A stretch of DNA of 64,000 bases from an uncultured Actinomycetes bacterium (lineage in GTDB: Bacteria > Actinomycetota > Acidimicrobiia > Acidimicrobiales > CADCTF01), in the NCBI GenBank assembly GCA_963731055.1, contig CAVSUD010000009.1:196428-260427 (forward strand), given 5' to 3'. The translations under genes and the position numbers were made by a program. The stretch's first letter is position 1. Each line of letters starts with the position of its first letter. The notes below the pieces were generated by a model that saw nothing but the letters and a program-made list of their open reading frames with translations, ran no database searches and had not been told where the DNA came from. This document shows positions 1-64,000 of the stretch, piece by piece.

Positions 1-50
1 CGCCCCGTTCCTGCCGCTCCGATGAGGAGGTCATGGGGCCACCGGCACCA

Positions 51-441
51 TCAACGCCGCGCCTGCACGAAGATGCCCTCGGCCTCGACGGCGACGGTGC
101 CGTCGGCGAGGAGCAGGCGGCCCTTGACCTTCTGGGTCCGGCGGGACTCGGTCGCGATCGCGCCAGGCCTCGATCCGGATGGTGGAGCCGTCGAGCGGGA
201 CGGGCCGGCGGTAGCGCAGGTTGAGGGTCGCGGTCACGCAGGGGACGCCGTCCATGGCCCAGCCGACCGAGGCCATCGTCTCGTCGAGCACGGTCGCGGC
301 GATCCCGCCGTGGAGGAACCCCGGCGGGCCCCGATGGCCGGGCTTCGGGTCGAACCGGGCGACGAGGCCGGGCGCTTCCTTCGTGAACACCAGCCCGAGG
401 CCGAGCGGGTTCTCGCCGGTGGTGCCTGCCTGGTCGGTCAC
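51..441 (-). CDS. PaaI-type hotdog-fold thioesterase (1 frameshift as assembled)
   Basis: ORF 31..441(-) has a PaaI/4HBT-like core: MTDQAGTTGENPLGLGLVF...FLHGGIAATVLDETMASVGW. The C-terminus continues in another frame (RTQKVKGRLLLADGTVAVEAEGIFVQARR, stop 51-53), so a 1-nt indel lies near 145-155. Confidence 0.7.
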
Positions 442-461
442 GAGCGGCGAAACTACCGGCC

Positions 462-980
462 GTGCGCGTGGTGGCCGGCATCGCCAGGGGTCGCCGCCTC
501 GTGGCGCCGAAGGGTGACCTGACCCGGCCGACGTCGGACTTCGTGCGGGAGGCGATCTTCAACAGCCTCGGGGCGTTCGTCGACCTCGAGGGCGCCACCG
601 TGGCCGATCTCTTCGCCGGCACGGGCGCGCTCGGCATCGAGGCGTTGAGCCGGGGGGCGGCCTCGGCCACGTTCGTGGAGTCCGATCGGCGGGCTCTCGA
701 CGCGATCCGGGCGAACCTCACGGCGACCGGGTTCACCGATCGCGCCTCCGTCCGGAGCGGCGACGTCAACCGCCTGGAGCTCCCCGCCGTGGACGTCGCC
801 TTCCTCGACCCGCCCTACGCGTTCACGGGGTGGCCGACCCTCCTCGAGCGCCTCGACACCGGTCTGGCCGTGCTCGAGAGCGACCGCGAGATCGAGGTCG
901 GCGACGCCTGGCGAGTTCTCAGGTCGAAGAAGTACGGCACTACCGTGGTGACCCTCACTTCCCCGAGGAGTTCCCCGTGA
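462..980 (+). CDS. rsmD: 16S rRNA (guanine966-N2)-methyltransferase RsmD
   Basis: Intact 172-aa ORF with SAM motif DLFAGTGALGIEALSRGA and catalytic FLDPPY. Classic rsmD-coaD pairing with overlapping stop/start (GTGA). Confidence 0.85.
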   Translation: MRVVAGIARGRRLVAPKGDLTRPTSDFVREAIFNSLGAFVDLEGATVADLFAGTGALGIEALSRGAASATFVESDRRALDAIRANLTATGFTDRASVRSGDVNRLELPAVDVAFLDPPYAFTGWPTLLERLDTGLAVLESDREIEVGDAWRVLRSKKYGTTVVTLTSPRSSP

Positions 981-1466
981 GGACTGCCCTCTGCCCGGGT
1001 TCGTTCGACCCGCTGCACAACGGACACATCGACATCTTCGAGATGGCGTCGCGCCTCGTACGACCGCGTCGATCGTGGCGACGATCCGCAACCCCGGCAA
1101 GGGCGAGCCGCTGTTCACGCTGGAGGAGCGCAAGGCGCTCATCTCGGAGTCGCTGGCCCACCTCGACAACATCGAGGTCGTGTCGATGACGAAGCTGACG
1201 GTGGATGTGGCCCGGGAGGTGGGCGCCGACGTGATCGTCAAGGGGCTCCGCGACGGGTCCGACTTCGAGTCCGAGATGCAGCAGGCCCAGATGAACAAGG
1301 CGATCTCGGGGATCGCAGACCGTGTTCCTGCCCTGCGGCCCCGAGACCGCCTTCATCGCCGCCACCCTGATCCGCCAGATCGCCCAGTTCGGCGGCGCCG
1401 ACCGGCTCGACTCGATGGTCCCCGACGTCGGTCGCCAAACGCCTCGCCGAACGGTTCGCCAAGTGA
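977..1466 (+). CDS. coaD: phosphopantetheine adenylyltransferase CoaD (>=3 frameshifts as assembled)
   Basis: Fragments lie in three frames: CPGSFDPLHNGHIDIFEMASRL (ORF 830..), ATIRNPGKGEPLFTLEERKALI...DVIVKGLRDGSDFESEMQQAQMNK (ORF 1075..) and FLPCGPETAFIAATLIRQIAQFGG (ORF 1322..). GTG 977, TGA 1464-1466. Confidence 0.85.
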
Positions 1467-2032
1467 CGGCGTTCGGGAGCAGCACCGGCGCCGACGACAT
1501 CGACGCCGAGACCCTGGTCCGGCGCGTCGATCGAGGTCGTCGGCAACGCGCAAGTCCGTGCCCCTGTCGACCTCGGTGATGGTCGACAAGGACGAGGTCC
1601 TCGAGCTGCTCGAGGACGCGCTCGACCGCCTGCCCGACGAGCTCCGCCAGGCCCGGTGGATGCTCAAGGAGCGGGAGGAGTTCCTGGCCAAGGTCGCAGC
1701 GCGAGGGCGACGAGATCCTCGAAGCAGGCCCGGGTCCGTGCCGAGCGGATGGTGCAGCGCACCGAGATCGTGCGTGAGGCCCGGCACACGGCCCAGCGGC
1801 TCATGGACGACGCCCAGCGACGAGGCCCGCCGGCTGCGGCTCGAGGCCGAGGACTACTGCGACCAGAAGCTGGCGGCGTTCGAGATCGTGCTCGAGCGCA
1901 CGCTGAAGACGGTCGCCGCCGGGCGCGAGAAGCTCTCGGTCACCCCCGCTCCCGCCGATCGTCCCGAGGCGGGCTGGCGTCCGACGACGGCGACTCGCGC
2001 CGACGGCGTTCTTCGACCAGGACCAGTCGTAG
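1463..2032 (+). CDS. DivIVA-like coiled-coil protein, SepIVA (Rv2927c)-like (frameshifted)
   Basis: Segments DDIDAETLVRRVD, SVPLSTSVMVDKDEVLELLEDALDRLPDELRQARWMLKEREEFLAKV, ERMVQRTEIVREARHTAQRLMDDAQ and EARRLRLEAEDYCDQKLAAFEIVLERTLKTVAAGREKL are spread over ORFs 1322.., 1075.. and 1656... They match my recollection of mycobacterial SepIVA. Both ends are approximate. Confidence 0.55.
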
Positions 2033-2047
2033 GCCCCTCCCGCGCCG

Positions 2048-2581
2048 ATGTCCGCCCGTAGCCCCTTCCGCATCAACGTCGCCGAGCATCCGCCGCCACC
2101 AGGACGCCCGGCGCGAGATCGCCAGGGCGAGGTCGACGACCTGTTCGTGAGCGGCGAGCGAGGTCCCGCCCGGCTCCCTGGTCGAGGTGGACGTCGAGTT
2201 GCTGCCGATCGGCGCTGCGATCGAAGCCATCGGCACCGTGACAGGCACCGTGGGCAGGGCCCGTGCCGCGGTGCCTGCAGATGGCCTACGGAACCCTCGA
2301 GGGCACCGTCCGGGAGGTGTTCGAGGACCCGTCACGAGGAGGGTGAGACGCTACCCCTCCTCCACGACGAGATCGACCTGGAGCCGCTGGTGCGCGAAAC
2401 TGTCGCTGCTCGAGCTTGCCCTCGGCGCCCCTCTGTCGCGAGGACTGCCTGGGGCTGTGCCCCACCTGTGGGGTCGGACCGCAACGAGGGCACGTGCAGC
2501 TGCGAACCCGCCCTGGATCCCCGGTGGTCGGCGCTGGACGAGTTGCGCACCACCGACGCGCGAAGAGAGCTCAGGCACCCC
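2048..2581 (+). CDS. DUF177 (YceD-family) protein (frameshifted)
   Basis: MSARSPFRINVAE, VEVDVELLPIGAAIEAIGTVTGT, GETLPLLHDEIDLEPLVRE, CREDCLGLCPTCGV..NEGTCSC..DPRWSALDEL. Sits in the canonical position directly upstream of rpmF. No in-frame stop before rpmF as assembled. Confidence 0.7.
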
Positions 2582-2763
2582 ATGGCCGTCCCCAAGAAGA
2601 AGACCTCCAAGACGAAGACCCGCAGCCGTCGGGCCTCCAACTGGACGCCTGAAGGTGCCGCCGCGGAGCATCTGCCCGCAGTGCGCGCCAGGCCAAGCTG
2701 CCCCACGTCGTGTGCGGCAACTGCGGCTGGTACGGCGGCCGCCAGGCCATCGACGTCGACTGA
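2582..2763 (+). CDS. rpmF: 50S ribosomal protein L32 (>=2 frameshifts as assembled)
   Basis: MAVPKKKTSKTKTRSRRASNW, then KVPPRSICPQC and PHVVCGNCGWYGGRQAIDVD in other frames. ATG 2582, TGA 2761-2763. Confidence 0.85.
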
Positions 2764-2773
2764 CGCGGCACCT

Positions 2774-3765
2774 GCGACCATCCTCCCCATCGCCGTCGAC
2801 GCCATGGGCGGCGACCACGCGCCCGGCGAGATCATCGCGGGCGCGCCGCAGGCCGCGGCCGAGCTCGGCGTTCCGATCGTGCTGGTCGGCCCGCCGGAGC
2901 TGATCGGCGATCCCCTCGGCCTCGAGATCGTCCCGTGCACCGAGGTCATCGACATGGACGAGGACGCCGCGCCAAGGCCGTGCGGCGCAAGAAGGACTCC
3001 TCGCTCGTCGTGCGCCGCCGAGGCCGGTGCGCGACGGCAAGGCCAGCGCCATGGCTCAGCGCCGGCAACACCGGCGCCACGATGGCCTCCGCCCTGCTGC
3101 GGATGGGCCGCCTCCGGGGCGTCAGCCGGCCGGCCATCGCCACCCCGATCCCCGTGCCGGGCTCCACCCCCACGGTGCTGCTCGACGCCGGGGCCAACGC
3201 CGAGTGTCAAGGCGGAGTGGCTGGTCCAGTTCGCGCAGATGGGCACGGCCTATTGCCGGGCCCGCTACGGCATCGCCACGCCCACAGGTCGGGCTCCTCA
3301 CCATCGGCGAGGAGGAGACCAAGGGCACGTCGCTGACCAAGGAGGCCTACGCCCTGCTCCGCGAGGCGCGCCGGGATCCACTTCATCGGCAACGTCGAGG
3401 GGCGTGACCTCCTGACCGACGAGGTCGACGTGGTCGTCACCGACGGGTTCACCGGCAACGTGGCGCTCAAGACCCTCGAGGGCGGGATGAAGTTCCTCCG
3501 CGATGCCGTCTTCAACGCCATGTTGTCGAGCGACGAGGCCATCGAGGCCTCGAAGACCCTGCTGCCGCTCCTGCTGCCGCTCGCCGAGGACCTCGACCCC
3601 GACACCCACGGTGGGGCCATGCTGCTCGGCGTCGACGGCGTCTGCATCATCGGCCACGGCTCGTCGTCGGGCCAGGGCCATCGTCAACGCCGTCCGGGTG
3701 GCCAGGCGACATGGTCGACCAGCGACCTCGTGGCCAAGGTCCAGGCGTCGGTCCGGGCCGAGTAG
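2774..3765 (+). CDS. plsX: phosphate acyltransferase PlsX (>=5 frameshifts as assembled)
   Basis: [85 protein letters not shown] and [37 protein letters not shown] lie in ORFs 2048.., 2935.., 3027.. and 3430... Start codon not identifiable; stop 3763-3765. Confidence 0.85.
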
Positions 3766-3855
3766 GTCCGCTCCCCGACCATTCACAAGGGCACATGGCC
3801 GGTGCGCTACTCTCCGGCTGCCATGCCCGCCGAGACGCACGTAGAACGAAGCCCG

Positions 3856-4119
3856 ATGGACCGCCAGCAGGTGTTCGAGCTGGTCCGGGACCGCCTGGCC
3901 GACATCCTGGAGATCGAGCCGGCGGCCATCGCCGAGGGGGCGTCGTTCGCCGACGACCTCGACGCCGACTCGCTGGCCCTGATCGAGCTGGTCGAGGCCC
4001 TCGAGGAGGAGCTCGGTGAGCGCACCGTCGGCTTCCGCATCGACGACGAGGACCTCGAGGACCTGAAGACCGTGCGCGACGCCGTCGACTACGTCGTCGC
4101 CAAGCTCGACGGCGCATAG
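3856..4119 (+). CDS. acpP: acyl carrier protein
   Basis: Internal ATG of ORF 3802..4119: MDRQQVFELVRDRLADILEI..ASFADDLDADSLALIELVEALEEE. Phosphopantetheine-attachment Ser in DADSL. Intact. Confidence 0.9.
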   Translation: MDRQQVFELVRDRLADILEIEPAAIAEGASFADDLDADSLALIELVEALEEELGERTVGFRIDDEDLEDLKTVRDAVDYVVAKLDGA

Positions 4120-4227
4120 GCCCGAGGACCCGCACCTGACGGTCCCCGCGCCCGACGAGGCCCCGGCCGCACCCCCGTCGCGGTCGAGCGCGGCGCTCGC
4201 CCGCGGTCGGCCGACGTCGCCGCGCTC

Positions 4228-4950
4228 GTGGAGCGGCTCGGGCGGTCCTTCACGGACCCCGAGCTCCTGGACCGGTCGCTGGCCCACCGGTCGTGGTGCG
4301 CCGAGACCGACGGCGTGGCGTCCAACGAGCGGCTCGAGTTCCTCGGCGACGCCGTGCTCGGCCTCGTCGTCACCGACCACATCTTCCGCACCTACCCGAG
4401 CTCCCCGAGGGCGAGCTGGCCAAGGTGCGGGCGTCGGTCGTCAACTCCGCGGCGCTGGCCGAGGTGGCCGCCGAGCTCGACCTCGGCGCGCCCTGCTGCT
4501 GGGCAAGGGCGAGGCGGCATCCGGCGGGCGGGAGAAGCCGTCGATCCTGGCCGACGCCATGGAAGCCGTGATCGGCGCCGTCTACCTCGACGGGGGTTGG
4601 GCGGCCGCTGCCGACCTCGTGATGGGCCTGCTGGGCGAGCGGATCGCGAGGCCGCCGCCGGCCCCGGCGGGCAGGACTACAAGACCCGGCTCCAGGAGCT
4701 GGCCGCCCGCCGGTTCGAGCAGCTGCCCGCGCTACGAGGTCCACGACGAGGGACCCGACCACGCCAAGCGCTTCTTCGCCACCGTCGTCCTGGCCGGCGA
4801 GGAGCGGGGCAGGGCGAGGGGCGCTCGAAGAAGCAGGCCGAGCAGGCCGCGGCGCGCGACGCCTGGGTCGAGCTCCACCACCTCCTCGACGGCTCAGAGC
4901 GGACGACGTCGCCCGTCGCAGCCGGCTCCGACGCCGGGTCGGGGACGTAG
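4228..4950 (+). CDS. rnc: ribonuclease III (>=3 frameshifts as assembled)
   Basis: RNase III signature ERLEFLGDAVLGLVVTDHIF, then ELPEGELAKVRASVVNSAALAEVA, ILADAMEAVIGAVYLDGG, QDYKTRLQELAA, PRYEVHDEGPDHAKRFFATVVLAGEE and GRSKKQAEQAAA (dsRBD), across ORFs 4228.., 4293.. and 4559... Confidence 0.85.
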   Translation: MERLGRSFTDPELLDRSLAHRSWCAETDGVASNERLEFLGDAVLGLVVTDHIFRTYPSSPRASWPRCGRRSSTPRRWPRWPPSSTSARPAAGQGRGGIRRAGEAVDPGRRHGSRDRRRLPRRGLGGRCRPRDGPAGRADREAAAGPGGQDYKTRLQELAARRFEQLPALRGPRRGTRPRQALLRHRRPGRRGAGQGEGRSKKQAEQAAARDAWVELHHLLDGSERTTSPVAAGSDAGSGT

Positions 4951-4955
4951 CACCG

Positions 4956-5794
4956 ATGCCTGAGCTGCCCGAGGTCGAGACCATCCGCCGCGACCTCGAG
5001 AAGGAGGTCGTCGGCAAGCGGATCAAGTCGGTCGAGGTCACCGGCACCCGCTCCATCCGCCGGCACACGAACAAGAAGCAGTTCATCGCCGCCCTCGAGG
5101 GCCGCAAGGTCGCGGGCGTCGACCGCAAGGGCAAGTACCTGCTGGTCCGCCTCGACGGGGGCGACGTGCTGGTCGTCCACCTCGGCATGAGCGGCCAGCT
5201 CATCTGGTCGAAGGGCGGCAAGGAGCCGGTGGCCAAGCACACCCACGTCGTGATCACCTTCGCCCCGACCGGCCAGCTGCGCTTCGTCGACCCGCGCACC
5301 TTCGGCGAGCTGTTCGTCACGACGGCCGACGAGCTCGCCGAGGCCGTACCCGAGCTGGCCCACCTCGGCTTCGACCCGCTCGAGGACGTCATGAGCTGGA
5401 CCCACTTCGGGGAGCTGCTCCACGCCCGGAAGCGCAAGCTCAAGGACCTGCTGATGGACCAGAAGTTCATCGCCGGCATCGGCAACCTCTACTCCGACGA
5501 GATCCTGTGGTCGGCCGGCCTCCGCTACGACCGCTCCTCGGACGACCTCACGACCCAGGAGGTCCGGCGCCTCTGCCGGGCGATGACCGAGGTGCTGCAC
5601 GACGCCATCAAGCACCGCGGCTCGTCCCTCGCCGACGAGCAGTACCGCGACCTCTTCGGCGACGTCGGGGGCTACGCCGCCGAGCACAAGGTCTACGACC
5701 GCGAAGGACAGCACTGCCGCCGGTGCCGCGCCGTATCGTTCGCATCAAGCTCGGCGGGCGCTCGCACTTCCTGTGCGAGCAGTGCCAGATCTGA
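4956..5794 (+). CDS. mutM: formamidopyrimidine-DNA glycosylase (1 frameshift near 5735)
   Basis: ORF 4956.. starts MPELPEVETIRRDL (catalytic Pro2/Glu3) and contains LMDQKFIAGIGNLYSDEILW. The C-terminal zinc finger CRRC...GGRSHFLCEQCQI finishes in the frame of ORF 5507..5794. Confidence 0.9.
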
Positions 5795-5799
5795 CCCCT

Positions 5800-5824
5800 G
5801 GCACTTAACCCCGATCGTTCACGG
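5800..5824 (+). repeat. IS left inverted repeat GGCACTTAACCCCGATCGTTCACGG
   Basis: The reverse complement of 7466-7490 is GGCACCTAACCCCGATCATTCACGG, with 2 mismatches in 25. Confidence 0.8.
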
Positions 5825-5928
5825 CTGGGTTTGAGCCTCTAGGCCTGCATCCGCGAAAGAGCCCTCTTGGCTGGGGAAACTGCGCTTGACGAGAGCTGCA
5901 GGAACCCGACCAGGAGGGCACTTCCGAG

Positions 5929-7290
5929 GTGCAAGGTAACAGCGCGGCGAGGCTGGTTGTGGAACCCGGGGGCGATCAGGTGGTGGCCCATGTCGGGCTC
6001 CACGCGCTGGCGTCGTTCGCCGATCGTGTCGGGGTCGGCCCGGCGTTGTCGGCGGTCCTGGCGACACCGCGGGGAGGACACGACCGGGGGCGGGTGCTGG
6101 TCCACGCGATGGCGATGCTGGCCGGGGGTGGCGAGGCGTGCTCGGACATCGAGCGTCTCCGCGCCCAGCCGGCCCTGTTCGGGATGGTGGCGTCGGACTC
6201 GACGCTGTATCGCACGATCCGCTCGATCGACGAGTCCTGCCTCGACAGCCTTCGTGCCGCGGCCGCCGAGGTGCGCCAGGGGGTGTGGCGCCGCTCGTCG
6301 GTGATGACCGGCACCGACGCGGTGGTCCTGGACGTGGACGCGTCGCTGGTCGAGATCCACTCGGAGAACAAGGAGGGCACCGCCCCTACCTACAAGCGGG
6401 GGTTCGGGTTCGCGCCGATGTTGTGCTTCGCGGACGCCACGGGCGAAGCGTTGGCCGCGAGGCTTCGGCCCGGGAACGCGACCGCGAACTCCATCGCCGA
6501 TCAGCTCGAGGTGATCGACGACGCCGTCGCCCAGCTTCCCGCCGAGATCGCCATTGGCCACCGCCGCGGGAACCGCCGCCGGCGGGTGCGTCGCGAGATC
6601 GTGATCCGAGCCGACTCGGCCGGCGGGACCCGAGGCTTCGCCTCCGAGTTGCGGGCCCGGAACCTCGGGTTCGCGGTCGTGGCCCGCACCGACCCGCAGG
6701 TCAAAGCAGCGATCTCCAGAGCGGCCGGCGAGCCGCAGCGATGGGAGCCGGCCGTCACCCAAGCAGGCGCCGAACGCCCCGGCGCGGCGGTCGCCGAGCT
6801 CACCGACCTCGTCGACCTGTCAGCGTGGCCCGACGGGACCCGCCTCATCGTCCGCCGCGAGCCGCTGCATCCGGGCGCCCAGACCAGCCTGTTCCCCGAC
6901 CTCGAGTTCCGCTACTGGGGCCACTACACCGACCAGACCGGCAGCCCGGTCGACCGGGACGTGTTCATGCGAGCCCACGCCCACGTCGAAGACCACATCC
7001 GCCGCCTCAAGACCTCCGGCCTCGAGCGGTTCCCGTTCACCGATCTCGACGCCAACAAGGCTTGGCTCTGGCTCGTCTGTCTCGGCAACGACCTGGTCCG
7101 CTGGTTCCAGCTCCTCTGCCTCGCCGGCCGGCTCGCCAAAGCCGAACCCAAGACCCTTCGCTGGCAGCTGTGGCACACCCCCGCACGCGTGGTCCGGCGA
7201 GCGCGTCGCACCATCGTCCGGATCCTCGACGGCTGGCCCGCAGCCAACCAGCTCCGACGCGCCTACGAGCACATCGCCCTCATCACCTGA
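5929..7290 (+). CDS. IS1380-family DDE transposase
   Basis: Intact 453-aa ORF (GTG start). Blocks VLDVDASLVEIHSENKEGTAPTYKRGFGFAPML, LRPGNATANS, IRADSAGG, LIVRREPLHPGAQ and HAHVEDHIRRLKTSGLERFPFTDLDANKAWLWLV match the actinobacterial IS1380-type transposases I recall. Confidence 0.8.
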   Translation: MQGNSAARLVVEPGGDQVVAHVGLHALASFADRVGVGPALSAVLATPRGGHDRGRVLVHAMAMLAGGGEACSDIERLRAQPALFGMVASDSTLYRTIRSIDESCLDSLRAAAAEVRQGVWRRSSVMTGTDAVVLDVDASLVEIHSENKEGTAPTYKRGFGFAPMLCFADATGEALAARLRPGNATANSIADQLEVIDDAVAQLPAEIAIGHRRGNRRRRVRREIVIRADSAGGTRGFASELRARNLGFAVVARTDPQVKAAISRAAGEPQRWEPAVTQAGAERPGAAVAELTDLVDLSAWPDGTRLIVRREPLHPGAQTSLFPDLEFRYWGHYTDQTGSPVDRDVFMRAHAHVEDHIRRLKTSGLERFPFTDLDANKAWLWLVCLGNDLVRWFQLLCLAGRLAKAEPKTLRWQLWHTPARVVRRARRTIVRILDGWPAANQLRRAYEHIALIT

Positions 7291-7465
7291 CGGAGTCCGG
7301 CGGCGACGAACTCCGGTCCAGCTCTTCATGAAACGCGGCCCACAACGGGCGGCCCCGCAACGTTCGGGCCCGACCGAGATCCCGAACCCGTCAACAGACC
7401 AAACCGGCCATCGATCCACAGCCCGATACCGCATCACGCCCAACGCCAGCGGCTATCGACACGCC

Positions 7466-7490
7466 CCGTGAATGATCGGGGTTAGGTGCC
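7466..7490 (-). repeat. IS right inverted repeat
   Basis: CCGTGAATGATCGGGGTTAGGTGCC pairs with 5800-5824. CCT flanks both ends (5797-5799 and 7491-7493). Confidence 0.8.
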
Positions 7491-8327
7491 CCTCAGCGCG
7501 CCGAGGGCGAGCACCCGCTCGACGAGCTCGTCCCTGACACGCTCGTGCTTGGGCCGGAACGGCGTCCCCGGTCGCAGCCCCCACAGCGTCAGGTGGAGGA
7601 GCTGCACGAGAAGGGCGCCGCGCCAGAACCACGCCACGTCCTCGGCTGGGACCGCGGCTTCCACCGCGGCCCGCCCGCCGGGCAGGTCGACGAGGGTGAA
7701 CCAGAGGAAGGCCAGGTCCCACGACCGGGGGTACCAGGCCGTCCACTCCCAATCGATGAGCACGGCGGCGCCCGATGCCGATCGGAGGACGTTGCGGGCC
7801 GTGATGTCGCCGTGGCCGACGACGAGCGCCGGCGGATCGTCGGCGGCCTGCCGTCGCACCGCGTCGGCCACGGTGGCCTCGAGGCAGCCTTCGGTGACGG
7901 CCGTGCGAAGGCGTCGGTGGAGGTCGAAGCGGCGCAGGAAGGGCGCCGGAGGGCGGAACCCACGAAGGGCCAACGCCAACGCCACCAGTTCCGCCACGTC
8001 ACCATCGGCCGCGGTCAGCGGGAACTTCGGTCCGAAGGGCTCGCCGTCGATGGCCTCGTAACGCAGCGTGCGGGTGCGGTGGTCGGCGGCCAAGAGGCGG
8101 GCGTGGGGGACCGGCGGGGGATGGCGACGCAGAAGGTGGCCGACCCGCCGTTCGCGCTCGAAGGGCGAGTGGCGACGGCCGAGGTACACCCATCGGAGGC
8201 GCTCGTAGCGCTTCTCCACGGTCCGGCCGTCCTCGCTCCAGACGACCGTGCATCCGCTGCCGCTCACGGTCCGCACGCCGCTCTGAACGTAGCTGACCTG
8301 CGCCTCCGCGGACCGTCCGGCAGGCAC
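7482..8327 (-). CDS. phosphotransferase-family (APH/kinase-like) protein
   Basis: C-terminal 282 codons of ORF 7482..8903(-), with HGDITARNVL and VLIDWEWTAWYPRSWDLAFLW (APH Brenner and IDWE motifs). Start set at GTG 8327 because the upstream part of the ORF is antisense to smc. The last 2 codons and the TAA stop lie inside the IS right repeat. Confidence 0.65.
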   Translation of the reverse strand: MPAGRSAEAQVSYVQSGVRTVSGSGCTVVWSEDGRTVEKRYERLRWVYLGRRHSPFERERRVGHLLRRHPPPVPHARLLAADHRTRTLRYEAIDGEPFGPKFPLTAADGDVAELVALALALRGFRPPAPFLRRFDLHRRLRTAVTEGCLEATVADAVRRQAADDPPALVVGHGDITARNVLRSASGAAVLIDWEWTAWYPRSWDLAFLWFTLVDLPGGRAAVEAAVPAEDVAWFWRGALLVQLLHLTLWGLRPGTPFRPKHERVRDELVERVLALGALRGT

Positions 8328-8345
8328 CGGTAACCTCGGATCCCA

Positions 8346-11300
8346 GTGTTCCTGAAGTCGCTGACCCTCAAGGGGTTCAAGTCGTTCGCCGACGCCACGA
8401 CCCTCGAGATGGAGCCCGGGGTCACCGTCGTGGTCGGGCCGAACGGGAGCGGGAAGTCGAACGTCGTCGACGCCGTCGGCTGGGTGCTCGGCGCCCAGGC
8501 GCCCGCAGCGCGGTCCGCGGTCCCAGAAGATGGACGACGTCATCTTCGCCGGGACGCCAAGAAGCGCCCGGCGCTCGGCCGGGCCGAGGTCTCGCTGACC
8601 ATCGACAACACCGACGGGATGCTGCCGATCGAGTTCACCGAGGTGACCATCACCCGGACGCTGTTCCGCAGCGGCGACAGCGAGTACGCGATCAACGGCG
8701 TGCCCTGCCGGCTGCTCGACATCCAGGAGCTGCTCGAGCGACTCCGGCGTCGGCCGCCAGCAGCACGTGATCATCAGCCAGGGCCAGATCGACGCGGTGC
8801 TCAACGCCCGCCCCGAGGACCGCCGGCGCGTCATCGAGGAGGCCGCCGGGGTCCTCAAGTTCCGCAAGCGCCGGGAGAAGGTCGAGCGTCGGCTGGAGGC
8901 CACCGAGGCGAACCTCCTGCGCCTCCAGGACCTGCTCCGCGAGGTCCGGCGCCAGCTGCGCCCGCTCGAGCGCCAGGCCGACGCCGCCCGCCGCCACGGC
9001 GCCGTCGTCGGCCGAGCTCACCGCGCTGCGCCTCCACCTCGCCGGCCGGGAGCTCGCGCCGCCTGCGGCGCACGCGCCGAGCACGCCGGCGCGGCCGCAG
9101 GGCCGAGCTGGCCGACCGCGGAGCACGACGCTCAAGGCCGCGCTCGGCGCACGCTCGACGCCGACGTGCTGGCCGCCGAGGCCGCGCTCTCAGCGCCATG
9201 GGCGGCGAGCGACCTCGGCGACGACCTGGTGCGCTTCGAGTCGCTGCGGGAGCGGGCCCGAGGCCTGTCCGCCGTGCTGGCCGAGCGCCGGCGCGGGATC
9301 GAACGCGATCGGGCCGCGTTCGTCGACCAGGCCGTCATCGCCAGCCTCGAGGCCGACGTCGCCCGCCTGCGCGACGAGCTGGCGGACGTGGAGGCCGACG
9401 CCGAGGCCCTCGTGCCCGCGTGCCGACGAGCTGGCCGAGGCCGAGGCGGCCCTGGGTGCGCCCGAGCCGGCGTTCGACCGAGGCCTGGGGCGACGGCGTG
9501 CCGTCGCGGCCGGCGACGGGACGCGGCCGAGGTGCGGGGCGAGCTGGTCGCCCTGCGGGGCAGCGCCGATCGGGGCGCCGGTCGAGGTGCAGCGGCTCGA
9601 GCGCCCGGGTGGCCAACCTGGATGGAGAAGGCGGCCCGGCTCGCCGGCGAGGCCGAGCCGCCTCGAGGACGAGATCGCCACGGCCGAGGAGGCGACCGAG
9701 CCGCTCGGTCGGGCCGTCGAGCAGGCCGTCGAACGTCGGGTCCTCGCCGAGCGTCGGCAGGCGGAGACGGAGGATCAGCTCAGGGTCGACGAAGGCGAGT
9801 TCCACTCCTGGACGGCTCGGGCCGAGGCGCTGGCTCTGGCCCTCGACGAGGCCCGCGCCCGGGCCGGGGCCGAGCGGCTGGCCGACGTCGACGGCGTCGT
9901 CGGCACCCTGCTCGACCTGGTCGAGGTCGACGACGGCTGGGCGCCCGCCTTCGAAGCCGCCGCCGGCGAAGCGATCGCCGCGGTGGTCGTGGACGGCGTC
10001 GACGCGGCCCGTCGCGCGCGCTCGACCACCTCCAGCGCCGGCGACGCGGCCGGAGCCGTGCTCGCCCTCGGGGCGGCCAGCCCCGCCGTCAGCCTGCCCT
10101 TCGAGGCGATGGCCGCCGGCGCACCGGTGCGCGACCACGTGCGTTCGCGCCACCCCGATGTCGAGCAGCTGCTCGACGTGCTCCTCGCCGGCGGCCGTCG
10201 CCGTCGACGGACCGTGGACCGACGCCCTCGACCTCGCGCTCGACCAGCCCGGGCTCGTCGTCGTCACCCGCGCCGGCGATCGCTTCGCCGCCGGCGGCTG
10301 GCGCGTCGGCGCCAGCGGGAGCGGTGCGACCGGCGCCGCCCTCGACGAGGCACGCGCCGCGGCCGAAACGGCCCAGCCGGCCATGCTGGCGGCCACCGAG
10401 CGGCGGAACGGGGCCCGGGCCGAGACGGGTCGCGGCCGCGCACGGCGGAGGCCCAGGTGGTCAAGGCCGTCGACGAGAACGGCACCCGACGCACGGCCGC
10501 CGCCGACGCCCTCCGACGCGTCGCAGGCCGAGGCCCGCGACGCGGTGACCGAGGCCGACACGCTGCGAGCCCACCTGGCCGAGCTGGGGGAGCGGGTCGC
10601 GCGCGAGCAGCAGCGGGTGGCGGAGCTCGAGGCGGCGCTGCCCGCCCTCGAGGCCGAGGAGGCCGAGGGGGCCCGGAAGCTGTCGGCCATGCAGGAGGCC
10701 CGCGCCGGGCTCGACGAGCGGGCCGCCGCCGTCGCCGCCCTCCGCACCGACCTCGAGGTGCGGGCGGCGGGCATCGAGGAGCGCCGCACGTTCCTCAGCC
10801 GGCGCCTCGCCGAGGTCGACGAGCGCCTTCGCCGCAACGTGGACAAGCGCGACGAGGCCGAGCGGGGCCGCACGGCGCTCGAGCTGCGGGCCACCGCGAC
10901 CCACCGGCTCTGGAAGGTCGTCGACGACCGCCTGGCCGTCGTCGAGCACGAGCTCAAGGGGCTTCGTGAGGAGCGCCGCCGCCAGTCCGAGCAGGCGCGA
11001 GCCGTCACCGCCCGCCTCGACGGGCTCCGCCGTCAGCGGCAAGGGGCCGAACGCCAGCTCGGCGAGCTGCGCGAGCGGATGCAGCGAAACGAGCTCGAGG
11101 AGGCCGAGGTCAGGATCCGGTTGGAGCAGGCCACGGAGGCCCTGCGCCAGGACTTCGACCAGGAGCCCGAGACGGCCATGAAAGCGGAGTGCCCGCCGCT
11201 GCCCGACGGCACGACCGCCGCGGCCCGGGTCCGCGAGCTCGAGCGCGAGCTCCGCCTCATGGGGCCGATCAACCCGCTCGCGCTCGAGGAGTTCACCCAG

Positions 11301-11857
11301 CTGCAGGAGCGGCACGGCTTCCTCGAGGGGCAGCTCGAGGACGTGAAGACGACGCCGGCGGGACCTGTCCAAGGTGATCAAGGCGATCGACAGCGAGATC
11401 GTCGAGGTCTTCGCCGCCGCCTACGCCGACGTGGCCGAGAACTTCACGACGCTGTTCGAGATGCTCTTCCCCGGCGGCAGCGGCCGCCTGAAGCTCACCG
11501 ACCCCGACAACCTGCTCGAGACCGGCATCGAGGTCGAGGCCCGTCCGTCGGGCAAGAACGTCCGTAAGCTCTCGCTGCTCTCCGGCGGCGAGCGCTCGCT
11601 GACGGCGCTGGCGTTCCTCTTCGCCGTGTTCCGCAGCCGCCCCTCGCCCTTCTACCTGATGGACGAGGTCGAGGCCGCCCTCGACGACGTCAACCTCCAC
11701 CGGTTCCTCGACCTGGTCGAGGAGTTCCGGCGGGAGGCGCAGCTCGTCATCGTCAGCCACCAGAAGCGCACGATGGAGGCGGCCGACTGCCTCTACGGCG
11801 TGACCATGCAGCCCGGCGGGTCGAGTCGCGTCGATCAGCGAGAAGATCTCGGCGTAG
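8346..11857 (+). CDS. smc: chromosome segregation protein SMC (>=10 frameshifts as assembled)
   Basis: Walker [10 protein letters not shown] (ORF 8346..). Coiled-coil and hinge fragments occur in all three frames (ORFs 8767.., 9587.., 8346..). Signature [18 protein letters not shown] and Walker [13 protein letters not shown] are in ORF 11374... The natural end ...RVISEKISA-TAG (11855-11857) needs a 1-nt shift near 11832; without it the ORF reads through into the next gene. Confidence 0.9.
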
Positions 11858-11883
11858 CCGCCCGGACTCCTACACTTCCGGCC

Positions 11884-14060
11884 ATGAGGCGGAGTCGGCG
11901 GGTGGTCGGGATCGTGGCGGCGGCAGTGGCGGCGGCGAGCGCATCGCCGGCTGGAGCGGCCCACTGGCCGCAGTTCGGCGGCGACGCCGGCCGGTCGGGC
12001 GCGCAGCCCGTGCAGCAGAGCGGCGGAGCGATCACGTTCCTGTACTCCAAGACCGGCCTCGCCGACCGCGACGTCCGCACCTCGATCGTCACGACGGGCG
12101 GCCCGCGGGCGGCGCAACGCCTCGCCTACGGCTCCGAGGACGGCGTCGTCATCCTGCGCGTCCTCGTCAGCGGCGCCCCCGTCGGACCTCCCGGGGGCAT
12201 CGACCTCAGCGCCGACCCGTTCCCGTTCGGGAGTTCGGGCAGCTCGAGCTTCGTCAGCTCGTCCGGCGAGGAGAACCTGGGGCAGCTCTACTCCATCCAC
12301 AACGAGCTCTACGCCGGCGGCGTGTTCGGCCTCGAGCTGGCCCAGATCGACGAGACCACCGGCAACCGCTCCCGGGACGACCTCGCTCTGCCCGGCACCG
12401 ACGGGTACCGGATCCAGAGCTCGCCGCTGCTGACGCCCGACGACGGCAGCGGCGTCCGCAACCTGTTCTTCGTGGCCGTCCAGCGGGACGGGACGAACCA
12501 GCGCCTGTTCAAGGTGCCGATCACCAACGCCGGGTCGCCTTCCGCGAGCATCGGGGCGATCGTGGCCGGCCCGGACGCCAACGCCAACGCCGACGCCAGC
12601 CCGACCCTCGTCTACCTCCGCAACGCCGCCGGCACGCCGATGCCCTACATCGCCGTGTCCACCGACAGCGGGGTCGTCACCTTCGCGGCCGGCGACCTGA
12701 GCGCCGGGCCGGCCAGCATCGACGTCGGCGAGCCGGTGCGGACGCCGTCGGTGCCGGTCACCGCCAGCGGGGCGACCCCGGGTGCGCCCGGCAGCGGCGT
12801 CGCCACCGCCCCGGCCTTCTTCGCGGCCAGCAGCGGGCCGGCCAACACGACGCGGCTGCACCGCTTCGCGCAGGCCGGGAACAGCCAGGTGCTGACCCGG
12901 ATCTCGAGCTCGCCCGTCACGGGCACCGCGTCGAGCGGCCTCGCCCTGTCGACCGACGGTCAGCGGGCCGCCGTCGCCACCTCGAACAACCTCTACGGGT
13001 TCCGGACCGCCGACGTCTCCCTGGTCGCGAAGTTCAACGTCACGGACGACCTCGCGGCCGAGTCCACCGGGTTCAGCCGCACGGTGCCCGTGACCACCGG
13101 CGCCGTCGTGATCGCGGTGACCGACGGCGGGCGCCAACTGGCGCTGCAGCAGGATTCGCTCCAGCCCGTCGGCGACGGTCTGTTCACGCCCCCGCCGTCC
13201 GCGCTCGGGTCGGGGGCCTCCTTCGGCCAGCCGGCCATCAGCCGGGGCTTCCTCCAGCTCGCCACCGACCGGGGCCTGTTCGTCTACAGCCAGCCCCTCC
13301 CGCCGTCCGGGTACTGGCTGGCGGCGAGCGACGGCGGCATCTTCACGTACGGCAACGCCGAGTTCTTCGGCTCGACCGGCGACATCAAGCTGAACAAGCC
13401 GATCGTGACCATGGCGCCGACGCCCTCGCGCAACGGGTATTGGCTGGCGGCCACCGACGGCGGCATCTTCACCTTCGGCGACGCCGGGTTCTTCGGCTCG
13501 ACCGGCAGCCTGGCCCTCAACCGGCCGATCGTCGGCATGGCGCCGACCCGCAGCGGCCAGGGCTACTGGCTCGTCGCCTCCGACGGCGGCGTCTTCACCT
13601 TCGGCGACGCCACGTTCTTCGGCTCGACGGCGACATCAAGCTGAACCAGCCGATCGTCGGCATGGCCGCCACGCCCACCGGCGAGGGCTACTGGCTCGTG
13701 GCGTCCGACGGCGGCATCTTCACCTTCGGCGACGCCGAGTTCCACGGCTCGACCGGCGACATCAAGCTGAACAAGCCGATCGTCGGGATGGCGCCCGTGC
13801 CCGCCGGCGGCGGCTACTGGCTCGTCGCCTCCGACGGCGGCGTGTTCGCCTTCGGCGCCGCCGCGTTCTTCGGCTCCACCGGCGACCTCTCCCTGAACTC
13901 GCCGATCGTGGCCATCACCCCCAGCGCCACCGGGCAGGGCTACCTGTTCACGGCCGCCGACGGCGGGGTCTTCGCCTTCGGGGACGCGCCGTTCCTCGGT
14001 TCGGCGGCCGAGCTCGGGCCGCTCAACCGGCCCGTGGTGACGGTGGCGGCCAAGCCGTAG
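11884..14060 (+). CDS. secreted repeat protein: putative beta-propeller N-domain plus six 41-aa [10 protein letters not shown] repeats (1 frameshift near 13625)
   Basis: ATG 11884; signal peptide [38 protein letters not shown] resembles the start of PQQ-like propeller proteins. The C-terminus has 6 tandem copies of [39 protein letters not shown]. ORFs 11374..13644 and 13440..14060. Confidence 0.6.
13308..14057 (+). repeat. six in-frame 123-bp (41-aa) tandem repeats
   Basis: Repeat starts read [85 protein letters not shown] and [17 protein letters not shown]. Confidence 0.85.
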
Positions 14061-14092
14061 CGCTGCACCCCGGGCCCTAGAGTCCGGGGCAC

Positions 14093-15311
14093 ATGGAGCC
14101 GATCCTTCTCGTTCTCATCCTGGCCGTCGTCGTCCTCGCGGGCGGCGGGTTCGCCATCTCCGCCCGGCGCCGCCGCGGCATCGAGCTCGAGCCGCCGCCC
14201 CGCGACCGCACCCGTCCGGTCACGCCTCGTCCGGCCGCCACCGGCACGCTCGAGGCACCCGCCACCCCGACGTCCGCCGACGCGCCCCCCGACGAGACGG
14301 TCGTCGACGATGACCTGCGCCGCCAGGTCGACGAGGCGCTCGCCGAGCCCGAGCCCGAGCCGGAGATCGAGCTCGAGCCCGAGATCGAGATCGTCCCACC
14401 GCCGGTCAAGCCCCGTTTCCGGGATCGCCTCGGCAAGGCCCGCAGCCTCCTCTCCACCTACTTCGGCAGCGTCCTGTCCCGGACGGCCATCGACCAGGAG
14501 ACGTGGGACGAGCTCGAAGAGGCGCTCATCCGGGCCGACGTCGGCGCCGGCCTCACGAGTGAGCTGCTCGACGACCTGAGCGCCCGGGTCAAGGCCCAGC
14601 GGCATCACCAACTCCGCCGAGCTGGTGGACGCCCTGAAGGCCGACCTCAAGGCCGTCCTCGACGAGGGTGACCGGAGCCTCAGGATCGAGCCGGGCGGGC
14701 CGAACGTGTGGCTCTTCGTCGGCGTCAACGGCGTGGGCAAGACCACGACCATCGGCAAGCTCGGCCAAGCGCGAGCGCGACAACGGGCGCAAGCGTGGTG
14801 ATGGCCGCCGGCGACACGTTCCGGGCCGCGGCGGCCGAGCAGCTCGAGCTCTGGGCCGAGCGGGCCGGCGCCGACATCGTGCGCGGCGCCGAGGGCGCCG
14901 ACCCGGGCTCGGTCGATCTTCGACGCCATCGAACGCGGCCGCGGCCCGCGGCACCGACCTCGTGCTGGCCGACACCGCCGGGCGCCTCCACACCAAGGTC
15001 AACCTGATGGAGGAGCTGAAGAAGGTCCGCCGAGTGGCGCCGAACGGCCGCCGGCGCAGCTCACCGAGGTGCTCCTCGTGCTCGACGCCACGACCGGCCA
15101 GAACGGCCTCGTCCAGGCCAAGCAGTTCACCGAGGCGGTCGAGCGTCACCGGCATCGTGCTGACCAAGCTCGACGGCACGGCCAAGGGCGGCATCGCCCT
15201 CGCCATCCGACCGAGCTCGGCATCCCCATCAAGCTCGTCGGCCTCGGCGAGACGGCCGAAGACCTCATCGACTTCGACCCCGAGGAGTTCGTGGACGCGC
15301 TGTTTTCTTAG
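14093..15311 (+). CDS. ftsY: signal recognition particle receptor FtsY (>=7 frameshifts as assembled)
   Basis: N-terminal TM helix and acidic region (ORF 14093..). Then [93 protein letters not shown] and [30 protein letters not shown] alternate among three frames. Confidence 0.9.
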
Positions 15312-15474
15312 TCTCGCTCTGCGGCGGGGCGCCTGCGGCGCGGGGGCCTTGCCGCTCGACGGGCGGAGAGCTCCTGCGTTTCTGGGTGGGCTGGGCGACC
15401 GTATCGGTCGTTCGGGCCGCCCAGACGTCGGCGAGCTCGGGAACCGGCGGGGGGACAGTGACCGTCGTACGGTC

Positions 15475-16933
15475 ATGAACGTGCGACGACGGGTGGGTGC
15501 GGGACTGGTGGCGGTGCTGGTGGCGGCGGGGCTGGCGGCCTGCGGCGACGGGGGAGGGGGGGCGACGGATCGCCGGCGGCCGCCCACTGCTGCCCTCGTC
15601 GTCGACCGGCGGTGGCGGGGGCGGCGCCGAGTCACAGGTGAAGGGCGCGGCGTCGGCCGACGCCAGCGCGATCGCCGAGCCGATGCTGGCGCCCTTGCAG
15701 CCCGTCGAGTACCGGCTGGCCGACGGGGCCAAGGCGCCGGCCAGTTCGGCGCCGGCGTACAAGCTCGTCCCGGGCGGCGACCTCACCTCGAGGCAGGTCG
15801 CCGCCGCGTTGGCCCTGCAGGGAGACGAGGCCGACGGCGTCGAGGTGGAGCAGGGCATCGGCTGGTTCTACGCCGCCGGTGGTCAGGATGGCGTGGTCTC
15901 GTCCTCGAGCGTCGGTTGCGCGGCCTCGACGCCGGCGCCGGTGCGATCGACACCGGAGGACGACGCGTGTGGCGACGTCCCCGAGCCGCAGCCGCCGGCC
16001 GGGGTCCCCACGGCGGCGGAGGCGGAGGCCCGGTTCCGCGAGGTGCTCGACCGGCTCGGGGTCGACGTGACCAAGGGCAAGGTGGAGGGCGACCTCGGCG
16101 GCGACGACTTCGCCCGGTCCGTCCGCTTCACCCCGGAGGTCGACGGGACCCTGGTGCCCGGCCTCGAGACCACGGTCACCTACGGCGGGGAGGGTCGGGT
16201 CGAGTACGCCCAGGGCTTCTCGGGCCGCTTCGAGAAACTGGGGGACTACCCGCTGGTCGCCATGGACGAGGCGTTCCGTCGGTTCCAGGCCGGCCGCGGT
16301 GGGATCGAGCCCATGGTCGGACGGGGCGACGCCGTCGCCGAGGCGGTGCCGGCGGACGTTCCCGCCAAGGCCCCGGCCGCCGACGACGGGCCGACCATGA
16401 CCATCGAGCCGCAGCCGGACCCCCTCCCCGTCCCCCTCGAGCCCCGGATCGTCGAGATCACGGGCGCGGAGCTGACCTTCCAGCTCGTCTACCCGTTCTG
16501 CGAGGGCGGCGACTACTTCCTGGTCCCGGCGTACCGGCTGCGTCCACGGCTGCCGGCCGCCGAAGCCGGCTTCGCGGCCCGGCCGGCGAGGGCTGCTCCA
16601 GGTGACGTCGACCCGGCCATCCCGTCGAGCCGGCGCCTCCCCGACGGCGGGCCGGCAGCGGTCCGCCCGACGACCAGCCGGTCTGCAAGGCCAGCCCGAC
16701 GGCCGGCGAGACTGCGAGCCGGTCGCCCCGCCGCCGATCGCCCCGCCGCCGGTCGCGCCCGCCGCGGATCGTCGTCACCGGTGTGCGCCTCGGGTTCCTC
16801 GTCGCCGGCGGCGACCGTCGGGTCCTTCCTCGTCCCGGCCTACGCCTTGTCCACCGAAACCGACGGCGACCTCCTGGTCCCGCGCCGTCCGGGACGGCGA
16901 CGTGTCCGCCCGCCCACCACGCCGGAGGGGTGA
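15475..16933 (+). CDS. hypothetical lipoprotein (frameshifted)
   Basis: ATG 15475 gives MNVRRRVGAGLVAVLVAAGLAACGDGGG (lipobox LAAC) in the frame of ORF 14668... The body is in ORF 15497..16933. An FLVPAY motif occurs twice (GGDYFLVPAYRL, GSFLVPAYAL). No family recognised. Confidence 0.45.
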
Positions 16934-17087
16934 CCGTCGCCGGCGGCGGGGACGGCGGGCGAGGACGGCGGAGCCCCCGTCTCCTCGCCGAGCCGGCCAC
17001 AAGCGCCCTGACGACCAATCGGGTCGACGGCGTTGCGTGGCGCCGGGTTCCCGACCCGGGCGCCGGCCGGTAGCCTGACCGTCCCGC

Positions 17088-18446
<1,359 letters not shown>

Positions 18447-18515
18447 ACCCCCAGCGCCTCACCGCAGCCGACGAAGCCGCCACGAACTCAACCGACGAAC
18501 GAAGACAGACATTCG

Positions 18516-18808
18516 AATGGCCGTGAAGCTCCGCCTGATGCGGATGGGCAAGACGAAGCAGCCGACCTACCGCGTCGTGGCGGCCGAAGCCGCGTCGCCC
18601 CGCGACGGCCGGTTCATCGAGATCGTCGGGCACCTACCAGCCCCGCCACGAGCCGTCGGCGATCGACATCGACACCGACAAGGCGCGTGAAGTGGCTCCA
18701 GCAGGGCGCCCAGCCGACCGAGCGGGTCGAGAAGCTCCTCAAGATCTCCGGCGCCTGGGCCGAGTTCCAGACGGCCAAGGCCGCCGCCAAGTCGTCGTCC
18801 TCGAAGTG
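18516..18808 (+). CDS. rpsP: 30S ribosomal protein S16 (>=2 frameshifts as assembled)
   Basis: [38 protein letters not shown], then ..[20 protein letters not shown].. in other frames. TGA 18806-18808. Confidence 0.85.
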
Positions 18809-19135
18809 AGCGACGCGCCCGAGGACGACGTCTTCGCCACCGAGATCGAGGTCGAGGAGGAGGACGTCTTCTCCACGGACGAGCCCGCCGTCGACGGTGG
18901 CGCCGCGAGCGCCGTCCTCGAGTTCGTGGCCAAGTCGATCGTCGACGACCCGGACTCGGTCCGGATCGAGACCGAGCGCGACCGCCGCGGCGTCATGCTG
19001 CGCCTCCACGTCGCCCCCGACGACATGGGCAAGGTCATCGGCCGTCGCGGCCGGGTCGCCCAGGCGATCCGCACGCTCGTCCGGGCCACGGCCGCCAAGG
19101 AAGGCGCCGAGGTCAACGTCGACATCGTCGATTGA
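18805..19135 (+). CDS. KH-domain RNA-binding protein (YlqC family)
   Basis: GTG 18805 overlaps the rpsP stop. [50 protein letters not shown] contains the GxxG KH motif. Conserved rpsP-KH-rimM order. Confidence 0.8.
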
Positions 19136-19627
19136 GTGATCCGGCGGTCGACCCGCCGATGTTGGAAGTCGGGCGCATCGCCAAGGCCCACGGGATCAAG
19201 GGTGAGGTCCTCGTCGCGCTGACGGGCGACCGGACGGAGCGGGTCGCCCGAGGCGCCGTGCTCCGCACGAAGGCCGGGCGTGACCTCGTGGTCCGCTCGG
19301 CGACCTCGCACCAGGGGAAGTGGATCGTGGTCCTCGAGGGGGTGTCCACCCGCACCGAGGCCGAGGCGCTCCACGGGCAGGTGCTCTTCGCCGAACCGAT
19401 CGACGACCCCGACGCCCTGTTCGTCCACGACCTCATCGGCTCGACCGTCGTCGACGGCACGACCGGCGACGAGATCGGCACGGTCGAGTCGGTCGAGGCG
19501 AACCCGGCGAGCGACCTGCTCGTCCTGGCCGGCACCGGCGGCGCTGATCCCGGTGCGCTTCGTCCTCGAGCGCGACGCCGCCGGACGGCTCCGCGTCGAA
19601 CTCCCCGAAGGCCTCCTCGACCTCTAG
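19132..19627 (+). CDS. rimM: 16S rRNA processing protein RimM (1 frameshift near 19545)
   Basis: [27 protein letters not shown]..., [34 protein letters not shown]. The C-terminus [27 protein letters not shown] is in ORF 19280..19627. Confidence 0.85.
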
Positions 19628-19641
19628 CGGTCCGCCGCACC

Positions 19642-20390
19642 ATGCGGATCGACGTCGTTCACGATCTTCTCGGGGATGCTCGACGCCTTCTTCGGCGAGA
19701 GCCTGCTCGGGAAGGCGCAGGCGCAAGGGCATCCTCGACCTGCGCACGCACGACCTGCGGGGCACACCCGCGACGTCCACCGCAGCGTCGACGACCTCCC
19801 CTTCGGCGGCGGCGCCGGCATGGTGCTCACGCCCGAGCCGGTCTTCACCGCCGTCGAGGCGGCCGACCCGCCCCGCCCGCTGCTCCTGCTCAGCCCGGGG
19901 GGCCGCCGCTTCGACCAGGCCATGGCCCACGAGTTGGCTGCGGGCACCGGCTTCAGCCTTCTGTGCGGCCGCTACGAGGGCGTCGACCAGCGGGTCGTCG
20001 ACCACCTGTGCGACGGCGAGGTCAGCATCGGCGACTACGTGCTCGGCGGGGGCGAGGTGGCCGCCATGGTCGTCGTCGAGGCCGTGGCCCGCCTGGTGCC
20101 CGGCGTGATGGGCAACGCCGAGTCCGCCGCCGACGAGTCGTTCACGACGGGCTGCTCGAGTACCCGCAGTACACCCGCCCGGCCAGCTTCCGGGGCTGGG
20201 CGGTGCCCGACGTGCTGCGCAGCGGCGACCACGCGCCGGGTCGCCCGGCTGGCGCCGGGCCGCCGCCCTCGACCGCACCATGGCGCGCCGGCCCGACCTG
20301 CTCGAGGCCCGGGGCGGGCTGACCGCCGCCGAGGTGCGGGTGCTGGAGGAGTTCGCGCTACCCTGGGACGTTCCCCGCAGCACCTGCTGA
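19642..20390 (+). CDS. trmD: tRNA (guanine37-N1)-methyltransferase TrmD (>=4 frameshifts as assembled)
   Basis: [121 protein letters not shown]. Confidence 0.9.
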
Positions 20391-20405
20391 GGAGTCCGAC
20401 GCGCC

Positions 20406-20755
20406 ATGAACCCCACCGATCTGGTCGACCGCAGCAGCCTGCGTGACGACGTCCCCGAGTTCGGTCCCGGCGACAACGTCAAGGTCCACGTGCGGGTCGT
20501 CGAGGGCACCGCGAGCGCGTCCAGCTGTTCCAGGGCAACGTGATCCGCCGGCAGGGCAGCGGCGTCCGCGAGACCTTCACCGTCCGCAAGGTCAGCTTCG
20601 GCGTCGGCGTCGAGCGCACGTTCCCGGTGCACACCCCGATCATCCAGAAGATCGAGGTCGTCACCAAGGGCGACGTCCGCCGGGCGAAGCTGTACTACCT
20701 GCGGGATCGCACGGGCAAGGCCGCCAAGATCAAGGAGAAGCGCACCGCCCGTTGA
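20406..20755 (+). CDS. rplS: 50S ribosomal protein L19 (1 frameshift near 20512)
   Basis: ATG 20406 gives [37 protein letters not shown] 20540..20755 then gives [57 protein letters not shown]. Confidence 0.9.
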
Positions 20756-20772
20756 TCACCTGGGAGCCGATC

Positions 20773-21454
20773 GTGGCTCCCTCCGAGGGCGAAGCGGTGC
20801 CGGACGGACTCCCGCCCTTCGCGCCGGCTCGCTCCTCGTCGGCGGCCGGCTTCGCCAAGGAGCTGCCGTCCTGCTGCTGGTGGCCGTCATCGCCGCCTTC
20901 CTGGTCCGGACCTTCGTCTTCCAGGCCTTCTTCATCCCGTCGCCGTCGATGGGCTGCGCCGAGCTGCCCGGTCCACACCCTCGAGATCGACGACAAGGTC
21001 GTCGTGTCGAAGCTCTCGTACCGACTCCACGAGCCGCGGCGCGGTGACGTCGTCGTGTTCGAGTGCCCGCCGGCGGCGAGTTGCGACAACCGGCCCCGCA
21101 GCACCAATCCGGTGTCGCCGGGCGGTGCGCTTCGTCGGCGAACGGGTCGGCGTGGTGCCGCCGTCCACCGAGGAGTACATCAAGCGGGTGGTCGCGCTGC
21201 CCGACGAGACGGTCGAGGGCCGCTCGGGCCAGGTCTACGTGGACGGCCGGCTCCTGGTCGAGCCGTACCTGCCGCCGGCCGTGGTCACCACCGACTTCGG
21301 TCCGGTCATCGTGCCCCCGGGCCAGCTCTGGGTCATGGGCGACAACCGCCAGAACTCCGGTGACAGCCGTGTCTTCGGGCCGATCCCGCAGGACTCGATC
21401 GTGGGCCGCACGATCCTGCGCCTCCTCCCGGTCACCCGCACCGCCTTCTTGTGA
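20773..21454 (+). CDS. lepB: signal peptidase I (>=3 frameshifts as assembled)
   Basis: TM segment ..LLLVAVIAAFLVRTFVFQAFFIPSPSM (catalytic SM), DKVVVSKLSYRLHEPRRGDVVVF, YIKRVVALPDETVE, LWVMGDNRQNSGDSRVFGPIPQDSIVGR (ORFs 20443.., 21044..). Confidence 0.8.
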
Positions 21455-21550
21455 CACACCGTCGCCGTACGATGTCGCCATGAGCGAGCTTGCGAGCGAA
21501 CCATCGATGCCGCGCCGGCTCGCCGGCTCGCCGACGGAGGAGGCGTCCCG

Positions 21551-21846
21551 GTGAGCGCTGAGGACCTCGAGCGGTACGAGACCGAGATCGAGCTGCAGCT
21601 CTACCAGGAGTACAAGGCCGTCCTTCCGCTCTTCAAGTACGTCGTCGAGACCGAGCGGCGCTTCTACCTCGCCAACGAGGTGGACATGGCGCCGCAGAAC
21701 GAGAGCGGTCGGCCGTACTTCGAGCATCACCCTCAAGCGACGCGTGGGTGTGGGACATGTACCGGCCGGCCCGGTTCGTCTCCACCGTCACCGTGGTCAC
21801 CTTCAAGGACGTGAACGTCGAGGAGCTCCCCGAGAAGGAGCTCTGA
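21551..21846 (+). CDS. DUF2469 family protein (1 frameshift)
   Basis: MSAEDLERYETEIELQLYQEYKAVLPLFKYVVETERRFYLANEV, then ..WVWDMYRPARFVSTVTVVTFKDVNVEELPEKEL in another frame. Conserved actinobacterial neighbour of lepB. Confidence 0.7.
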
Positions 21847-21847
21847 C

Positions 21848-22203
21848 GTGACCGAGCGCGGCGTCGCTCGCTCGGCGTCGGCCGGCGAGGACGTGGCGGC
21901 GGCCTGGTACGTGGGACACGGCTACGAGATCGTCGCCCGCAACTGGCGGTGCCGGGACGGCGAGCTCGACCTGATCGTGCGGGCCGGCCGCACCGTACGT
22001 GTTCTGCGAGGTGAAGACCCGCCGGTCGAACGCCTTCGGCACGCCGGCCGAGGCCGTGACCCGGGCCAAGCAGATGCGCATCCGCCGGCTCGCGGCGCGG
22101 TGGCTGGAGGAGGGTGCGCCGGGACCGGCCGAGGACATCCGCTTCGACGTCGCCGCCGTCACTCGGGCCGCGCGACATCGAGGTCCTCGAGGGCGCTTTC
22201 TAG
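21848..22203 (+). CDS. yraN: UPF0102 (YraN-family) endonuclease-like protein (frameshifted)
   Basis: GEDVAAAWYVGHGYEIVARNWRCRDGELDLIV, then FCEVKTRRSNAFGTPAEAVTRAKQMRIRRLAARWL..IRFDVAAV (ORFs 21848.., 21999..). Confidence 0.75.
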
Positions 22204-23244
22204 TGCCGCTCGATCCCTCCACCGTCGCCGTCACCGCCGGGCGGGGCAGCACCGCTCCCGGCAGCGCCGGTGAACGTGCCCGTCGAGCTGTCCTCGACCT
22301 ATCGGGCCGGCGGCGACGTGATCTACGGGCGGGAGTCCAACCCGGGATGGGTGGCCTTCGAAGAGGCCGTCGGCGCGCTCGAAGGCGGGCCGGCGGTGTG
22401 CTTCTCGTCCGGCATGGCGACGGTGGCCGCCGTCGCAGCGCTCGTCCCGCCCGGCGGGGTCGTGGTGGTGCCGGAGATCGCCTACAAGGGCGCCCGCAGC
22501 CTGTTCGCGGAGCTGGCCGGGCTGGGGCGGATCGAGCTGCGCCTGGTCGACATCACCGACACGGGGGCGGTGCTGGCCGCGTGCGACGGTGCCGATCTGC
22601 TCTGGGCCGAGTCGCCCACCAACCCGGTCCTCGGCGTGGCCGACCTGGCCGCCTTCGCCGGCGCCGCGCCGATCGTGGCCGTCGACAACACCTTCGCCTC
22701 ACCGCTCCTGCAACAGCCGCTGGCGCTCGGTGCCGATCTCTCGATGCACAGCGCCACGAAGCTGCTGGCGGGTCACTCCGACGTCATCCTCGGCGTGGTG
22801 GCCGCGGCGTCGGAGGAGCTGGCCGGGCGGCTGCGGGCCCACCGCACGCTGCACGGTGCGATCCCCGGTCCGATGGAGGTCTTCCTGGCCCTCCGGGGCC
22901 TTCGGACCTTGGCGGTGCGGGTCGAGCGGTCGGCGGCGACGGCGGCCGAGCTGGCCCGCCGGTTCGAGGCCGATGCCCGCGTCGAGCGTGTGCGCTACCC
23001 GGGCTTCGGGACGATGGTCGCGCCCGTCGTGCGGGGTGGCGCGGGCGCGGCCGACGCCGTGTGCGACCGGCTCCGCCTCGCCGTGCCGGCCACCAGCCTC
23101 GGCGGGGTCGAGACGCTGGTCGAGCGGCGGGGGAAGTACGCCGGCGAGGAGGCGACGCCACCCGGTCTGCTCCGCATCAGCGTCGGGCTCGAGCACGTCG
23201 AGGACCTGTGGGCCGACTTCGACCAGGCCCTCGGCGTCAGATGA
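22203..23244 (+). CDS. Cys/Met-metabolism PLP-dependent enzyme (cystathionine gamma-synthase/lyase family; 1 frameshift near 22265)
   Basis: GTG 22203 gives VPLDPSTVAVTAGRG.. (frame of ORF 21999..), joined to the intact ORF 22270..23244. That ORF has NVPVELSSTY, WAESPTNP, VDNTFASPLLQQPL, SMHSATKLLAGHSDV (PLP lysine) and LGGVETLVE. Confidence 0.75.
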
Positions 23245-23587
23245 CGGTGCCGACCTCGCCGTCGTCCATCACGACCGACTCACCGGCGGCCGCCCAGGCC
23301 TGCATGCCGCCGGTGAGGTTGGCGACGTCGTAGCCGGCCTGGCGCAGGAAGGTCGCGGCCCGCTCCGAGCGGCCGCCGGCGCGGCAGACGGCGACGATCG
23401 GCTGGTCCTTGGGGAGCGAGGCCTGCTCGGCCTCGATCCGACCGAGGGGCAGATGGGTCGCTGCGGGCGCGTGGCCGGCGGCCCATTCGTCGTCCTCGCG
23501 GACGTCGAGCAGGAACGCACCCGCTTCGATGCGCTCGGCCGCCTCCTGCGCCGTGATCTGCGGGGTGCCGGACTCGCTGGTGCTCAT
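23237..23587 (-). CDS. rhodanese-domain sulfurtransferase
   Basis: Intact 116-aa ORF. FLLDVREDDEWAAGHAPAATHLPL and active-site loop VCRAGGRSERA. Confidence 0.85.
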   Translation of the reverse strand: MSTSESGTPQITAQEAAERIEAGAFLLDVREDDEWAAGHAPAATHLPLGRIEAEQASLPKDQPIVAVCRAGGRSERAATFLRQAGYDVANLTGGMQAWAAAGESVVMDDGEVGTVI

Positions 23588-23626
23588 GCCGACGAGCCTA
23601 GGAGCGGTCTCGACCCCGGAGGACCG

Positions 23627-23842
23627 TCAGCCGACGCGTCCGGGCCGGCGCCGCTGGCGGAAGTCGAAGCAGGAGCGGTGCCAGTGCCGCCGCAGGTCGG
23701 GCGCGTCGAGCGGCACCACGACGAGGTGCCCGATGCCGATGCCGATGTCCTGGTTGCAACCCGGGCAGCGATAGACCTTGCGGGCCTCGTAGGGCTGGAC
23801 GCGGCGGACCTCGTGCCCGGCTACCTCGGGAACAGGACCCAC
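23627..23842 (-). CDS. small conserved actinobacterial Cys/His protein (putative zinc-binding)
   Basis: 71-aa ORF with YRCPGCNQDI...HLVVVP...RRHWHRSCF. I recall the same CPGC...HWH..C pattern in small Streptomyces and Mycobacterium hypothetical proteins. Function unknown. Confidence 0.5.
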   Translation of the reverse strand: MGPVPEVAGHEVRRVQPYEARKVYRCPGCNQDIGIGIGHLVVVPLDAPDLRRHWHRSCFDFRQRRRPGRVG

Positions 23843-23934
23843 AGCAACAGCAGCGCGACCACCACGAAGGCGGCGGCCACGAACACGTAGTCGGACGGTC
23901 GCCGCTTCTGCTGGCGGAACGGGTTCAGGCCCAT
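23821..23934 (-). CDS. possible 37-aa single-pass membrane peptide
   Basis: MGLNPFRQQKRRPSDYVFVAAAFVVVALLLLWVLFPR is the only plausible part of the long ORF 23821..24714(-); the rest is antisense to the hydratase gene. It overlaps the next gene by 22 nt. Weak call. Confidence 0.3.
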   Translation of the reverse strand: MGLNPFRQQKRRPSDYVFVAAAFVVVALLLLWVLFPR

Positions 23935-23952
23935 CTGGCTAGGTTCGCAGAG

Positions 23953-24724
23953 ATGGAGACCCTTCTCGTCGAGCGGGACGCCGGCGTCGTCACCGTCACC
24001 CTCGATCGTCCGGACAAGAAGAACGCGGCCAACGACACGATGTGGAACGAGCTCATCGAGGTCTTCACCGAGGTCGGCGACACCGACAGCGACCGCGTGC
24101 TGGTCGTCACCGGGGCCGGCGGGGCGTTCTGCAGCGGAGCCGATCTGAGCGCCGCGGACAGCCTCGCCCGCAACGGGCTGCGTCGGATGCGCCACATCGG
24201 GAGCGCCGCCCTCGCCCTCCACCAGCTGGCCAAGCCGACCATCGCCAAGGTCAACGGCGTCGCGGCCGGCGCCGGGTGCAACCTCGCCCTCGGGTGCGAT
24301 CTCGTCGTCGCCTCCGACACCGCCCGCTTCTCCGAGATCTTCGCCCGGCGAGGTCTCTCGCTCGACTTCGGCGGCTCGTGGTTGTTGCCCCGGCTCGTCG
24401 GGCTCCACAAGGCGAAGGAGCTGGCGTTCTTCGCCGAGGTGATCGACGCGGTCGAGGCCGAGCGGCTGGGGATCGTCGAATCGCGTCGTCCCGGCCGCCG
24501 AGCTGGACGGGTTCGTCGACGACTGGGCCCGCCGGCTGGCCGCCGGCCCGCCGTTGGCGCTGTCGATGACCAAGACGATGCTCAACAACGCGTTGATGGT
24601 GTCCATGGACCAGGCCCTCGAGGACGAGGCCCGTTCGCAGTCGGTGAACTTCGCCACCAAGGACTTCGGCGAGGCGATCGCGGCCTTCGTGGGCAAGCGG
24701 GACCCGGACTTCACGGGGAACTAG
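23953..24724 (+). CDS. enoyl-CoA hydratase/isomerase family protein (1 frameshift near 24480)
   Basis: VVTVTLDRPDKKNAAN, VLVVTGAGGAFCSGADL, AKVNGVAAGAGCNLALGCDLVVAS. The C-terminus NRVVPAAELDGFVDDWARRLAAGPPLALSMTK...FVGKRDPDFTGN is in the +1 frame. Confidence 0.85.
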
Positions 24725-25266
24725 CGGATCGTCCCGGTCGACCGCGATCGGGCCAGGTGCAGGAGCACGGCGGCCACCAACGCGATGGCACCGGCGCCGA
24801 CGGCCGCGACGACGAGATCGCGACCGAACGGCAGATCGGCCAAGGTCCCGAGGGCCAGCGCGGCGGCGTAGGCCACCACCACCGAGGCGCCCACGACGAG
24901 CCCACGCGGCGCGCCGCCCGGCACGACGGATCCGGCCGTCCGTAGCTCCGCGGCCCAGGTGATCAGCTCGGCGACGAGGAGGAGGCCGGCGGCCACAGCC
25001 GGCGTACGGGGGTCGAGGGCGGCGCCCCGGTCGTGAAGGGTCGCCACCAGCTCCGCGCCGAGGAGCGCGGCGGTCAGGGCCCCGGACGCCGGGAGCGCAG
25101 CGGTCACGCCGACGACCGCGGTCGCGACGGCGAGCGCGGCCAGGCCCTGCACGAGCGGGGCGAGGCGACCGGCGTCGAGCAACGGGACGACGGCGGTGGC
25201 CATCGCAGCCGCGACGGCACCGGCCCCGACGATCAGACGCGGACGTGCCGAGCGCGACGGCGCCAC
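24721..25266 (-). CDS. hypothetical polytopic membrane protein (last gene of the MoxR operon)
   Basis: Intact 181-aa Ala/Val/Leu-rich ORF with about 5 hydrophobic segments. Its start overlaps the DUF58 gene end. Confidence 0.5.
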   Translation of the reverse strand: MAPSRSARPRLIVGAGAVAAAMATAVVPLLDAGRLAPLVQGLAALAVATAVVGVTAALPASGALTAALLGAELVATLHDRGAALDPRTPAVAAGLLLVAELITWAAELRTAGSVVPGGAPRGLVVGASVVVAYAAALALGTLADLPFGRDLVVAAVGAGAIALVAAVLLHLARSRSTGTIR

Positions 25267-26454
25267 TGCTCCACCTCCTCGATGGCCAGGGGCAGCCCCG
25301 CCGGCGTGGTGGCCACGGCCACGGCGATGCCGAGGTGCTCGAGGCGAAGGCGTCGGGCGTCACGCTGGAGCGCGGCCAGCCGACGGCCGAGCCTCGGTCG
25401 CCGCCTCCAGGTGCGGCGCGGGGAGGGCGACGACCGCCACGTCGAAGCCCCGGGCTCGGAGGTCGAGCAGAGACTGGACGGCGGTGTCGTTGTCCAGGGG
25501 CGTGACGGCGAGGAGCAGCGCGCGGTGGCAGCGCGCCCAGCGGGATCCGCGTGACGCCGGCCCACGACGAGGTCACCAGCACCTCGGTGTCGAGGAGTCC
25601 TTCGACGACCCGGAGGAGGGCCCGTTGCCCCAGGCCGGGGGCGACCCAGCGCAGCTGCCCGCCGAAGGTGAGGAACCCGATCCGATCCCGTTGGGCGTGA
25701 GAAGCGGCGGCGACCGCGGCGAGGGCCCGCACCGACCGGTCGAGCGTGGCGGCCCGGTCGTGGCCGGACTCGCCGAACGTGTCGAGGAGCAGGACGACGT
25801 CGGCGCTGCGCTCCGGCCGGCGGTCGTTCACGAACAGCTCGCCGGGCGGACGGCGGGCCGACACCCGCCAGTTGACGGCACGGGCGCGGTCGCCGGCGGT
25901 GAAGGGACGGACGTCGGCGAACTCGATCCCATCGCCCCGGGCGCGGCTGGTGTGGTTCCCCACCCGACGCTGCAGCTCGGCCGCCGCCACGGCCCGACGA
26001 AGGGCCTGCGGTGACGGGTGGACGCGCAGCAGGAGGCGGGTGTCGTGAAGGGTCTCGCGCACGAAGAGGCGGAGCGGGTCGGCAGTGCGGACTCCGACCC
26101 GTCCGACGCGGAAGGCGCCCCAGCGCCGCGTCGTGACCGTGAGGCGGATGCCGCCTGCGAACGGCTCGGAGCCGGCGAGAGCCAGACCTCCGGGTAGCGG
26201 CACGCAGACCTCCGCGCCCGCCGGGGCGGTCACGTCGATGGTCGCCTCCTCGCCCTCGACGATGCGATCGGCGACGAGGGCGACGGAGGGTTCACCCGGC
26301 GCCGCGCCGCGCCAGGCCAGTCCGACCACCAGGAAGAGGCCGAAGGGGGCGGCGAGGAGGGCCGGCTCCGGGCGACCGAGCACGAGCGCGGCGACGAGGC
26401 CGATGATCGTGAGCGTGGCGTAGGCCCCGACCCGAGCGGTCGGCCAGGTGGTGG

Positions 26455-26458
<4 letters not shown>
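25233..26458 (-). CDS. DUF58 domain protein (vWA-like; >=2 frameshifts as assembled)
   Basis: Within ORF 24251..26890(-): MTTTWPTARVGAYATLTIIGLVAAL.. (2 TM) and GDGIEFADVRPFTAGDRARAVNWRVSARRPPGELFVNDRRPERSADVVLLLDTFG. The C-terminus is in ORF 25233..25565(-). ATG 26458 overlaps the moxR stop. Confidence 0.75.
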
Positions 26459-27452
<994 letters not shown>

Positions 27453-27456
<4 letters not shown>

Positions 27457-27983
27457 AGGGCCTCCACGGCGGCCAGCACGGCAGCCAGGGTCTCAGGGGT
27501 CGGACCGGCGGCGCGCCGGTCGCTCGGTCGGGGGCGGTCCGGTCGGAGGTGCGACCAGGCCGGCTCGCCGAGGAGCTCGGCGGCGCGCGGGTCGTCGATC
27601 GTCCGCCCGTGGCGCGCCTGCAGCCGCTCGCCGGCGGCGTCCCGCAGTTGCGGTCGGAGCCGGAAGTGGAAGGCGCCGTCGGTCTCGGTGGCGCTTCGCA
27701 TCAGGTGGTCGAGCGCCGTCGTGGGCCCGCGATCACGGGGCCCCGCCCGCCGCCGGAGGAACGGGACGGGGGGAAGTCGGCGGCGCCGGTGGAAGGGCGA
27801 GTCGGGGGGCGGGGCCTCCGACGTGGTCGTGAAGCGAAGCACGGCGCGGAGGGCGAGGAGGCCGAGGAGCATGACGTAGGCCCGGAAACCCAGGACCCGT
27901 CGCCGATCCTCGAGCAACAGCAGCGGCACCATCGCCGCGGTGAGCGCGACCACGACGACGATCGTGCTCCGGACGGTCCTCAC
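27453..27983 (-). CDS. hypothetical membrane protein (MoxR operon)
   Basis: GTG 27983 (4-nt overlap with the upstream gene) to stop 27453 (4-nt overlap with moxR). Two N-terminal TM helices (STIVVVVALTAAMVPLLLL, AYVMLLGLLALRAVL). No family recognised. Confidence 0.5.
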
Positions 27984-28909
27984 GGTGTCCTGGCGGCGGC
28001 ACCCGACGCGACCGTCGCCCGCAGGACATGGCCGAGCGCTGCGACCACCTGCGTCCGCTCCTCCTCGGTCGTCGGGCGATGGCCGAAGCGGGCCCGCTCG
28101 TAGGCGAGGGTGAGGGCCGCCGAACTCTCGACGAACGCGACGGATCCGCGGTGGACGGCCCGGATCTGTCGGAGCCACTCGTGCGGGGTCGCGGCCGAGG
28201 GGCGCGCGGCCGGGGTCGAGGCCAGGCTCCGCTCGAAGAGGGCGTACGCCAGCTGCACGGCCCGCCGGGGGTCGGGTTCGGTGGTCACGAGGGCCAACGC
28301 GGCGTCGGCGTCGTCGACCGGCACCGACTGCAAGAGCTCGGCCACCGCTCGTTCGTGTTCCCCGGTCGGATCGTCGGCGGCGGCGCTCGCCTCGTCGTCG
28401 GCGGCCGCCGACGTGCGCCTGCGGTTCCGGAGCCGCACGGTCCAGACGGCCAGCCCCGCGAGGGCGACGGTGGCGACGGCCAGGGAGGCCGTCGGCGAGG
28501 CCCGAGGCAGGCGCGACGGCTGGTCGGCCGGGGCGTCCCGGTCGGTGACCGAAGCGGCGGTCGGGGGCGGCTTCGACCCGTCGCGCGCCGGCTCGCGCCT
28601 CGAGGCGAGCACGGACATGCCGACCAGGAGGGCGGCGACCACGAGGTAGGGGATCCACTGCTGCTTCGGGGTCGGGCGCGGCGACGGCCGTCCGTCGGGC
28701 CACAGGGCCCAGGCGGCGAGGGCGCCACAGGCGATGAGGGCGACGGCCACCACGGCCAGGCCGATCGTCCTCGCCGTCGACGCCGTCTCGAAGGAGGCCG
28801 CCGTCGCGCCGGAGCTCCCGCGGCTGGCGACCACCACGGCGCCGAGCGCCACCGTCACCCCGGCCACCGCGGCCACGGCGCCTCGACGGGAGGAGGCGCC
28901 GGCCGGCAT
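27980..28909 (-). CDS. DUF4129-like membrane protein (first gene of the MoxR operon)
   Basis: Intact 309-aa ORF with several TM helices. C-terminal TPHEWLRQI...LTLAYERARFGHRP resembles the DUF4129 signature that accompanies MoxR/DUF58 clusters. Confidence 0.5.
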   Translation of the reverse strand: MPAGASSRRGAVAAVAGVTVALGAVVVASRGSSGATAASFETASTARTIGLAVVAVALIACGALAAWALWPDGRPSPRPTPKQQWIPYLVVAALLVGMSVLASRREPARDGSKPPPTAASVTDRDAPADQPSRLPRASPTASLAVATVALAGLAVWTVRLRNRRRTSAAADDEASAAADDPTGEHERAVAELLQSVPVDDADAALALVTTEPDPRRAVQLAYALFERSLASTPAARPSAATPHEWLRQIRAVHRGSVAFVESSAALTLAYERARFGHRPTTEEERTQVVAALGHVLRATVASGAAARTP

Positions 28910-29051
28910 CCGTCATTCCTAGCAACGGCGAGGGACCCGTTGTTCGTGTCGCACCCCACGGCTACGGTTCGACCGACGCCTCGAGCGGCCGGCCCGGCCC
29001 CTCCTCCGCCCACCCCGCCGTGGGGTTCCACCGGAGCACGAGGAGCGCGAC

Positions 29052-30575
29052 GTGATCGCCATCATCCCTGCCGCGACGCTGCTCGGCGTCGACGGGCAGC
29101 CCATCACCGTCGAGGTGCACGTGTCGAACGGGCTCCCCGCGTTCACGGTCGTCGGCCTACCCGACGCATCGTGCCGGGAGTCGCGCGATCGGGTCCGAGC
29201 CGCGTTGCTCTCGAGCGGGCTGGTGTGGCCGATGAAGAAGGTGACGGTCAACCTGGCGCCCTCGGCCGTGCGTAAGGGCGGGGCCGGCCTCGACCTCCCC
29301 ATCGCCATCGCCCTCCTCGTCGCCAGTGGGGCGCTCGAGCCGGAGGCCGTCGCCGGCATGGCCTTCCTCGGCGAGCTCGGGCTCGACGGCTCCCTCCGCC
29401 GCGTCGCAGGGATCGTGCCGATGGTCGACGCCCTCGATGCCCCCGTCGTGGTCGTTCCCTCCGCTGGCGCCGTCGAGGCCGCGCTCGTGGGGCGCCATGT
29501 CGTTCGCTGCGCCCCCGATCTCGGCGCACTCGTGGCCGCCCTCCGGGGGGACGAGCCGTGGCCGGTGCCTCCCGATCGCTTGGAGGGGCCGGCGGCGGAT
29601 GGCGCCCTGACCGGTCCGGCGCCCGACCTCGCCGACGTGCGAGGTCAGCGCCTCGGCCGATGGGCGTTGGAGATCGCCGCCGCCGGGGGGCACCACCTCT
29701 TGCTGATCGGCCCCCCGGGATCGGGGAAGACGATGCTGGCGCGGCGGCTGCCGGGGCTACTGCCGCCGTTGGCCCGCAACGAGGCGCTGGCCACGACCCG
29801 GATCCACTCGGCCGCCGGGCTCGCCCTGCCGCCAGGTGGGCTCGTCGAGGAGCCGCCGTTCCGGGCGCCGCACCACAACGCCTCGATGGTGTCGCTCATC
29901 GGTGGCGGCTCCGGGCTGATGCGCCCCGGCGAGATCTCCTGCGCCCACAACGGCGTGCTGTTCATCGACGAGCTGGGGGAGATGGCGGCGACGACCCTCG
30001 ACTCGCTGCGCCAGCCGCTGGAGGAGGGGTACGTGCGGGTGGCCCGGGCCCGCGCCACCGTCGAGTACCCCGCTCGGTTCCTCTTCGTCGCCGCCATGAA
30101 CCCCTGCCCGTGCGGGGAAGGTGGCCCGCCGGGCTCGTGCCGCTGCTCGGAGGTCGCACGCTTCCGCTACGGCCGGCGGCTGTCGGGACCACTCCTCGAT
30201 CGCTTCGACCTCCGCCTGGCCGTCGACCGCCCCGATGTCAGCGATCTGCTGGGCGGCACCCCCGGCGAGGCGTCGGCCGTCGTCGCCGGTCGGGTGGCGG
30301 CGGCTCGGGAGCGGGCGACCTCCCGCGGCGTGCGCTGCAACGCGGAGCTTCCCGGCCCCGGTCTCGAGGCGGTGGTGCGACTCCAGCCCCCAGCGGCTCG
30401 GGTGCTGGAGTACAAGTTGCGAGTCGGCGCCCTCAGCGCCCGCGGGCTCCACCGAATCGAGCGGGTGGCCCGCACGATGGCCGACCTCGCCGACGCACCG
30501 GACGTCACCGAGGAGCACGTGTGCTCGGCCCTCGAGCTGCGCAGCGATCTCGAGGCGCTGGAGGGGGTCGCATGA
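29052..30575 (+). CDS. yifB: YifB/ComM-family Mg-chelatase-like AAA+ ATPase
   Basis: Intact 507-aa ORF. Lon-like N-domain (TVEVHVSNGLPAFTVVGLPDASCRESRDRV), Walker A LLIGPPGSGKTM, and VLFIDELGEM. Confidence 0.9.
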   Translation: MIAIIPAATLLGVDGQPITVEVHVSNGLPAFTVVGLPDASCRESRDRVRAALLSSGLVWPMKKVTVNLAPSAVRKGGAGLDLPIAIALLVASGALEPEAVAGMAFLGELGLDGSLRRVAGIVPMVDALDAPVVVVPSAGAVEAALVGRHVVRCAPDLGALVAALRGDEPWPVPPDRLEGPAADGALTGPAPDLADVRGQRLGRWALEIAAAGGHHLLLIGPPGSGKTMLARRLPGLLPPLARNEALATTRIHSAAGLALPPGGLVEEPPFRAPHHNASMVSLIGGGSGLMRPGEISCAHNGVLFIDELGEMAATTLDSLRQPLEEGYVRVARARATVEYPARFLFVAAMNPCPCGEGGPPGSCRCSEVARFRYGRRLSGPLLDRFDLRLAVDRPDVSDLLGGTPGEASAVVAGRVAAARERATSRGVRCNAELPGPGLEAVVRLQPPAARVLEYKLRVGALSARGLHRIERVARTMADLADAPDVTEEHVCSALELRSDLEALEGVA

Positions 30576-31793
30576 GCCCGGGGGCCGGGGGAAGCGCGCT
30601 CGCCTGTGCCGCCGCCCTTTCGCAGCTGCCCGGGTGTGGACGCGCCCGCCTCCACGCCGTGCTGGAGGTGGCCGGTGGCGACCCGGTGCGCGGCCTGGAG
30701 TGCTGTCTCTGGCGCGGGTGCAACCCTCGACCTCGACCTCGACCTTCGATCGAGGCTCGGACCTGGGGGTGGTGAGCTCATGGAGCAGTGGCGGCGGGCC
30801 GCCGGCCGTGTCGACCTCCCCGCCATCGACCGTCGGGCCGCCGAGGTCGGCGCGTCCCTGTGGCTCCGAGGCGATCCCCGATACCCCGAGGCGCTCGTGG
30901 AGGATCCCGACCCCCCGGCCGTGCTCTTCGCCGCCGGGGACGCCGGTGCGTTGCGGACGTCCACCGGCGACCGGCGTCCTGCGGTGGCCGTCGTCGGCAC
31001 CCGCCGGTGCACCTCCTACGGCCTCGACGTGGCCCGGGAGCTCGGCCGCGACCTCGCCGCGGCCGGCGTGGCCGTGGTCTCGGGCCTCGCGTTGGGCATC
31101 GACGGCGCGGCCCACGAGGGCGCGCTGGCGGCGGGAAGGGAGGCGGCGCCGGTGGGGGTCGTCGGGAGCGGGCTCGACGTCGTCTACCCGGCCCGGCACC
31201 GGTCGCTGTGGCGGCGGGTGGCGGAGGCCGGCCTGTTGCTGTCCGAGGCACCTCCGGGGGCGGAGCCGGAGCCGTGGCGCTTCCCCCGGCGAAACCGCAT
31301 CCTGGCCGGGCTGGCCGACGTGGTCGTGGTCGTGGAGTCCCACGCCTCGGGCGGCTCGCTCTCGACCGTCCGCGCCGCCATCGACCGGGGGGTGCAGGTG
31401 ATGGCCGTCCCCGGATCGGTCCGTAGCCCCTCCTCGTCGGGCACCAACCGCCTGCTGGCCGACGGCGTGGCCCCGGTGACGGAGGTGGGGGACGTGCTCG
31501 TGGCACTGTCGCTCGAGGGGGCGGTGCCGGCGCTCGAGGGGGCGGTGCCGGGCCGACACCGGTCCGACGGCGGGGCGGTAGCGGGGGAGGCCGACCCGCT
31601 CCTCGAGGCCGTCGACTGGACGCCGACGGCGACCGAGGAGGTGCTCCGGCGCACGGGCCTGTCCGTCGGCGAGGCGGCGACGGCCCTGACGAGGCTGGAG
31701 GTCCGGGGCCTGGTCCGGCGGCGCAACGGGTGGTGGGAACGGGTGGTGCCGCCTGCTGCGCCCACGGACCGGGGTTACACTGCCACCACGTAG
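30572..31793 (+). CDS. dprA: DNA-processing protein DprA (about 2 frameshifts near 30630-30700)
   Basis: N-terminus MSPGAGGSALACAAALSQLPG.. (frame of ORF 29558..). The body is in ORF 30606..31793: AVVGTRRCTSYGLDVARELGRDLAAAGVAVVSGLALGIDGAAHEGAL, VVGSGLDVVYPARH, FPRRNRILAGLADVVVVVES..GGSLSTV. Confidence 0.85.
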
Positions 31794-31838
31794 GCGGCTC
31801 CCGGCGGCGAGGGGTCGCCGAGGGCGCGAAGGGACCCC

Positions 31839-32620
31839 GTGGATCAGGACGACACCGACGCAATCCAACAGCTGTGGGTGGAGTACAAGGCCACCGGCTC
31901 GCGGGACGCGCGTGACCGCCTGATCGTCCACTACTCGCCGTTGGTCAAGTACGTCGCCGGCCGCGTGTCCGTCGGGCTGCCGCAGAACATCGAGCAGGCC
32001 GACCTGGTGAGCTACGGCGTCTTCGGGCTCATCGACGCCATCGACAAGTTCGATCTCGAGCGCCAGATCAAGTTCGAGACCTACGCCATCGCCCGCATCA
32101 AGGGCGCCATCATCGACGAGCTCCGCAGCATCGACTGGGTGCCCCGCTCGGTGCGGGCCAAGGCCCGTTCGGTCGAGAAGGCCTACTCCACCCTCGAGGC
32201 CAGCCTCCTGCGGACACCCACCGACGCCGAGATCGCCCACGAGATGGGCATCAGCGAGGGCGACCTCCAGACGATCTTCAACCAGATCTCCTTCGTCGGT
32301 CTCGTGGCCCTCGACGAGATGCTCTCGGGGGGGAGCGCGGCGAGTCCTCGACCCTCGGCGACACCATCCCGGACAAGGGCGAGGGACCGGTGGCGGCCTA
32401 CGAGGTCGAGGAGATGAAGCAGATCCTCGCCGGCGCCATCAGCCGCCTCGGCGACCGGGAGAAACTGGTCCTGATGCTCTATTACTACGAAGGCCTGACC
32501 CTCGCCGAGATCGGCGAGGTGCTCGGGGTCACCGAGAGCCGGGTGTGCCAGATCCACACCAAGGCCGTGATCCAGCTGCGGTCCCGCATGGCCGAGCCCG
32601 AGCGGGAGACGGCGAGCTAG
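31839..32620 (+). CDS. whiG: WhiG/FliA-family (sigma-28 type) RNA polymerase sigma factor (1 frameshift near 32340)
   Basis: [79 protein letters not shown] closely follows the Streptomyces WhiG sequence as I recall it. Region 4, [33 protein letters not shown], is in ORF 32390..32620. Confidence 0.85.
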
Positions 32621-33217
32621 ATGGCGAACGGCCCGCGCCGCAACGACCCGCAGCCGGGGTCGTCGCCCCAGGAGCGCATGGACAACGATCGACGAGAAGC
32701 ACGAGACGGAGGAGACCCGACGATGACGGCGGCGACCGGGCCTGGGCCCAAGGAGCGGGGCAAGCCCCGGGAGACCGAGACCGCGACCGACGCGGGCCCC
32801 GGACGAACCTCACGGGCGGCCCCGCCGCTGGGTGCCATCATCGCTTCGCTCCTGGTCGGCCTCCTCCTCGGCGCCGCCGGAGCGACCTTCCTGGCCAACC
32901 AGGACAGCAGCCCGTTCGCGGGCGTGATCGATTCCGGCCGCTACCAAGCCGTGATCCTCAGCAACGACAAGGTGTACTTCGGCAAGCTCGACCGGGTCAG
33001 CGACGACTACTACCGCCTCGACCAGGCCTTCTTCCTCCGGGAGACGCGCGAGAACGCCGACGCCGAGCCCGTCCGGGCGCTGCTGCCCGTCAACCGCGAG
33101 ATCCACGCGCCGGACAACACCATGTTGATCCGTGACGACGAGGTCGTGCTCGTGGAGAACCTCGCCAAGGACTCGCCGATCCTCAGCGAGATCCGGCGCC
33201 AGCTCGGCGGCAAATAG
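32621..33217 (+). CDS. hypothetical single-pass membrane protein, translationally abutted to whiG
   Basis: Intact 198-aa ORF. Its ATG immediately follows the whiG TAG. It has a charged, disordered N-terminal ~65 aa, one TM helix (LGAIIASLLVGLLLGAAGATFL) and a ~110-aa C-terminal domain (YQAVILSNDKVYFGKLD..YYRLDQAFFL). Confidence 0.6.
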   Translation: MANGPRRNDPQPGSSPQERMDNDRREARDGGDPTMTAATGPGPKERGKPRETETATDAGPGRTSRAAPPLGAIIASLLVGLLLGAAGATFLANQDSSPFAGVIDSGRYQAVILSNDKVYFGKLDRVSDDYYRLDQAFFLRETRENADAEPVRALLPVNREIHAPDNTMLIRDDEVVLVENLAKDSPILSEIRRQLGGK

Positions 33218-33228
33218 TCCTGAAAACG

Positions 33229-33255
33229 TCAGTGACTACGTCGCGTAGTCACTGA
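33229..33255 (+). terminator. perfect 12-bp palindrome with 3-nt loop (terminator of the whiG unit or an operator)
   Basis: TCAGTGACTACG-TCG-CGTAGTCACTGA lies 12 nt after the stop at 33215-33217. No U-tail. Unusually AT-rich for this genome. Confidence 0.4.
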
Positions 33256-33277
33256 ACAGCGTACTGTGGCCCAATCC

Positions 33278-33306
33278 TTGCGGTGGGGCATTCCGGGCCG
33301 TATGGT
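33278..33306 (+). promoter_or_regulatory. candidate sigma-70-type promoter of the fibre gene
   Basis: TTGCGG (33278-33283), 17-nt spacer, TATGGT (33301-33306; TANNNT). RBS GGGAGG at 33335-33340 and ATG at 33349. Pattern match only. Confidence 0.3.
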
Positions 33307-33348
33307 CTATCTGGGCACGGGGTGTGCTCTGAGCGGGAGGCGCATCGC

Positions 33349-36300
33349 ATGACGTCGGCAGGCAAATGGGTTCTCGGACTCTTGATCCTGGTTTTAGGAG
33401 CGGTCTTCGTGGCAAGGACCGTGTCTTCGGAGCCCGGTTCCGAGGCGACGATCAAGCAGTTCCAGGCCGAGAGCGCAGCCAACAGCTCGAAGCTGACGGA
33501 TGAGGCCAAGGCCAAGGCCGCCGCCGATGCGGCCGCCAAGAAGCTGGCCGGCACCGTCGCCGGCGACGTGGCCTGCAAGAAGGCCTGCATCGAGGTCAAC
33601 GAGGTCGCCAACGACGCCGTGACCACGGCCAAGCTCGCCGCCGGCTCCGTCACCCTTTCCAAGCTCGCCTTCGAGGTGCCCAACCTCAACGAGCTCGAGA
33701 ACGAGATCAGCGCCCGCAAGGCCGCCGAGGCCGCCACGAAGTCCGCCCAGGCCGAGGCCGCCGCCTCCGGCGCGAAGAACGACGCCGCCATCACCGCGGC
33801 CTCCGCCAACGGCATCACCGCCGAGGCCGCCGCCCGCTCGGCCGCCGACGCCGACCTGACCCAGAAGGTCGCCGCCGCCGACGCCGACCTCCTCGGCAAG
33901 CTCAACAAGGAGTTGACGGATCGCGGCGCCGCCGACGATGTCCTCCAGGGCAAGCTCAACACCGAGATCGCCGACCGCGCCGGCGCCATCACCAACCTCC
34001 GCGGCGAGCTGGCCAACCCCAACCAGGTCGGCGCCCCGATCATCAAGATCAACAACAACGAGATCGTCGCCGACGCCGTCACGAGCGACAAGCTGCTCGA
34101 CGGCACGATCGTCACCGCCGACCTGGCGAACGTGTTGATCACGAACGAGAAGCTCGCCCCCGACTCGATCACCACCGACAAGATCAAGGACGGCGAGGTC
34201 AAGACCTCCGACATCGCCGACAGCAACGTCACGACCGGCAAGATCGCCGATCAGAACGTGACGACGGCGAAGATCGCCAACAGCAACGTGACCACGGGCA
34301 AGATCGCCGATCAGAACGTGACGACGGCGAAGATCGCCGACAGCAACGTGACCACGGGCAAGATCGCGGATCAGAACGTGACGACGGCGAAGATCGCCGA
34401 CAGCAACGTGATCACGGGCAAGATCGCCGATCAGAACGTGACGACGGCGAAGCTCGCCGACGGCAGCGTGACGACTGCGAAGCTCGCCGACGGCAGCGTG
34501 ACCACCGCCAAGATCGCGAACCAGAACGTCACGACCGCCAAGATCGCCGACCAGAACGTCACGACCGCCAAGATCGCCGACCAGAACGTGACGACGGCGA
34601 AGATCGCCGATAGCAACGTGACCACGGGCAAGATCGTGGATCAGAACGTGACGACGGCGAAGCTCGCCGACGCCAACGTGACGACGGTGAAGATCGCCGA
34701 CGGGAACGTCACGCTCGACAAGCTCGACGCCAACTCGGTCGACAGCTCCAAGATCATCAACGGCACCATCGCCACGGTCGACCTCGGTGATGGCGTGGTG
34801 ACCCTGGCCAAGCTGGCGCCCGCGTCGGTCGACGCCTCCAAGATCGTCGCCGGGTCGATCACGACCGCCAACCTCGGCGACGGCATCGTCACGCTGGCGA
34901 AGCTCGGCGCCAACAGCGTCGACACCACAAAGGTCGTCGACGAGTCGCTCACGACCGACGACATCAAGAACGGTGAAGTCAAGACGCTCGATCTGGCGAA
35001 CCTGAACGTGACGACGGCCAAGCTCGCCAACGGTAGCGCCACCCTCCTGAAGGTTGCAGCGAGCTCGGTCGACAGCGCCAGGATCGTGGACGGGTCCATC
35101 GCCACGGCGGACATCGATGACCTCCAGGTGACGCTCGGAAGCTCGGGCCGAATTCGGTGAACGCCTCGAAGATCGTCGATGGCAGCATCACCACCGCTGA
35201 CCTCGGCGATGCCCAGGTCACGAAGCTGAAGCTCGCCGGCGACTCGGTCGACTCCACGAAGATCGTGAACGGTTCGATCGGCACCGCCGACCTCGGCGAC
35301 GCGGAGATCACCTTCGAGAAGCTGGCCGGCGGCTCCGTCCGGGGCGGTGCCGACACCGGTCCGAACAACATTCAGGACGGCTCGATCACGGAGGACGATC
35401 TGTCTCCGACGGCGATCTCGAACAACCTTGGCGCCGGGTCATTGGACGGGGCGAAGCTCAAGAACGAGTCGGTCAAGGGCGACGGGGCCGGCAGCGGTCC
35501 CAAGGGCCAGATCGCGCTCGACACGATTGGCAGCGCCAACATTCTCGACGGCCAGGTCAAGAGCGCAGACCTCGACCACACCGCCGGCACGGAGGCGGTC
35601 GACTCCGGAGCGATCCGCAATGGGGCCGTCACCTCCGCCAAGATCCTCGACGGCACGATCACCGGCGCCGACATCGCCGGCACCACGATCACCGCTGACA
35701 ACCTGGCGGATGGTGCGGTCACGACGGCGAAGATCCTCGACGGCACCATCACCTCGGCGGATCTGCAGTCCACGACTGGCGGTCCCGGCGCCGTCGCCAC
35801 CGTCAACCTCCAGGACGACGCCGTAACGGCGCCGAAGATCGCCGCCGACGCCGTGGGCGCTTCGGAGATCGCCACCGGCGCCGTCACGACGGCCGAGATC
35901 GCGGACGGCACCATCAAGACCGAGGATCTCCTCGATGGGGCCGTGACGACCGACAAGCAGACGGCGAATGCCGCCTCGGCCTCGGTGCCCCCTGCGACCC
36001 TGGTGCTCAACAGCGGGACCCTGAGCGGGACACCCGCCACGGCGAGCCTCGTCCTCACGGCCGGCTCGCACAAGGTGCTCGTCACCGGGCAGACCGTGGC
36101 GACCTGCACCTGCCCGAACCCGGGGGATTCGGCCGTCATCATCTGGCGGGCGACGGACACCGACTCGGTGCCGGCGACGACGCAGGTCGGCCCGCTCTCG
36201 ACGATCACACTGACGAACGCCGCTCCGTCCGCCGTCCTTCCGGTCTCCGGCCTCGCCGTCCTCCCGTCGGCCACCGTCGGTGCGCACCAGTACAGCCTCG

Positions 36301-36380
36301 AGGTCACGGCCGCCTTCAACGGGGCAACCGCCGTCGACCTCGTCGGCTCCGGGATCACCGCCGTCGACCTCGGTCGCTAG
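33349..36380 (+). CDS. membrane-anchored decapeptide-repeat fibre-like surface protein, ~1010 aa (1 frameshift near 35137)
   Basis: ORFs 33283..35160 and 35157..36380 join if one A is restored in GGAAGCTC, which restores the repeat register (VTLGKLGPNSVNASKIVDG). Layout: N-terminal TM helix KWVLGLLILVLGAVFVA, an Ala/Glu/Lys-rich coiled-coil-like stalk, ~60 repeats of x-x-[VI]-T-[TS]-x-K-[IL]-x-D, and a ~135-aa non-repeat C-terminal domain. Confidence 0.75.
34063..35960 (+). repeat. in-frame 30-nt (decapeptide) repeat region, about 63 units
   Basis: Strict 10-residue period from IVADAVTSDKLLDG to LLDGAVTTDKQT. The core at 34215-34700 consists of near-identical 60-bp and 30-bp DNA units encoding DSNVTTGKIA/DQNVTTAKIA. 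Confidence 0.9.
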
Positions 36381-36448
36381 CGGCCCTGCCGCACCCAGCC
36401 TCACGATCGAGGGCGTCGGCGGGAGCCGGCGCCCTCGGCTCGTCCGGG

Positions 36449-36497
36449 GTTCTGGGCGCATTGCTGCACCCAGGGGGTGCACAAATGCGCCCAGAAC
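36449..36497 (+). terminator. long stem-loop downstream of the fibre gene (probable terminator)
   Basis: GTTCTGGGCGCATT-GC-TGCACCC-AGG-GGGTGCA-CA-AATGCGCCCAGAAC: 14 bp, a 2x2 internal loop, 7 bp and a 3-nt loop. Starts 69 nt after the stop at 36378-36380. No U-tail. Confidence 0.5.
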
Positions 36498-36608
36498 GGG
36501 AATGGCGCCGGCGGGCGTTGCTCCACCGACGTCCCGGCGCTACCTTCGTCACTGACGTACCCGCTCGCTTCCCCGTGAGCCGTTTCTCGTGTTGCTCCGG
36601 GGGCTGTC

Positions 36609-38235
36609 GTGCGTCGCTTCACCGTCGTTCTGGTCGTGCTCGTCGGGCTGTCGGCGGCGCCGGCCGGCGCAGTTGTCGCTCAGACGCGGAATCCGGTCAC
36701 GTATCGGCCGCCGGTCGATGCGCCGGTGGTCGACGGGTTCCGGCCGCCGGCGTCGGACTACGGCGCCGGCAACCGGGGGGTCGACTACGCCACCACGGAG
36801 GGGCAGGCGCTGACGGCGGCGGCCGCCGGCGAGGTCGTGTTCGCCGGGCCGGTCGGCACGGCGAGACACGTCGTCGTGCTGCACGACGACGGGGTCCGGA
36901 CGTCCTACAGCTTCCTGGCCACCACGGCGGTCCGCCGGGGTGACCACGTCGAGCAGGGGGACGTGGTCGGCACGGCGGCGGCGGGACGCGGCGCACTTCG
37001 GGGCGCGGGTCGGCGGCGTGTACGTCGACCCGCTCGTACTGCTCGGCCAACGCCCGGGCGGCGGTGGGCTCCGCGCGCGGCTGGTGCCGGATCCGGAACC
37101 GGACCGGCCGCTGAGCGAGGCGGTCGAGCGGCGCGGGCTGGTCGAGACGTTGCGAGATCTGGCCCGCACCAGCATCGGGTCGGGGGCGGCGTGGCTGCGG
37201 GACCGGGCGGTCGAAACCGCGGAGCGAAAGGTGGCCTTGGCCCGGGTGCTGGCCGACACCGCGATCGATCTGTCCGTGCCGCTCCCGGTGTACCTGGCCG
37301 CCGCGGCCCTGCGGTGGCAGGAGGAGCAGACCGACTGCACGCCGGAGGGCGCGCCCGTGGCGGCCCGAGCACCGCAACGTCGGATCGTGGTGCTGGTCGG
37401 CGGGCTCGGCTCCTCGACCGGCCGCACGGCGGTGCTCGACGTGGACATCGCCGCCCTGGGGTACGACCCCGCCGATGTCCACCAGTTCTCCTACACCGGA
37501 GCGGCGACGCCGTACGCACCTCGGGACACCCTGGGCGACATCGGCGCCAGCGGGGCCCGTCTCGCGGCGCAGATCGACGACCTGCAACGGGCCCACCCCG
37601 ACGCCGCGGTCGACGTGATAGCCCATTCCCAGGGCGGCCTCGTCGCCCGCAGCGCCATCACCGTCCACCATGCCGCGCCGGCGACGGTGGTGACGATGGC
37701 GACGCCCCATCACGGCGCCGACCTCGCCACGGCGGGGGTGGCCATCGACGGCTCCATGGCCGGCCACCTGCTCCTCGAGGTCGCCGGCGGCACCCTCGGC
37801 GAGCGCGGGATCGACCCGACCGCCACGTCGATCCGGCAGATGAGCGAGGGCAGCGACTTCCTCCGTCACCTGCCCGATCAGGGCTGGTCGTCCGACACCC
37901 GGGTGGTGTCGTTGGCCGCGCGGAACGACCCCGTCGTCCCGGCCCACCAGAGCCGTTTGGCGGGCGCCGACAACGTGGTGGTCACCACCAACGGGGGGAT
38001 CGGTGGCAACGACCACAAGCTGCTGCCCGGCTCGCCACCGACGACGACCGAGGTGGCCCGGGCCCTCGCCGGGCAGGCGCCGACCTGCCGGAGCCTGCCC
38101 GACACGTTGTTGGACGAGGTCGACAGCCGCCGCATCAGCGCGGTCCACGACACGCTCGGCGCGGCGTTGGCGGCGGGCGGCCTGTACGTGGACGCGCGAG
38201 CGCGGACCGCCGGCCTCGAAGCGATCCGGCGCTGA
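36609..38235 (+). CDS. secreted fusion: degenerate LytM (M23) domain plus alpha/beta-hydrolase (lipase/esterase-like) domain (1 frameshift near 36975)
   Basis: Signal peptide MRRFTVVLVVLVGLSAAPAGAVVA. M23 core NRGVDYATTEGQALTAAAAGEVVFAG..VVVLHDDGVRTSYSFL..GDHVEQGDVVG..AAHFGARVGGVYVDP (ORFs 36609.., 36940..). Then RIVVLVGGLGSS, nucleophile elbow VIAHSQGGLVARS, and TMATPHHGADLA. Confidence 0.7.
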
Positions 38236-38282
38236 TGCGCGATGAGGTGGACGCACGACCCGCCACTACGCTCGCTCCCCCG

Positions 38283-39981
38283 ATGGGTCGGACGAGGCGC
38301 TGGGGCGCCGCCCTCGGGGGGTTCCTCGTCGCGCTCGAGCGCGGCGACGGGTGGGCTCGCGGCCCCGGCCGCCGCCGCCGCCGCCGCCGCCGAACCCGAC
38401 GACCCGTGGCTCGTCCGGGAGGCGCGGTTCGAGCCCCTCGACGCCGCTCCGCTCGGCGTCGACGGCGTGGGCGAGTACCGGGGGAGCATCCGCATCACCC
38501 GCAGCGGCGCCGGGGTCGGTGTCGTCAACGCCCTGCCGCTCGACGACTACCTGCGGGGCATCAGCGAGGTGCCGTCGAACTGGCCCATCGAAGCGCAGAA
38601 GGCCCAGGCCATCGCCGCCCGCACGTACGCCCTCCACGAGGTGGGGCGAGAGGTCAACGCCGCGTACAAGCAGGCCGGTGCGGACATCTGCGCCACGGAC
38701 GCCTGCCAGGTGTACGCCGGCCTGGCCAAGGAGCGACGACCTGGCAGCGAGCGCTGGAGTGCTGCGGTCGAGTCGACGACGGGCCAGGTGCTCGTCTACC
38801 AGGGTGCCCCGATCGTCGCCAAGTACTCGAGCTCGAACGGGGGCCAGACCGTCGGCGGCGGGCAGCCGTACCTGCGGGCCACCCCCGATCCGGACGACGC
38901 GTACAGCCCCCTCCACCAGTGGCGATCGACGTTCCCCCTCGCCGACGTCGCCCGGGTCGTCGGCCTGGCCGCCGAGCCGACCGCGCTCCGGACGGAGGGT
39001 GACGTCATCGTCGCCACCTCCCTCGATCCCGACGGCAACCCGGTGGAGCAGCGCCTGCCGGCGACCGACTTCCGGAGTCGCATCAACTCGGCCCTGGTCG
39101 CCCCGGCGGGCCTGCCCGTGGCGCTGCCTTCCACGCGCTTCGCGGCCGTGGCCGTGGACGGGCTCGTCGTCATCGACGGACGCGGATGGGGCCACGGCAT
39201 CGGTCTCAGCCAGTACGGCGCCCTCGGCAAGGCCATCCGCGGACTGAAGGCGGCCGACATCCTGGCCGCCTACTACTCGGGTCTCCGCCCGGTCGCCGTC
39301 CCCGCCGACCAGCTCCCGCCCCAGGTCAGGGTGGCCGTGGCCCTCGATCGCGCCGAGGCTTGGGTGCACAGCGCCGGCGGTCGGTTCCGGGTCGTCGACG
39401 CCGACGGACGGGTCGTCGCCCACCGGGCGACCGGCGCGTGGCGGGCCACGCCGGCCCCGAACGGACGCATCCGACTCGTCCCTCCCACAGATGAGGCCGG
39501 CGCCCCGGGTGCCGCCCTCACGACGGCCGAGCCCGCGGCCGCCCACGTCCGCCAAGCCGTCGCCCTCCGCATCGAGCTGCAGGGTCCGGCCGCCCTCACC
39601 CGCATCACGCTCACCAACCCGGCGGGCGCCACGACCGAGCTCGACCCGTCCAAGCTGCGGGCGAGCGGTCCTCTCACCGTCCGCCTCGGTGCGGCCACGA
39701 CGTCGGAGCCGGGCCCGTATCGCGTCGACTTCGAACGTGACGCCGGCGCCGGCCGGGTCGTCACCGTCCCGGTTGTCATCGACGTGGCGCCGGCCGAGGC
39801 GAAGGCGCCGGCGGCGGTGGCGAACCCCGGCGGGACCGGCCGGGACCGCCCGGCGGCGCTCGTCACCGCGGGAACCGGTTCGGTCCGGGCCCTGCAGGGC
39901 CTGGCCACCGTGCTCCTGCTCGCCGTGGTTGCCGCCGGCGCCGCCTGGATGGGGCGAAGGCCGGGCATCGAACTACACTGA
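38283..39981 (+). CDS. SpoIID/LytB-domain protein with C-terminal membrane anchor (1 frameshift near 38335)
   Basis: [18 protein letters not shown] (frame of ORF 36609..) joins ORF 38242..39981. That ORF has [62 protein letters not shown] and [16 protein letters not shown]-terminal TM helix [18 protein letters not shown]. Confidence 0.8.
38368..38391 (+). repeat. (GCC)8 trinucleotide repeat encoding poly-Ala
   Basis: Eight perfect GCC units encode the Ala run in ..[16 protein letters not shown] just after the predicted signal peptide of the SpoIID-domain protein. Confidence 0.9.
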
Positions 39982-40036
39982 TCGACCGCCCCAGCAACCT
40001 CGCCGGGGCTCGACCACGCCCGTGCGCAGCCACGGT

Positions 40037-40057
40037 CGTCCCGCCGCCGGCGGGACG
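40037..40057 (+). terminator. GC-rich hairpin after the SpoIID-domain gene
   Basis: CGTCCCGCC-GCC-GGCGGGACG (9-bp stem), 56 nt after the stop and 46 nt before the rpsB ATG. No U-tail. Confidence 0.35.
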
Positions 40058-40102
40058 CGAGCGCACCGGGTCATCGCAACCAACCGCTGGAAAGGTTTCC
40101 CC

Positions 40103-41065
<963 letters not shown>

Positions 41066-41067
41066 CC

Positions 41068-41874
41068 ATGGCCGACTTCACCGCCCAGGACGTCAAGAAG
41101 CTCCGGGACCTCACCGGCGCCGGGATGATGGATGCCAAGAAGGCGCTCGTCGAGAACGACGGCGACTTCGATGCCGCCGGCAAGTGGCTGCGGGAGCAAG
41201 GCCTCGGGAAGGCTGCCGAGCGCACCGACCGCGAGAACACCCAGGGTGCGGTGGCCGTTGCTCGCGACGGCAATGCGGCCGCCCTCGTCCAGCTGAAGTG
41301 CGAGACCGACTTCGTGGCCAAGGCCCCCGACTTCGTCGCCCTCGTCAACGACCTCGCCGAGCTGGTCGCCGAGTCGGGCGAGGGCGCGGCCGCCGAGCGC
41401 CAGACCCAGATCGACGATCTCAAGCTCAGCCTCAAGGAGAACATCGAGCTCGGCCAGGTCGTCCGCTTCGAGGCGGCCGAGGGGTCGGTCATCGACGCCT
41501 ACAACCACATCCAGAACGGGCGCGGCGTCAACGGCGTGCTCGTCGAGGTCGCCGGCGGCAGCCAGGAGCTGGCCCACGACATCGCCGTCCACATCGCGTT
41601 CGCCAAGCCGGGCACGTTCGCAGCGCGAGGACGTGCCGGCCGAGGCGATCGAGGAGGAGCGGGCGACGCTGCTCAAGGAGACCCAGAACGAGGGCAAGCC
41701 CGAGGCGGCGTTGCCGAAGATCGTCGAGGGCAAGGTCGGCGGGTGGTTCAAGCGGGTTCCCGGCGGGTCGCTGCTCGAGCAGCCCTACGTCAAGGACGAC
41801 AAGCAGACCATCACACAGGTCCTCGGCGGCGGCCAAGGTCGACCCGGTTCGCCCAGGTCGTCATCGGCGGCTAG
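41068..41874 (+). CDS. tsf: elongation factor Ts (>=2 frameshifts as assembled)
   Basis: [61 protein letters not shown], then [39 protein letters not shown] (ORF 41633..), ending FAQVVIGG. Confidence 0.9.
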
Positions 41875-41884
41875 ACAGCCGACC

Positions 41885-42629
<745 letters not shown>

Positions 42630-42630
<1 letters not shown>

Positions 42631-43212
42631 TGGACGACGACGACTCCCTCATCGGCGCCGTGTTCGAGCGACACCCGGGAGAAGATGGCCAAGGCCGTCG
42701 CCCACGCTCCAGCTCCGACTTCGCGTCCGTGCGCACCGGGCCGGGCCACGCCCGCCCTGGTCGAGAACCTCAGGGTCGAGTACTACGGCGCCGAGACCCC
42801 GCTGCAGCAGATCGCCGGCATCAACGTGCCCGAGGCCCGGCTGCTCGTCATCACGCCGTACGACAAGCGCTCGCTCAAGGCCATCGAGAAGGCGATCCAG
42901 AACTCCGATCTCGGCATCAACCCGTCCAACGACGGCACGGTCATCCGCCTCGTCGATCCCGCCGCTGACCGAGGAGCGCCGCAAGGAGTTCGTCAAGGTG
43001 GCCAAGGCCAAGGCCGAGGACGGCGCGGATCGCCATGCGCAACCTGCGCCGGGCCGCCCGCCACGAGCTCGACGGGTTCGAGAAGGACGGCGACGATCAC
43101 CAGCGACGAGCTCGAGCGGGCCGAGAAGGACCTCGACAAGGTCACCCAGGACTCGGTGGCCGAGATCGACCGGCTGTTGCAGCACAAGGAGCAGGAGCTG
43201 CTCGAGGTTTGA
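42630..43212 (+). CDS. frr: ribosome recycling factor (>=3 frameshifts as assembled)
   Basis: [125 protein letters not shown]. Confidence 0.9.
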
Positions 43213-43242
43213 GGCAGCCTTCCCGCGAGGGGGACCGCACCG

Positions 43243-44726
43243 ATGGCTGACGAGTTCGACGACGACGGGGCGCGTCCCGCACCACCGCGCCCTTCGGGCG
43301 AAGGCGTGCGCATCATCGGCGCCCAGGAGGCCGCGGCCCGCGAGGCCGAGCTGGCCGGCCGGCTGCCCGAGGACATGCCGAGGTACGGCGACGTCCCGCC
43401 TCAACCGGCGGGGCCCCGCCCCGCCGTGCGGTTCCCGCTGCCCGAGGACGCCGACCCGACCTCCCTCGTCACCAGCGGCTCGTCCTCGTCGGCTCCGTCG
43501 ACGCCGGCGCCGCCGCCGCCCGATCTGCCGCACTGGACCGAGCCGCCGACGGGCGAGGTGCCCCGCATCCTCGCCACCGACGGCGACGACCACGACGATC
43601 TCGAGGCCTGGTCGGGTCTCACCAACCGCTCGCCCCGCTGGCGGGAGGGCGAACGACTGGGAGGAAGCCGACTTCGACGACGACTCCCTCCTCGAAGACG
43701 AAGGGGAGCGCATGGGCGCCCTCGACGAGCATCGTGCCGAGCGCGACGTCTTCACCTTCGGAGAGGATCAGGAACTGTTCGACGACGAAGACGTGGCCGC
43801 CGCCCCGGCCCGGCCCCAGACCACCCGCATCCGCACCCGCATCCCGGCCGAGCCGGCGGACCTCGGCGGGGGCGGTGGGAGCGGCTCCGGCGGCGGCAAC
43901 GGGGCCGGCGGCGACCGCGACCTGCCCGTCGCCATCGCCGCCGGGGTCGGCATCCTGATCGTGGCCCTGCTGCGCCTTCTCGCAGGGCCCGAAGTGGGCG
44001 GCGGCCTTCTCCACGATCGTGGTCGTCGCCGCCGCGGCCGAGGCCTTCGACGTGTTCCGGCGGGCGGGCCACAAGCCGGCCACGCTGCTCGGTCTGGTCG
44101 CCACCGGATCACTGATGATCGGCGCCTACGTCCGGGGGGAACGGGCCATCCCGCTGGTCCTGGCCCTGGCGGTCGTGTTCGGCATGCTCTGGTACCTGTT
44201 CGGGGTGGTCCGCGGACGACCGTCGGTGAACCTCGGGATCACGTTCCTGGGGCTGCTGTGGGTCGGCTTCCTCGGGTCGTTCGCGTCGCTGATGCTGCGG
44301 TACCCCGATCGGGAGGGCGTCGCCTTCCTGCTCGGCACGGTGCTGGCGGTGGTGGCCAACGATGTCGGCGCGCTGTTCATCGGTCGCAAGTGGGGGAACA
44401 CGCCGCTGGCCGGGGAGATCAGCCCGAACAAGACGTGGGAGGGCTTCGGCGGCGCCGCCGTGTTCACGTTGCTCATCTGCGCCGCGATCGTCAGTCGGAT
44501 CCACCCGTGGGGCTTCGGTTCGGCCATCGTCCTCGGACTCGTGGTCTCGATCGTCGGACCTCTCGGGGACCTCTGCGAGTCGATGGTCAAGCGGGACCTC
44601 GGGCTCAAGGACATGGGGAGCGTGTTGCCGGGCCACGGCGGCGTGCTCGACCGGTTCGACGCCCTGCTCTTCGCCCTCCCGGCCGCCTACTACCTCGTCG
44701 AGCTCCTGAACCTCGCCGGCAAGTAG
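43243..44726 (+). CDS. cdsA: phosphatidate cytidylyltransferase CdsA with ~230-aa acidic/Pro-rich N-terminal extension (>=2 frameshifts as assembled)
   Basis: Core in ORF 44019..44726: NDVGALFIGRKWGNTPLAGEISPNKTWEGFGG and SMVKRDLGLKDMGSVLPGHGGVLDRFDALLF. TM1 (DLPVAIAAGVGILIVALL) and the extension (MADEFDDDG...LPHWTEPPTGEVPRI...DWEEADFDDDSLLEDE) lie upstream in ORFs 43243.. and 42998... Confidence 0.8.
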
Positions 44727-44742
44727 CCGGGGCGGCGCCGGC

Positions 44743-45900
44743 GTGAAGACGGTCTCGCTGGTCGGATCCACCGGCTCGATCGGCACCCAGGCCGTCGACG
44801 TGGTGCGGGCCGAGCCCGACCGCTACCGGGTCGTCGCCCTCGGTGCCTCCACGTCGGTCGGGACGCTGGCCGCCCAGGCCAACGAGCTCCGGCCCGACGT
44901 CGTCGCCATCGCCGACGCCGGCCTGGTCGACGAGCTGGCCAGGCTCGTGCCGAAGGGCACCGAGGTGCTCGGCGGCCCGGAGGCGCTGGCCGCCATCGCC
45001 ACCGAGGCCGACGTCGTGGTCAACGGGGTCGTCGGTTTCGCCGGCCTCCCGGTGACCCTGGCCGCGCTGCACGCCGGCCGGCGCCTGGCGCTGGCCAACA
45101 AGGAGTCGCTGATCGCGGCCGGCCCCGTGGTGCAACGGGCCCGCCAGACCCCCGGCGCCGAGATCGTCCCGGTCGACTCCGAGCACTGCGCCGTCCACCA
45201 GTGCCTGCGGGGCAATCCGCTCGAGCGGGTGGCCCGCATCGTCCTCACCGCCAGTGGGGGACCCTTCCGCGGCCGGTCCTCCGACGAGCTCGCCGCCATC
45301 ACGGTGGAGGAGGCGCTGGCCCATCCGACGTGGTCGATGGGGCCGAAGATCACGGTGGACTCGTCGACGCTGATGAACAAGGGGCTCGAGGTCATCGAGG
45401 CGAACGAGCTGTTTCAGGTGGGCTACGACCGCATCGACGTCGTCGTGCACCCGCAGTCGGTCGTGCACTCGATGGTCGAGTACAGCGACGGCGCCACCAT
45501 GGCCCAGCTGTCGATGCCCGACATGCGCCTGCCCATCGGGTACGCCCTCGCCTACCCCGACCGGGGGGCGGCGTCGTGGGGGGCCATCGACTGGACCGCC
45601 CTCGGCCGGTTGGACTTCGAGCCGCCGGACCTCGAGCTCTTCCCCTGCCTGGGGCTCGCCTACGCGGCCGGTCGCGAGGGCGGCGACGCCCCGGCGACGC
45701 TGAACGCCGCCAACGAGGTGGCGGTGGCCGCCTTCCTCGACGGGCTCATCCCCTGGCTGGGGATCGCCGAGGTCATAGAAGCGGCCCTGGACGGCCACAA
45801 TGGAGGAGACCTCGAATCGGCCGAGGACGTCGTCGAGGCCGACCGGAGGGCCCGGGAACGGGCCCGCCACGCGGTCGATCGGAGAACGGGAGCGGCATGA
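44743..45900 (+). CDS. dxr: 1-deoxy-D-xylulose-5-phosphate reductoisomerase
   Basis: Intact 385-aa [18 protein letters not shown] (NADPH site), [28 protein letters not shown]. Confidence 0.95.
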
Positions 45901-47241
45901 CCGACCTCATCGAACCCACCACCGAGGCCGAGGCCGAGGAGGCCGCCCGCAAGAAGGCGCCCCCGACGCCCGAGGAGCAGCGCTCGGCCTCGATCCGCCT
46001 GCTCGTCGTGCTGGCCGTGGGCGCCGCCATCACGGTGGCGACGGGCGCGACCAAGACGGTGCTGGTCGTGGTCGCCCTCATCACCATGGTGATGCTCCAC
46101 GAGCTCGGCCACTACCTCACGGCCAAGTGGGGCGGCATGAAGGTGACCGAGTTCTTCGTCGGGTTCGGGCCCCGCCTGTGGTCCGTGCGCAGGGGCGAGA
46201 CCGAGTACGGGGTCAAGGCGCTGCCCCTCGGGGGCTACGTCAAGATCCTCGGCATGCACAACCTCGATCCGATCGAGGACCCTGCGGACGAGCCCCGCAC
46301 CTACCGGCGTCAGTCCTTCGGCCGACGCCTGTCCGTCGCCGTCGCCGGCTCGACGATGCACTTCATCATCGCCTTCCTGCTCTTCTTCACGGTCAACGCC
46401 TTCGTCGGCGTCCCGACCATCGGCACGACCATCGGCGGCGTCCTCGCCTTCGACGGAGGCGGGCCGAGCCCGGCCCAGGAGGCCGGCCTGCGGGTGGGCG
46501 ACAAGGTGCTCGCCATCGACGGCGTGGCCGCCGACAGCTGGGACACGGTCCGCAAGCACATCGCGGCGCGCCCCGGCCAGCCCATCGCCATGACCGTCGT
46601 GCGGGCCGGCCAGCGGGTCGAGCTGACGGCGACGCCGGTCGACATCAGCCAGGTCAAGATCGACGGCGAGACCATCTCCAACGACAAGCCGCGGCTTCCT
46701 CGGCCTCGAGCCGAAGGACGAGTACCGCACCGTCAACCCCGTCACGGCCGTCGGCCGGTCGGCCAAGCAGTGGGTCGGCGGCGGGTTCGACGGCGCCGAG
46801 GACGTGGCGCCGGGCCTCATCGACAACGCCAAGGCGCTGGGGAGCATCGCCAGTCCATCGGGCGCATCGAGCCTCTGGACGAACATCACGGGTGGGGCCG
46901 ACGGCAAGGGCGATCCCGACGGCGTGCGGTTCCTGTCGCCGGTCGGTTTCGTCCGGGTCGCCGGCCAGGCGGCGGAGAACAGCCTCTTCGCCGTGCTGAG
47001 CCTCCTCATCGCCATCAACGTGTTCGTCGGCATCTTCAACTTGTTGCCGCTCCTGCCCCTCGACGGCGGCCACGTGGTCATCGCCGTCTACGAGGCGGTG
47101 CGATCGAAGGTGGCCAAGAAGCGGTACACCGCCGACGTGGCCAAGCTCATGCCCCTCACCTACGCCGTCGTGCTCCTGATGGTGTTCCTCGGTGTGTCGG
47201 CGCTGTACCTCGACATCGTCCGTCCGCTGAACTTCCGGTAG
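45897..47241 (+). CDS. rseP: site-2 (M50) zinc metalloprotease RseP/Rip1-like (1 frameshift near 46690)
   Basis: MLHELGHYLTAKW (HExxH), a PDZ-like segment GLRVGDKVLAIDG, and C-terminal FNLLPLLPLDGGH (ORFs 45201.. frame and 46804..47241). ATG overlaps the dxr stop. Confidence 0.85.
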
Positions 47242-47248
47242 GCGAACC

Positions 47249-48495
47249 ATGGACTTCACGACCTCCGCGCCCCGGCGCAAGACCCGCCAGATCATGGTCG
47301 GGAACGTTCCCGTCGGCGGCGACGCGCCGATCACGGTGCAGTCGATGACCATCACGAAGACGGCCGACGTCGAGGGCACCCTGCAGCAGATCTACGCCCT
47401 GGCCGCGGCCGGCGCCGACATCGTGCGCTGCACGTGCAACGAGATGGAGGCGGCCGAAGGGCTGGCCCAGATCGTGCCCCGTTCGCCCGGTGCCGATCGT
47501 CGCCGACATCCACCACCAGTACAAGATGGCCCTCGCCGCCCTCGACGCCGGCGTCGCACTGCCTGCGGCTCAACCCGGGCAACATCCGCCGGCCCGAGCA
47601 CATCAAGGCCGTGGCCGAGGAGTGCCAAGGACCGCGGCGTGCCCATCCGCATCGGCGTGAACGGCGGCGTCGCTCGACCCGAAGCTCTACGAGAAGTACG
47701 GCGGCAGGTCACGCCCGAGGCGATGGTCGAGTCGGCGCAGCAGGAGCTGGCCTACTTCGACGAGGTCGGCTTCGACGACGTCAAGATCTCGGTCAAGGCG
47801 TCGAACGTGCCGCTGATGATCGAGGCCTACCGCCAGCTCTCCGAGGCCACCGACTACCCCCTCCACCTCGGGCGTCACCGAGGCCGGTCCGCCGCCGGCC
47901 GGCCTGATCAAGGCCACGGCCGGCATCGCCACGCTCCTGGCCGAGGGCATCGGCGACACCATCCGCTACTCGCTCACCGCCGACCCCGTCGAGGAGGCGC
48001 GGGCCGGCCGCCAGCTCCTCGAAGCCATGGGGCTGCGGGAGCGCAAGGACGTCGACCTGATCGCCTGCCCGTCGTGCGGGCGGGCCGAGGTCGACGTGAT
48101 CGCGGTGGCCAAGGCCGCCATGGAGGCCTTCGGTGACCGGGAGATCCCGCTCCAGGTCGCGGTCATGGGGTGCGTGGTGAACGGCCCCGGCGAGGCGCGC
48201 GACGCCGACCTCGGGATCGCCGCCGGCCGCAAGAAGGGCCACCTGTTCATCAAGGGGCGGAACGTCGGCGGTCGTCCCCGAGGACGAGATGGTGGAGACC
48301 CTCGTGCGCTACGCCGAGCGGATCATGGAGGAGGGGGTCGAAGCGGTGCTCGCGTCGGCCGACCTCGACAAGGCCAAGAAGGCGGCCGACGCCGACCGTG
48401 CCGCGCTCCTGGGCGAGCAGGGCGCGGACGCCAACGACGCCGGCACACGCGTCGAGCTCATCCGCAAGACGGTGGAGGGCGAGCGGCCAGACTGA
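47249..48495 (+). CDS. ispG: 4-hydroxy-3-methylbut-2-enyl diphosphate synthase IspG (>=5 frameshifts as assembled)
   Basis: APITVQSMT, ADIVRCTCNEMEAAEGL, CLRLNPGNI, VKISVKASNVPLMIEAYR, ACPSCGRAEVD, VMGCVVNGPGEARDADLGI. The tail is in ORF 48289..48495. Confidence 0.9.
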
Positions 48496-48499
48496 CGGG

Positions 48500-48999
48500 G
48501 TGCACCGGGTCTGGCAGTGGGTCGCGGCGTCGGCCTTCGGCCTCGCACTCGTCGCCGCGCCCGTCGTGAGCGCACCGGCGGCGCCGGCTCAGGTCCTCGA
48601 CCCCCCGCCGCCCACGACCGCGGCGCCCGCCCCCACCCCGACCACCGCGGCTCCGGCGACCACGGCGGCCCCGCCCGAGACCACCGCAGCACCCGAGACG
48701 ACGGCCGCCCCGGCCACGACGGCAGCATCGGCCAAGCCGGCGACGACCCGTCCGCCGGGTCCGAGCACGACCACCATCCCGCCGACGACCACGACCCCCG
48801 AGCAGCTGCCGACGTTGCCGCCGCTCCCCGGGGGCCAGGGCGGCCCGACCCCGGCGACCACGCCCCCCCGGCGTCGGACCGGAACCTGGCTCGGGTCAGC
48901 CCGTTGTTCCCGGCCCTGAGCGCCGGTGGGTTCACGGTTGCCCTGCTCATCGTCGTCGTCCGGTTCCTCGTCCGCCCGCGACGAGTCCCGAAGCGGTAG
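48500..48999 (+). CDS. Thr/Pro/Ala-rich secreted protein with C-terminal hydrophobic anchor (1 frameshift in a C7 run near 48863)
   Basis: GTG 48500 gives VHRVWQWVAASAFGLALVAAPVVSAPAAPA (signal peptide). TTAAPxx repeats follow. The C-terminus ..SPLFPALSAGGFTVALLIVVVRFLVRPRRVPKR is in ORF 48517..48999. Confidence 0.45.
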
Positions 49000-49042
49000 C
49001 GCTCACGCCGCCGACACGCTCCGGGAGGAACGAGATGGGGGT

Positions 49043-50139
49043 CAGTCGAAGAGGATGACGGAGCGGGCGATCTCGCCCTGCTTCATCGCGGCGAAGCCGT
49101 CGTTGATGTCGTCGAGCGTGATGCGGCGCCGAGACGAGCTCGTCGAGCTTGAGGCGGCCCTGGAGGTAGAGGTCGACGTAGCGGGGCATGTCGACGCGGA
49201 AGCGGTTCGAGCCCATGTTCGAGCCCTGGATCTTCTTCTCGCCCAGGAACTCGAAGCCGTGGAGCTCGATCGTCTGGCCGACCGGGATCATGCCGATGAC
49301 CGTGGCGGTGCCGCCCGTGCGCAGCATCGGCGAACGCCTGCTCGGCCGTCACCTTCAGGCCGATGGCCTCGAAGGCGTAGTGCACGCCGCCGCCGGTCAG
49401 CTCCATCACCTGCTGCGACGGCGTCGCCGTCGCGAGGCGTTGACCACGTCGGTGGCGCCGAACGCCTCGGCCAGCTCGAGCTTCGAGGCGAGCATGTCGA
49501 CGGCGATGATCCGCGACGGCGCCGGCGATGCAGGCGCCCTGGATGGCGTTGAGGCCGATGCCGCCGCAGCCGATGACGGCGACGGTCGCGCCGGGCTCGA
49601 CCTTGGCGGTGTTGAACACCGCGCCGAGGCCGGTGGTGACGCCGCAGCCGATGAGGGCGGCGCGGTCGAGCGGCATGTCCTTGTGGATCTTCACGATGGC
49701 GTGCTCGTGCACGAGCATCTGCTCGGCGAACGACGACAGGTTCGAGGAACTGGTTCATGACCGCGCCGTCCGGTCGGGCTGAGCCGCGGCCGCATCGCCC
49801 ATCGGCCGGCGGGTCTCGGGGTTCTGGCACAGCGACAGGTGCGCCCGGTGAGGCAGTACTCGCAGTGGCCGCAGAAGACCGAGAGGCAGGTGATGACGTG
49901 GTCGCCGGGCTGGACGTAGGTGACCTGATCGCCGACGGCCTCGACGACGCCGGCCGACTCGTGGCCGAGCACGACCGGCACCTGGGCGGGGTACTTGCGC
50001 CTCCATGAAGTGGAGGTCGCTGTGGCACAGGCCGGCGGCGGACGGTGCGGACCAGGACCTCGCGGGGTCCCGGCTTGTCGATGGCGACCTCTTCGATCTC
50101 GAGGTCGCCGGGACAGGAGTTGAGGACAGCGGCTTTCAT
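49043..50139 (-). CDS. zinc-dependent alcohol dehydrogenase family protein (>=6 frameshifts as assembled)
   Basis: MKAAVLNSCPGDLEIEEVAIDKPGPREVLVR, KYPAQVPVVLGHESAGVVEAVGDQVTYVQPGDHVITCLSVFCGHCEYCLTG, LIGCGVTTGLGAVFNTAKVEPGATVAVIGCGGIGLNAIQGA, TATVIGMIPVGQTIELHGFEFLGEKKIQGS. Fragments lie in all three minus-strand frames. Confidence 0.8.
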
Positions 50140-50188
50140 GGCCCGAATCTTGTCGGGTCCGCGGGGGCCGCGCTCGTACGATGCCGGG

Positions 50189-51901
50189 ATGCGCATGTCC
50201 CGGCTCCTCCTCCGCACCCTGCGCGACGCGCCGAGCGACGCCGAGGCCGTCTCCCACCAGCTGCTCGTGCGGGCGGGCTACATCCGCCGCCACGCGTCCG
50301 GCATCTACACGTTCCTGCCCCTCGGGTGGAAGCTCCTCCAGCGGGTCGAGGAGATCGTGCGCTCGGAGATGGAGGCGGCCGGCGCGCAGGAGATGCTGAT
50401 GCCGATCCTGCAGAGCGTCGAGCTCTGGGAGTCCACGAACCGGCTGGCGACGATGGAGGACATCCTCTTCCGCCTCGAGGGCAAGGGCGGCGACTTCGTG
50501 CTCGGGCCCACCCACGAGGAGGTCGTCACGGCCACCGTCGCCGCCGAGGTCGACAGCTATCGCGATCTGCCCCTCAACGTGTTCCAGATCCAGTTCAAGT
50601 ATCGGGACGAGGCCCGTCCCCGGTTCGGGCTGTTGCGGGGGCGCGAGTTCATCATGAAGGACGCCTACTCCTTCGACGTGAGCCCTGCCGGCATGCAGGA
50701 GCAGTACCAGACGATGTATGCCGCCTATTGCCGCGTGTTCGACCGTTGCGGCCTCACCTACCAGCCCGTCGAGGCGGAGTCCGGCGCCATCGGCGGCGAG
50801 GTCAACCACGAGTTCATGGTGGCGAGCGCGATCGGCGAGGACTTCTACGTCTCGTGTCCCAAGGGCGACTACTCCGCCAACACCGAAGCGGCCGTGGCCG
50901 GCGACCGCTGGGTCGACAAGCCCGTGCCGCCCGAACCCCTCGAGGAGCACCACACCCCCGACCGTCCCGGCATCGACCTGGTGGTCGAGCACTTCGTGGC
51001 GGCCGGACGCGACCTCGACGCGAGCGGGATGCTCAAGTGCATCGCCCTGGTCGACACCGAGGCCGACGACGCACCCGTGATCGTGCTCGTGCCCGGCGAT
51101 CGTGAGGTCCGGGTGCCCGCGGGCATGCGGCCCTTCGCCGACGACGACTTCGCCCGCCACCCCGGGCTGCACAAGGGCTACATCGGGCCCATGGGTCTGC
51201 AGGCCCAGGGCGTGCGGGTGCTGGCCGACAAGTCCGTGAAGGCGCCCCGCACGTGGGTGACCGGAGCCAATCGAGCCGACCACCACGTCAGCGGGGCGAC
51301 CCTCGGGCGCGACTTCGAGGTCGACGCCTTCGGGAACCACGCCACCGTCACCGCCGGCGACCCCTGCCCGCGGTGCGGGACGCCCGTGGAGCTCGTCCGC
51401 TCGGTCGAGGCCGGCCACACCTTCCAGCTCGGTCTCACCTACAGCCTCAAGATCCCGGGGGCCACATTCCTCGACGAGGACGGCAAGGAGCAGCCCTTCT
51501 GGATGGGCTGCTACGGCATCGGCATCTCCCGCCTGCCGGCGGTGGTGGCCGAGGAGCACCACGACGAGCACGGCCTGTGCTGGCCGCCCGAGGTGGCGCC
51601 CTTCCAGGTCCACCTGCTGAGCCTCGGCGCCAACCGCAACGCCGAGGTGGCCGAGGCCGCCGACCGGATCTACGACGAGTTGACCGCCGCCGGCGTCCGG
51701 GTCCTGTACGACGACCGTGAGGCCTCGGGCGGCGTGAAGTTCGCCGATGCGGACCTCCTGGGCATGCCGACGCAGCTCCTCGTCGGCGCGAAGGGCCTGG
51801 CCAAGGGCATCGTCGAGCGCAAGGACCGCCGTACCGGCGACCGCGACGAGCTCCCCCTCGACCAGGTCACCGCCGCTTTCCGGCGCGAACGGACGGCATA
51901 G
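50189..51901 (+). CDS. proS: proline--tRNA ligase (bacterial type)
   Basis: Intact. Internal ATG 50189 of ORF 50045..51901. MRMSRLLLRTLRDAPSDAEAVSHQLLVRAGYIRR, motif 2 FRDEARPRFGLLRGREFIMKDAYSF, motif 3 GCYGIGISRL. Confidence 0.95.
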   Translation: MRMSRLLLRTLRDAPSDAEAVSHQLLVRAGYIRRHASGIYTFLPLGWKLLQRVEEIVRSEMEAAGAQEMLMPILQSVELWESTNRLATMEDILFRLEGKGGDFVLGPTHEEVVTATVAAEVDSYRDLPLNVFQIQFKYRDEARPRFGLLRGREFIMKDAYSFDVSPAGMQEQYQTMYAAYCRVFDRCGLTYQPVEAESGAIGGEVNHEFMVASAIGEDFYVSCPKGDYSANTEAAVAGDRWVDKPVPPEPLEEHHTPDRPGIDLVVEHFVAAGRDLDASGMLKCIALVDTEADDAPVIVLVPGDREVRVPAGMRPFADDDFARHPGLHKGYIGPMGLQAQGVRVLADKSVKAPRTWVTGANRADHHVSGATLGRDFEVDAFGNHATVTAGDPCPRCGTPVELVRSVEAGHTFQLGLTYSLKIPGATFLDEDGKEQPFWMGCYGIGISRLPAVVAEEHHDEHGLCWPPEVAPFQVHLLSLGANRNAEVAEAADRIYDELTAAGVRVLYDDREASGGVKFADADLLGMPTQLLVGAKGLAKGIVERKDRRTGDRDELPLDQVTAAFRRERTA

Positions 51902-51922
51902 CCCCCGTTCGCGCCGGAAAGC
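51875..51922. repeat. palindromic repeat element, copy A (terminator-like hairpin spanning the proS stop)
   Basis: GCTTTCCGGCGCGAACGG-ACGGCATAGCCC-CCGTTCGCGCCGGAAAGC. The proS TAG lies in the loop. A near-identical copy is at 60986-61032. Confidence 0.7.
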
Positions 51923-51938
51923 GATTAGGAAGACAGCC

Positions 51939-52536
51939 ATGGACGTCTTCGAAGCGATCAGGACCACCCGGGCGATGCGGCGACTCGACCCCGCCAAGCC
52001 GGTCGAGCGACGAGGACCTCTGGACGATCGTCGAGGCCGCCACCAAGGCGGCGACCGGCGGCAACAGCCAGCCGGTGCGCTGGCTGGTGGTCACCGACGC
52101 CGAGAAGCGGGCCAAGCTCGGCGAGATCTACAAGAAGTCGTGGGCACCGGTGGCCGAGATGTACCGCACCCGTACGCCGGCCGATGACACGACGACCCAG
52201 CGGGTGCTCAACAGCGCCGATCACCTCGGCGAGCACATGGGCGACGCCCCGGCGATCATCGTCCCGTGCGCGAAGAACGGCGACCCGGCGAGCGTCTATC
52301 CCGGGGTGCAGAACCTGTTCCTGGCCGCCCGCGCCCTCGGCCTCGGCACCACCCTGACCACCGTGCACAAGCTCAACGAGCAGGAGGTGCGGGACGTGCT
52401 CGCCATCCCCGAGGACGTCCAGACCTACGCACTGATCCCCGTCGGTCACCCGACCGGCAAGTGGGGCGAGGCCCAGCGACGGCCGGTCGAGGAGACGACC
52501 TACTGGGACACCTGGAAGGAGTCCCGCACCCGGTAG
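51939..52536 (+). CDS. nitroreductase family protein (1 frameshift near 52005)
   Basis: MDVFEAIRTTRAMRRLDPAKPV (ORF 51747.. frame), then VRWLVVTDAEKRAKLGEIY...NLFLAARALGLGTTLTTVH...YALIPVGHPTGKWG (ORF 52075..52536). Confidence 0.8.
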
Positions 52537-52628
52537 TCGGCCCGTCCCCGGAGGCCGACGAAGCCGCCCAAAGCTTGGTCGCCAGCTATACTCCTCGGGC
52601 TGTTCCGTTGGACATCGGGTGGTTGGGC

Positions 52629-52659
52629 AAGCGTGGGCGGAAGCCCACGCTTCTCTTTT
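52629..52659 (+). terminator. canonical U-tailed intrinsic terminator / candidate leader attenuator upstream of rimP-nusA-infB
   Basis: AAGCGTGGGC-GGAA-GCCCACGCTT (10-bp stem, GNRA loop) followed by CTCTTTT. It lies 18 nt upstream of the rimP GTG. RBS GGAAGGGAGG at 52660-52669. TATACT (-10-like) at 52587-52592. Confidence 0.55.
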
Positions 52660-52676
52660 GGAAGGGAGGCTGGATC

Positions 52677-53150
52677 GTGAACGTCGTCGACCGGGTGCGC
52701 GAGCTGATCGAGCCGCTCGTTACCTCTCAGGGCGGTGAGGTGGTGGATGTCGAGCACGGTCCCGGCCTCCTCCGCATCTACCTCGACCGCGGCGAGGGCG
52801 GCATCGACCTCGAGGCCATCACCCGTTTCAGTGAGCAGATCTCCGACCTCCTCGACGTCGAGGATCCGGTGCCCGGGCGCTACACCCTCGAGGTGTCCAG
52901 CCCGGGCCTGGAACGACCGCTGAAGACGCCGGCGCACTTCCAGCGCTTCGTCGGCACGGTGGTCAGCGTCAAGACCACGTCGAAGGTCGAGGGCGACCGT
53001 CGGTTCCAGGGTCCCCTCACCGAGGCGACCGACGAGACGGTCACGGTCGGGGGCCGGACGCTCCGCTACGACGAGATCGAGAAGGCGAAGACGGTCTTCG
53101 AATGGGGACCCACGCCGAAGAAGACGACGAAGAAAGCGACCACGACATGA
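52677..53150 (+). CDS. rimP: ribosome maturation factor RimP
   Basis: GTG 52677 within ORF 52266..53150. VRELIEPLVTSQGGEVVDVE...LRIYLDR..GIDLEAITRFSEQISDLLDVEDPVPGRYTLEVSSPGLERPLK. Intact. Confidence 0.9.
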   Translation: MNVVDRVRELIEPLVTSQGGEVVDVEHGPGLLRIYLDRGEGGIDLEAITRFSEQISDLLDVEDPVPGRYTLEVSSPGLERPLKTPAHFQRFVGTVVSVKTTSKVEGDRRFQGPLTEATDETVTVGGRTLRYDEIEKAKTVFEWGPTPKKTTKKATTT

Positions 53151-54388
53151 CTGCTCCGAACGTTGACATGCTCGACGCCATGCGGCAGATCGCCGAGCTC
53201 CGGGGCATCCCGGTCCAGACGCTGTTCGAGGCCCTCGCCAACGCCCTCGAGACCGCCTACAAGCGCATGCCGGGAGCGTGGGAGAACAGCTGGGTCGACA
53301 TCGATCCGGACACCGGCGACTACCACATCTGGGCCCAGGAGCTCGATGCCGAGGGTGCCCCGCTCGGCGAGGAGTTCGAGGTCGAGAAGGACGAGGCCGC
53401 CTTCGGGCGCATCGCCGCCCAGACGGCCAAGCAGGTCATGAGCCAGCGCATCCGCGAGGTCGAGCGCGACCAGAAGTACGAGGAGTACGCCGGCCGCGAG
53501 GGCGACATCGTCACCGGCATCATCCAGCAGAGCGACCACCGCTACACGCTGCTCGACCTCGGCAAGGTCGAGGCGCTGCTGCCCCAGGCCGAGCAGGTGC
53601 CCCACGAGCGCTACGAGCGCGGCGCCCGCCTGAAGGCCTACATCGTCGAGGTCCGCAAGACCACCAAGGGCCCGCAGATCGTCGTGTCCCGCACCCACCC
53701 GGGCCTCATCAAGCGCCTGTTCGAGCTCGAGGTCCCCGAGATCGTCGAGCGGCGTCGTCGAGATCAAGGCCTGCGCCCGCGAGCCAGGCCACCGCACCAA
53801 GATCGCCGTCTGGTCGAACGACCCGAACGTCGACCCCGTCGGCGCCTGCGTCGGCGCCCGTGGCGCCCGCGTCCGCATGGTCACCAACGAGCTGCGCGGC
53901 GAGAAGGTCGACATCGTCCCCTACTCCGAGGACCCGGCCGAGTTCGTGATGCGGGCCCTGCAGCCGGCCAAGGTCAAGGAGGTCCGCCTCGACGACGAGA
54001 CCGGCATCGCCACCGTCATCGTCCACGACTTCCAGCTGTCGCTCGCCATCGGCCGGGAGGGCCAGAACGCCCGCCTCGCCGGCCGCCTCACGGGCTGGGA
54101 GATCGAGATCAAGTCCGAGACGCAGCTGGCCGAGGAGGAGGAGTCGCCAACCGGACTGGGCCGAGGGCGAGTGGGTCGACGACGAGGCCGGCGAGATGGT
54201 GTGGCAGCCGGCCGAGGGCGGCGAGGCCATGCCGCCGAGGCCTACTACGCCGAGCCGCCGCGTGGCCGAGGCCAACCGACGCCGACGAGGCGACGCCGAC
54301 GACGCCGATCCGGAGGCCGACGGCCGCCGACCGGCGACGGCGACCGCCGCCGGCGCTCTCGACGAGGCCGCGGCGAGACCCCGCCTGA
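53147..54388 (+). CDS. nusA: transcription termination/antitermination factor NusA (>=3 frameshifts; 3' end uncertain)
   Basis: ATG 53147 overlaps the rimP stop. NTD MLDAMRQIAELRGIPVQTLFEALANALETAYKR, S1 domain GDIVTGIIQQSDHRYTLLDLGKVEALLPQAEQ, KH domains DPVGACVGARGARVRMVTNELRGEKVDIV and LSLAIGREGQNARLAGRLTGWEIEIKSE. Acidic tail DWAEGEWVDDEAGEMVW. Confidence 0.85.
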   Translation: MTAPNVDMLDAMRQIAELRGIPVQTLFEALANALETAYKRMPGAWENSWVDIDPDTGDYHIWAQELDAEGAPLGEEFEVEKDEAAFGRIAAQTAKQVMSQRIREVERDQKYEEYAGREGDIVTGIIQQSDHRYTLLDLGKVEALLPQAEQVPHERYERGARLKAYIVEVRKTTKGPQIVVSRTHPGLIKRLFELEVPEIVERRRRDQGLRPRARPPHQDRRLVERPERRPRRRLRRRPWRPRPHGHQRAARREGRHRPLLRGPGRVRDAGPAAGQGQGGPPRRRDRHRHRHRPRLPAVARHRPGGPERPPRRPPHGLGDRDQVRDAAGRGGGVANRTGPRASGSTTRPARWCGSRPRAARPCRRGLLRRAAAWPRPTDADEATPTTPIRRPTAADRRRRPPPALSTRPRRDPA

Positions 54389-54389
54389 C

Positions 54390-54642
54390 ACGCGGAGGCG
54401 ACGACGCCCAGCGGACCTGCATCGGTTGCCGCACAGGCGGCCGAAGCTGGGACACTCGGTACGGATCGTCCGCTCGGACGACGGCTCGCTGGCCGTCGGG
54501 CGGACGCTTCCCGGTCGAGGCGCGTGGCTCTGCGACGCGTCACGTGGCCTGTCTGGATCTCGCCCTGCGCCGCAAGGCGTTCGGGCGGGCGTTCCCGGGC
54601 TCCGATCCGCGACGGAGCGCGCCCGAATCGCTTCGTGCGTAG
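54390..54642 (+). CDS. ylxR: YlxR (DUF448) family RNA-binding protein (frameshifted; start uncertain)
   Basis: RTCIGCR, VRIVRSDDGSLAVGRTLPGRGAWLC and LALRRKAFGRAF lie in alternating frames (ORFs 54196.., 53877..). Canonical nusA-ylxR-infB position. Confidence 0.6.
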
Positions 54643-54719
54643 CCTCGATCGGAACGTGCGAGGATCGGTAGCTGCCGACATGTAACGGTCGAATGCAGTT
54701 CGAGAGGAACCCTCACCCC

Positions 54720-57700
54720 TTGCCTCAGCAAGAAGATCCGGGTCCACGAGCTGGCCGTGAAGCTCGGCCTGACGAACAAGGAAGCTGCTCGACCTCTGCC
54801 GACGCTCGGCATCGGGGTGAAGACCCACTCCTCACATCGAGGACGCACAAGCCGACCGGGTCCGCCGCAAGGCCGACCGCGAGGGACTCGTCGCGACGTG
54901 TCGCCGCCCGAGCCCGAGTCGCCGAAGAAGAAGGCGGCCGGCGCCAAGAGGCCGCCGCGGCCGTCGCCGCCGAGCCCGCCCCCGTCGCTTCGACGCCTGA
55001 GGTCCCGCCGACCGAGCCCGCCGTGTCCGCACCGGCGGCCGCCGCCGTGACGCGCCGCCGGCCACCGCCGACGCCCGCGCGGCGCCCCCGGAGCTGACCA
55101 CCCGTCCCGCCCGCGAGGACCTCGACGGCGGCGACCTGCCGCCGGCGGCCGTCGCGGCTTCCGCCGCGCCGACCCCGGCCCCGGCCCCGACCCCGAGCGC
55201 CCCCTCCGGACGCATCTCGAGCCGGCCCACCTCGCCGCCGCCCCGCCCGCCCGGCCCGGTCGAGCGCCCTGCCTCCGCCGGCGGTCCGGTCCCGCCCCCC
55301 GGCCCCAGACCGCGCCCGAGGCCCCGCGTCCCACGCCGCCTCGGCCGCGCCGAGCGCGCCGTCGGCGCCGGCTGCTCCGCGCCGGCGCCGTCCGAGCCCG
55401 ACCAGTGACCCCGGCAGCGGCCCCGGCCGGCCGGTGGCGCCGCCCGCGCCCGGCGGTCGTGCGCCCATCCCGGCGCCGCCGCGCCGCCCGCCGCTGGCGG
55501 CACCGGCAAGCCGATCCCGCCGCCCCCCGGCACGCGCCCCCGATGTCGCGCACCGGCAAGCCGATCCCGCCCCCGCCCGGCATGGGTGGCCGCCCGATGC
55601 CGCCCGGCGGCGTCGGTCGTCCCGGCGGCCCCGGCCGGCCGGCCGGTGGCCCGGCTTCCGGCGGTCCCGGCGGTCCCCGCCGGCGGTGCCGGCCGTCCCG
55701 CGCTTCGGTGGCGGCGGCGGTGCCGGTCGTCCCGGTGGCCCCGGCGGTCCCGGTGGCGGCGGCTTCGGCGGTCGTCCCGGTGGTCCCGGCGGCGGCCCCG
55801 GTGGTCCTGGCGGTCGTCCCGGTGGTGGACGTTCGCCGGCGGCGGACGTCGTCGTCGCTCGCGGTCGTCGTCGTCGCAACGACGAGGAGCTCGAAGGCGC
55901 AGGAGCTCACCCGCTACACGCAGCGTCGACGCGCCCGTCCCCGAGGGCGAGGTCGTCATCGAGCGCGGCTCCACCGCCCAGGACATCGCCCCGAAGCTCA
56001 ACCGACCCCGGCCGACGTCATCCGCTTCCTGCTCCAGCAGGGCGAGATGGTCACGGCCACCATGTCGCTGTCCGACGAGGCGATCGAGCTGTTCGCCGCC
56101 GAGATCGGCGCCGACGTGCGTCTCGTCGAGCCCGGCACGGCCCAGGAGGCCGAGCTGGCGCTCAAGTACTTCGACGAACGACGACGACGACGAGGAGTCG
56201 CTGCGGCCCCGCCCGCCGGTCATCACGGTCATGGGCCACGTCGACCACGGCAAGACCACGCTGCTCGACAAGATCCGCAAGGCCAACGTCGTCGCCGGCG
56301 AGGCCGGCGGCATCACCCAGCACATCGGCGCCTACCAGGTCGAGCTGGACGGCGCGCAGATCACCTTCATCGACACCCCGGGCCACGCCGCCTTCACGGC
56401 CATGCGCGCCCGGGGCGCCGAGGTCACCGACATCGTCATCCTCGTGGTGGCGGCCGACGACGGCGTGATGCCGCAGACGCGTCGAGGCGATCGCCCACGC
56501 CAAGGCGGCCGAGGTGCCGATCGTGGTGGCCATCAACCGGATGGACCGCGAGGACGCCAACCCCGACCGGGTCAAGCAGCAGCTCTCCGACCTCGGGCCT
56601 CGTGCCCGAGGACTGGGGCGGCGACACGATCACGGTGCCGATCTCGGCCCTCCGGAGCCAGGGCATCGACGAGCTCCTCGAGCAGGTGCTCCTCGTGCGA
56701 CGTCGACCTCGAGGAGCTCACGGCCAACCCCGAGGGCAAGCGCCCGCGGCGTCGTCCTCGAGGCCAACCTCGACGTCGGCCGGGCCCCGTGGCCACCGTG
56801 CTGGTGGAGAACGGCACCCTCCGGGTCGGCGACTTCATCGTGGCCGGCGCGGCCTGGGGCAAGGTCCGGGCGCTCATCGACGACAAGGGCAAGCAGGTCA
56901 AGGAAGCCTTGCCGTCCACGCCGGTCCAGGTGCTCGGCTTCAACGAGCCGCCGCCGCCGGCGACGAGTTCCGCGCCACCAAGGACGACAGAGCACCGCCC
57001 GCACGGTCGGCGAGGCTGCGCGCGCAACGCCCGCCGCTTCCGCGACCAGCGGTCCACGGCGTCGGTCATGGGCAACGTGGGCTCGGGCGCCAAGCTCGAG
57101 GACATCTTCGAGCAGATCCAGCGGGGCGAGACGGCCACGCTGAACCTGATCGTGAAGGCCGACGTGCAGGGCTCGCTCGAGGCCGTCACCGAGAGCCTCC
57201 AGCAAGCTCGAGCGCGACGAGGTGAAGCGTCGGCTTCGTCCACCGGGCCGTCGGCGGCATCACCGAGAACAACGTGCAGCTGGCCGCCACCGTCCAACGC
57301 CACGATCATCGGCTTCAACGTCCGACCGGACCGCAAGGCCCGTGACATGGCCGGGGCAGCAGGACGTGGAGATCCGCACCTACGAGATCATCTACAAGCT
57401 CCTCGAGGACGTCGAGTCCGCCATGGTCGGCATGCTGGCGCCGGAGTACGAAGAGGTCATCACCGGCGAGGCCGAGGTCCGGGCCATCTTCACGATGCCC
57501 CAGTCGGCACCGTCGCCGGCTGCATGGTCCTCAACGGCACCATCACCCGCGGCTCGAAGGTCCGCTTCCTCCGCGAAGGCGTCATCATCTGGAAGGGCGC
57601 GCTTCACCTCGCTGCGCATCGTCAAGGACGACGTCCGCGAGGTCCGCGCCGGGTTCGAGTGCGGCATCGGCCTCACGAACAACCAGGACCTCCAGCGACG

Positions 57701-57747
57701 GGGACATCATCGAGACCTACGAGGAGCGGGAGATCCCCCGCACGTAG
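54720..57747 (+). CDS. infB: translation initiation factor IF-2 (many frameshifts, especially in the Pro/Gly-rich linker)
   Basis: [19 protein letters not shown] near a TTG at 54720 (RBS GAGAGGA). Linker at 55.0-55.9 kb. G domain [80 protein letters not shown]. Then [21 protein letters not shown] and IIGFNVRPD. End [18 protein letters not shown] (57745-57747). Confidence 0.9.
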
Positions 57748-58148
57748 TGGCGCCGCCCAACCGAAGGGGCCGGTCGTCCCACACCCGCCGCTACCCCCGC
57801 ACGGCCCGCATCAACGAGGTCCTGCGCGAGATCCTCGCCGAGGCCCTCGAGCACATCAGCGGCAACGACGACCGGCTCGACCTGGTGACGATCACCGGCA
57901 TCGAGTGCGACCCCGACCTGCGCCAGGCCACGGTCTTCTACAGCGCGCGCACCGAAGGTGCCGAAGAAGCGTTGCAACAGAACCGCGTCCGCCTGCAGGC
58001 GGCCATCGCCAAGGAGACGCGCCTCAAGCGAACACCACAGCTGTCGTTCGTGGTGGACTCTGGGGTGACGACCGGATGGCGCATCGAGGCGCTGTTGAAG
58101 GGACTGGAAGAGACCGAGGATGAGACCGGGGACGAGCGAGGATCTTGA
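57747..58148 (+). CDS. rbfA: ribosome-binding factor A
   Basis: GTG 57747 in ORF 57222..58148. [46 protein letters not shown]. Intact. Confidence 0.9.
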
Positions 58149-59119
58149 CGCCGCCGTCGAGGTGATCGGCGCGGCGCCGGCCCTGGCCCTGGCCTGCCAC
58201 CTCGGCCCGGACGGCGACGCCCTCGGCTCGATGCTGGCCCTGCACCACCTGGCCCGCGCGCAGGGGGTGGCGTCGGTGGCGTCGTGGTCCGAGCCCTTCG
58301 TGGTCGCACCCCACTACCGCTTCCTGCCGGGCCTCGACCTGGCGTCGCCCCCGGCCCAGTTCCCGGAGGCGCCCGAGGTGATGGTCACCTTCGACTGCGG
58401 CTCCGTCCAGCGCCTCGGCGACCTGGCGTGGCCGGCCAAGGCCGCCCGCACCCTCGTCGTCCTCGACCACCACGCGTCCAACGACCGGTTCGGGTCGATC
58501 AACGTCGTCGACGTCGACGCGGCGGCCACCGCCGTGGTCGTGCGCGGAGCTGGCCCGCCGCCTCGACTGGCCCCTCACCTCGCGACGCCGCCCTCTGCCT
58601 CTACACCGGTCTCGTCACCGACACCGGGCGGTTCCAGTACGACAACACCACGCCCGAGGTGTTCGAGCTGGCCCGCGAGCTGGCCACCTTCGACCTGCCC
58701 GATCGCGGTCATCACGCGGCAGCTGTTCGAGGAGCACCGTTCCGCTACCTGAAGCTGGTCGGCGCCTGCCTCGGCCCGCGCCGAGCTCGACGGCGAGCTC
58801 GGCTTCGTGGCCACCTGGGTCACGAACTTCGACCTCGACGGGTTCGACGTCGGCGTCGACGAGACCGAGGGGCTGATCGACCTCGTGCGCCGCACCTCCG
58901 AGGCCGAGATCGCCTGCGTGTGCAAGGAGACCGACGGAGGGGTCCGGGTCTCGCTGCGATCCGTCTCCGACCTCGACGTCGGCGCCGTGGCCGCCCGCTT
59001 CGGCGGCGGCGGCCACCGCTACGCCGCCGGGTTCGTGGCGCCGCTACCCGGTCGACCGGCGTGCTGCGACGGCATCGAGGCCGCCCTCCGCGAGCACGCG
59101 CGAAGCCCAGTCCGACTCG
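58120..59119 (+). CDS. nrnA: DHH-family phosphoesterase NrnA-like (>=3 frameshifts; no stop found in any frame near the expected end)
   Basis: [31 protein letters not shown] (DHH), [14 protein letters not shown], and DHHA1 motif [13 protein letters not shown] (ORFs 58120.., 58284.., 58807..). Confidence 0.8.
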
Positions 59120-59966
59120 TTGCATCGACGGCCTCGTCGTCGTCGACAAGCCGCCGGGCTGGACGTCGCCACGACGTCGTCGCCAAGCTCCGCGGGCGTA
59201 CCGGCCAGCGCAGGTCGGTCACGCCGGCACCCTCGACCCCGACGCCACCGGCGTGCTGCTCGTCGGTCTCGGCCGGGCGACCCGGCTGCTGCGCTACCTC
59301 GCCGAGGCTGCCCAAGACCTACAAGGGCGAGGTCGTGCTCGGCACGTCGACTCGACCCTCGACGCCGCCGGCGAGGTCACCGGCCATGCGGACGATGCCC
59401 GGTGACGCTCGAGGACGTCGCAGGCGGCCGCCGCCCGCTTCGTCGGCGACATCCAGCAGGTGCCGCCGATGGTGTCGGCGGTGAAGGTCGGACGGGAAGC
59501 GGCTGCACGAGCTGGCCCGCGCGGGCATCGAGGTCGAGCGGGAGGCGCGGCCCGGTCACGGTCCACCGTTCTCGACGTCGCCGCCGACGGCCGACCCGCA
59601 CGTGTTCGCCGTCGAGGTCGAGTGCTCGTCGGGCACCTACATCCGCACGCTCGCCGCCGACCTCGGCACCGCCCTCGGCGGCGGCGCCCACCTCCGCAAC
59701 CTGCGGCGCACCGCCATCGGCTCGTTCACGCTCGACCGAGGCCCATCCCCTCGAGGTGCTCACCGAGGACCATGCATCCCACCGGCCGCCGCCCTGCGCG
59801 ACTACCCGTCCGTCGAGGTCGATGCGGACGGCTTGGTGGCGGTCGGCGTACGGCCGGCGCATCGACGGCCTCCCCGCCGGCACCGTCGGGCTGCGCTCGG
59901 CCGCCGGCGATCTCGTCGCCGTCTACGAGGACGGCAAGCCGGCCGTCGTGTCTGGCGCCGGCGTAG
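59120..59966 (+). CDS. truB: tRNA pseudouridine55 synthase TruB (>=5 frameshifts as assembled)
   Basis: [51 protein letters not shown] (catalytic Asp), [57 protein letters not shown]. Both ends approximate. Confidence 0.85.
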
Positions 59967-60036
59967 TCGTCGGGTTCGTTCGGCGGGCGGCTGCTCGCGG
60001 GCGCTCCCGACGCCGCCGGTTAGCCTCGCCCGCACG

Positions 60037-60983
60037 ATGGAGGTGGTCACCGACCCGGCCGCGTGCCCCGCGCCCGCCGGAGGGCGCAGTGGTCACGATC
60101 GGCGTCTACGACGGCGTGCACCTCGGGCACCGTGCCCTCATCGGACGGGTGCGGGCCATGGCGGCCGAGTCGGGGGCGGGGACCGCGGTGGTCACGTTCG
60201 ACCGGCACCCCGCCGCCGTCGTCCGCCCGGAGTCGGCGCCCCTCCTGCTCACCGACCTCGACCAGCGGATCGAGCTGCTGGCGTCGACCGGCGTCGACCG
60301 CACGCTCGTCGTCCCCTTCGACCGGGAGCGGGCCGCGGAGTCGGCCGAGGACTTCGTCCGGGAGATCCTCGTCGGCTGCCTCGGCGCCGTCGCCGTCGTC
60401 GTCGGCCACGACTTCCACTTCGGGCGGGACCGCGGCGGCAGCGTCCCGATGCTCCAGCGAGATGGGGGCCGAGCTCGGCTTCGACGTGCTCGGGATCAAC
60501 CTCGTGGGCGACGACGCGCCGAGCGAGGTCGGTGAGCTCGACCGCGCATCCGCGGCCTGCTCGCGCGAGGGCGACGTGGCCGCCGCCGCCCGACTTCTCG
60601 GCCGGCCCGCACGAGGTCCGCGGCGTCGTGCAGCACGGGCGACCAGCGCGGCCGGGAGCTCGGGTACCCGACTGCGAACGTCGCCGTACCGGGCGACATC
60701 TTGTTGCCGGCCGACGGCATCTACGCCGGCTGGTACGAGCAACCGGACGGCACGATCCACCCGACGGCGATCGTCGCTCGGCCGGCGCCCGACGTTCTAC
60801 GACGACGCCGAGCTCAGCCTCCTCGAGGTGCTACCTGCTCGACTTCGACGGCGACCTGTACGACCAGCCGGCCAAGGTCCGCTTCCTCCAGCGCCTGCGG
60901 GGCGAGGCAGGTTCGACTCGATCGAGGATCTCGTCGAGCAGATGGGTCGCGACGTCGACGCCGCCCGGCACCTGCTCCAGTAG
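60037..60983 (+). CDS. ribF: bifunctional riboflavin kinase/FAD synthetase (>=6 frameshifts as assembled)
   Basis: [127 protein letters not shown] (60981-60983). Confidence 0.9.
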
Positions 60984-60985
60984 CG

Positions 60986-61032
60986 GCTTCCCGGCGCGAA
61001 CGGACGCCATAGCCCCCGTTCGTGCCGGAAAG
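60986..61032. repeat. palindromic repeat element, copy B (between convergent ribF and arfB)
   Basis: GCTTCCCGGCGCGAACGG-ACGCCATAGCCC-CCGTTCGTGCCGGAAAG. It differs from copy A (51875-51922) at only a few positions and fills the 53-nt gap between the two stop codons. Confidence 0.7.
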
Positions 61033-61036
61033 TCCC

Positions 61037-61461
61037 TCAATCCTCGGGGGGACGGCGGTTGCGCTTGGTGTCGGAGCGGCGCTTCTTGGACTCGAGGCGG
61101 CGGAGCTGCGAGCCGCGGTGGGGGCGGTCGGCCGCCGGGTCCGCTCGACCCGCAGGGCTTCGGCCAAGCGGCCCCGGAGCCGCTCGAGCGCCAGGTCGCG
61201 ATTGCGCAGCTGGGACCGCTCGTCGTCGGCCGAGACCCGCACGACCGGACCGAGACGCTCGAGCAGTCGTTCCCGGTGGACCTCGAGCAGCGACGGCGAG
61301 GCGGCGACGTCGAATCGGACCTCGGCCCTCGTGTTCGAACGGTTGGCGTGCTGACCGCCGGGCCCTCCGCTGGGCGTGAACTTCCACTCGAGCTCGGCCC
61401 GCAGGATGACACACGACCGCGTCACCCGCAGCACCTCGGGGCTCGTCCCGTCGTCCGACAC
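61037..61461 (-). CDS. arfB: alternative ribosome-rescue factor ArfB (peptidyl-tRNA hydrolase, GGQ family; 1 frameshift near 61130)
   Basis: ORF 60814..61461(-) has [33 protein letters not shown]...[16 protein letters not shown]. The basic C-terminal tail [24 protein letters not shown] is in ORF 61037..61615(-). Confidence 0.8.
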
Positions 61462-61484
61462 GTCGATGACGGTACCGTCGCCGC

Positions 61485-63010
61485 ATGGACTGGCGGGTCC
61501 CGGACGGGGACGAGACGCGGACGTGGCGGCGGGGGTGGGGCGGGCCGCACCCCCGACTCGAACAGGACTGGTGGCTGGTGTCGGCCGAGCGCGAGGCGTC
61601 GTGCTGGCGCACCATCGGCTCCTTCGTCTGCCACCTCGACGCCCGCGCCTACGTCAACGGCTGGCCGTTCGAACGGGTGCCGGTCGACCCGCCCGAGGAG
61701 GTGCAGCGTCGGCGTGACGCCCACTCGGCCAAGGGCGATGCGGCCATCGACGCCGGCACCGACCTGTGGGAGGCGGAGATCCGTCCCGAGGTCGAGGCGT
61801 CCCACGCCGACCTTCGGCGCCGGCGTCCCCGCAAGGACGACGACCTCGCTGAGCTCGTCGCCCACGTGGAGCGGTGCATGGAGGCGGCGGCCCACATCAT
61901 GGGTGACCTCCACTGGCGGATGGCCTTCGGCATCCCTGGCGACTGGTCGACGGACTACCCGCGGCTGACCGGCGGGACGGCCGGTGACGCGGCCGTGTTC
62001 CTCCAGGGGATCGACCACGCCACCGAGCCGCCTGCTCAGGCGGCTGCGGGCCGTCGCCCGCTTGCACCGCGACGGCGATCTGAGGTTCGAGGCCGAGTTC
62101 GACGACCTGATCCGCCGCTTCGGCGCCCGCACGGGCCGGGGTTACGGCTCGACGGCGGGGTTCCGCGACGGCACGTGGGCCATGGACCCGAGCGCGGTGC
62201 GGGAGCTCGTCGAGCGCTACGCGAAGGCCGACCTCGATGCCATGGACGAGCGGGAGGCGGCGTCGTAGGCGGCCCGCCGAGCGGCCGTCCGGCGTCTGCG
62301 CCGGCGCTTCGCGGCGACCGAGCAGTGGCCGCAGGTGGAGCGGGCCCATCGCGCCGCCCTCGCGCGGTGCCGGGCCATGGAGAACCACAACCACCTGATG
62401 GAACAGGCCACCGAGGGCCTCCTTCGGGAGGCGATCCACTCGCCTGGGCGTCGCACTGGTCGCCGCCGACGTGCTCGACCGCCCCGACGACGTCTTCCAC
62501 CTCCACGTCGACGAGCTGCGGTTGGTGGCGGCCGACCGCGGCGACCGCCGCCCGCTCGTCACGGAGCGGGAGGCCGAACTGGAGGCGCAGGCCCTCCTCG
62601 AGCCGCCCCCGTTCCTCGGCGCACCGCCCGTGGAACCGCTGTCCGTCGGAGATCCGGGGGAGCGGCCGCCGATGGCCGAGAGCGGCCCCGACGAGCTCGT
62701 CGACACGGCGGCCTCGCCGGGCGTCGTCACCGGCACCGCCCGGGTCGTCGCCGACCGCGCCCGGGTTCCCGGACGTCGAGCCGGGTGACATCCTGGTGGC
62801 TCGCGACGCGGGCCCGGCCTGGACCCCGGTCTTCGCCCTCCTCAGCGGCCTCGTCCTCGACCAGGGCTGGACGATCCAACACGCCGCCAGCATCTGTCGA
62901 GGAGCTCGGGCATCCCGTGCGTGCTCGGGACCGGTATGGCCACGGCGACGATCACCGACGGCGCCACCATCACGGTCGACGGCGACGCCGGGGTCGTGCG
63001 GCGGCGGGCT
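61485..63010 (+). CDS. PEP-utilising-enzyme mobile-domain protein (>=4 frameshifts; 3' end uncertain)
   Basis: N-terminal helical region in ORF 61485... Fragments [30 protein letters not shown] and [14 protein letters not shown]. Swivel domain [66 protein letters not shown] with the phospho-His context. Confidence 0.6.
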
Positions 63011-63093
63011 GAGACGGTCGGCTGCCTATCCTGCACGGAGCGCTGCGGCACCCCTGCCGCCGTCATTACTGCGATTTCACCGAGGACCTCTGC

Positions 63094-63351
63094 ATGCCCG
63101 ACAAGCAGCGACGATCGCCGAGCACGCCAAGCACGAGACCGACACCGGGTCGCCCGAGGTGCAGATCGCGCTGCTCACGGCAGCGCATCAACCACCTCAA
63201 CGAGCACCTGCAAGGTGCACAAGCAGGACCACCACAGCCGCCGTGGCCTGCTGATGCTGGTCGGCCGGCGCAAGCGCCTCCGGCCTACCTGCCAAGAACG
63301 ACATCGAGCGGCTCCGCGCGATCAACGCCAAGCCTCGGCCTCCGCAAGCTA
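63094..63351 (+). CDS. rpsO: 30S ribosomal protein S15 (>=4 frameshifts as assembled)
   Basis: AEHAKHETDTGSPEVQIALLT, RINHLNEHL, VHKQDHHSRRGLLMLVGRRKRL and YLAKNDIERLRAINAKLGLRK are distributed over three frames. ATG 63094. Confidence 0.8.
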
Positions 63352-63360
63352 GCACCACCC

Positions 63361-63401
63361 GACAGGCGGCCGGGTCCTCCAACGAGGACGGGCCGCCTGT
63401 C
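63361..63401 (+). terminator. rpsO-pnp intergenic stem-loop (terminator / RNase III-type processing hairpin)
   Basis: GACAGGCGGCC-GGGTCCTC-CAAC-GAGGAC-GGGCCGCCTGTC forms two stacked helices with a small bulge. It starts ~10 nt after the rpsO stop and ends ~135 nt before the pnp ATG. Confidence 0.5.
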
Positions 63402-63534
63402 CACATCCCGGGGCCCGTGTGCCGGGCGTCAGTTGTCAGTGGCGATGCTCCCGGTCCGGCGGTCGGGTGCGCTCACCACTGGGAACTGGCGCGGGTCGCC
63501 GCTCCGGGCCCCTCACACAAGAGGAGCATGACCC

Positions 63535-64000
63535 ATGGCTGAAGCCATCTCCGTGTCGAGGCCCGCTATCAGCGGCACCGACAAGACCCTGACCTTCGAG
63601 ACCGGGCATGCTCGCCCCGCAGTCGCAGGGCGCCGTCGTCGCCCGCATCGGCGACACCCAGGTCCTCGTCACCGCCAACGGCGCCAAGGACGTCCGCGAG
63701 GGCATCGACTTCTTCCCCCTGACCGTCGACGTCGAGGAGAAGGCGTACGCCGCCGGCAAGATCCCCGGCTCGTTCTTCCGTCGTGAGGGCCGCCCGTCCG
63801 ACGACGCCATCCTCACCTGCCGCCTCATCGACCGCCCGCTGCGCCCGTCGTTCGCCGAGGGCTACCGCAACGAGACCCAGGTCGTCGTCACCGTCCTCGG
63901 CGCCGACCAGGAGAACCCCCACGACGTCCTCGCCATCAACGCGCGCCTCGCGCCGCGCTGATGCTCTCGGGCCTCCCCTTCGAGGGCCCGATCGGCGCCG
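63535..64000 (+). CDS. pnp: polyribonucleotide nucleotidyltransferase (PNPase), 5' part, truncated by the window end (>=2 frameshifts)
   Basis: RBS AAGAGGAG and ATG 63535. [98 protein letters not shown]. Confidence 0.9.

Follow-up and report, generated by a model that had tools for sequence, protein, structure and literature searches.

Several described systems resemble parts of the locus analysed here. EnvC/NlpD and SpoIID are established remodellers or activators of the bacterial cell wall, and flagella, pili and secretion systems employ dedicated lytic enzymes. An anti-sigma gene placed directly downstream of its sigma gene is the classic layout known from ECF sigma/anti-sigma pairs. We analysed a stretch of 64 kb (the window) in which a whiG-type sigma gene is followed by genes for a membrane protein, a predicted surface fibre and two putative wall enzymes. 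Our preferred reading, which we hold with a probability of about 0.5, is that of a clade-specific surface-fibre insertion adjoining whiG, next to an ancestral wall-enzyme operon. The locus would then be a mosaic of three units and not one machine.

Gene content and setting

Five genes occupy the interval 31839-39981, all on the + strand: whiG, an abutting membrane-protein gene, the gene of an anchored fibre, a dLytM fusion and a SpoIID gene with a C-terminal anchor. This is the set that the original prediction described. However, their co-orientation carries no weight, because comM (29 kb), pnp (64 kb) and every gene identified between them are encoded on the + strand. The remaining window otherwise consists of housekeeping genes. 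No flagellar, pilus, chemotaxis or sporulation genes were found elsewhere in the 64 kb, which confirms the earlier statement on flagellar and sporulation genes, and no phage genes were found near the fibre locus in the window.

Of the five genes, only the membrane-protein gene has no frame-breaking indel; whiG, spoIID and the genes of the fibre and of the M23 protein contain one each. The indels are located in homopolymer runs such as G7 at 32327-32333 in whiG and G6 at 38316-38321 in spoIID; those of the fibre gene and the M23 gene lie near 35140-35160 and near 36985, respectively. Since tsf, smc, ffh and plsX are likewise broken in the window, the frame breaks are assembly errors, and pseudogene status is rejected. 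Intact orthologues exist in other assemblies. Our comparison set comprised about 20 related loci, all from uncultured Acidimicrobiales/Actinomycetota.

The sigma factor and its coupled membrane protein

The whiG gene (31839..32620, + strand) encodes a sigma-28-family protein of the WhiG2 type with about 260 aa, assigned by NCBIfam and Pfam profile matches. The NCBIfam WhiG equivalog NF004935 scored 378 bits (cut-off 343), FliA_WhiG TIGR02479 scored 275 bits, and the Sigma70 regions r2, r3 and r4 were all found. Identity is 87-97% within the clade and 71-72% to outgroups. Within the 3' end of dprA, upstream of whiG, lies the -10-like hexamer TACACT (TAnnnT; 31776..31781, + strand). A TA[CTG][AG]CT hexamer was present 11-64 nt 5' of the sigma start at 15 of 15 loci, including the outgroups L015 and L016, which makes TACACT a candidate promoter element for whiG.

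Straight after the sigma TAG follows the ATG of a single-pass membrane protein of 198 aa (32621..33217, + strand), with one predicted TM helix (residues 70-92, encoded at 32828-32897) and no match in Pfam and NCBIfam searches. In 13/13 loci, the start codon of the membrane-protein gene directly adjoins the sigma stop or overlaps with it; the gene is translationally coupled to whiG. While the cytoplasmic N-terminus is disordered, of low complexity, variable in length and essentially unconserved, the C-terminal extracytoplasmic domain is near-invariant (alignment A1). For the latter, the AF2 model reached a pLDDT of 86-94 over most blocks, and the top Foldseek match was 3by7 (E=7e-5, TM 0.72), so that the modelled domain resembles an Sm/LSm-like beta-barrel. 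We found 146 homologues in Acidimicrobiales MAGs; the wider family counts 2385 cluster representatives.

This arrangement could also be that of a new membrane-anchored anti-sigma factor or sensor, whose ectodomain would sense the fibre or the envelope and whose tail would hold WhiG, with the WhiG targets elsewhere. Gene position and coupling fit the layout of ECF pairs, the topology is single-pass and N-in with a sensor-like extracytoplasmic domain, and the conservation of the sigma factor is unusually high. However, a binding interface should be conserved, and the cytoplasmic N-terminus is not, despite a near-invariant sigma. Furthermore, the outgroup WhiG genes have no such neighbour, and in the wider family of the membrane protein a sigma gene was absent at both distant loci examined (n=2). 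The sigma factor retains LVKYVAGRV plus a second residue set matching the c-di-GMP/RsiG contacts of WhiG2 reported in PMC13595943, which suggests the usual control by RsiG. We thus consider an anti-sigma function unlikely. We regard it as most likely that the membrane protein works with the fibre in the membrane, as its base or assembly factor, but a role for the fibre alone would not explain the coupling to whiG.

Linkage and evolutionary comparison

The linkage of sigma, membrane protein and fibre is strict. In all 17 lineages in which the upstream DNA is present, the membrane-protein gene is preceded by the sigma gene, and in 16/16 it is followed by the fibre gene, with zero exceptions in these 16-17 lineages. 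The outgroup Acidimicrobiales L015 and L016 share the order dprA-xerC-sigma-(...)-M23/hydrolase-PQQ propeller-rpsB, and the outgroup L014 shows the same order minus the sigma gene. These outgroup intervals show that sigma and M23 are the older residents, as originally proposed. In all three, the dLytM fusion is found upstream of rpsB, with no fibre, membrane-protein or SpoIID gene. Three additions had been suggested. The fibre qualifies, together with the membrane protein, and so does SpoIID, which is patchy (present in seven fibre-bearing lineages, absent from three), but the hydrolase partner does not, since the fusion already exists in fibre-less outgroups. The comparison of gene orders indicates that fibre and membrane protein arrived together.

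Wall enzymes and transcription units

The third unit starts with a gene (36609..38235, + strand) for a secreted protein of about 542 aa, in which a degenerate M23 domain (dLytM) is fused to a DUF676/DUF7379/PGAP1-like serine hydrolase. Pfam matches above cut-off were M23 (57.9 bits) and DUF676 (38.7 bits). The M23 zinc site carries the degenerate motifs GNRGVDY and xLHF. Of 12 loci scanned, 8-10, outgroup L014 among them, have Asn in place of the first zinc-binding His and lack the first His of HxH. The Ser/Asp/His triad of the hydrolase is intact (AHSQGG, D441, H470). Among 804 matches to this protein, the best 120 have M23 and hydrolase-type Pfam domains, bar two truncated entries. In L025, the M23 gene has no hydrolase domain.

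The adjacent SpoIID/LytB-domain gene (38283..39981, + strand) matched TIGR02669 with 168 bits (cut-off 83) and PF08486 with 86.8 bits, and its C-terminal TM anchor is encoded at 39889-39955. The true start is probably the ATG at 38283, not 38242; ATG 38283 encodes a signal peptide in the other frame, the G6 indel splits the two frames, and the orthologues carry signal peptides. The GISEVP motif retains the Glu that is catalytic in SpoIID.

Just 3' of the membrane-protein gene, the perfect hairpin CAGTGACTACG-TCG-CGTAGTCACTG (33230..33254, + strand) is a possible terminator lacking a T-run; it was not seen at the other loci. It is followed by TTGCGG-N17-TATGGT (33278..33306, + strand), a conserved promoter motif of housekeeping type that belongs to the fibre gene. 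The pattern TTGCnn-N17/18-TAnnnT occurs exactly once per fibre upstream region in 16/16 lineages, five of which had not been used to define the motif, and its -10 ends about 40-72 nt 5' of the start codon. In shuffled controls of 11 regions, the mean number with a match was 0.04 and the maximum 2. A long G+C-rich, terminator-like hairpin is located 3' of the fibre gene (36449..36497, + strand), and at the matching place another strong hairpin, GAGGCCCCCGG...CCGGGGGCCTC, is found in L002 and L004. For the dLytM-hydrolase operon, TTGCTC-N17-TACCTT (36518..36546, + strand) is the candidate promoter, again of housekeeping type; it was identified by eye and is less well tested than that of the fibre gene, and its positional counterpart in L002 and L004 is TTGTCG-N17-TACGTT. 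A conserved stem-loop, GCTCGCTTCCCCGTGAGC (36563..36580, + strand; GCTCACTTCCCCCTGAGC in L002 and L004), listed as terminator-like, lies in the leader of the dLytM gene.

An E. coli-style scanner found no promoter, and neither the strict nor the published relaxed consensus revealed a sigma-28/WhiG-type promoter upstream of any of the five genes. The DNA thus gives no sign of WhiG driving them, but WhiG may influence them indirectly or from a promoter of unusual type. All promoter calls are predictions from conserved consensus-like motifs. With hairpins standing between the units, they suggest that the region is transcribed as three units, each from a housekeeping-type promoter of its own.

These findings bear on the idea that all five genes form one module, possibly driven by WhiG, in which the dLytM-hydrolase and SpoIID open or remodel the peptidoglycan to thread the fibre through the wall, much like the lytic enzymes of flagella, pili and secretion systems. 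Gene order is identical in all fibre-bearing loci long enough to show it, with the dLytM operon straight after the fibre gene, which is also expected of a functional module. The four proteins encoded downstream of whiG are all extracytoplasmic, with a signal peptide or TM helix and conserved Cys pairs, and two of them belong to known wall remodellers or activators. However, the co-occurrence of these genes across related genomes argues against a single wall-remodelling device for fibre installation: they do occur independently, as fusion without fibre, fibre without SpoIID (3/10 fibre-bearing lineages) and, in L025, M23 without hydrolase. Together with the separate housekeeping-type promoters, this leaves the module unsupported and unlikely, slightly more so than an anti-sigma function. 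What survives of it is the tight linkage of sigma, membrane protein and fibre.

The fibre protein

The fibre gene (33349..36380, + strand) was delineated by translation, frame repair, PHROG matches and AF2, and encodes about 1010 aa after repair. From N to C, the protein comprises a TM anchor, a membrane-proximal C-K-K-x-C (CxxxC) motif, a helix, a repeat shaft and a jelly-roll tip. The shaft of about 660 residues consists of tail-fibre-type repeats, including 8.4 copies of a 60 bp (20 aa) unit at 34213-34713, and matched the PHROG tail-fibre families phrog_28766 (E=1e-83) and phrog_892 (E=6e-61). Relatives of the repeats number thousands, many with T7 tail-fibre, collar or Mtd_N domains, and include Bdellovibrio proteins. 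AF2 predicted a single helix (113-222) and a beta-sandwich (890-1010), mostly with a pLDDT of 72-91. The orthologues have a conserved N-terminus, followed by shafts and tips of mosaic composition.

At fold level only (TM 0.4-0.48), the tip resembles TNF-family ligands, which are obligate trimers, and phage receptor-binding domains. The fibre is most likely a homotrimer. A monomeric pentapeptide-repeat-type beta-solenoid (Rfr fold), acting as rigid spacer or scaffold in the envelope, is improbable. The 10/20-residue repeat of the fibre is in register with the designed consensus solenoids 4yei and 4yc5 (E about 1e-6), NCBIfam gave weak matches to HetL, Qnr and PipB2, and some relatives contain Pfam Pentapeptide_4. 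But no Pfam pentapeptide model matched the protein itself, the NCBIfam scores were all far under cut-offs, and the matches to phage tail-fibre families are much stronger. In addition, two features point to an oligomer, namely the TNF-like tip and the single long helix. The AF2 shaft, at a pLDDT of about 35, formed no monomeric solenoid, although the repetitive nature of the protein and the shallowness of the alignment (13 sequences) could account for this low value in place of obligate oligomerisation.

In viral contigs, we found no counterpart of the membrane protein or of the fibre's N-terminal anchor and stalk, and phage genes are missing nearby, which points to a cellular origin of the anchor. 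That the locus is decaying or foreign, its genes being pseudogenes or the fibre a prophage or tailocin remnant, is highly improbable: the frameshifts, the lower GC of the fibre gene (0.63-0.68, with strong AT skew) and the phage-like shaft would fit, but the indels also hit the essential genes tsf, ffh and smc, orthologues are intact, and 16 lineages have the locus at the same chromosomal position.

Model of the locus

In the mosaic that we favour, the ancestor of a single Acidimicrobiales clade would have acquired the membrane-protein and fibre genes jointly, between its whiG and dLytM genes. The first unit would comprise the WhiG2-type sigma factor and the coupled single-pass protein, with its Sm-like beta-barrel outside the membrane. 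The dLytM-serine esterase operon, with or without SpoIID, is the ancestral rpsB neighbour in this order and would serve general wall remodelling. Between them, the monocistronic fibre gene, under its housekeeping-type promoter, would produce a type II (N-in) membrane-anchored fibre. Its helix of about 110 residues would measure about 16 nm as a coiled coil, enough to span the wall, and would carry the shaft and a TNF/C1q-like jelly-roll tip, both of which are exchanged between lineages. Probably exposed at the surface, the fibre is most likely a constitutively made adhesin, or a ligand-binding fibre, of these Acidimicrobiales.

Gene content of the whiG–rpsB interval

The window has a G+C content of 70–76%. 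Employing GC3 and translation, we found a run of + strand genes between 29 and 46 kb that comprises comM, dprA, a sigma factor (31839–32620), a small membrane protein (32621–33217), a repeat protein (33349–36380, hereafter the fibre), an M23/alpha-beta-hydrolase fusion (36609–38235), a SpoIID-domain protein (38283–39981), rpsB, tsf, pyrH, frr, cdsA and dxr. Translation and family searches confirmed that the five genes from whiG to spoIID are present in the order given by the original prediction. Their co-orientation, also claimed there, is real but carries no information, because the entire neighbourhood is co-oriented. The sole sizeable opposite-strand block near the locus is a cluster just upstream of comM (24724–28759, − strand) that encodes a MoxR AAA+ ATPase (AAA_3), a DUF58 protein and a DUF4129 protein.

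Elsewhere in the 64 kb, the gene content is of housekeeping character, with rsmD, coaD, plsX, acpP, rnc, fpg, an IS element, smc, ftsY, ffh, rimM and the MoxR cluster as well as rseP, ispG, proS, rimP, nusA, infB, rbfA, truB, rpsO and pnp. The IS element (5938–7287, + strand) lies between fpg and smc, amid housekeeping genes, and carries an intact-looking DDE_Tnp_1_4 transposase ORF (E=1e-53). Neither flagellar, chemotaxis, pilus and sporulation genes nor whiH and whiI were found in the 64-kb window, in agreement with the earlier statement that it lacks flagellar and sporulation genes.

Four of the five genes have a broken reading frame: whiG at a G7 run (32327–32333), the fibre gene near 35150, the M23 gene near 36985 and spoIID at a G6 run in its 5' end (38316–38321). 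The same kind of breakage affects tsf (about 41615), smc (8334–13635), ffh (17092–18430), plsX (2465–3753) and ftsY, and orthologues from other assemblies have unbroken frames. Since essential genes are likewise broken and orthologues elsewhere are intact, we attribute the breaks to homopolymer indel errors of the assembly, and repaired proteins were used for the analysis of frame-broken genes. A pseudogene reading was rejected, as the indels sit in homopolymer runs and hit essential genes too. The assembly resembles uncorrected long-read data, with frequent indels, typically in G/C runs, and ORF-based gene calls are thus unreliable across the window.

Linkage of the genes across related loci

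The module genes were mapped by tblastn onto every fetched locus. In 17/17 lineages having upstream DNA, the membrane-protein gene is immediately preceded by the sigma gene, and the fibre gene follows downstream of the membrane-protein gene in all 16 lineages having downstream DNA. The same order was also found for the two most divergent fibre orthologues (36–39% identity). In each of the 13 loci examined, the stop codon of the sigma gene abuts or overlaps the start codon of the membrane-protein gene (TAGATG, TAAATG, TGATG, TAGTG; one 3-nt gap). Sigma identity within the clade amounts to 87–97%, comparable to that of RpsB (82–95%).

Outside this trio of sigma, membrane protein and fibre the genes do separate; independent occurrence in relatives was what the original prediction had named as evidence against a common module. 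The M23/hydrolase fusion is widespread (804 matches), and the top 120 matches contain both M23 and hydrolase-type Pfam domains, save two truncated entries. Three distant Acidimicrobiales loci that served as outgroup (L014–L016) carry the fusion upstream of rpsB, without membrane protein, fibre or SpoIID. The order is dprA-xerC-sigma-fusion-PQQ propeller-rpsB in L015 and the same in L016, plus a YVTN-repeat protein gene after sigma; L014 has the fusion and the PQQ propeller before rpsB and no sigma gene. Among fibre-bearing lineages, 7 have SpoIID and 3 lack it. In L025, a fibre-clade locus, an M23 gene without detectable hydrolase domain (3246–4921) is directly followed by SpoIID. Thus, the fusion is not fixed even inside the fibre clade.

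The outgroups keep sigma (L015, L016) and the fusion without a fibre, which bears out the proposal that sigma and M23 protein are old residents of the locus and that the fibre is an addition. The hydrolase partner had also been proposed as an addition; this does not hold, as the fused M23/hydrolase is already found in the fibre-less L014–L016. In M. tuberculosis, the neighbour of rpsB is Rv2891, an uncharacterised gene that encodes an M23 domain. This supports an old M23–rpsB association in the phylum.

The gene after the fusion in the outgroups encodes a PQQ_2 beta-propeller (L014 11644–12480, L015 11671–12813, L016 12131–12931). It overlaps the fusion gene in L014 and L015 and occupies the slot held by SpoIID in the window. 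Between whiG and the dLytM gene, L016 encodes a different secreted repeat protein with YVTN beta-propeller repeats (6431–8524). This interval may be a hotspot of genes for surface proteins. Furthermore, xerC is located between dprA and whiG in L014–L016 and is missing there in all fibre-clade loci (window 31793–31839).

Transcription signals

Before the fibre gene, a single common element, TTGC[GAC][GAC]-N17/18-TAnnnT, is retained amid sequence that otherwise differs between loci. Each of the 11 loci first examined has exactly one copy, whose -10 ends ~40–72 nt before the start codon. Among 2000 dinucleotide-preserving shuffles, the element was contained on average in 0.04 of the 11 regions (maximum 2). 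It was also found in five further lineages that had been held out from motif definition. The consensus of the actinobacterial housekeeping sigma factor is TTGACN/TTGCGA, a 17–18 nt spacer and TAnnnT, and the layout of the putative fibre-gene promoter matches it. A TAnnnT hexamer, mostly TACACT, lies upstream of whiG in 15/15 loci, outgroups included, and in all three loci that were compared, the M23 gene is preceded by a TTGnnn-N17-TAnnnT box. Hairpins were found between transcription units. An E. coli-type promoter scanner returned 0 matches, being too strict for this organism.

The original prediction had named prediction of the WhiG regulon as a check. Run as promoter scans at the locus, this check revealed no conserved WhiG site upstream of the module genes. 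The WhiG-type consensus is TAAA-N15/16-GCCGA(TAA), also written TAAA-N16-GCCGATAA. An exact search for TAAA-N14-17-CCGATAA detected no site at the module genes or elsewhere in the window, and a scan of the window and 8 loci with up to 2 mismatches gave two weak, non-conserved matches only. When the relaxed WhiG consensus of Denis et al. 2026 (-35 NT[C/A]AN, 16-nt spacer, -10 GCCGA) was applied to every module intergenic region, two non-conserved matches and no conserved site were obtained. A radically different promoter specificity of the WhiG-like sigma in the window is unlikely, because the promoters of WhiG1 and WhiG2 homologues are reported to be alike and to resemble those of FliA (Denis et al. 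2026).

An Rfam search over the whole window yielded no family at threshold. In the whiG leader (window 31782–31838; related loci L001, L005, L006, L009, L011 and L021) a G+C-rich stem-loop is possible, with differing sequences. We dropped this hairpin as a conserved RNA element: leaders range from ~11 to ~64 nt, and several loci (L007, L026) have no hairpin. The leader of the dLytM-hydrolase gene contains a stem-loop (window 36563–36580, GCTC(G/A)CTTCCCC(G/C)TGAGC) ~30 nt upstream of the start codon, which is conserved in the fibre-clade loci L002 and L004 and has no Rfam match.

The sigma factor is a WhiG homologue

Compared with NF004935 (WhiG equivalog), the sigma factor scored 378 bits (cut-off 343), and with TIGR02479 275 bits (cut-off 189.6); sigma-70 regions 2, 3 and 4 were all found. 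In different Actinomycetota, WhiG-type sigmas are known to have been turned to new uses, namely in flagella, pili, sporulation and c-di-GMP turnover. Residues specific to WhiG2, not WhiG1, are the sigma-2 Lys/Gly/Arg that contact c-di-GMP and the sigma-4 Thr-Leu..Glu..Leu that contact RsiG (PMC13595943). Compared by eye, not by phylogeny, the window sigma retains LVKYVAGRV and the sigma-4 T-L..E..L residues. Because these contact residues are kept, it is most likely a WhiG2 controlled by RsiG and c-di-GMP. The RsiG motif E-x3-S-x2-R-x3-Q-x3-D was absent from all six frames of the 64-kb window.

Streptomyces whiG is located in the dprA...rpsB interval as well. With its equivalog-level score and its contact residues, the window sigma resembles the Streptomyces whiG locus and the WhiG2-RsiG-c-di-GMP switch (PMC7005675, PMC8325347, PMC13595943). 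Unlike the Streptomyces locus, the window has a translationally coupled membrane-protein gene after sigma, and the RsiG motif, whiH/whiI, pilus and flagellar genes are not in view. Among these papers, those on WhiG/RsiG evolution include neither Acidimicrobiia nor this locus in their material.

The membrane protein carries an Sm-like domain

The 198-aa membrane protein matched no Pfam or NCBIfam family. A word-indexed search gave 146 matches, and 9 species representatives were found among 185,579 reference species; in both searches, all homologues came from uncultured Acidimicrobiales/Actinomycetota MAGs. Viral contigs contained no match. Across 24 aligned homologues, the N-terminus is variable, of low complexity and rich in Asp, Arg, Pro and Gly; it spans 0 to ~110 residues, with no conserved columns before the TM helix (residues 70–92). 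Behind this helix follows a nearly invariant C-terminal domain of ~95 residues. Its AlphaFold model is confident (most blocks pLDDT 86–94), and Foldseek revealed similarity to Sm/LSm small beta-barrels (3by7, E=7e-5, TM 0.72, plus many Sm/LSm chains). In this model, the domain appears as a bent Sm-type beta-barrel with five strands. Outside the membrane, RNA binding and assembly into a ring are implausible. Since basic residues precede and acidic residues follow the TM helix, the positive-inside rule would place the barrel outside the cytoplasm (N-in).

An exhaustive profile search detected 2385 cluster representatives at E≤1e-3, only 15 of them at E≤1e-30. Two distant family members (at loci L017 and L018) are found in unrelated contexts, with neither sigma nor fibre. 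The combination of TM helix and Sm-like ectodomain constitutes a large unnamed family (homologous proteins P0361–P0506) of varied genomic contexts that has no Pfam model. The cluster members that we looked up for a name were all unnamed metagenome proteins.

The position of the gene, directly after and coupled to a sigma gene, and the single-pass, N-in topology with an external domain resemble membrane-anchored anti-sigma factors of the RseA/RsiW type. Unlike in those, the cytoplasmic part of the window protein is unconserved and disordered, and its sigma is of the sigma-28 rather than the ECF family. The conserved cytoplasmic sigma-binding domain of an anti-sigma factor was not found. That no conserved cytoplasmic segment exists beside a nearly invariant sigma argues against an anti-sigma role.

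The fibre combines a membrane anchor with tail-fibre building blocks

The fibre is ~1010 aa long and without Pfam match; an S74 chaperone domain was not detected in the Pfam search. The N-terminal module is strongly conserved among orthologues; besides a TM helix and a long Ala-rich helix, it contains an invariant C-K-K-x-C motif and the segment SVTLSKLAFEVPNLNELENEI. The shafts of the orthologues are mosaics of differing repeat types, and not all of them have the same C-terminal domain. Of 57 invariant columns in alignment A2, 56 fall in residues 14–240 and a single one (H908) in the C-terminal tip.

The window shaft is dominated by the 20-residue unit SNVTTGKIADQNVTTAKIAD (60-bp period, 8.4 copies). 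It matched PHROG tail fibres (phrog_28766, E=1e-83; phrog_892, E=6e-61; plus further tail-fibre PHROGs). The repeat is common to thousands of proteins, many with T7 tail-fibre (PF03906), collar (PF07484) or Mtd_N (PF18454) domains, and to Bdellovibrio proteins. The closest solved structures by sequence are designed pentapeptide-repeat solenoids (E about 1e-6). NCBIfam models of HetL, Qnr and PipB2 gave 19–36 bits versus cut-offs of 240–354; with such sub-threshold scores and no Pfam match, the shaft is unlikely to belong to the pentapeptide-repeat (Rfr) proteins. Between 33500 and 35500 the fibre gene has a G+C content of 0.63–0.68, compared to 0.72–0.76, and an AT skew of up to +0.42, which fits repeats rich in Ala, Thr, Lys and Asn and may also reflect a shaft of foreign origin.

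In the AF2 monomer, residues 226–888 had a pLDDT of about 35 and formed no regular strands, the alignment being shallow. A monomeric right-handed quadrilateral beta-helix was thus not recovered from this shallow alignment, and except for the tip the shaft model was unusable for fold search. Confidently predicted were a single helix of 110 residues (113–222) and a C-terminal beta-sandwich (890–1010). The latter resembles TNF-superfamily ligands in the PDB (TL1A, 4-1BBL, TRAIL, TNF; TM 0.4–0.48) and phage receptor-binding domains, and C1q/TNF-like and tail-fibre proteins in a viral structure library. A lone 16-nm helix and a TNF-like head both point to an oligomer, most simply a homotrimer of the kind known from phage fibres and Bdellovibrio MAT adhesins.

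Mosaic adhesive trimer (MAT) fibres of Bdellovibrio have, in some cases, TNF-like tips (Caulton et al. 2024, PMC10769870). The window fibre corresponds to them in its conserved cell-proximal N-terminal module, long repetitive shaft and swappable C-terminal tip (PMC10769870); the Bdellovibrio protein P0174 carries a nearly identical IADQNVTTAKIADSNVTT repeat, and adhesion is the likely role here too. Unlike MAT fibres, the window fibre, a putative trimer, belongs to an actinobacterium, a presumed monoderm, and S74 was not detected. It is encoded by a single copy at a fixed housekeeping locus behind whiG and would be anchored by a TM helix and a long helix instead of the MAT N-terminal domain.

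With phage tail fibres (PHROG 28766 and 892; T7 gp17-type and cyanophage short tail fibres) the protein shares homologous shaft repeats and a lineage-mosaic shaft and tip, and its tip fold is similar to the phage receptor-binding domains 8ke9, 9k09 and lambda gpJ. In contrast to them, it is encoded by a cellular gene that has no virion genes around it, and TM anchor and stalk replace the tail-attachment domain. Neither PF03906 nor any other Pfam domain was matched; a TM helix followed by a long helix stands where a MAT N-terminal or phage tail-attachment domain would be expected. The anchor and stalk module has no relative in viral contigs, and no phage genes were found near the fibre gene within the 64-kb window. 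A prophage was rejected, as phage genes are absent nearby and the chromosomal position is fixed. We regard the fibre as a protein of the cell itself, built with elements of tail fibres.

Wall enzymes

The fusion matched PF01551 (M23, 57.9 bits), PF05057 (38.7 bits, cut-off 20.3) and PF07819 (28.6 bits, cut-off 24.3), with M23 preceding a DUF676/DUF7379/PGAP1-like hydrolase. The zinc site of M23 is degenerate: the His of HxxxD is replaced by Asn (GNRG[VI]DY), and the first His of HxH by Gly or Ala. We found these degenerate motifs in 8–10 of 12 scanned loci, that is, in those where the motifs could be located, outgroup L014 included. The hydrolase motif AHSQGG, Asp441 and His470 are invariant in three orthologues, together with two conserved Cys, and the nucleophile motif was present in 10/12 loci scanned. 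Since the zinc ligands are lost while the Ser/Asp/His motifs are kept, the fusion seems to consist of a degenerate LytM domain (dLytM) and a secreted, apparently active serine esterase.

Like the degenerate LytM activators EnvC, NlpD, ActS and SpoIIQ, the window protein has an M23 fold with lost zinc ligands in an extracytoplasmic setting. It differs from them in its fusion to a predicted active DUF676/PGAP1-like serine esterase and in the absence of a sporulation context, and no amidase gene was found in the locus. Its genomic partner is not constant, being SpoIID or, in the outgroups, a PQQ beta-propeller. We found no published account of a dLytM/serine-esterase fusion in a literature not specifically searched for it.

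The SpoIID-domain protein scored 168 bits against TIGR02669 (cut-off 83.3) and ends in a C-terminal TM helix. It is not SpoIID proper, because its score with the sporulation equivalog TIGR02870 (127 bits) remains below the cut-off of 235. The GISEVP motif is present, including the Glu which we take to be the catalytic residue of SpoIID, and orthologues have signal peptides. With a domain score above cut-off, a retained Glu and an extracytoplasmic location, the protein is similar to SpoIID/LytB wall remodellers.

A proposed mosaic reading of the interval

On the best-supported reading, three units make up the interval as a mosaic: the membrane-protein and fibre genes would be a clade-specific insertion, with whiG on one side and the dLytM-esterase operon on the other, both of them ancestral. 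The fibre would most likely serve as an adhesin, a trimer that is anchored in the membrane, spans the wall and is expressed from a housekeeping-type promoter, with the membrane protein most likely as its partner in the membrane. The coupling of the latter to whiG is left without explanation by this reading.

In an alternative which we consider improbable, WhiG2 would have been rewired to surface adhesion in this clade, for which no flagellar, pilus or sporulation genes are in view, and the coupled membrane protein would act as an anti-sigma factor or sensor that reads the fibre via its Sm-like ectodomain, linking c-di-GMP, WhiG activity and attachment. If true, a sigma-28-family factor would have a membrane-anchored partner of a novel type in the membrane protein, and the adhesin that this partner reads would be a domesticated, TM-anchored, phage-tail-fibre-like protein. 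The module for fibre installation of the original prediction, read as a single WhiG-driven unit, is supported neither by co-occurrence nor by the promoter scans.

The proposed mosaic combines known kinds of elements, namely tail-fibre-like or MAT-like surface fibres and diversified WhiG loci. Comparative genomics does not back the attractive notion of one module, which spares misdirected deletion work. Upstream of rpsB, the fusion of a degenerate M23 domain with a serine esterase is widespread in Acidimicrobiales and apparently undescribed. The fibre gene is fixed in the chromosome of a presumed monoderm, and its product has elements of phage tail fibres mounted on a transmembrane stalk. With it, the concept of mosaic fibres of the Bdellovibrio type reaches a further phylum and a different mode of anchoring. 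Finally, the conserved trio, strictly linked in one uncultured clade of the Acidimicrobiia, a class that earlier work on WhiG has not covered, provides an entry point to WhiG biology there.

Follow-up and report, generated by a model that had tools for sequence, protein, structure and literature searches.

A probable trimeric, phage-fibre-like surface protein encoded near whiG in uncultured Acidimicrobiales

Introduction

The exosporium filament BclA of Bacillus anthracis and B. cereus, which is anchored by BxpB/ExsFA, consists of a basal attachment, a length-polymorphic trimeric repeat shaft and a C-terminal trimeric tip of the TNF/C1q-like type. Its shaft is a collagen G-x-y triple helix and the filament is attached to the basal layer of the exosporium, not to a membrane. 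Phage tail fibres are trimeric as well; they are encoded in phage genomes and begin with a virion-attachment domain (PF03906), and those of T7-like cyanopodoviruses and Gordonia phages and of PHROG families 28766 and 892 contain a decapeptide repeat. In Bdellovibrio bacteriovorus, the mosaic adhesive trimer (MAT) fibres, e.g., Bd2734, Bd2439 and Bd1399, have been demonstrated experimentally to be surface-displayed trimers whose TNF-like tips bind glycans (PMC10769870). TNF-like lectins such as the N-domain of Burkholderia BC2L-C and Photorhabdus PLTL are likewise trimers, and bind sugars between their subunits (PMC10769870).

Here we describe a gene that combines traits of these systems, found in a stretch of 64,000 nucleotides (the window) from an uncultured Actinomycetes bacterium (GCA_963731055.1 CAVSUD010000009.1:196428-260427). 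Acidimicrobiales are abundant in soil and water and mostly uncultured, and we know of almost nothing that has been learned about their cell surface. We think it probable, though by no means certain, that this gene encodes a trimeric cell-surface adhesin or lectin fibre of uncultured Acidimicrobiales; trimerisation, surface exposure and ligand are the inferred parts of this reading.

The layout of BclA resembles that of the fibre, which has no collagen triple helix: the sequence repeats every 10 residues and gives no signal for a triplet period of 3, ruling out a collagen-like BclA/Scl protein. From phage fibres, which have the same decapeptide repeat, it departs by a membrane segment that comes first, by housekeeping neighbours and by native codon usage. 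With MAT fibres it has in common a length of about 1000 aa, a chromosomal bacterial gene, a phage-fibre-like build, a cell-proximal end that is conserved and a distal end that has diversified and bears a TNF-like tip; the beta-helical trimeric shaft of MATs may be listed as a further shared trait insofar as the trimer proposed here holds. The N-terminal parts differ: in MATs a signal peptide is cleaved off and a beta-rich, conserved domain of about 130 aa follows, a domain that is missing here, while the present fibre shows a hydrophobic anchor followed by a CxxxC motif and a long helix. The diderm predator encodes 21 paralogous MATs, as against a single gene, fixed in its position, in the monoderm actinobacterial lineage, and no sequence similarity was seen between the two outside generic repeats. 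The fibre family appears to be undescribed, but the repeat itself is already known from phage tail fibres.

An intact gene at a fixed chromosomal position

In the assembly the gene is split into two open reading frames (33283..35160 and 35157..36380), which the preliminary description had taken for one gene with a single-base indel. Adding back one base at 35137, after CTCGG and within GGN AAG (i.e., GG to GGG or AA to AAA), indeed joins them into a protein of 1010 aa in which the repeat register is kept across the repair (...QVTLGKLGPN SVNASKIVDG...). The proposed start, RBS GGGAGG followed by ATG 33349, holds as well: the orthologs begin at the same M[TSG]SAGKW, and most of them share the end ...AVDLGR. 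The same kind of break is found in the window's whiG, M23, rpsB, tsf, pyrH, cdsA and ECH genes, and another metagenome-assembled genome (MAG L013) shows the same artefact. Because the essential genes rpsB, tsf, pyrH and cdsA carry like breaks, the frameshift at 35137 is an assembly error and not gene decay, and the gene is intact in vivo; what look like pseudogenes in this window are assembly indels. The features of the locus are collected in Table 1.

Table 1. Features of the fibre locus (positions counted from the first letter of the window)
Feature	Position	Strand	Description
Partner gene, 198-aa single-pass membrane protein	32621..33217	+	directly upstream of fibre gene; abuts whiG stop
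Sigma-70 (housekeeping) type promoter, putative	33278..33306	+	TTGCGG 33278-33283, 17-nt spacer, TATGGT 33301-33306
Leader hairpin	33313..33329	+	GGGCAC-GGGGT-GTGCTC, close to leader 5' end
RBS GGGAGG	33335..33340	+	8 nt before ATG 33349; purine-rich block at same place in orthologs
Fibre gene	33349..36380	+	1010 codons plus TAG; one base missing at 35137
Hydrophobic segment W7-A22	33367..33414	+	signal anchor, or h-region of signal peptide
Invariant base module	33574..33672	+	C76-K-K-x-C80, then two decapeptide units (residues 89-108)
Alpha-helical stalk, candidate coiled coil	33685..34014	+	residues 113-222, about 16 nm
Shaft block 1	34075..35333	+	42 decapeptide units, one register, residues 243-662
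Single-base deletion site	35137..35138	+	codon G597 = GG-, next codon AAG
Irregular Gly/Asp-rich segment	35334..35609	+	residues 663-754; interrupts repeat register; pLDDT <50
Shaft block 2	35610..35963	+	about 11 decapeptide units, residues 755-872, hydrophobic residues every 5 positions
Tip domain	35964..36377	+	residues 873-1010, beta jelly roll of TNF/C1q-like type

The order whiG - small membrane protein - fibre gene - M23 peptidase is the same in 16 out of 16 loci examined, namely the window and 15 loci from Acidimicrobiales/Actinomycetota MAGs or metagenome contigs, the only kinds of sequence in which relatives of the fibre were found. Intact orthologs of 679-1015 aa stand at this locus in Acidimicrobiales/Actinomycetota MAGs. 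The small membrane protein, encoded beside the fibre gene in all 15 related loci, has no match in Pfam or NCBIfam and may be functionally linked to the fibre. Around the fibre gene, the window encodes MoxR/DUF58, comM, dprA, whiG, M23, SpoIID and rpsB, and no phage genes flank it; the M23 neighbour is a peptidase-hydrolase fusion (M23/DUF676), and SpoIID is also present in some of the other genomes. The locus is consistent with the whiG - M23 peptidase - rpsB arrangement noted at the outset for other actinobacteria: at an intact ortholog locus WhiG scores above the cut-off of the NCBIfam equivalog model, with M23 and rpsB downstream. On the other hand, the designation of the fibre gene as accessory is doubtful, given that all relatives found have it at one and the same chromosomal position.

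GC content falls to 0.65 across the gene. Only codon positions 1 and 2 contribute to this dip, which therefore reflects amino-acid composition and not horizontal acquisition, and GC3 remains at 0.90-0.95 throughout, as in the adjacent housekeeping genes. The GC dip, the frameshifted assembly and a shaft that is closest to phage tail fibres might all be taken as marks of a genuine pseudogene or of a prophage tail-fibre remnant from which no functional fibre is made, a reading that we regard as highly improbable: besides the equivalent breaks in essential genes and in L013 and the codon positions to which the dip is due, both the repeat register and GC3 continue unchanged beyond the break, the flanks are devoid of phage genes, the protein is devoid of a virion-attachment domain, and the chromosomal site is the same in all relatives. 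A prophage origin of the gene is ruled out by synteny, native GC3 and the lack of phage neighbours.

A decapeptide shaft shared with phage tail fibres

Most of the protein is repetitive with a period of ten residues, the identity at lag 10 being 0.356 vs 0.095 +/- 0.012 in 2000 shuffles (z = 22.6). The register of block 1 is unbroken, all 42 units having V/I at position 2 and I/L at position 7 within the consensus [NS]-V-T-T-A-K-[IL]-A-D-[GQS], and its last 21 units make up seven super-repeats of 30 residues (residues 453-662; lag-30 identity 0.41; TRF period 90 bp), a super-period that fits three faces per turn. Two dissimilar halves make up each unit as a fixed pair, the identity at lag 5 being only 0.075; in block 2, hydrophobic residues score the same in phases 0 and 5. 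Together with the two units of the base module we count about 55 units instead of the roughly 60 first estimated, and the strict period once attributed to 1.9 kb holds over 1.26 kb (residues 243-662) only.

The preliminary description had not recognised this repeat, yet the shaft matches the PHROG tail-fibre families 28766 and 892 (E = 1.2e-94 and 3e-87), the matches running through the repeat region only (residues about 234-548), and Pfam now includes a family PF25296 ("Decapeptide repeat region"). The repeat is common to more than 5400 database proteins; of the best 120, the T7 tail-fibre N-domain PF03906 is present in 22 and the S74 trimerisation chaperone PF13884 in 7. In tblastn, the tail fibres of T7-like cyanophages show the same repeat with 41-60% identity over about 300 aa (S-CBP4, S-TIP37, P-SSP2/3, P-GSP1, NATL2A-133 and P-SCSP1u gp28, PDB 8I4M), and it is also present in minor tail proteins of Gordonia phages. 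Pfam gave no PF03906 match in the window protein, whose N-terminus is the hydrophobic segment. The P-SCSP1u fibre is trimeric, and the repeat occurs too in a capsid chain of phage LME-1 (orf16, entry 9EG4), which we infer to be a trimer-based head decoration protein. The repeat part is not resolved in either 9EG4 or 8I4M, and therefore the fold of the decapeptide is not yet known from experiment; a sequence search found no other solved structures of it, and a literature search on decapeptide repeats in tail fibres or beta-helices and on pentapeptide repeats in cyanophage tail fibres returned nothing relevant. A match to the SU10 short fibre (7Z4B, E = 0.008) was rejected as too weak, the matching part being itself an AlphaFold model. 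Thousands of phage and bacterial fibre proteins thus contain a repeat that is left unmodelled in the capsid entry and in 8I4M.

The half-units of the shaft resemble [S/A]-[N/K]-[V/I/L]-[T/A]-x, and a five-residue hydrophobic spacing is shared with pentapeptide repeat proteins (PF00805/PF13599; Qnr, HetL, MfpA). One may accordingly ask whether the shaft is a single-chain solenoid rod, i.e., a monomeric right-handed quadrilateral beta-helix (Rfr fold) like that of pentapeptide repeats, in which each decapeptide would supply two pentapeptides and each coil would take 20 residues. In favour of such a rod are the hydrophobic residues at every fifth position (positions 2 and 7, and the equal phases of block 2), sub-threshold matches to the NCBIfam pentapeptide models (HetL 6e-9, Qnr 8e-4), PDB sequence matches of the shaft to designed pentapeptide-based beta-solenoids (1e-6), and a relative, P0002, which passes the Pfam Pentapeptide_4 cut-off. 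However, the NCBIfam scores are about 36 bits vs cut-offs of 125-480 (best 35.7 vs 260), and the window protein has no match at E <= 1 to the Pfam pentapeptide families (PF00805, PF13576, PF13599). Nor does it match PF25296 at E <= 1 (gathering threshold 45 bits), a family to which the relatives P0002, P0003, P0006 and P0041 score 25-37 bits, under the 45-bit cut-off; shaft relatives carry PF13599 or PF25296 matches, whereas the window protein lies under every curated threshold, and Pfam on the joined 1010-aa protein returned nothing meaningful (CooT and Nse4 noise). The earlier statement that the repeat is not of the pentapeptide type stands as far as thresholds are concerned, but it has to be tempered by the hydrophobic spacing and by the weak sub-threshold matches. 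Further points against the quadrilateral rod are that the inward-facing residue i-2 would be Q/S/G/N in every second half-unit, that the super-period is 30 residues and not 20, and that the repeat is found together with modules specific to trimers and with a tip of the trimeric type. Likewise, the full-length AlphaFold2 model, made from a shallow alignment of 19 sequences, built no monomeric solenoid (pLDDT 30-48 over the repeats), although this poor shaft model could merely mirror a shallow and badly aligned sequence set. Taken together, we hold a monomeric solenoid to be quite unlikely and prefer a trimeric shaft.

A predicted TNF/C1q-like tip

As anticipated from the first reading, which had placed a non-repetitive, beta-rich domain of about 135 aa at the C-terminus, the last 138 residues are non-repetitive and all-beta in the AlphaFold2 prediction, with pLDDT 84-92 within the full-length model, and pLDDT 85.9 and pTM 0.79 when the tip is modelled alone. 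In Foldseek searches of the PDB (TM-scores 0.45-0.56, probability 1.00, E 2.5e-5 to 1e-3), the predicted tip superposes on TNF/C1q-like jelly-roll domains, a ten-strand fold, the similarity being at the level of the fold only. Bd1399 is its best structural match; Bd2734, the receptor-binding CBD of the cyanophage A-1(L) short tail fibre, the BC2L-C lectin, PLTL and the ExsFA/BxpB jelly rolls also match, as do TL1A, CD40L, RANKL and Caprin-2 C1q. With BC2L-C and PLTL the TM-score is about 0.5-0.56 at 10-13% identity in a comparison at the level of folds. TM-scores of about 0.5 at 10-15% identity support the same general fold, short of demonstrated homology, and a sequence search with the tip domain alone gave no match at E <= 0.001. 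When the full-length model was compared with BFVD, the Foldseek matches were mostly low-confidence and extended, C1q- and collagen-type fibre proteins being among them.

One ortholog, MEA3075354.1, is named a trimeric autotransporter adhesin by NCBI. This public annotation is corrected here: there is no match to the YadA anchor (PF03895), stalk or head, the C-terminus is a predicted soluble jelly roll, and the host is an actinobacterium. A sortase-anchored LPXTG adhesin is equally rejected, as the protein ends in ...GSGITAVDLGR and its only hydrophobic segment is N-terminal.

Conserved base, exchanged shaft and tip

The single N-terminal hydrophobic anchor of the preliminary description was recovered by Kyte-Doolittle analysis: W7-A22 is the only hydrophobic stretch (19-residue mean up to 2.3), and each of the 11 windows exceeding 1.6 lies at the N-terminus. 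Its near-invariance among orthologs favours a retained anchor; with 16 residues it is short for a membrane helix, and V-S-S ahead of E28 could be a signal-peptidase site. Residues 24-240 comprise a low-complexity linker, the CxxxC motif, two repeat units and a helix of 110 residues. This stalk is predicted as one single helix (AlphaFold2 full-length model, pLDDT 71-88) and is a candidate coiled coil; it contains an 18-residue repeat (33873-33987; TRF period 54 bp), and its motif is found several times over in many other long proteins.

In the alignment of 19 sequences, the N-terminal 245 aa have a mean column identity of 70% and 54 invariant columns, including C76, K77, K78, C80, T92, T93, K95, G99-F108 and V110-L113. 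The centre and the C-terminus are mosaic across the family, with at least three tip types. Such a conserved base with exchanged shaft and tip is typical of recognition or adhesion fibres that evolve under diversifying selection, and a conserved proximal end set against diverse tips is also what makes MAT fibres mosaic, their variable tips having known adhesive folds (TNF-like, lectin, S74).

These results uphold the layout first proposed, which leads from a hydrophobic anchor through a helical stalk and a long decapeptide shaft to a globular beta tip, and its likeness to trimeric fibres such as phage fibres and BclA fits the evidence, considering that the tip matches trimeric TNF/C1q-like jelly rolls, that the repeat co-occurs with the T7 tail-fibre N-domain and the S74 chaperone, and that the monomer model leaves the repeats unfolded. 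We propose that the N-terminal segment would hold the chain in the cytoplasmic membrane or, alternatively, would be cleaved, in which case the conserved base module may dock on the co-encoded small membrane protein. The invariant CxxxC motif would be positioned near the membrane, the helix of about 110 residues would carry the protein across the wall, and the phage-tail-fibre-type decapeptide units would build a beta-helical shaft; if this is a triple beta-helix with a rise of about 0.48 nm per unit, the shaft would be about 20-26 nm long. At its end the jelly-roll tip would bind a ligand, for which the matched lectins offer the precedent of glycans at subunit interfaces. A fibre that occurs across the clade at a fixed chromosomal site, and whose phage-type shaft and tip can be swapped on a conserved base, provides a concrete candidate for how Acidimicrobiales may recognise surfaces or partners, or be recognised by phages, and would extend the idea of bacterial phage-fibre-like adhesins, established with the MATs, to monoderm Actinomycetota with a different anchor.

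It is tempting to go one step further, to a speculation that we rate as rather unlikely, in which fibre and small membrane protein form an undescribed two-component surface organelle in a free-living lineage of Acidimicrobiales. The small protein would serve as dock or sensor and the fibre as a trimeric phage-type rod whose modules for shaft and tip would be traded with phages, and the organelle would act in cell-cell or particle recognition and possibly as a phage receptor or decoy. If true, actinobacteria would have their own counterpart to the Bdellovibrio MAT fibres, anchored by an independent solution, and it would be the first tractable source from which to solve the structure of the widespread decapeptide shaft of phages.

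Upstream region

A TTGC and a TAnnnT element are invariant, at a spacing of 17-18 nt, in 12 out of 12 orthologous upstream regions compared. An E. coli-type promoter scan found no promoter, and therefore the call rests on comparative conservation, from which the fibre gene would seem to have its own conserved promoter of the sigma-70 type. The WhiG/FliA-type motif (TAAA-N13-18-CCGATA) has no match anywhere in the window.

These observations bear on the question of whether the protein is an adhesin at all or instead a wall-spanning scaffold or ruler in envelope remodelling, division or differentiation, tied to WhiG, the M23 fusion and SpoIID. Its fixed place between whiG with the small membrane protein and M23/DUF676 at all 16 loci, as well as the strong conservation of the base module, would agree with such a role. 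Still, the adjacency to whiG, M23 and rpsB may be historical, because these three genes adjoin in other actinobacteria that are not known to have a fibre gene; the fibre gene appears to have its own promoter and has no WhiG-type motif; one would not expect an internal scaffold to show a hypervariable shaft and swapped tips; and the tip resembles lectins and receptor-binding domains. We therefore judge the scaffold to be unlikely and retain the surface adhesin or lectin fibre.

Between promoter and RBS, a hairpin is seen at the same position in most of the 12 orthologs, with covariation judged by eye from single-sequence folds and unscored; the window leader's own MFE fold is a different pairing that overlaps the hairpin. 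The stem sequences differ from one ortholog to another, e.g., GGGCA/TGCCC, GGACAT/ATGTCC, GGCC/GGCC and GGGCG/CGCCC.

An intact gene in an indel-prone assembly

We rate the protein encoded at 33349..36380 (+ strand) as a member of an undescribed, lineage-specific family of putative phage-fibre-like surface fibres with an anchor-stalk module of its own and a conserved partner gene. The preliminary description had read two ORFs as one gene after a single-base repair near 35137, and this is confirmed. ORFs 33283..35160 and 35157..36380 both lie on the + strand in frames one base apart; near 35137 the first frame reads GTG ACG CTC GGA AGC TCG ... TGA, and the other ... CGG AAG CTC GGG CCG AAT TCG GTG. 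Any base added after CTCGG yields V-T-L-G-K-L-G-P-N-S-V and joins both ORFs into one protein of 1010 residues starting at ATG 33349, with the decapeptide register uninterrupted across the repaired site; the lost base falls within a GG/AA run. When intact proteins of the orthologous locus L002 were compared with the window by tblastn, similar frame jumps appeared in the enoyl-CoA hydratase gene, whiG, the M23 peptidase gene, rpsB, tsf, pyrH and cdsA (twice), and the same artefact is seen at L013, from a second MAG of the clade. Since several of the broken genes are essential, these breaks are assembly indel errors and not decay, and gene decay is an unlikely cause of the one at 35137. The fibre gene is to be regarded as intact; the assembly is indel-prone and apparent pseudogenes in the window are not trustworthy.

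The coding signal of the fibre gene is strong and native, GC3 being 0.90-0.95 throughout, equal to that of comM, dprA, rpsB and dxr, and the dip in local GC over the gene (0.65 vs 0.72-0.76) is due to the first and second codon positions and reflects a Thr/Lys/Asn/Ile/Asp-rich composition. Unusually GC-rich stretches of the window lie at 8001-11000 and 54001-57000 (0.75-0.79 vs 0.70-0.74 elsewhere).

Coordinates of features around the fibre gene (window numbering)
Feature	Position	Strand	Remark
DUF58 protein	within 24251-26887	-	between hydratase gene and comM
Frame jump, enoyl-CoA hydratase gene	24467-24480		tblastn vs intact orthologs
MoxR-type AAA+ ATPase	26455-27453	-	between hydratase gene and comM
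Frame jump, whiG	32327-32333		tblastn vs intact orthologs
Small membrane protein, 198 aa, single-pass	32621-33217	+	variable disordered-looking N-terminus, conserved C-terminal domain of ~110 aa
Perfect 11-bp inverted repeat, CAGTGACTACG-TCG-CGTAGTCACTG	33230-33254		13 nt past small-gene stop, upstream of fibre promoter
Promoter-like elements TTGCGG and TATGGT	33278-33283 and 33301-33306	+	conservation in orthologs
Leader hairpin	33313-33329		directly after predicted transcription start
M23 peptidase fused to DUF676/PGAP1-like alpha/beta-hydrolase domain	36609-38235	+	~555 aa in intact orthologs
Frame jump, M23 peptidase gene	36983-36994		tblastn vs intact orthologs
SpoIID-domain protein	38242-39981	+	downstream of M23 fusion
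Frame jump, rpsB	40813-40861		tblastn vs intact orthologs
Frame jump, tsf	41610-41624		tblastn vs intact orthologs
Frame jump, pyrH	42481-42483		tblastn vs intact orthologs
Frame jumps, cdsA (two)	43650-43652 and 43971-44008		tblastn vs intact orthologs

A decapeptide shaft shared with phage fibres

The tandem decapeptide array is real and far above chance, lag-10 identity over residues 243-872 being 0.356 vs 0.095 +/- 0.012 in 2000 shuffles (z = 22.6); the initial count of about 60 units was somewhat overstated, as was the extent of 1.9 kb given for its strict 10-residue period. One register holds over residues 243-662 (shaft block 1; 42 units), the repeat is irregular at residues 663-754, and ~11 further units with a hydrophobic residue at every fifth position follow at residues 755-872 (block 2). 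Block-1 units have the consensus [NS]-V-T-T-A-K-[IL]-A-D-[GQS], with V or I (L once, A once) at position 2 and I, L or V at position 7 in 42 of 42, and residues 453-662 carry a 30-residue super-repeat (VTLxKLxxx, SVDxSKIVxG, SIxTADLGDx) supported by a lag-30 identity of 0.41 and a 90-bp period in TRF. With DNA copies that are 72-83% alike (TRF), the array lacks the uniformity that makes identical repeats prone to collapse.

The decapeptide had been taken for an unrecognised repeat, a view that its database relatives overturn: it is common and is associated with trimeric fibres. Pfam returned nothing for the fibre protein of the window; in PHROGs this protein matched phrog_28766 (E = 1.2e-94) and phrog_892 (E = 3e-87), both 'tail fiber protein', together with a dozen further tail or virion families, and a protein search gave >5400 matches among 8000 candidates scored. 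Within the best 120 matches, PF03906 (T7 tail-fibre N-terminal domain) occurs in 22 and PF13884 (S74 endosialidase-type chaperone) in 7, besides Mtd_N, YadA stalk/head, DUF5907, Pentapeptide_4 and PF25296 ('Decapeptide repeat region'); PF25296 and Pentapeptide_4 overlap on one stretch of relatives. Using tblastn against phage genomes, the repeat was located in annotated tail fibres of the T7-like cyanopodoviruses S-CBP4, S-CBP3 and S-TIP37, in unnamed proteins of P-SSP2/3, P-GSP1, NATL2A-133 and P-SCSP2, in Gordonia phage minor tail proteins and in a Paracoccus phage J protein. Among solved structures, the repeat profile matched orf16 of the Legionella phage LME-1 capsid entry 9EG4 (E = 3.8e-8), presumably the trimer-based head decoration protein described in its paper, and the P-SCSP1u fibre gp28 (8I4M, E = 5.5e-6); both papers left the distal fibrous portion unmodelled, and this profile search found no experimental structure of the decapeptide repeat.

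One may wonder whether the shaft is instead a monomeric Rfr-type solenoid akin to pentapeptide repeats, given that [S/G/Q]-N-V-T-T and A-K-I-A-D, the two halves of a unit, come close to the A(D/N)LXX rule and that weak matches, far under curated cut-offs, were obtained with NCBIfam pentapeptide models (6e-9) and with PDB entries of designed pentapeptide solenoids (~1e-6). We consider this improbable: AlphaFold2 built no solenoid, leaving the repeats at pLDDT 30-48 throughout in a run where helix and tip were confident, the super-period is 30 residues and not 20, in every second case the i-2 residue pointing inward would have to be Q, S, G or N, and the decapeptide accompanies trimer-specific modules. 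We favour a shaft in which the units of three chains would form a triple beta-helix; with a rise of ~0.48 nm per unit, as in known triple beta-helices such as T4 gp5, block 1 would measure ~20 nm and the shaft ~26 nm in total.

Hydrophobic segment, base, stalk and tip

Residues 7-22, the sole hydrophobic segment of the fibre protein, are nearly invariant among orthologs. Cleaved signal peptides are seldom so conserved, which speaks for a signal anchor. Alternatively, the segment could be a cleaved signal peptide, as it is short and V-S-S/E28 is a candidate cleavage site. The base module comprises an Ala/Lys-rich linker, the invariant C76-K-K-x-C80, two additional decapeptide units (residues 89-108) and the invariant block FEVPNLNELENEI. 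In the AlphaFold2 model, the stalk is one helix (residues 113-222, pLDDT 71-88), ~16 nm long for 110 residues, in which an 18-residue (54-bp) repeat, AADADLLGKLNKELTDRG / AADDVLQGKLNTEIADRAG, occupies window positions 33873-33987; the motif, matched repeatedly by well above a hundred further long proteins of the representative library, has the look of a second fibre module that is widely shared.

The C-terminal 138 residues form a beta sandwich in the full-length AlphaFold2 model (pLDDT 84-92), and a tip-only model based on an alignment of 14 orthologous tips reached a pLDDT of 85.9 and a pTM of 0.79. Foldseek searches of the PDB matched the tip almost exclusively to TNF/C1q-like jelly rolls of trimeric proteins. 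The top match of both full-length and tip-only searches was Bd1399, one of the mosaic adhesive trimer (MAT) fibres of Bdellovibrio; Bd2734 was matched by the full-length search only. The other matches include the receptor-binding domain of the cyanophage A-1(L) short tail fibre, the bacterial proteins ExsFA/BxpB, lectins BC2L-C and PLTL and Chlamydia Pgp3, as well as TL1A, RANKL, CD40L, 4-1BBL, Caprin-2 C1q and birnavirus VP2. With TM-scores of ~0.45-0.56 and identities of 10-17%, the likeness of the modelled tip to these proteins is at the level of fold, short of demonstrated homology.

A narrow family at a fixed locus

Fifteen related loci were gathered: three full-length relatives on long metagenomic contigs, nine, all from Acidimicrobiales or Actinomycetota MAGs, found by searching species-representative genomes for the N-terminal module, and three reached through the upstream gene for the small membrane protein. 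Including the window, 16 of 16 loci keep, to the extent of each contig, the order comM, dprA, whiG, small membrane protein, fibre, M23 fusion, rpsB, tsf, pyrH, frr and cdsA, with SpoIID before rpsB in some loci and the M23 fusion kept across the clade; the sigma factor scores over the NCBIfam WhiG equivalog cut-off (379 vs 343 bits). The fibres measure 679-1015 aa. Residues 1-245 show 70% identity per column and 54 invariant columns, the centre is a mosaic of differing repeat types, and the C-terminal ends are of at least three unrelated types (...AVDLGR, ...WKVQWIDLAA and that of the relative P0093). The family is narrow: in 1.84 billion representatives searched exhaustively by profile, the whole N-module turned up in only ~20 clusters. 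NCBI names the ortholog at L005 (MEA3075354.1) a 'trimeric autotransporter adhesin', a label that we rejected in view of its actinobacterial host and the absence of a YadA anchor.

The small membrane protein belongs to no Pfam or NCBIfam family; its gene sets in at the stop codon of whiG, and in all 15 related loci the fibre gene comes next. Candidate roles of the protein are those of a WhiG anti-sigma factor or a dock for the fibre base. Upstream of comM, the MoxR/DUF58 block (window 24251-28925) is missing from L002, and the same genes are present at this side of comM in L004.

Proposed mode of action

We propose that the chain is exported and either stays membrane-bound by its N-terminus or, once cleaved, docks on the small membrane protein encoded next to it. 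The CxxxC base and the long helix would bring three chains together, and the TNF-like tip of the trimer that we infer would stand at ~45-50 nm from the membrane, past the wall, where a ligand would be bound; glycan at subunit interfaces has precedents in BC2L-C, PLTL and Bd2439 (PMC10769870). A conserved base with exchangeable shaft and tip follows the logic of recognition fibres, as laid out for Bdellovibrio MAT proteins (PMC10769870). The analysis establishes the architecture, the pattern of conservation, the fold of the modelled tip and the affinity of the shaft to phage fibres; trimer formation, topology, surface exposure, ligand and dimensions are proposals. MAT fibres, phage fibres and BclA would work in a similar way, but the fibre protein has no MAT N-domain, neither virion-attachment domain nor phage context, and no collagen triplets; it likewise differs from trimeric autotransporter adhesins by having no YadA anchor and from LPXTG-anchored proteins by having no LPXTG motif, and its scores stay below the thresholds of the Pfam pentapeptide and Decapeptide families. 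The decapeptide repeat is not new and the phage-fibre-like concept has a 2024 precedent; what is worth pursuing is the family, its fixed locus beside whiG, the partner protein and the unsolved structure of the shaft.

Expression signals

Since putative promoter elements (TTGCnn and TAnnnT, spaced by 17-18 nt) are conserved upstream of 12 of the 12 orthologs compared and no WhiG-type promoter occurs in the window, the fibre gene probably has transcription of its own, driven by the housekeeping holoenzyme. The stem sequences of the leader hairpin vary among orthologs with pairing retained by compensatory changes, as read by eye from sequences and single-sequence folds, and a purine-rich RBS lies downstream; the hairpin may be an mRNA stabiliser or a regulatory element. 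The inverted repeat between the two genes could be a terminator without T-run or an operator, and CGTAG-like motifs stand at the same position in orthologs.

What the first reader, a model, noticed from the sequence alone, without database searches (positions are those of the whole stretch)
36609..38235. Degenerate LytM (M23) domain fused to an alpha/beta-hydrolase
The N-terminal domain has the M23 fold signature but not the metal site. The first motif reads N-R-G-V-D-Y where LytM-type enzymes have H-x-x-x-D. The second reads A-A-H-F-G where they have H-x-H. Loss of these residues defines the non-catalytic dLytM factors (EnvC, NlpD and similar), which regulate other cell-wall hydrolases instead of cutting peptidoglycan.

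Here the dLytM module continues, after ~90 linker residues, into a ~330-aa alpha/beta-hydrolase. That domain has a lipase-type nucleophile elbow (VIAHSQGGLVAR) and TMATPHHG. I am not aware of this domain combination having been described.

Caveat: the single frameshift in this gene (about 36975) lies roughly 20 nt upstream of the H-x-H position. The N-for-H change in the first motif is far from any indel.
Basis: partly seen in the sequence, partly recalled or inferred. Interest (0 to 1): 0.6.

Follow-up and report, generated by a model that had tools for sequence, protein, structure and literature searches.

The report
Secreted degenerate-LytM / lipase-like fusion protein
This is a real gene, broken only by an assembly error, for a secreted cell-envelope protein that joins a metal-site-deficient LytM (M23) domain to a lipase-like serine hydrolase; the fusion is very common but functionally unstudied in Actinomycetota, always sitting between whiG and rpsB.

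Summary
Window 36609-38235 (+) encodes a signal peptide, an M23/LytM domain, a conserved helical segment and a Ser-Asp-His alpha/beta hydrolase.

- **Metal site.** Asn55 aligns with the zinc-binding His of HxxxD. The first His of HxH is missing. Asn is invariant in 115 homologues, so this is a family trait and does not come from the frameshift.
- **Frameshift (~36975-36993).** It cuts through the middle of the LytM domain, in an assembly with about 0.6 frame switches per kb in neighbouring housekeeping genes. Same-genus short-read assemblies have one open frame.
- **Novelty of the architecture.** There are 1,156 clusters (50% identity) at E<=1e-30, including cultured Egicoccus halophilus, auto-annotated as "peptidoglycan DD-metalloendopeptidase family protein". 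I found no experimental study.
- **Genomic slot.** The gene always lies in the slot whiG - M23(+/-hydrolase) - (+/-SpoIID) - rpsB - tsf. M23-only orthologues fill the same slot elsewhere.
- **Hydrolase fold.** The closest folds are bacterial true lipases.
- **Likely function.** A non-catalytic LytM module probably targets or gates an envelope lipase/esterase.

Interest is moderate.

The parts
36609..36974 (+). Frame A of the gene. It holds the GTG start, the signal peptide and the N-terminal ~3/4 of the LytM (M23) domain.
   Evidence: ORF list and translation. Pfam M23 E 5e-15. GC3 is 0.93-1.00 in this frame. The homologues' N-termini align from residue 1.
36609..36680 (+). Predicted Sec-type signal peptide (MRRFTVVLVVLVGLSAAPAGAVVA).
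   Evidence: This is sequence inspection. The basic n-region, hydrophobic core and A-x-A site are conserved in homologues. The AF2 model of the homologue shows an N-terminal helix followed by a low-pLDDT stretch.
36699..37050 (+). The whole LytM/M23 domain (residues ~31-147 of the stitched protein), spanning the frameshift.
   Evidence: The stitched protein matches Pfam M23 positions 3-96 of 96. phmmer matches DipM, Mpg, Pgp3 and SpoIIQ structures. Foldseek matches ShyA, DipM and EnvC LytM domains.
36771..36773 (+). Asn55 (AAC), in place of the zinc-binding His of HxxxD.
   Evidence: It aligns with the His of HTGIDY in 6muk/3slu. It is invariant in 31 and in 115 homologues. Orthologues in other classes have GHRG.D at this position.
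36783..36785 (+). Asp59, the retained Asp of HxxxD (Asp or Glu across the family).
36882..36884 (+). His92 (in LHDDG), the retained catalytic His; equivalence to LytM H260 is my inference.
   Evidence: Invariant. It aligns with the His of IRHANG in Mpg.
36975..36993 (+). Frameshift zone (frame A to frame B, +1), in the G/C-rich run GGCGGCGGCGGGACGCGGCG. This is a probable assembly indel.
   Evidence: GC3 frame plot. Single-base-removal scan. Same-genus short-read assemblies have one ORF here. Neighbouring housekeeping genes carry many frame switches.
36994..36996 (+). His130 (in x-x-H-F-G), the retained second His of HxH. The first-His position is Ala or Gly here and variable across the family.
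37108..37329 (+). Conserved three-helix segment between the two domains (motif RPLxEAxERxxL ... W).
   Evidence: Near-invariant residues E171, E174, R175 and W237. Helices 170-236 in the AF2 model of the homologue.
37336..37338 (+). Cys244, an invariant Cys and the proposed disulfide partner of Cys494.
   Evidence: Both Cys are invariant in 115 sequences. The disulfide itself is inferred.
37378..38073 (+). Lipase-like alpha/beta-hydrolase domain.
   Evidence: Pfam DUF676, PGAP1 and Lipase_2 above cut-off. Top Foldseek hits are Streptomyces lipase MAS1 5h6g (TM-target 0.69), MAJ1, family I lipases and BlEst2. phmmer finds BlEst2 and the Burkholderia/Pseudomonas lipases.
37627..37629 (+). Ser341, the nucleophile in the AHSQGG elbow.
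   Evidence: Invariant. It aligns with the lipase nucleophile region.
37927..37929 (+). Asp441, the proposed triad acid (in RNDPVVP).
   Evidence: Invariant. The assignment rests on motif resemblance to the ND(G)LV motif of family I lipases and is inferred.
38014..38016 (+). His470, the proposed triad base (in NDHKLLPG).
   Evidence: Invariant. The assignment is inferred.
38086..38088 (+). Cys494, the invariant Cys in the PTC motif just before the C-terminal helix.
38095..38235 (+). Long C-terminal helix (~45 residues) and the TGA stop codon (38233-38235).
   Evidence: The AF2 model of the homologue shows helix 513-557 at pLDDT above 90. Sequence.
38242..39981 (+). Downstream SpoIID/LytB-domain gene. 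It starts 6 nt after the stop codon and is probably co-transcribed.
   Evidence: Pfam SpoIID E 1.6e-24 and TIGR02669 E 2.9e-49. No terminator-like site lies between the two genes. The gene is present in this position only in a subset of related loci.

Best explanation
Window 36609-38235 is one intact gene whose reading frame is broken in this assembly by an indel error. It encodes a ~542-residue secreted envelope protein. This is the local member of a very large actinobacterial family that always sits between whiG and rpsB.

**Architecture**
1. Signal peptide.
2. LytM (M23) beta-domain.
3. Short disordered hinge.
4. Conserved helical segment, which probably packs with the long C-terminal helix and is probably stapled to it by a Cys244-Cys494 disulfide.
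5. Lipase-like Ser341-Asp441-His470 alpha/beta hydrolase.

**LytM domain.** In the Acidimicrobiia branch the first zinc ligand has been replaced by an invariant Asn, and the first His of HxH is also lacking. I therefore read it as non-proteolytic. It would act as a binding module, either for peptidoglycan stem peptides or for a partner or intramolecular helix held in its groove, as in EnvC, NlpD, DipM and SpoIIQ.

**Hydrolase domain.** This is the working enzyme. It most likely cleaves an ester or acyl bond of a lipid-linked envelope component at the membrane-wall interface. The LytM module would localise it or gate it.

**Shown versus inferred.**
- Shown: domain identities, residue states, their conservation, the synteny, and the error-prone nature of the assembly.
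- Inferred: secretion, the disulfide, loss of peptidase activity, an active esterase, and targeting or gating by the LytM module.
For: **One gene, broken by an error**
- The stitched product gives a complete M23 match.
- More than 800 homologues are single ORFs of 520-590 aa.
- Same-genus short-read assemblies have an open frame across the site.
- tsf, pyrH, whiG and other conserved genes nearby carry at least 17 frame switches in about 27 kb.
- The genome scores only 54% complete despite having 22 contigs and 0.06% contamination.
- GC3 stays at 0.93-1.0 on both sides of the shift.

**Degenerate metal site**
- Asn55 aligns with the zinc-ligand His, and A-A-H aligns with H-L-H.
- Asn is invariant in 115 of 115 homologues.
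- The best PDB sequence match is the degenerate LytM domain of DipM.
- The His-to-Asn change arose at least twice, in Acidimicrobiia and in a subclade of family f33. That looks like selection rather than decay.

**Active-looking lipase fold**
- Ser, Asp and His are invariant.
- The top fold matches are bacterial lipases.
- Pfam DUF676, PGAP1 and Lipase_2 score above their cut-offs.

**Envelope housekeeping context**
- The order whiG - M23(+/-ABH) - (+/-SpoIID) - rpsB - tsf holds in 13 of 14 relatives, with whiG not detected in the fourteenth, and in about 70 named MAG loci.
- The same slot is filled by an M23 gene across the phylum.

**Model quality.** The AF2 model of a 61%-identical homologue has pLDDT 88.7.
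Against:
- Three of the five M23 active-site residues are retained and invariant (Asp/Glu59, His92, His130). Asn can ligate zinc in some proteins, so residual peptidase activity is possible.
- The substrate of the hydrolase is unknown, and nothing in the neighbourhood points to a lipid pathway.
- Model coordinates and PAE were not available. The disulfide, the helix packing and any LytM-hydrolase contact are therefore unverified.
- M23-only orthologues with the same Asn exist. The LytM module therefore has a function of its own that does not need the hydrolase.
Confidence: 0.55

Rival explanations
1. **Bifunctional enzyme.** The LytM domain is still a working peptidoglycan endopeptidase with an unusual Asn/Asp/His metal site. 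The protein would then cut both peptide cross-links and an ester bond.
For: - Asp/Glu59, His92 and His130 are invariant, and so is Asn55.
- An extra His (His87) is invariant in the fused Acidimicrobiales clade.
- Orthologues in other classes keep the full zinc triad, and a few have the canonical HLHF.
- NCBI names the family a DD-metalloendopeptidase.
Against: - Two of the five canonical residues are missing, including a zinc ligand.
- Substituted LytM domains lack zinc in solved structures (PMC8416486).
- His87 is not conserved in the M23-only orthologues that also carry Asn.
- The M23 score here is 56.7 bits, against 113-126 bits for the three best-scoring M23 domains in the same genome.
Confidence: 0.2
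2. **Classical trans-acting dLytM factor.** The LytM groove activates a separate cell-wall hydrolase, such as the genome's single Amidase_3 enzyme or the adjacent SpoIID/LytB protein. The alpha/beta-hydrolase domain would be an accessory or an independent activity.
For: [quoted passage not shown]
- NCBIfam's nearest models are NlpD, ActS, DipM and SpoIIQ.
- One Amidase_3 gene exists in the genome.
- The SpoIID gene starts 6 nt after the stop codon.
- M23-only orthologues with Asn fill the same slot, so the LytM module works without the hydrolase.
Against: - SpoIID adjacency is confined to a subset of loci.
- The amidase is unlinked, on contig C15.
- No interaction data exist.
- This reading does not explain why an invariant Ser-Asp-His hydrolase is kept in more than 1,000 clusters.
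Confidence: 0.15
3. **Pseudogene.** The frameshift is real and the gene is dead in this organism.
For: The assembly as given has a +1 frame break at about 36975-36993.
Against: - There is only one break and no stop codon in either half.
- Every family-invariant residue is intact.
- The GC3 signal is undiminished on both sides.
- The assembly shows about 0.6 frame switches per kb even in essential genes such as tsf and pyrH.
Confidence: 0.05
4. **Two separate genes.** A small M23 protein and a hydrolase are encoded separately.
For: M23-only orthologues do exist in other Acidimicrobiia.
Against: - The break lies inside the M23 domain. Its last strands (HFGAR...YVDP) are in frame B.
- Frame A has no stop codon until 39002, and frame B has no plausible start or ribosome-binding site after the break.
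- All close homologues are single ORFs.
Confidence: 0.02

Closest known systems
Degenerate LytM factors NlpD, DipM and EnvC (Proteobacteria) and SpoIIQ (Bacillus)
   Same: - They share the M23/LytM fold with substituted metal-site residues.
- They are the best PDB sequence and fold matches: DipM 7qrl, EnvC 4bh5 and SpoIIQ 3uz0.
- Like NlpD, this protein keeps two of the four HxxxD/HxH residues (PMC8416486).
- From memory, B. subtilis SpoIIQ also lacks the first His of HxxxD.
   Different: - There is no LysM domain, coiled-coil domain or membrane anchor.
- The LytM module is N-terminal and is followed by a catalytic alpha/beta hydrolase.
- The substitution is a strictly conserved Asn.
- The organism is an actinobacterium, presumed monoderm.
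- Amidase activation has not been tested.
M23 gene in the actinobacterial whiG-rpsB slot (Rv2891, next to rpsB in M. tuberculosis from memory, and a probable Streptomyces counterpart between whiG and rpsB)
   Same: - It occupies the same chromosomal slot immediately upstream of rpsB-tsf.
- It has the same LytM domain family.
- Rv2891 is listed as an M23 gene of unknown function (PMC8594824).
   Different: - Those orthologues are M23-only, and the examined Actinomycetota orthologues outside Acidimicrobiia mostly keep the HxxxD His (GHRG.D).
- The gene here carries Asn and a C-terminal lipase-like domain.
Bacterial true lipases: Streptomyces MAS1 (5h6g), MAJ1 (7v3k), family I.1/I.2 Pseudomonas and Burkholderia lipases, and Bacillus licheniformis BlEst2 (6wpx)
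   Same: - They share the alpha/beta core.
- They share the [AG]-H-S-x-G-G elbow followed by the T-P-H-x-G motif.
- TM-target is 0.69 to 5h6g.
   Different: - Sequence identity is only about 20%.
- The domain here is embedded between a conserved helical segment and a 45-residue C-terminal helix with a conserved Cys pair.
- It is fused to a LytM domain.
- Lipolytic activity has not been tested.
Egicoccus halophilus "peptidoglycan DD-metalloendopeptidase family protein" (P0121)
   Same: - It has the same M23 plus alpha/beta-hydrolase fusion in the same whiG-rpsB slot, in a cultured actinobacterium.
   Different: - It keeps the HxxxD His (GHRGVDL).
- It has a shorter, non-helical inter-domain segment and no CTP/PTC Cys pair.
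- It is only about 35-40% identical in the hydrolase domain.

Membership tests
Peptidase M23 / LytM fold (Pfam PF01551) | Significant match to the family profile over the whole domain. | tested here: met
   57.9 bits against a cut-off of 28.7, HMM positions 3-96 of 96 on the stitched protein. 55.8 bits on frame A alone.
Peptidase M23 / LytM fold (Pfam PF01551) | LytM beta-fold. | tested here: met
   The AF2 model of a 61%-identical homologue (pLDDT 88.7) matches ShyA, DipM, EnvC and Pgp3 with probability 1.00.
Catalytically active M23 metallopeptidase | His of HxxxD (first zinc ligand). | tested here: not met
   Asn55, which is invariant in 115 homologues and aligns with the His of HTGIDY.
Catalytically active M23 metallopeptidase | Asp of HxxxD. 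| tested here: met
   Asp59 (Asp or Glu across the family).
Catalytically active M23 metallopeptidase | First His of HxH. | tested here: not met
   The position is Ala or Gly here under every single-base repair tested, and variable (P, G, R, A, S, L) in homologues.
Catalytically active M23 metallopeptidase | Second His of HxH (zinc ligand). | tested here: met
   His130 is invariant.
Catalytically active M23 metallopeptidase | Zinc binding and peptidoglycan cleavage. | not testable with these tools
   This needs metal analysis and zymography or muropeptide analysis.
dLytM regulatory factor (EnvC/NlpD/DipM type) | LytM domain with substituted catalytic or metal residues. | tested here: met
   Two of the four HxxxD/HxH residues are substituted, which is the same degree as described for NlpD.
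dLytM regulatory factor (EnvC/NlpD/DipM type) | Activates a cognate cell-wall hydrolase (amidase) through its groove. | not testable with these tools
   The genome has one Amidase_3 gene, but there is no linkage and no interaction data.
Ser-Asp-His alpha/beta hydrolase (Pfam DUF676, PGAP1, Lipase_2; AB_hydrolase clan) | Profile match above the curated cut-off. | tested here: met
   DUF676 39.3 against 20.3, PGAP1 29.0 against 24.3, Lipase_2 22.3 against 20.3.
Ser-Asp-His alpha/beta hydrolase (Pfam DUF676, PGAP1, Lipase_2; AB_hydrolase clan) | Nucleophile elbow G/A-x-S-x-G plus conserved acid and His. | tested here: met
   AHS341QGG, D441 and H470 are invariant in 115 sequences.
Bacterial true lipases (family I-like) | Fold and motif similarity ([AG]HSxGG ... 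TPHxG). | tested here: met
   The top Foldseek hits are 5h6g, 7v3k, 1ex9, 1cvl and 6wpx. phmmer E-values are 1e-4 to 5e-4 to BlEst2 and to the Burkholderia/Pseudomonas lipases over the elbow-TPHxG stretch.
Bacterial true lipases (family I-like) | Hydrolysis of long-chain acyl esters. | not testable with these tools
   This needs enzyme assays.

The most novel reading that the evidence does not exclude
The LytM-lipase fusion defines a new kind of LytM-controlled envelope enzyme. In this reading, a metal-free LytM groove either reads peptidoglycan or holds an intramolecular helix. That gates a wall-tethered lipase which deacylates a lipid-linked cell-wall component, such as a lipoglycan, a lipoprotein or a polyprenyl-linked precursor. 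The function would be conserved at the whiG-rpsB locus across deep-branching Actinomycetota.
Probability: 0.25. Interest if true: 0.65.

Novelty: new variant of a known kind. Interest (0 to 1): 0.42.

Why it matters
LytM/M23 domains are known either as peptidoglycan endopeptidases or as metal-free activators of amidases. They have been studied almost only in Proteobacteria and Firmicutes. Here a LytM domain with a strictly conserved His-to-Asn substitution is covalently joined to a lipase-type serine hydrolase. The family has more than a thousand sequence clusters and holds a fixed chromosomal slot next to rpsB throughout Actinomycetota.

Nobody appears to have studied it. A 2022 review that counted over 1,000 M23 architectures does not mention a lipase or esterase partner. 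Working out its substrate could reveal a link between peptidoglycan and lipid or lipoglycan turnover in actinobacteria. It could also give a function to the M23-only gene in the same slot next to rpsB (for example Rv2891). Cultured carriers such as Egicoccus halophilus make this testable.

For genome annotation, there are two lessons. The automatic name "DD-metalloendopeptidase" is probably wrong for the Acidimicrobiia clade. The frameshift is an assembly artefact.

Tried and rejected
2. **Programmed frameshift.** Rejected. Same-genus short-read assemblies have an open frame here. The only other broken orthologue (G004, also a low-contig assembly) is broken about 50 nt further on, at a CCCC run.
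3. **The frameshift creating the apparent loss of HxH.** Rejected. No single-base removal between GDVVGT and His130 gives His at the -2 position. A two-base addition would give G-L-H-F-G, which is the family consensus.
4. **GC3 plot suggesting a third frame at 36970-37160.** Rejected. That frame has a stop codon and no similarity to homologues. The high position-2 GC there reflects a Gly/Arg/Pro/Ala-rich stretch.
5. **SpoIID as an obligate partner.** Not supported by synteny.
6. **Phage origin or a LysB-like fusion.** The viral structure library gave only M23-domain matches and no M23-lipase fusion.
7. **Promoter and terminator scan of 36300-40200.** Uninformative: no sigma-70-like site, and one weak terminator-like hairpin just upstream of the start codon. 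A WhiG-type promoter was not tested.
8. **Tree of the M23 domain, to count gains and losses of the hydrolase.** The His and Asn clades separate, but my automatic fused/M23-only labels were contaminated by truncated or frameshifted loci. The number of losses is therefore not reliable.
9. **Literature.** No paper was found on this fusion, on SCO5623, or on the function of Rv2891.
Full report
**1. What is in the sequence**

The window is 72% G+C. Two overlapping open frames on the + strand cover the finding.
- Frame A starts at GTG 36609. It reads MRRFTVVLVVLVGLSAAPAGAVVAQ..., followed by an M23/LytM domain (Pfam PF01551, E 5e-15, HMM positions 3-72 of 96).
- Frame B (36940-38235) continues with ...AAHFGARVGGVYVDPLVLLGQ and then an alpha/beta hydrolase. 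It hits DUF676 (39.3 bits), PGAP1 and Lipase_2, all above their curated cut-offs.
- Joining the frames turns the partial M23 match into a complete one (HMM 3-96 of 96). So the break lies inside one domain and is not a gene boundary.

**2. The frameshift**

The change from frame A to frame B is +1. It must fall between about 36975 and 36993, in the run GGCGGCGGCGGGACGCGGCG. The indirect evidence is nevertheless strong.
- The genome has 22 contigs and 0.06% contamination but scores only 54% complete. That pattern is typical of an indel-rich long-read assembly.
- The neighbouring essential genes are riddled with frame switches. tsf has two, pyrH at least four and whiG one. In total there are at least 17 in conserved genes between 19.6 and 47 kb, which is about 0.6 per kb. 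One break in a 1.6-kb gene is what that rate predicts.
- Third-position G+C stays at 0.93-1.00 on both sides of the break, and every family-invariant residue is intact.
- Three same-genus short-read assemblies have a single open frame across this site. The one other broken orthologue (G004, also a low-contig assembly) is broken elsewhere, at a CCCC run. A conserved programmed frameshift is therefore excluded.
- Removing any single base in the zone leaves Ala, Gly or Arg at the position of the first His of HxH. Adding two bases would give G-L-H-F-G, which is the family consensus.

**3. The LytM domain is degenerate across the whole family**

phmmer alignments to solved M23 enzymes give the following correspondences:

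| Residue here | Aligns with |
|---|---|
| Asn55 | the zinc-binding His of H-T-G-I-D-Y (Neisseria Mpg) |
| Asp59 | the Asp of the same motif |
| His92 | the His of the I-R-H-A-N-G strand |
| A-A-His130 | H-L-H |

- In alignments of 31 and 115 full-length homologues, Asn55, His92 and His130 are invariant. Position 59 is Asp or Glu. The first-His position of HxH is variable.
- The best PDB sequence match is the degenerate LytM domain of DipM, and SpoIIQ also matches.
- The M23 score here is 56.7 bits, against 113-126 bits for the three best-scoring M23 domains in the same genome.
- According to PMC8416486, the site is defined by HxxxD and HxH. LytM domains substituted at these positions contain no zinc in crystals, and NlpD-type factors typically keep two of the four residues. 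That is the situation here.
- The sequence-level claim that the M23 domain is degenerate is therefore supported. Whether it is truly inactive remains untested.

**4. The hydrolase domain**

- Ser341 (in AHSQGG), Asp441 and His470 are invariant in 115 sequences.
- I modelled a 61%-identical homologue (P0001) with a 115-sequence alignment. The model has pLDDT 88.7 and pTM 0.70. Its parts are listed below.

| Residues in P0001 | Element |
|---|---|
| 39-144 | LytM beta-domain |
| 154-168 | disordered hinge |
| 170-236 | three helices |
| 271-503 | alpha/beta core |
| 513-557 | one 45-residue C-terminal helix |

- Foldseek against the PDB puts bacterial lipases first for the C-terminal part. These are Streptomyces MAS1 5h6g (TM-target 0.69), MAJ1 7v3k, the Pseudomonas, Burkholderia and Proteus family I lipases, and BlEst2. 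For the N-terminal part it finds the ShyA, DipM and EnvC LytM domains.
- phmmer finds the same lipases over the elbow-TPHxG stretch.
- Two Cys residues (244 and 494 here) are invariant. They flank the helical segment and the C-terminal helix. I infer a disulfide, which would fit an extracytoplasmic protein.

**5. The family and its genomic slot**

- The fusion is abundant. I found more than 800 90%-identity clusters among the candidates scored. I also found 1,156 50%-identity cluster representatives at E<=1e-30, and the best 150 are mostly about 500-600 aa and cover most or all of the profile.
- The named records are Acidimicrobiales, Microthrixaceae, Iamiaceae and Acidimicrobiaceae MAGs. NCBI calls them "peptidoglycan DD-metalloendopeptidase family protein".
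- In 13 of 14 relatives' contigs the order is whiG - M23-hydrolase - rpsB - tsf; in the fourteenth (L018) whiG was not detected. The same order holds in about 70 named MAG loci.
- The fibre gene and the SpoIID/LytB gene are clade-specific insertions into that slot.
- Other Acidimicrobiia carry an M23-only orthologue with the same GNRG.[DE]Y motif in the same slot. It ends shortly after a conserved RLVP strand.
- Across the phylum the slot again holds an M23 gene, but usually with GHRG.D, so the zinc His is kept. Fused forms with His occur in several other families.
- One of those fused forms is the cultured Egicoccus halophilus.
- A large-genome handle (9.2 Mb, probably Streptomyces) has an M23-only gene between whiG and rpsB. 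M. tuberculosis Rv2891, which from memory lies next to rpsB, is listed as an M23 gene of unknown function (PMC8594824).
- A domain tree separates the His-type and Asn-type clades. It also shows a second, independent His-to-Asn change inside family f33. Fusion and degeneracy are therefore separate evolutionary events, and Asn looks selected rather than drifted.

**6. How it most likely works**

- *Shown:* domain identities, residue states, conservation and synteny.
- *Inferred:* the protein is exported, based on the signal peptide and the conserved Cys pair.
- *Inferred:* the Asn-type LytM domain no longer cleaves peptidoglycan and serves as a binding module.
- *Inferred:* the lipase-like domain is the active enzyme. 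It would work on an ester- or acyl-linked envelope component at the membrane-wall interface.
- *Inferred:* the helical bundle acts as a cap or an interaction platform.

The main rival readings are these.
- The LytM domain is still active, using an unusual Asn-containing metal site.
- The LytM domain is a classical trans-activator. Its target would be the genome's single Amidase_3 or the adjacent SpoIID protein.

A true pseudogene and two separate genes are both unlikely.

**7. Novelty**

- The architecture is not new to sequence databases, and it is not restricted to this organism.
- I found no experimental or descriptive literature on it. A 2022 review that counted more than 1,000 M23 architectures mentions no lipase or esterase partner. 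The viral structure library contains no such fusion.
- I class it as a new variant of a known kind. It combines a LytM factor and a lipase-fold hydrolase and is widespread but unstudied.
- Interest is moderate. The automatic annotation is probably misleading, and the conserved whiG-rpsB position suggests a basic envelope role. However, there is no hint yet of the substrate.

Noticed in passing
window 41068-42602: tsf and pyrH are each split over two or three reading frames: tsf has 2 switches and pyrH at least 4. whiG (31806-32608) has one. These look like assembly indels, not biology. Any frame-dependent finding in this genome needs that caveat.
   Followed up: partly
L096 and L114 (G058, family f33), M23 motif GNRGLDY: A second, independent His-to-Asn change at the first zinc-ligand position sits inside an otherwise His-type (GHRG) fused clade outside Acidimicrobiia. 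Convergence suggests that Asn is selected.
   Followed up: partly
L016 (G004:C9) about 8960-8975: The same-genus orthologue in another low-contig assembly is also frameshifted, but at a CCCC homopolymer after YLDP, about 50 nt downstream of the site broken here. This is an independent error.
   Followed up: yes
L043 (CAMAQM010000038.1): A MAG record titled "Bifidobacterium breve" carries the Acidimicrobiia-type M23-hydrolase - rpsB - tsf locus and clusters with Acidimicrobiales sequences in the M23 tree. The taxonomy label or the binning of that contig is probably wrong.
   Followed up: no
window 37336-37338 and 38086-38088: An invariant Cys pair (CTP ... PTC) flanks the hydrolase domain. A similarly placed Cys pair appears in several of the f33 fused proteins examined, but not in the Egicoccus-type proteins.
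   Followed up: partly
window 38233-38244: The SpoIID/LytB gene starts 6 nt after the stop codon of the fusion gene, with no terminator-like site between them. The two genes are probably one transcription unit in this clade.
   Followed up: partly
L078 and L091 (M23-only loci): In two Acidimicrobiia loci the stop-to-stop open frame carrying the Asn-type M23 domain is 821-842 aa long, with the domain at the C-terminal end. This may be a different N-terminal fusion, or just a long spurious upstream open frame in high-GC DNA.
   Followed up: no
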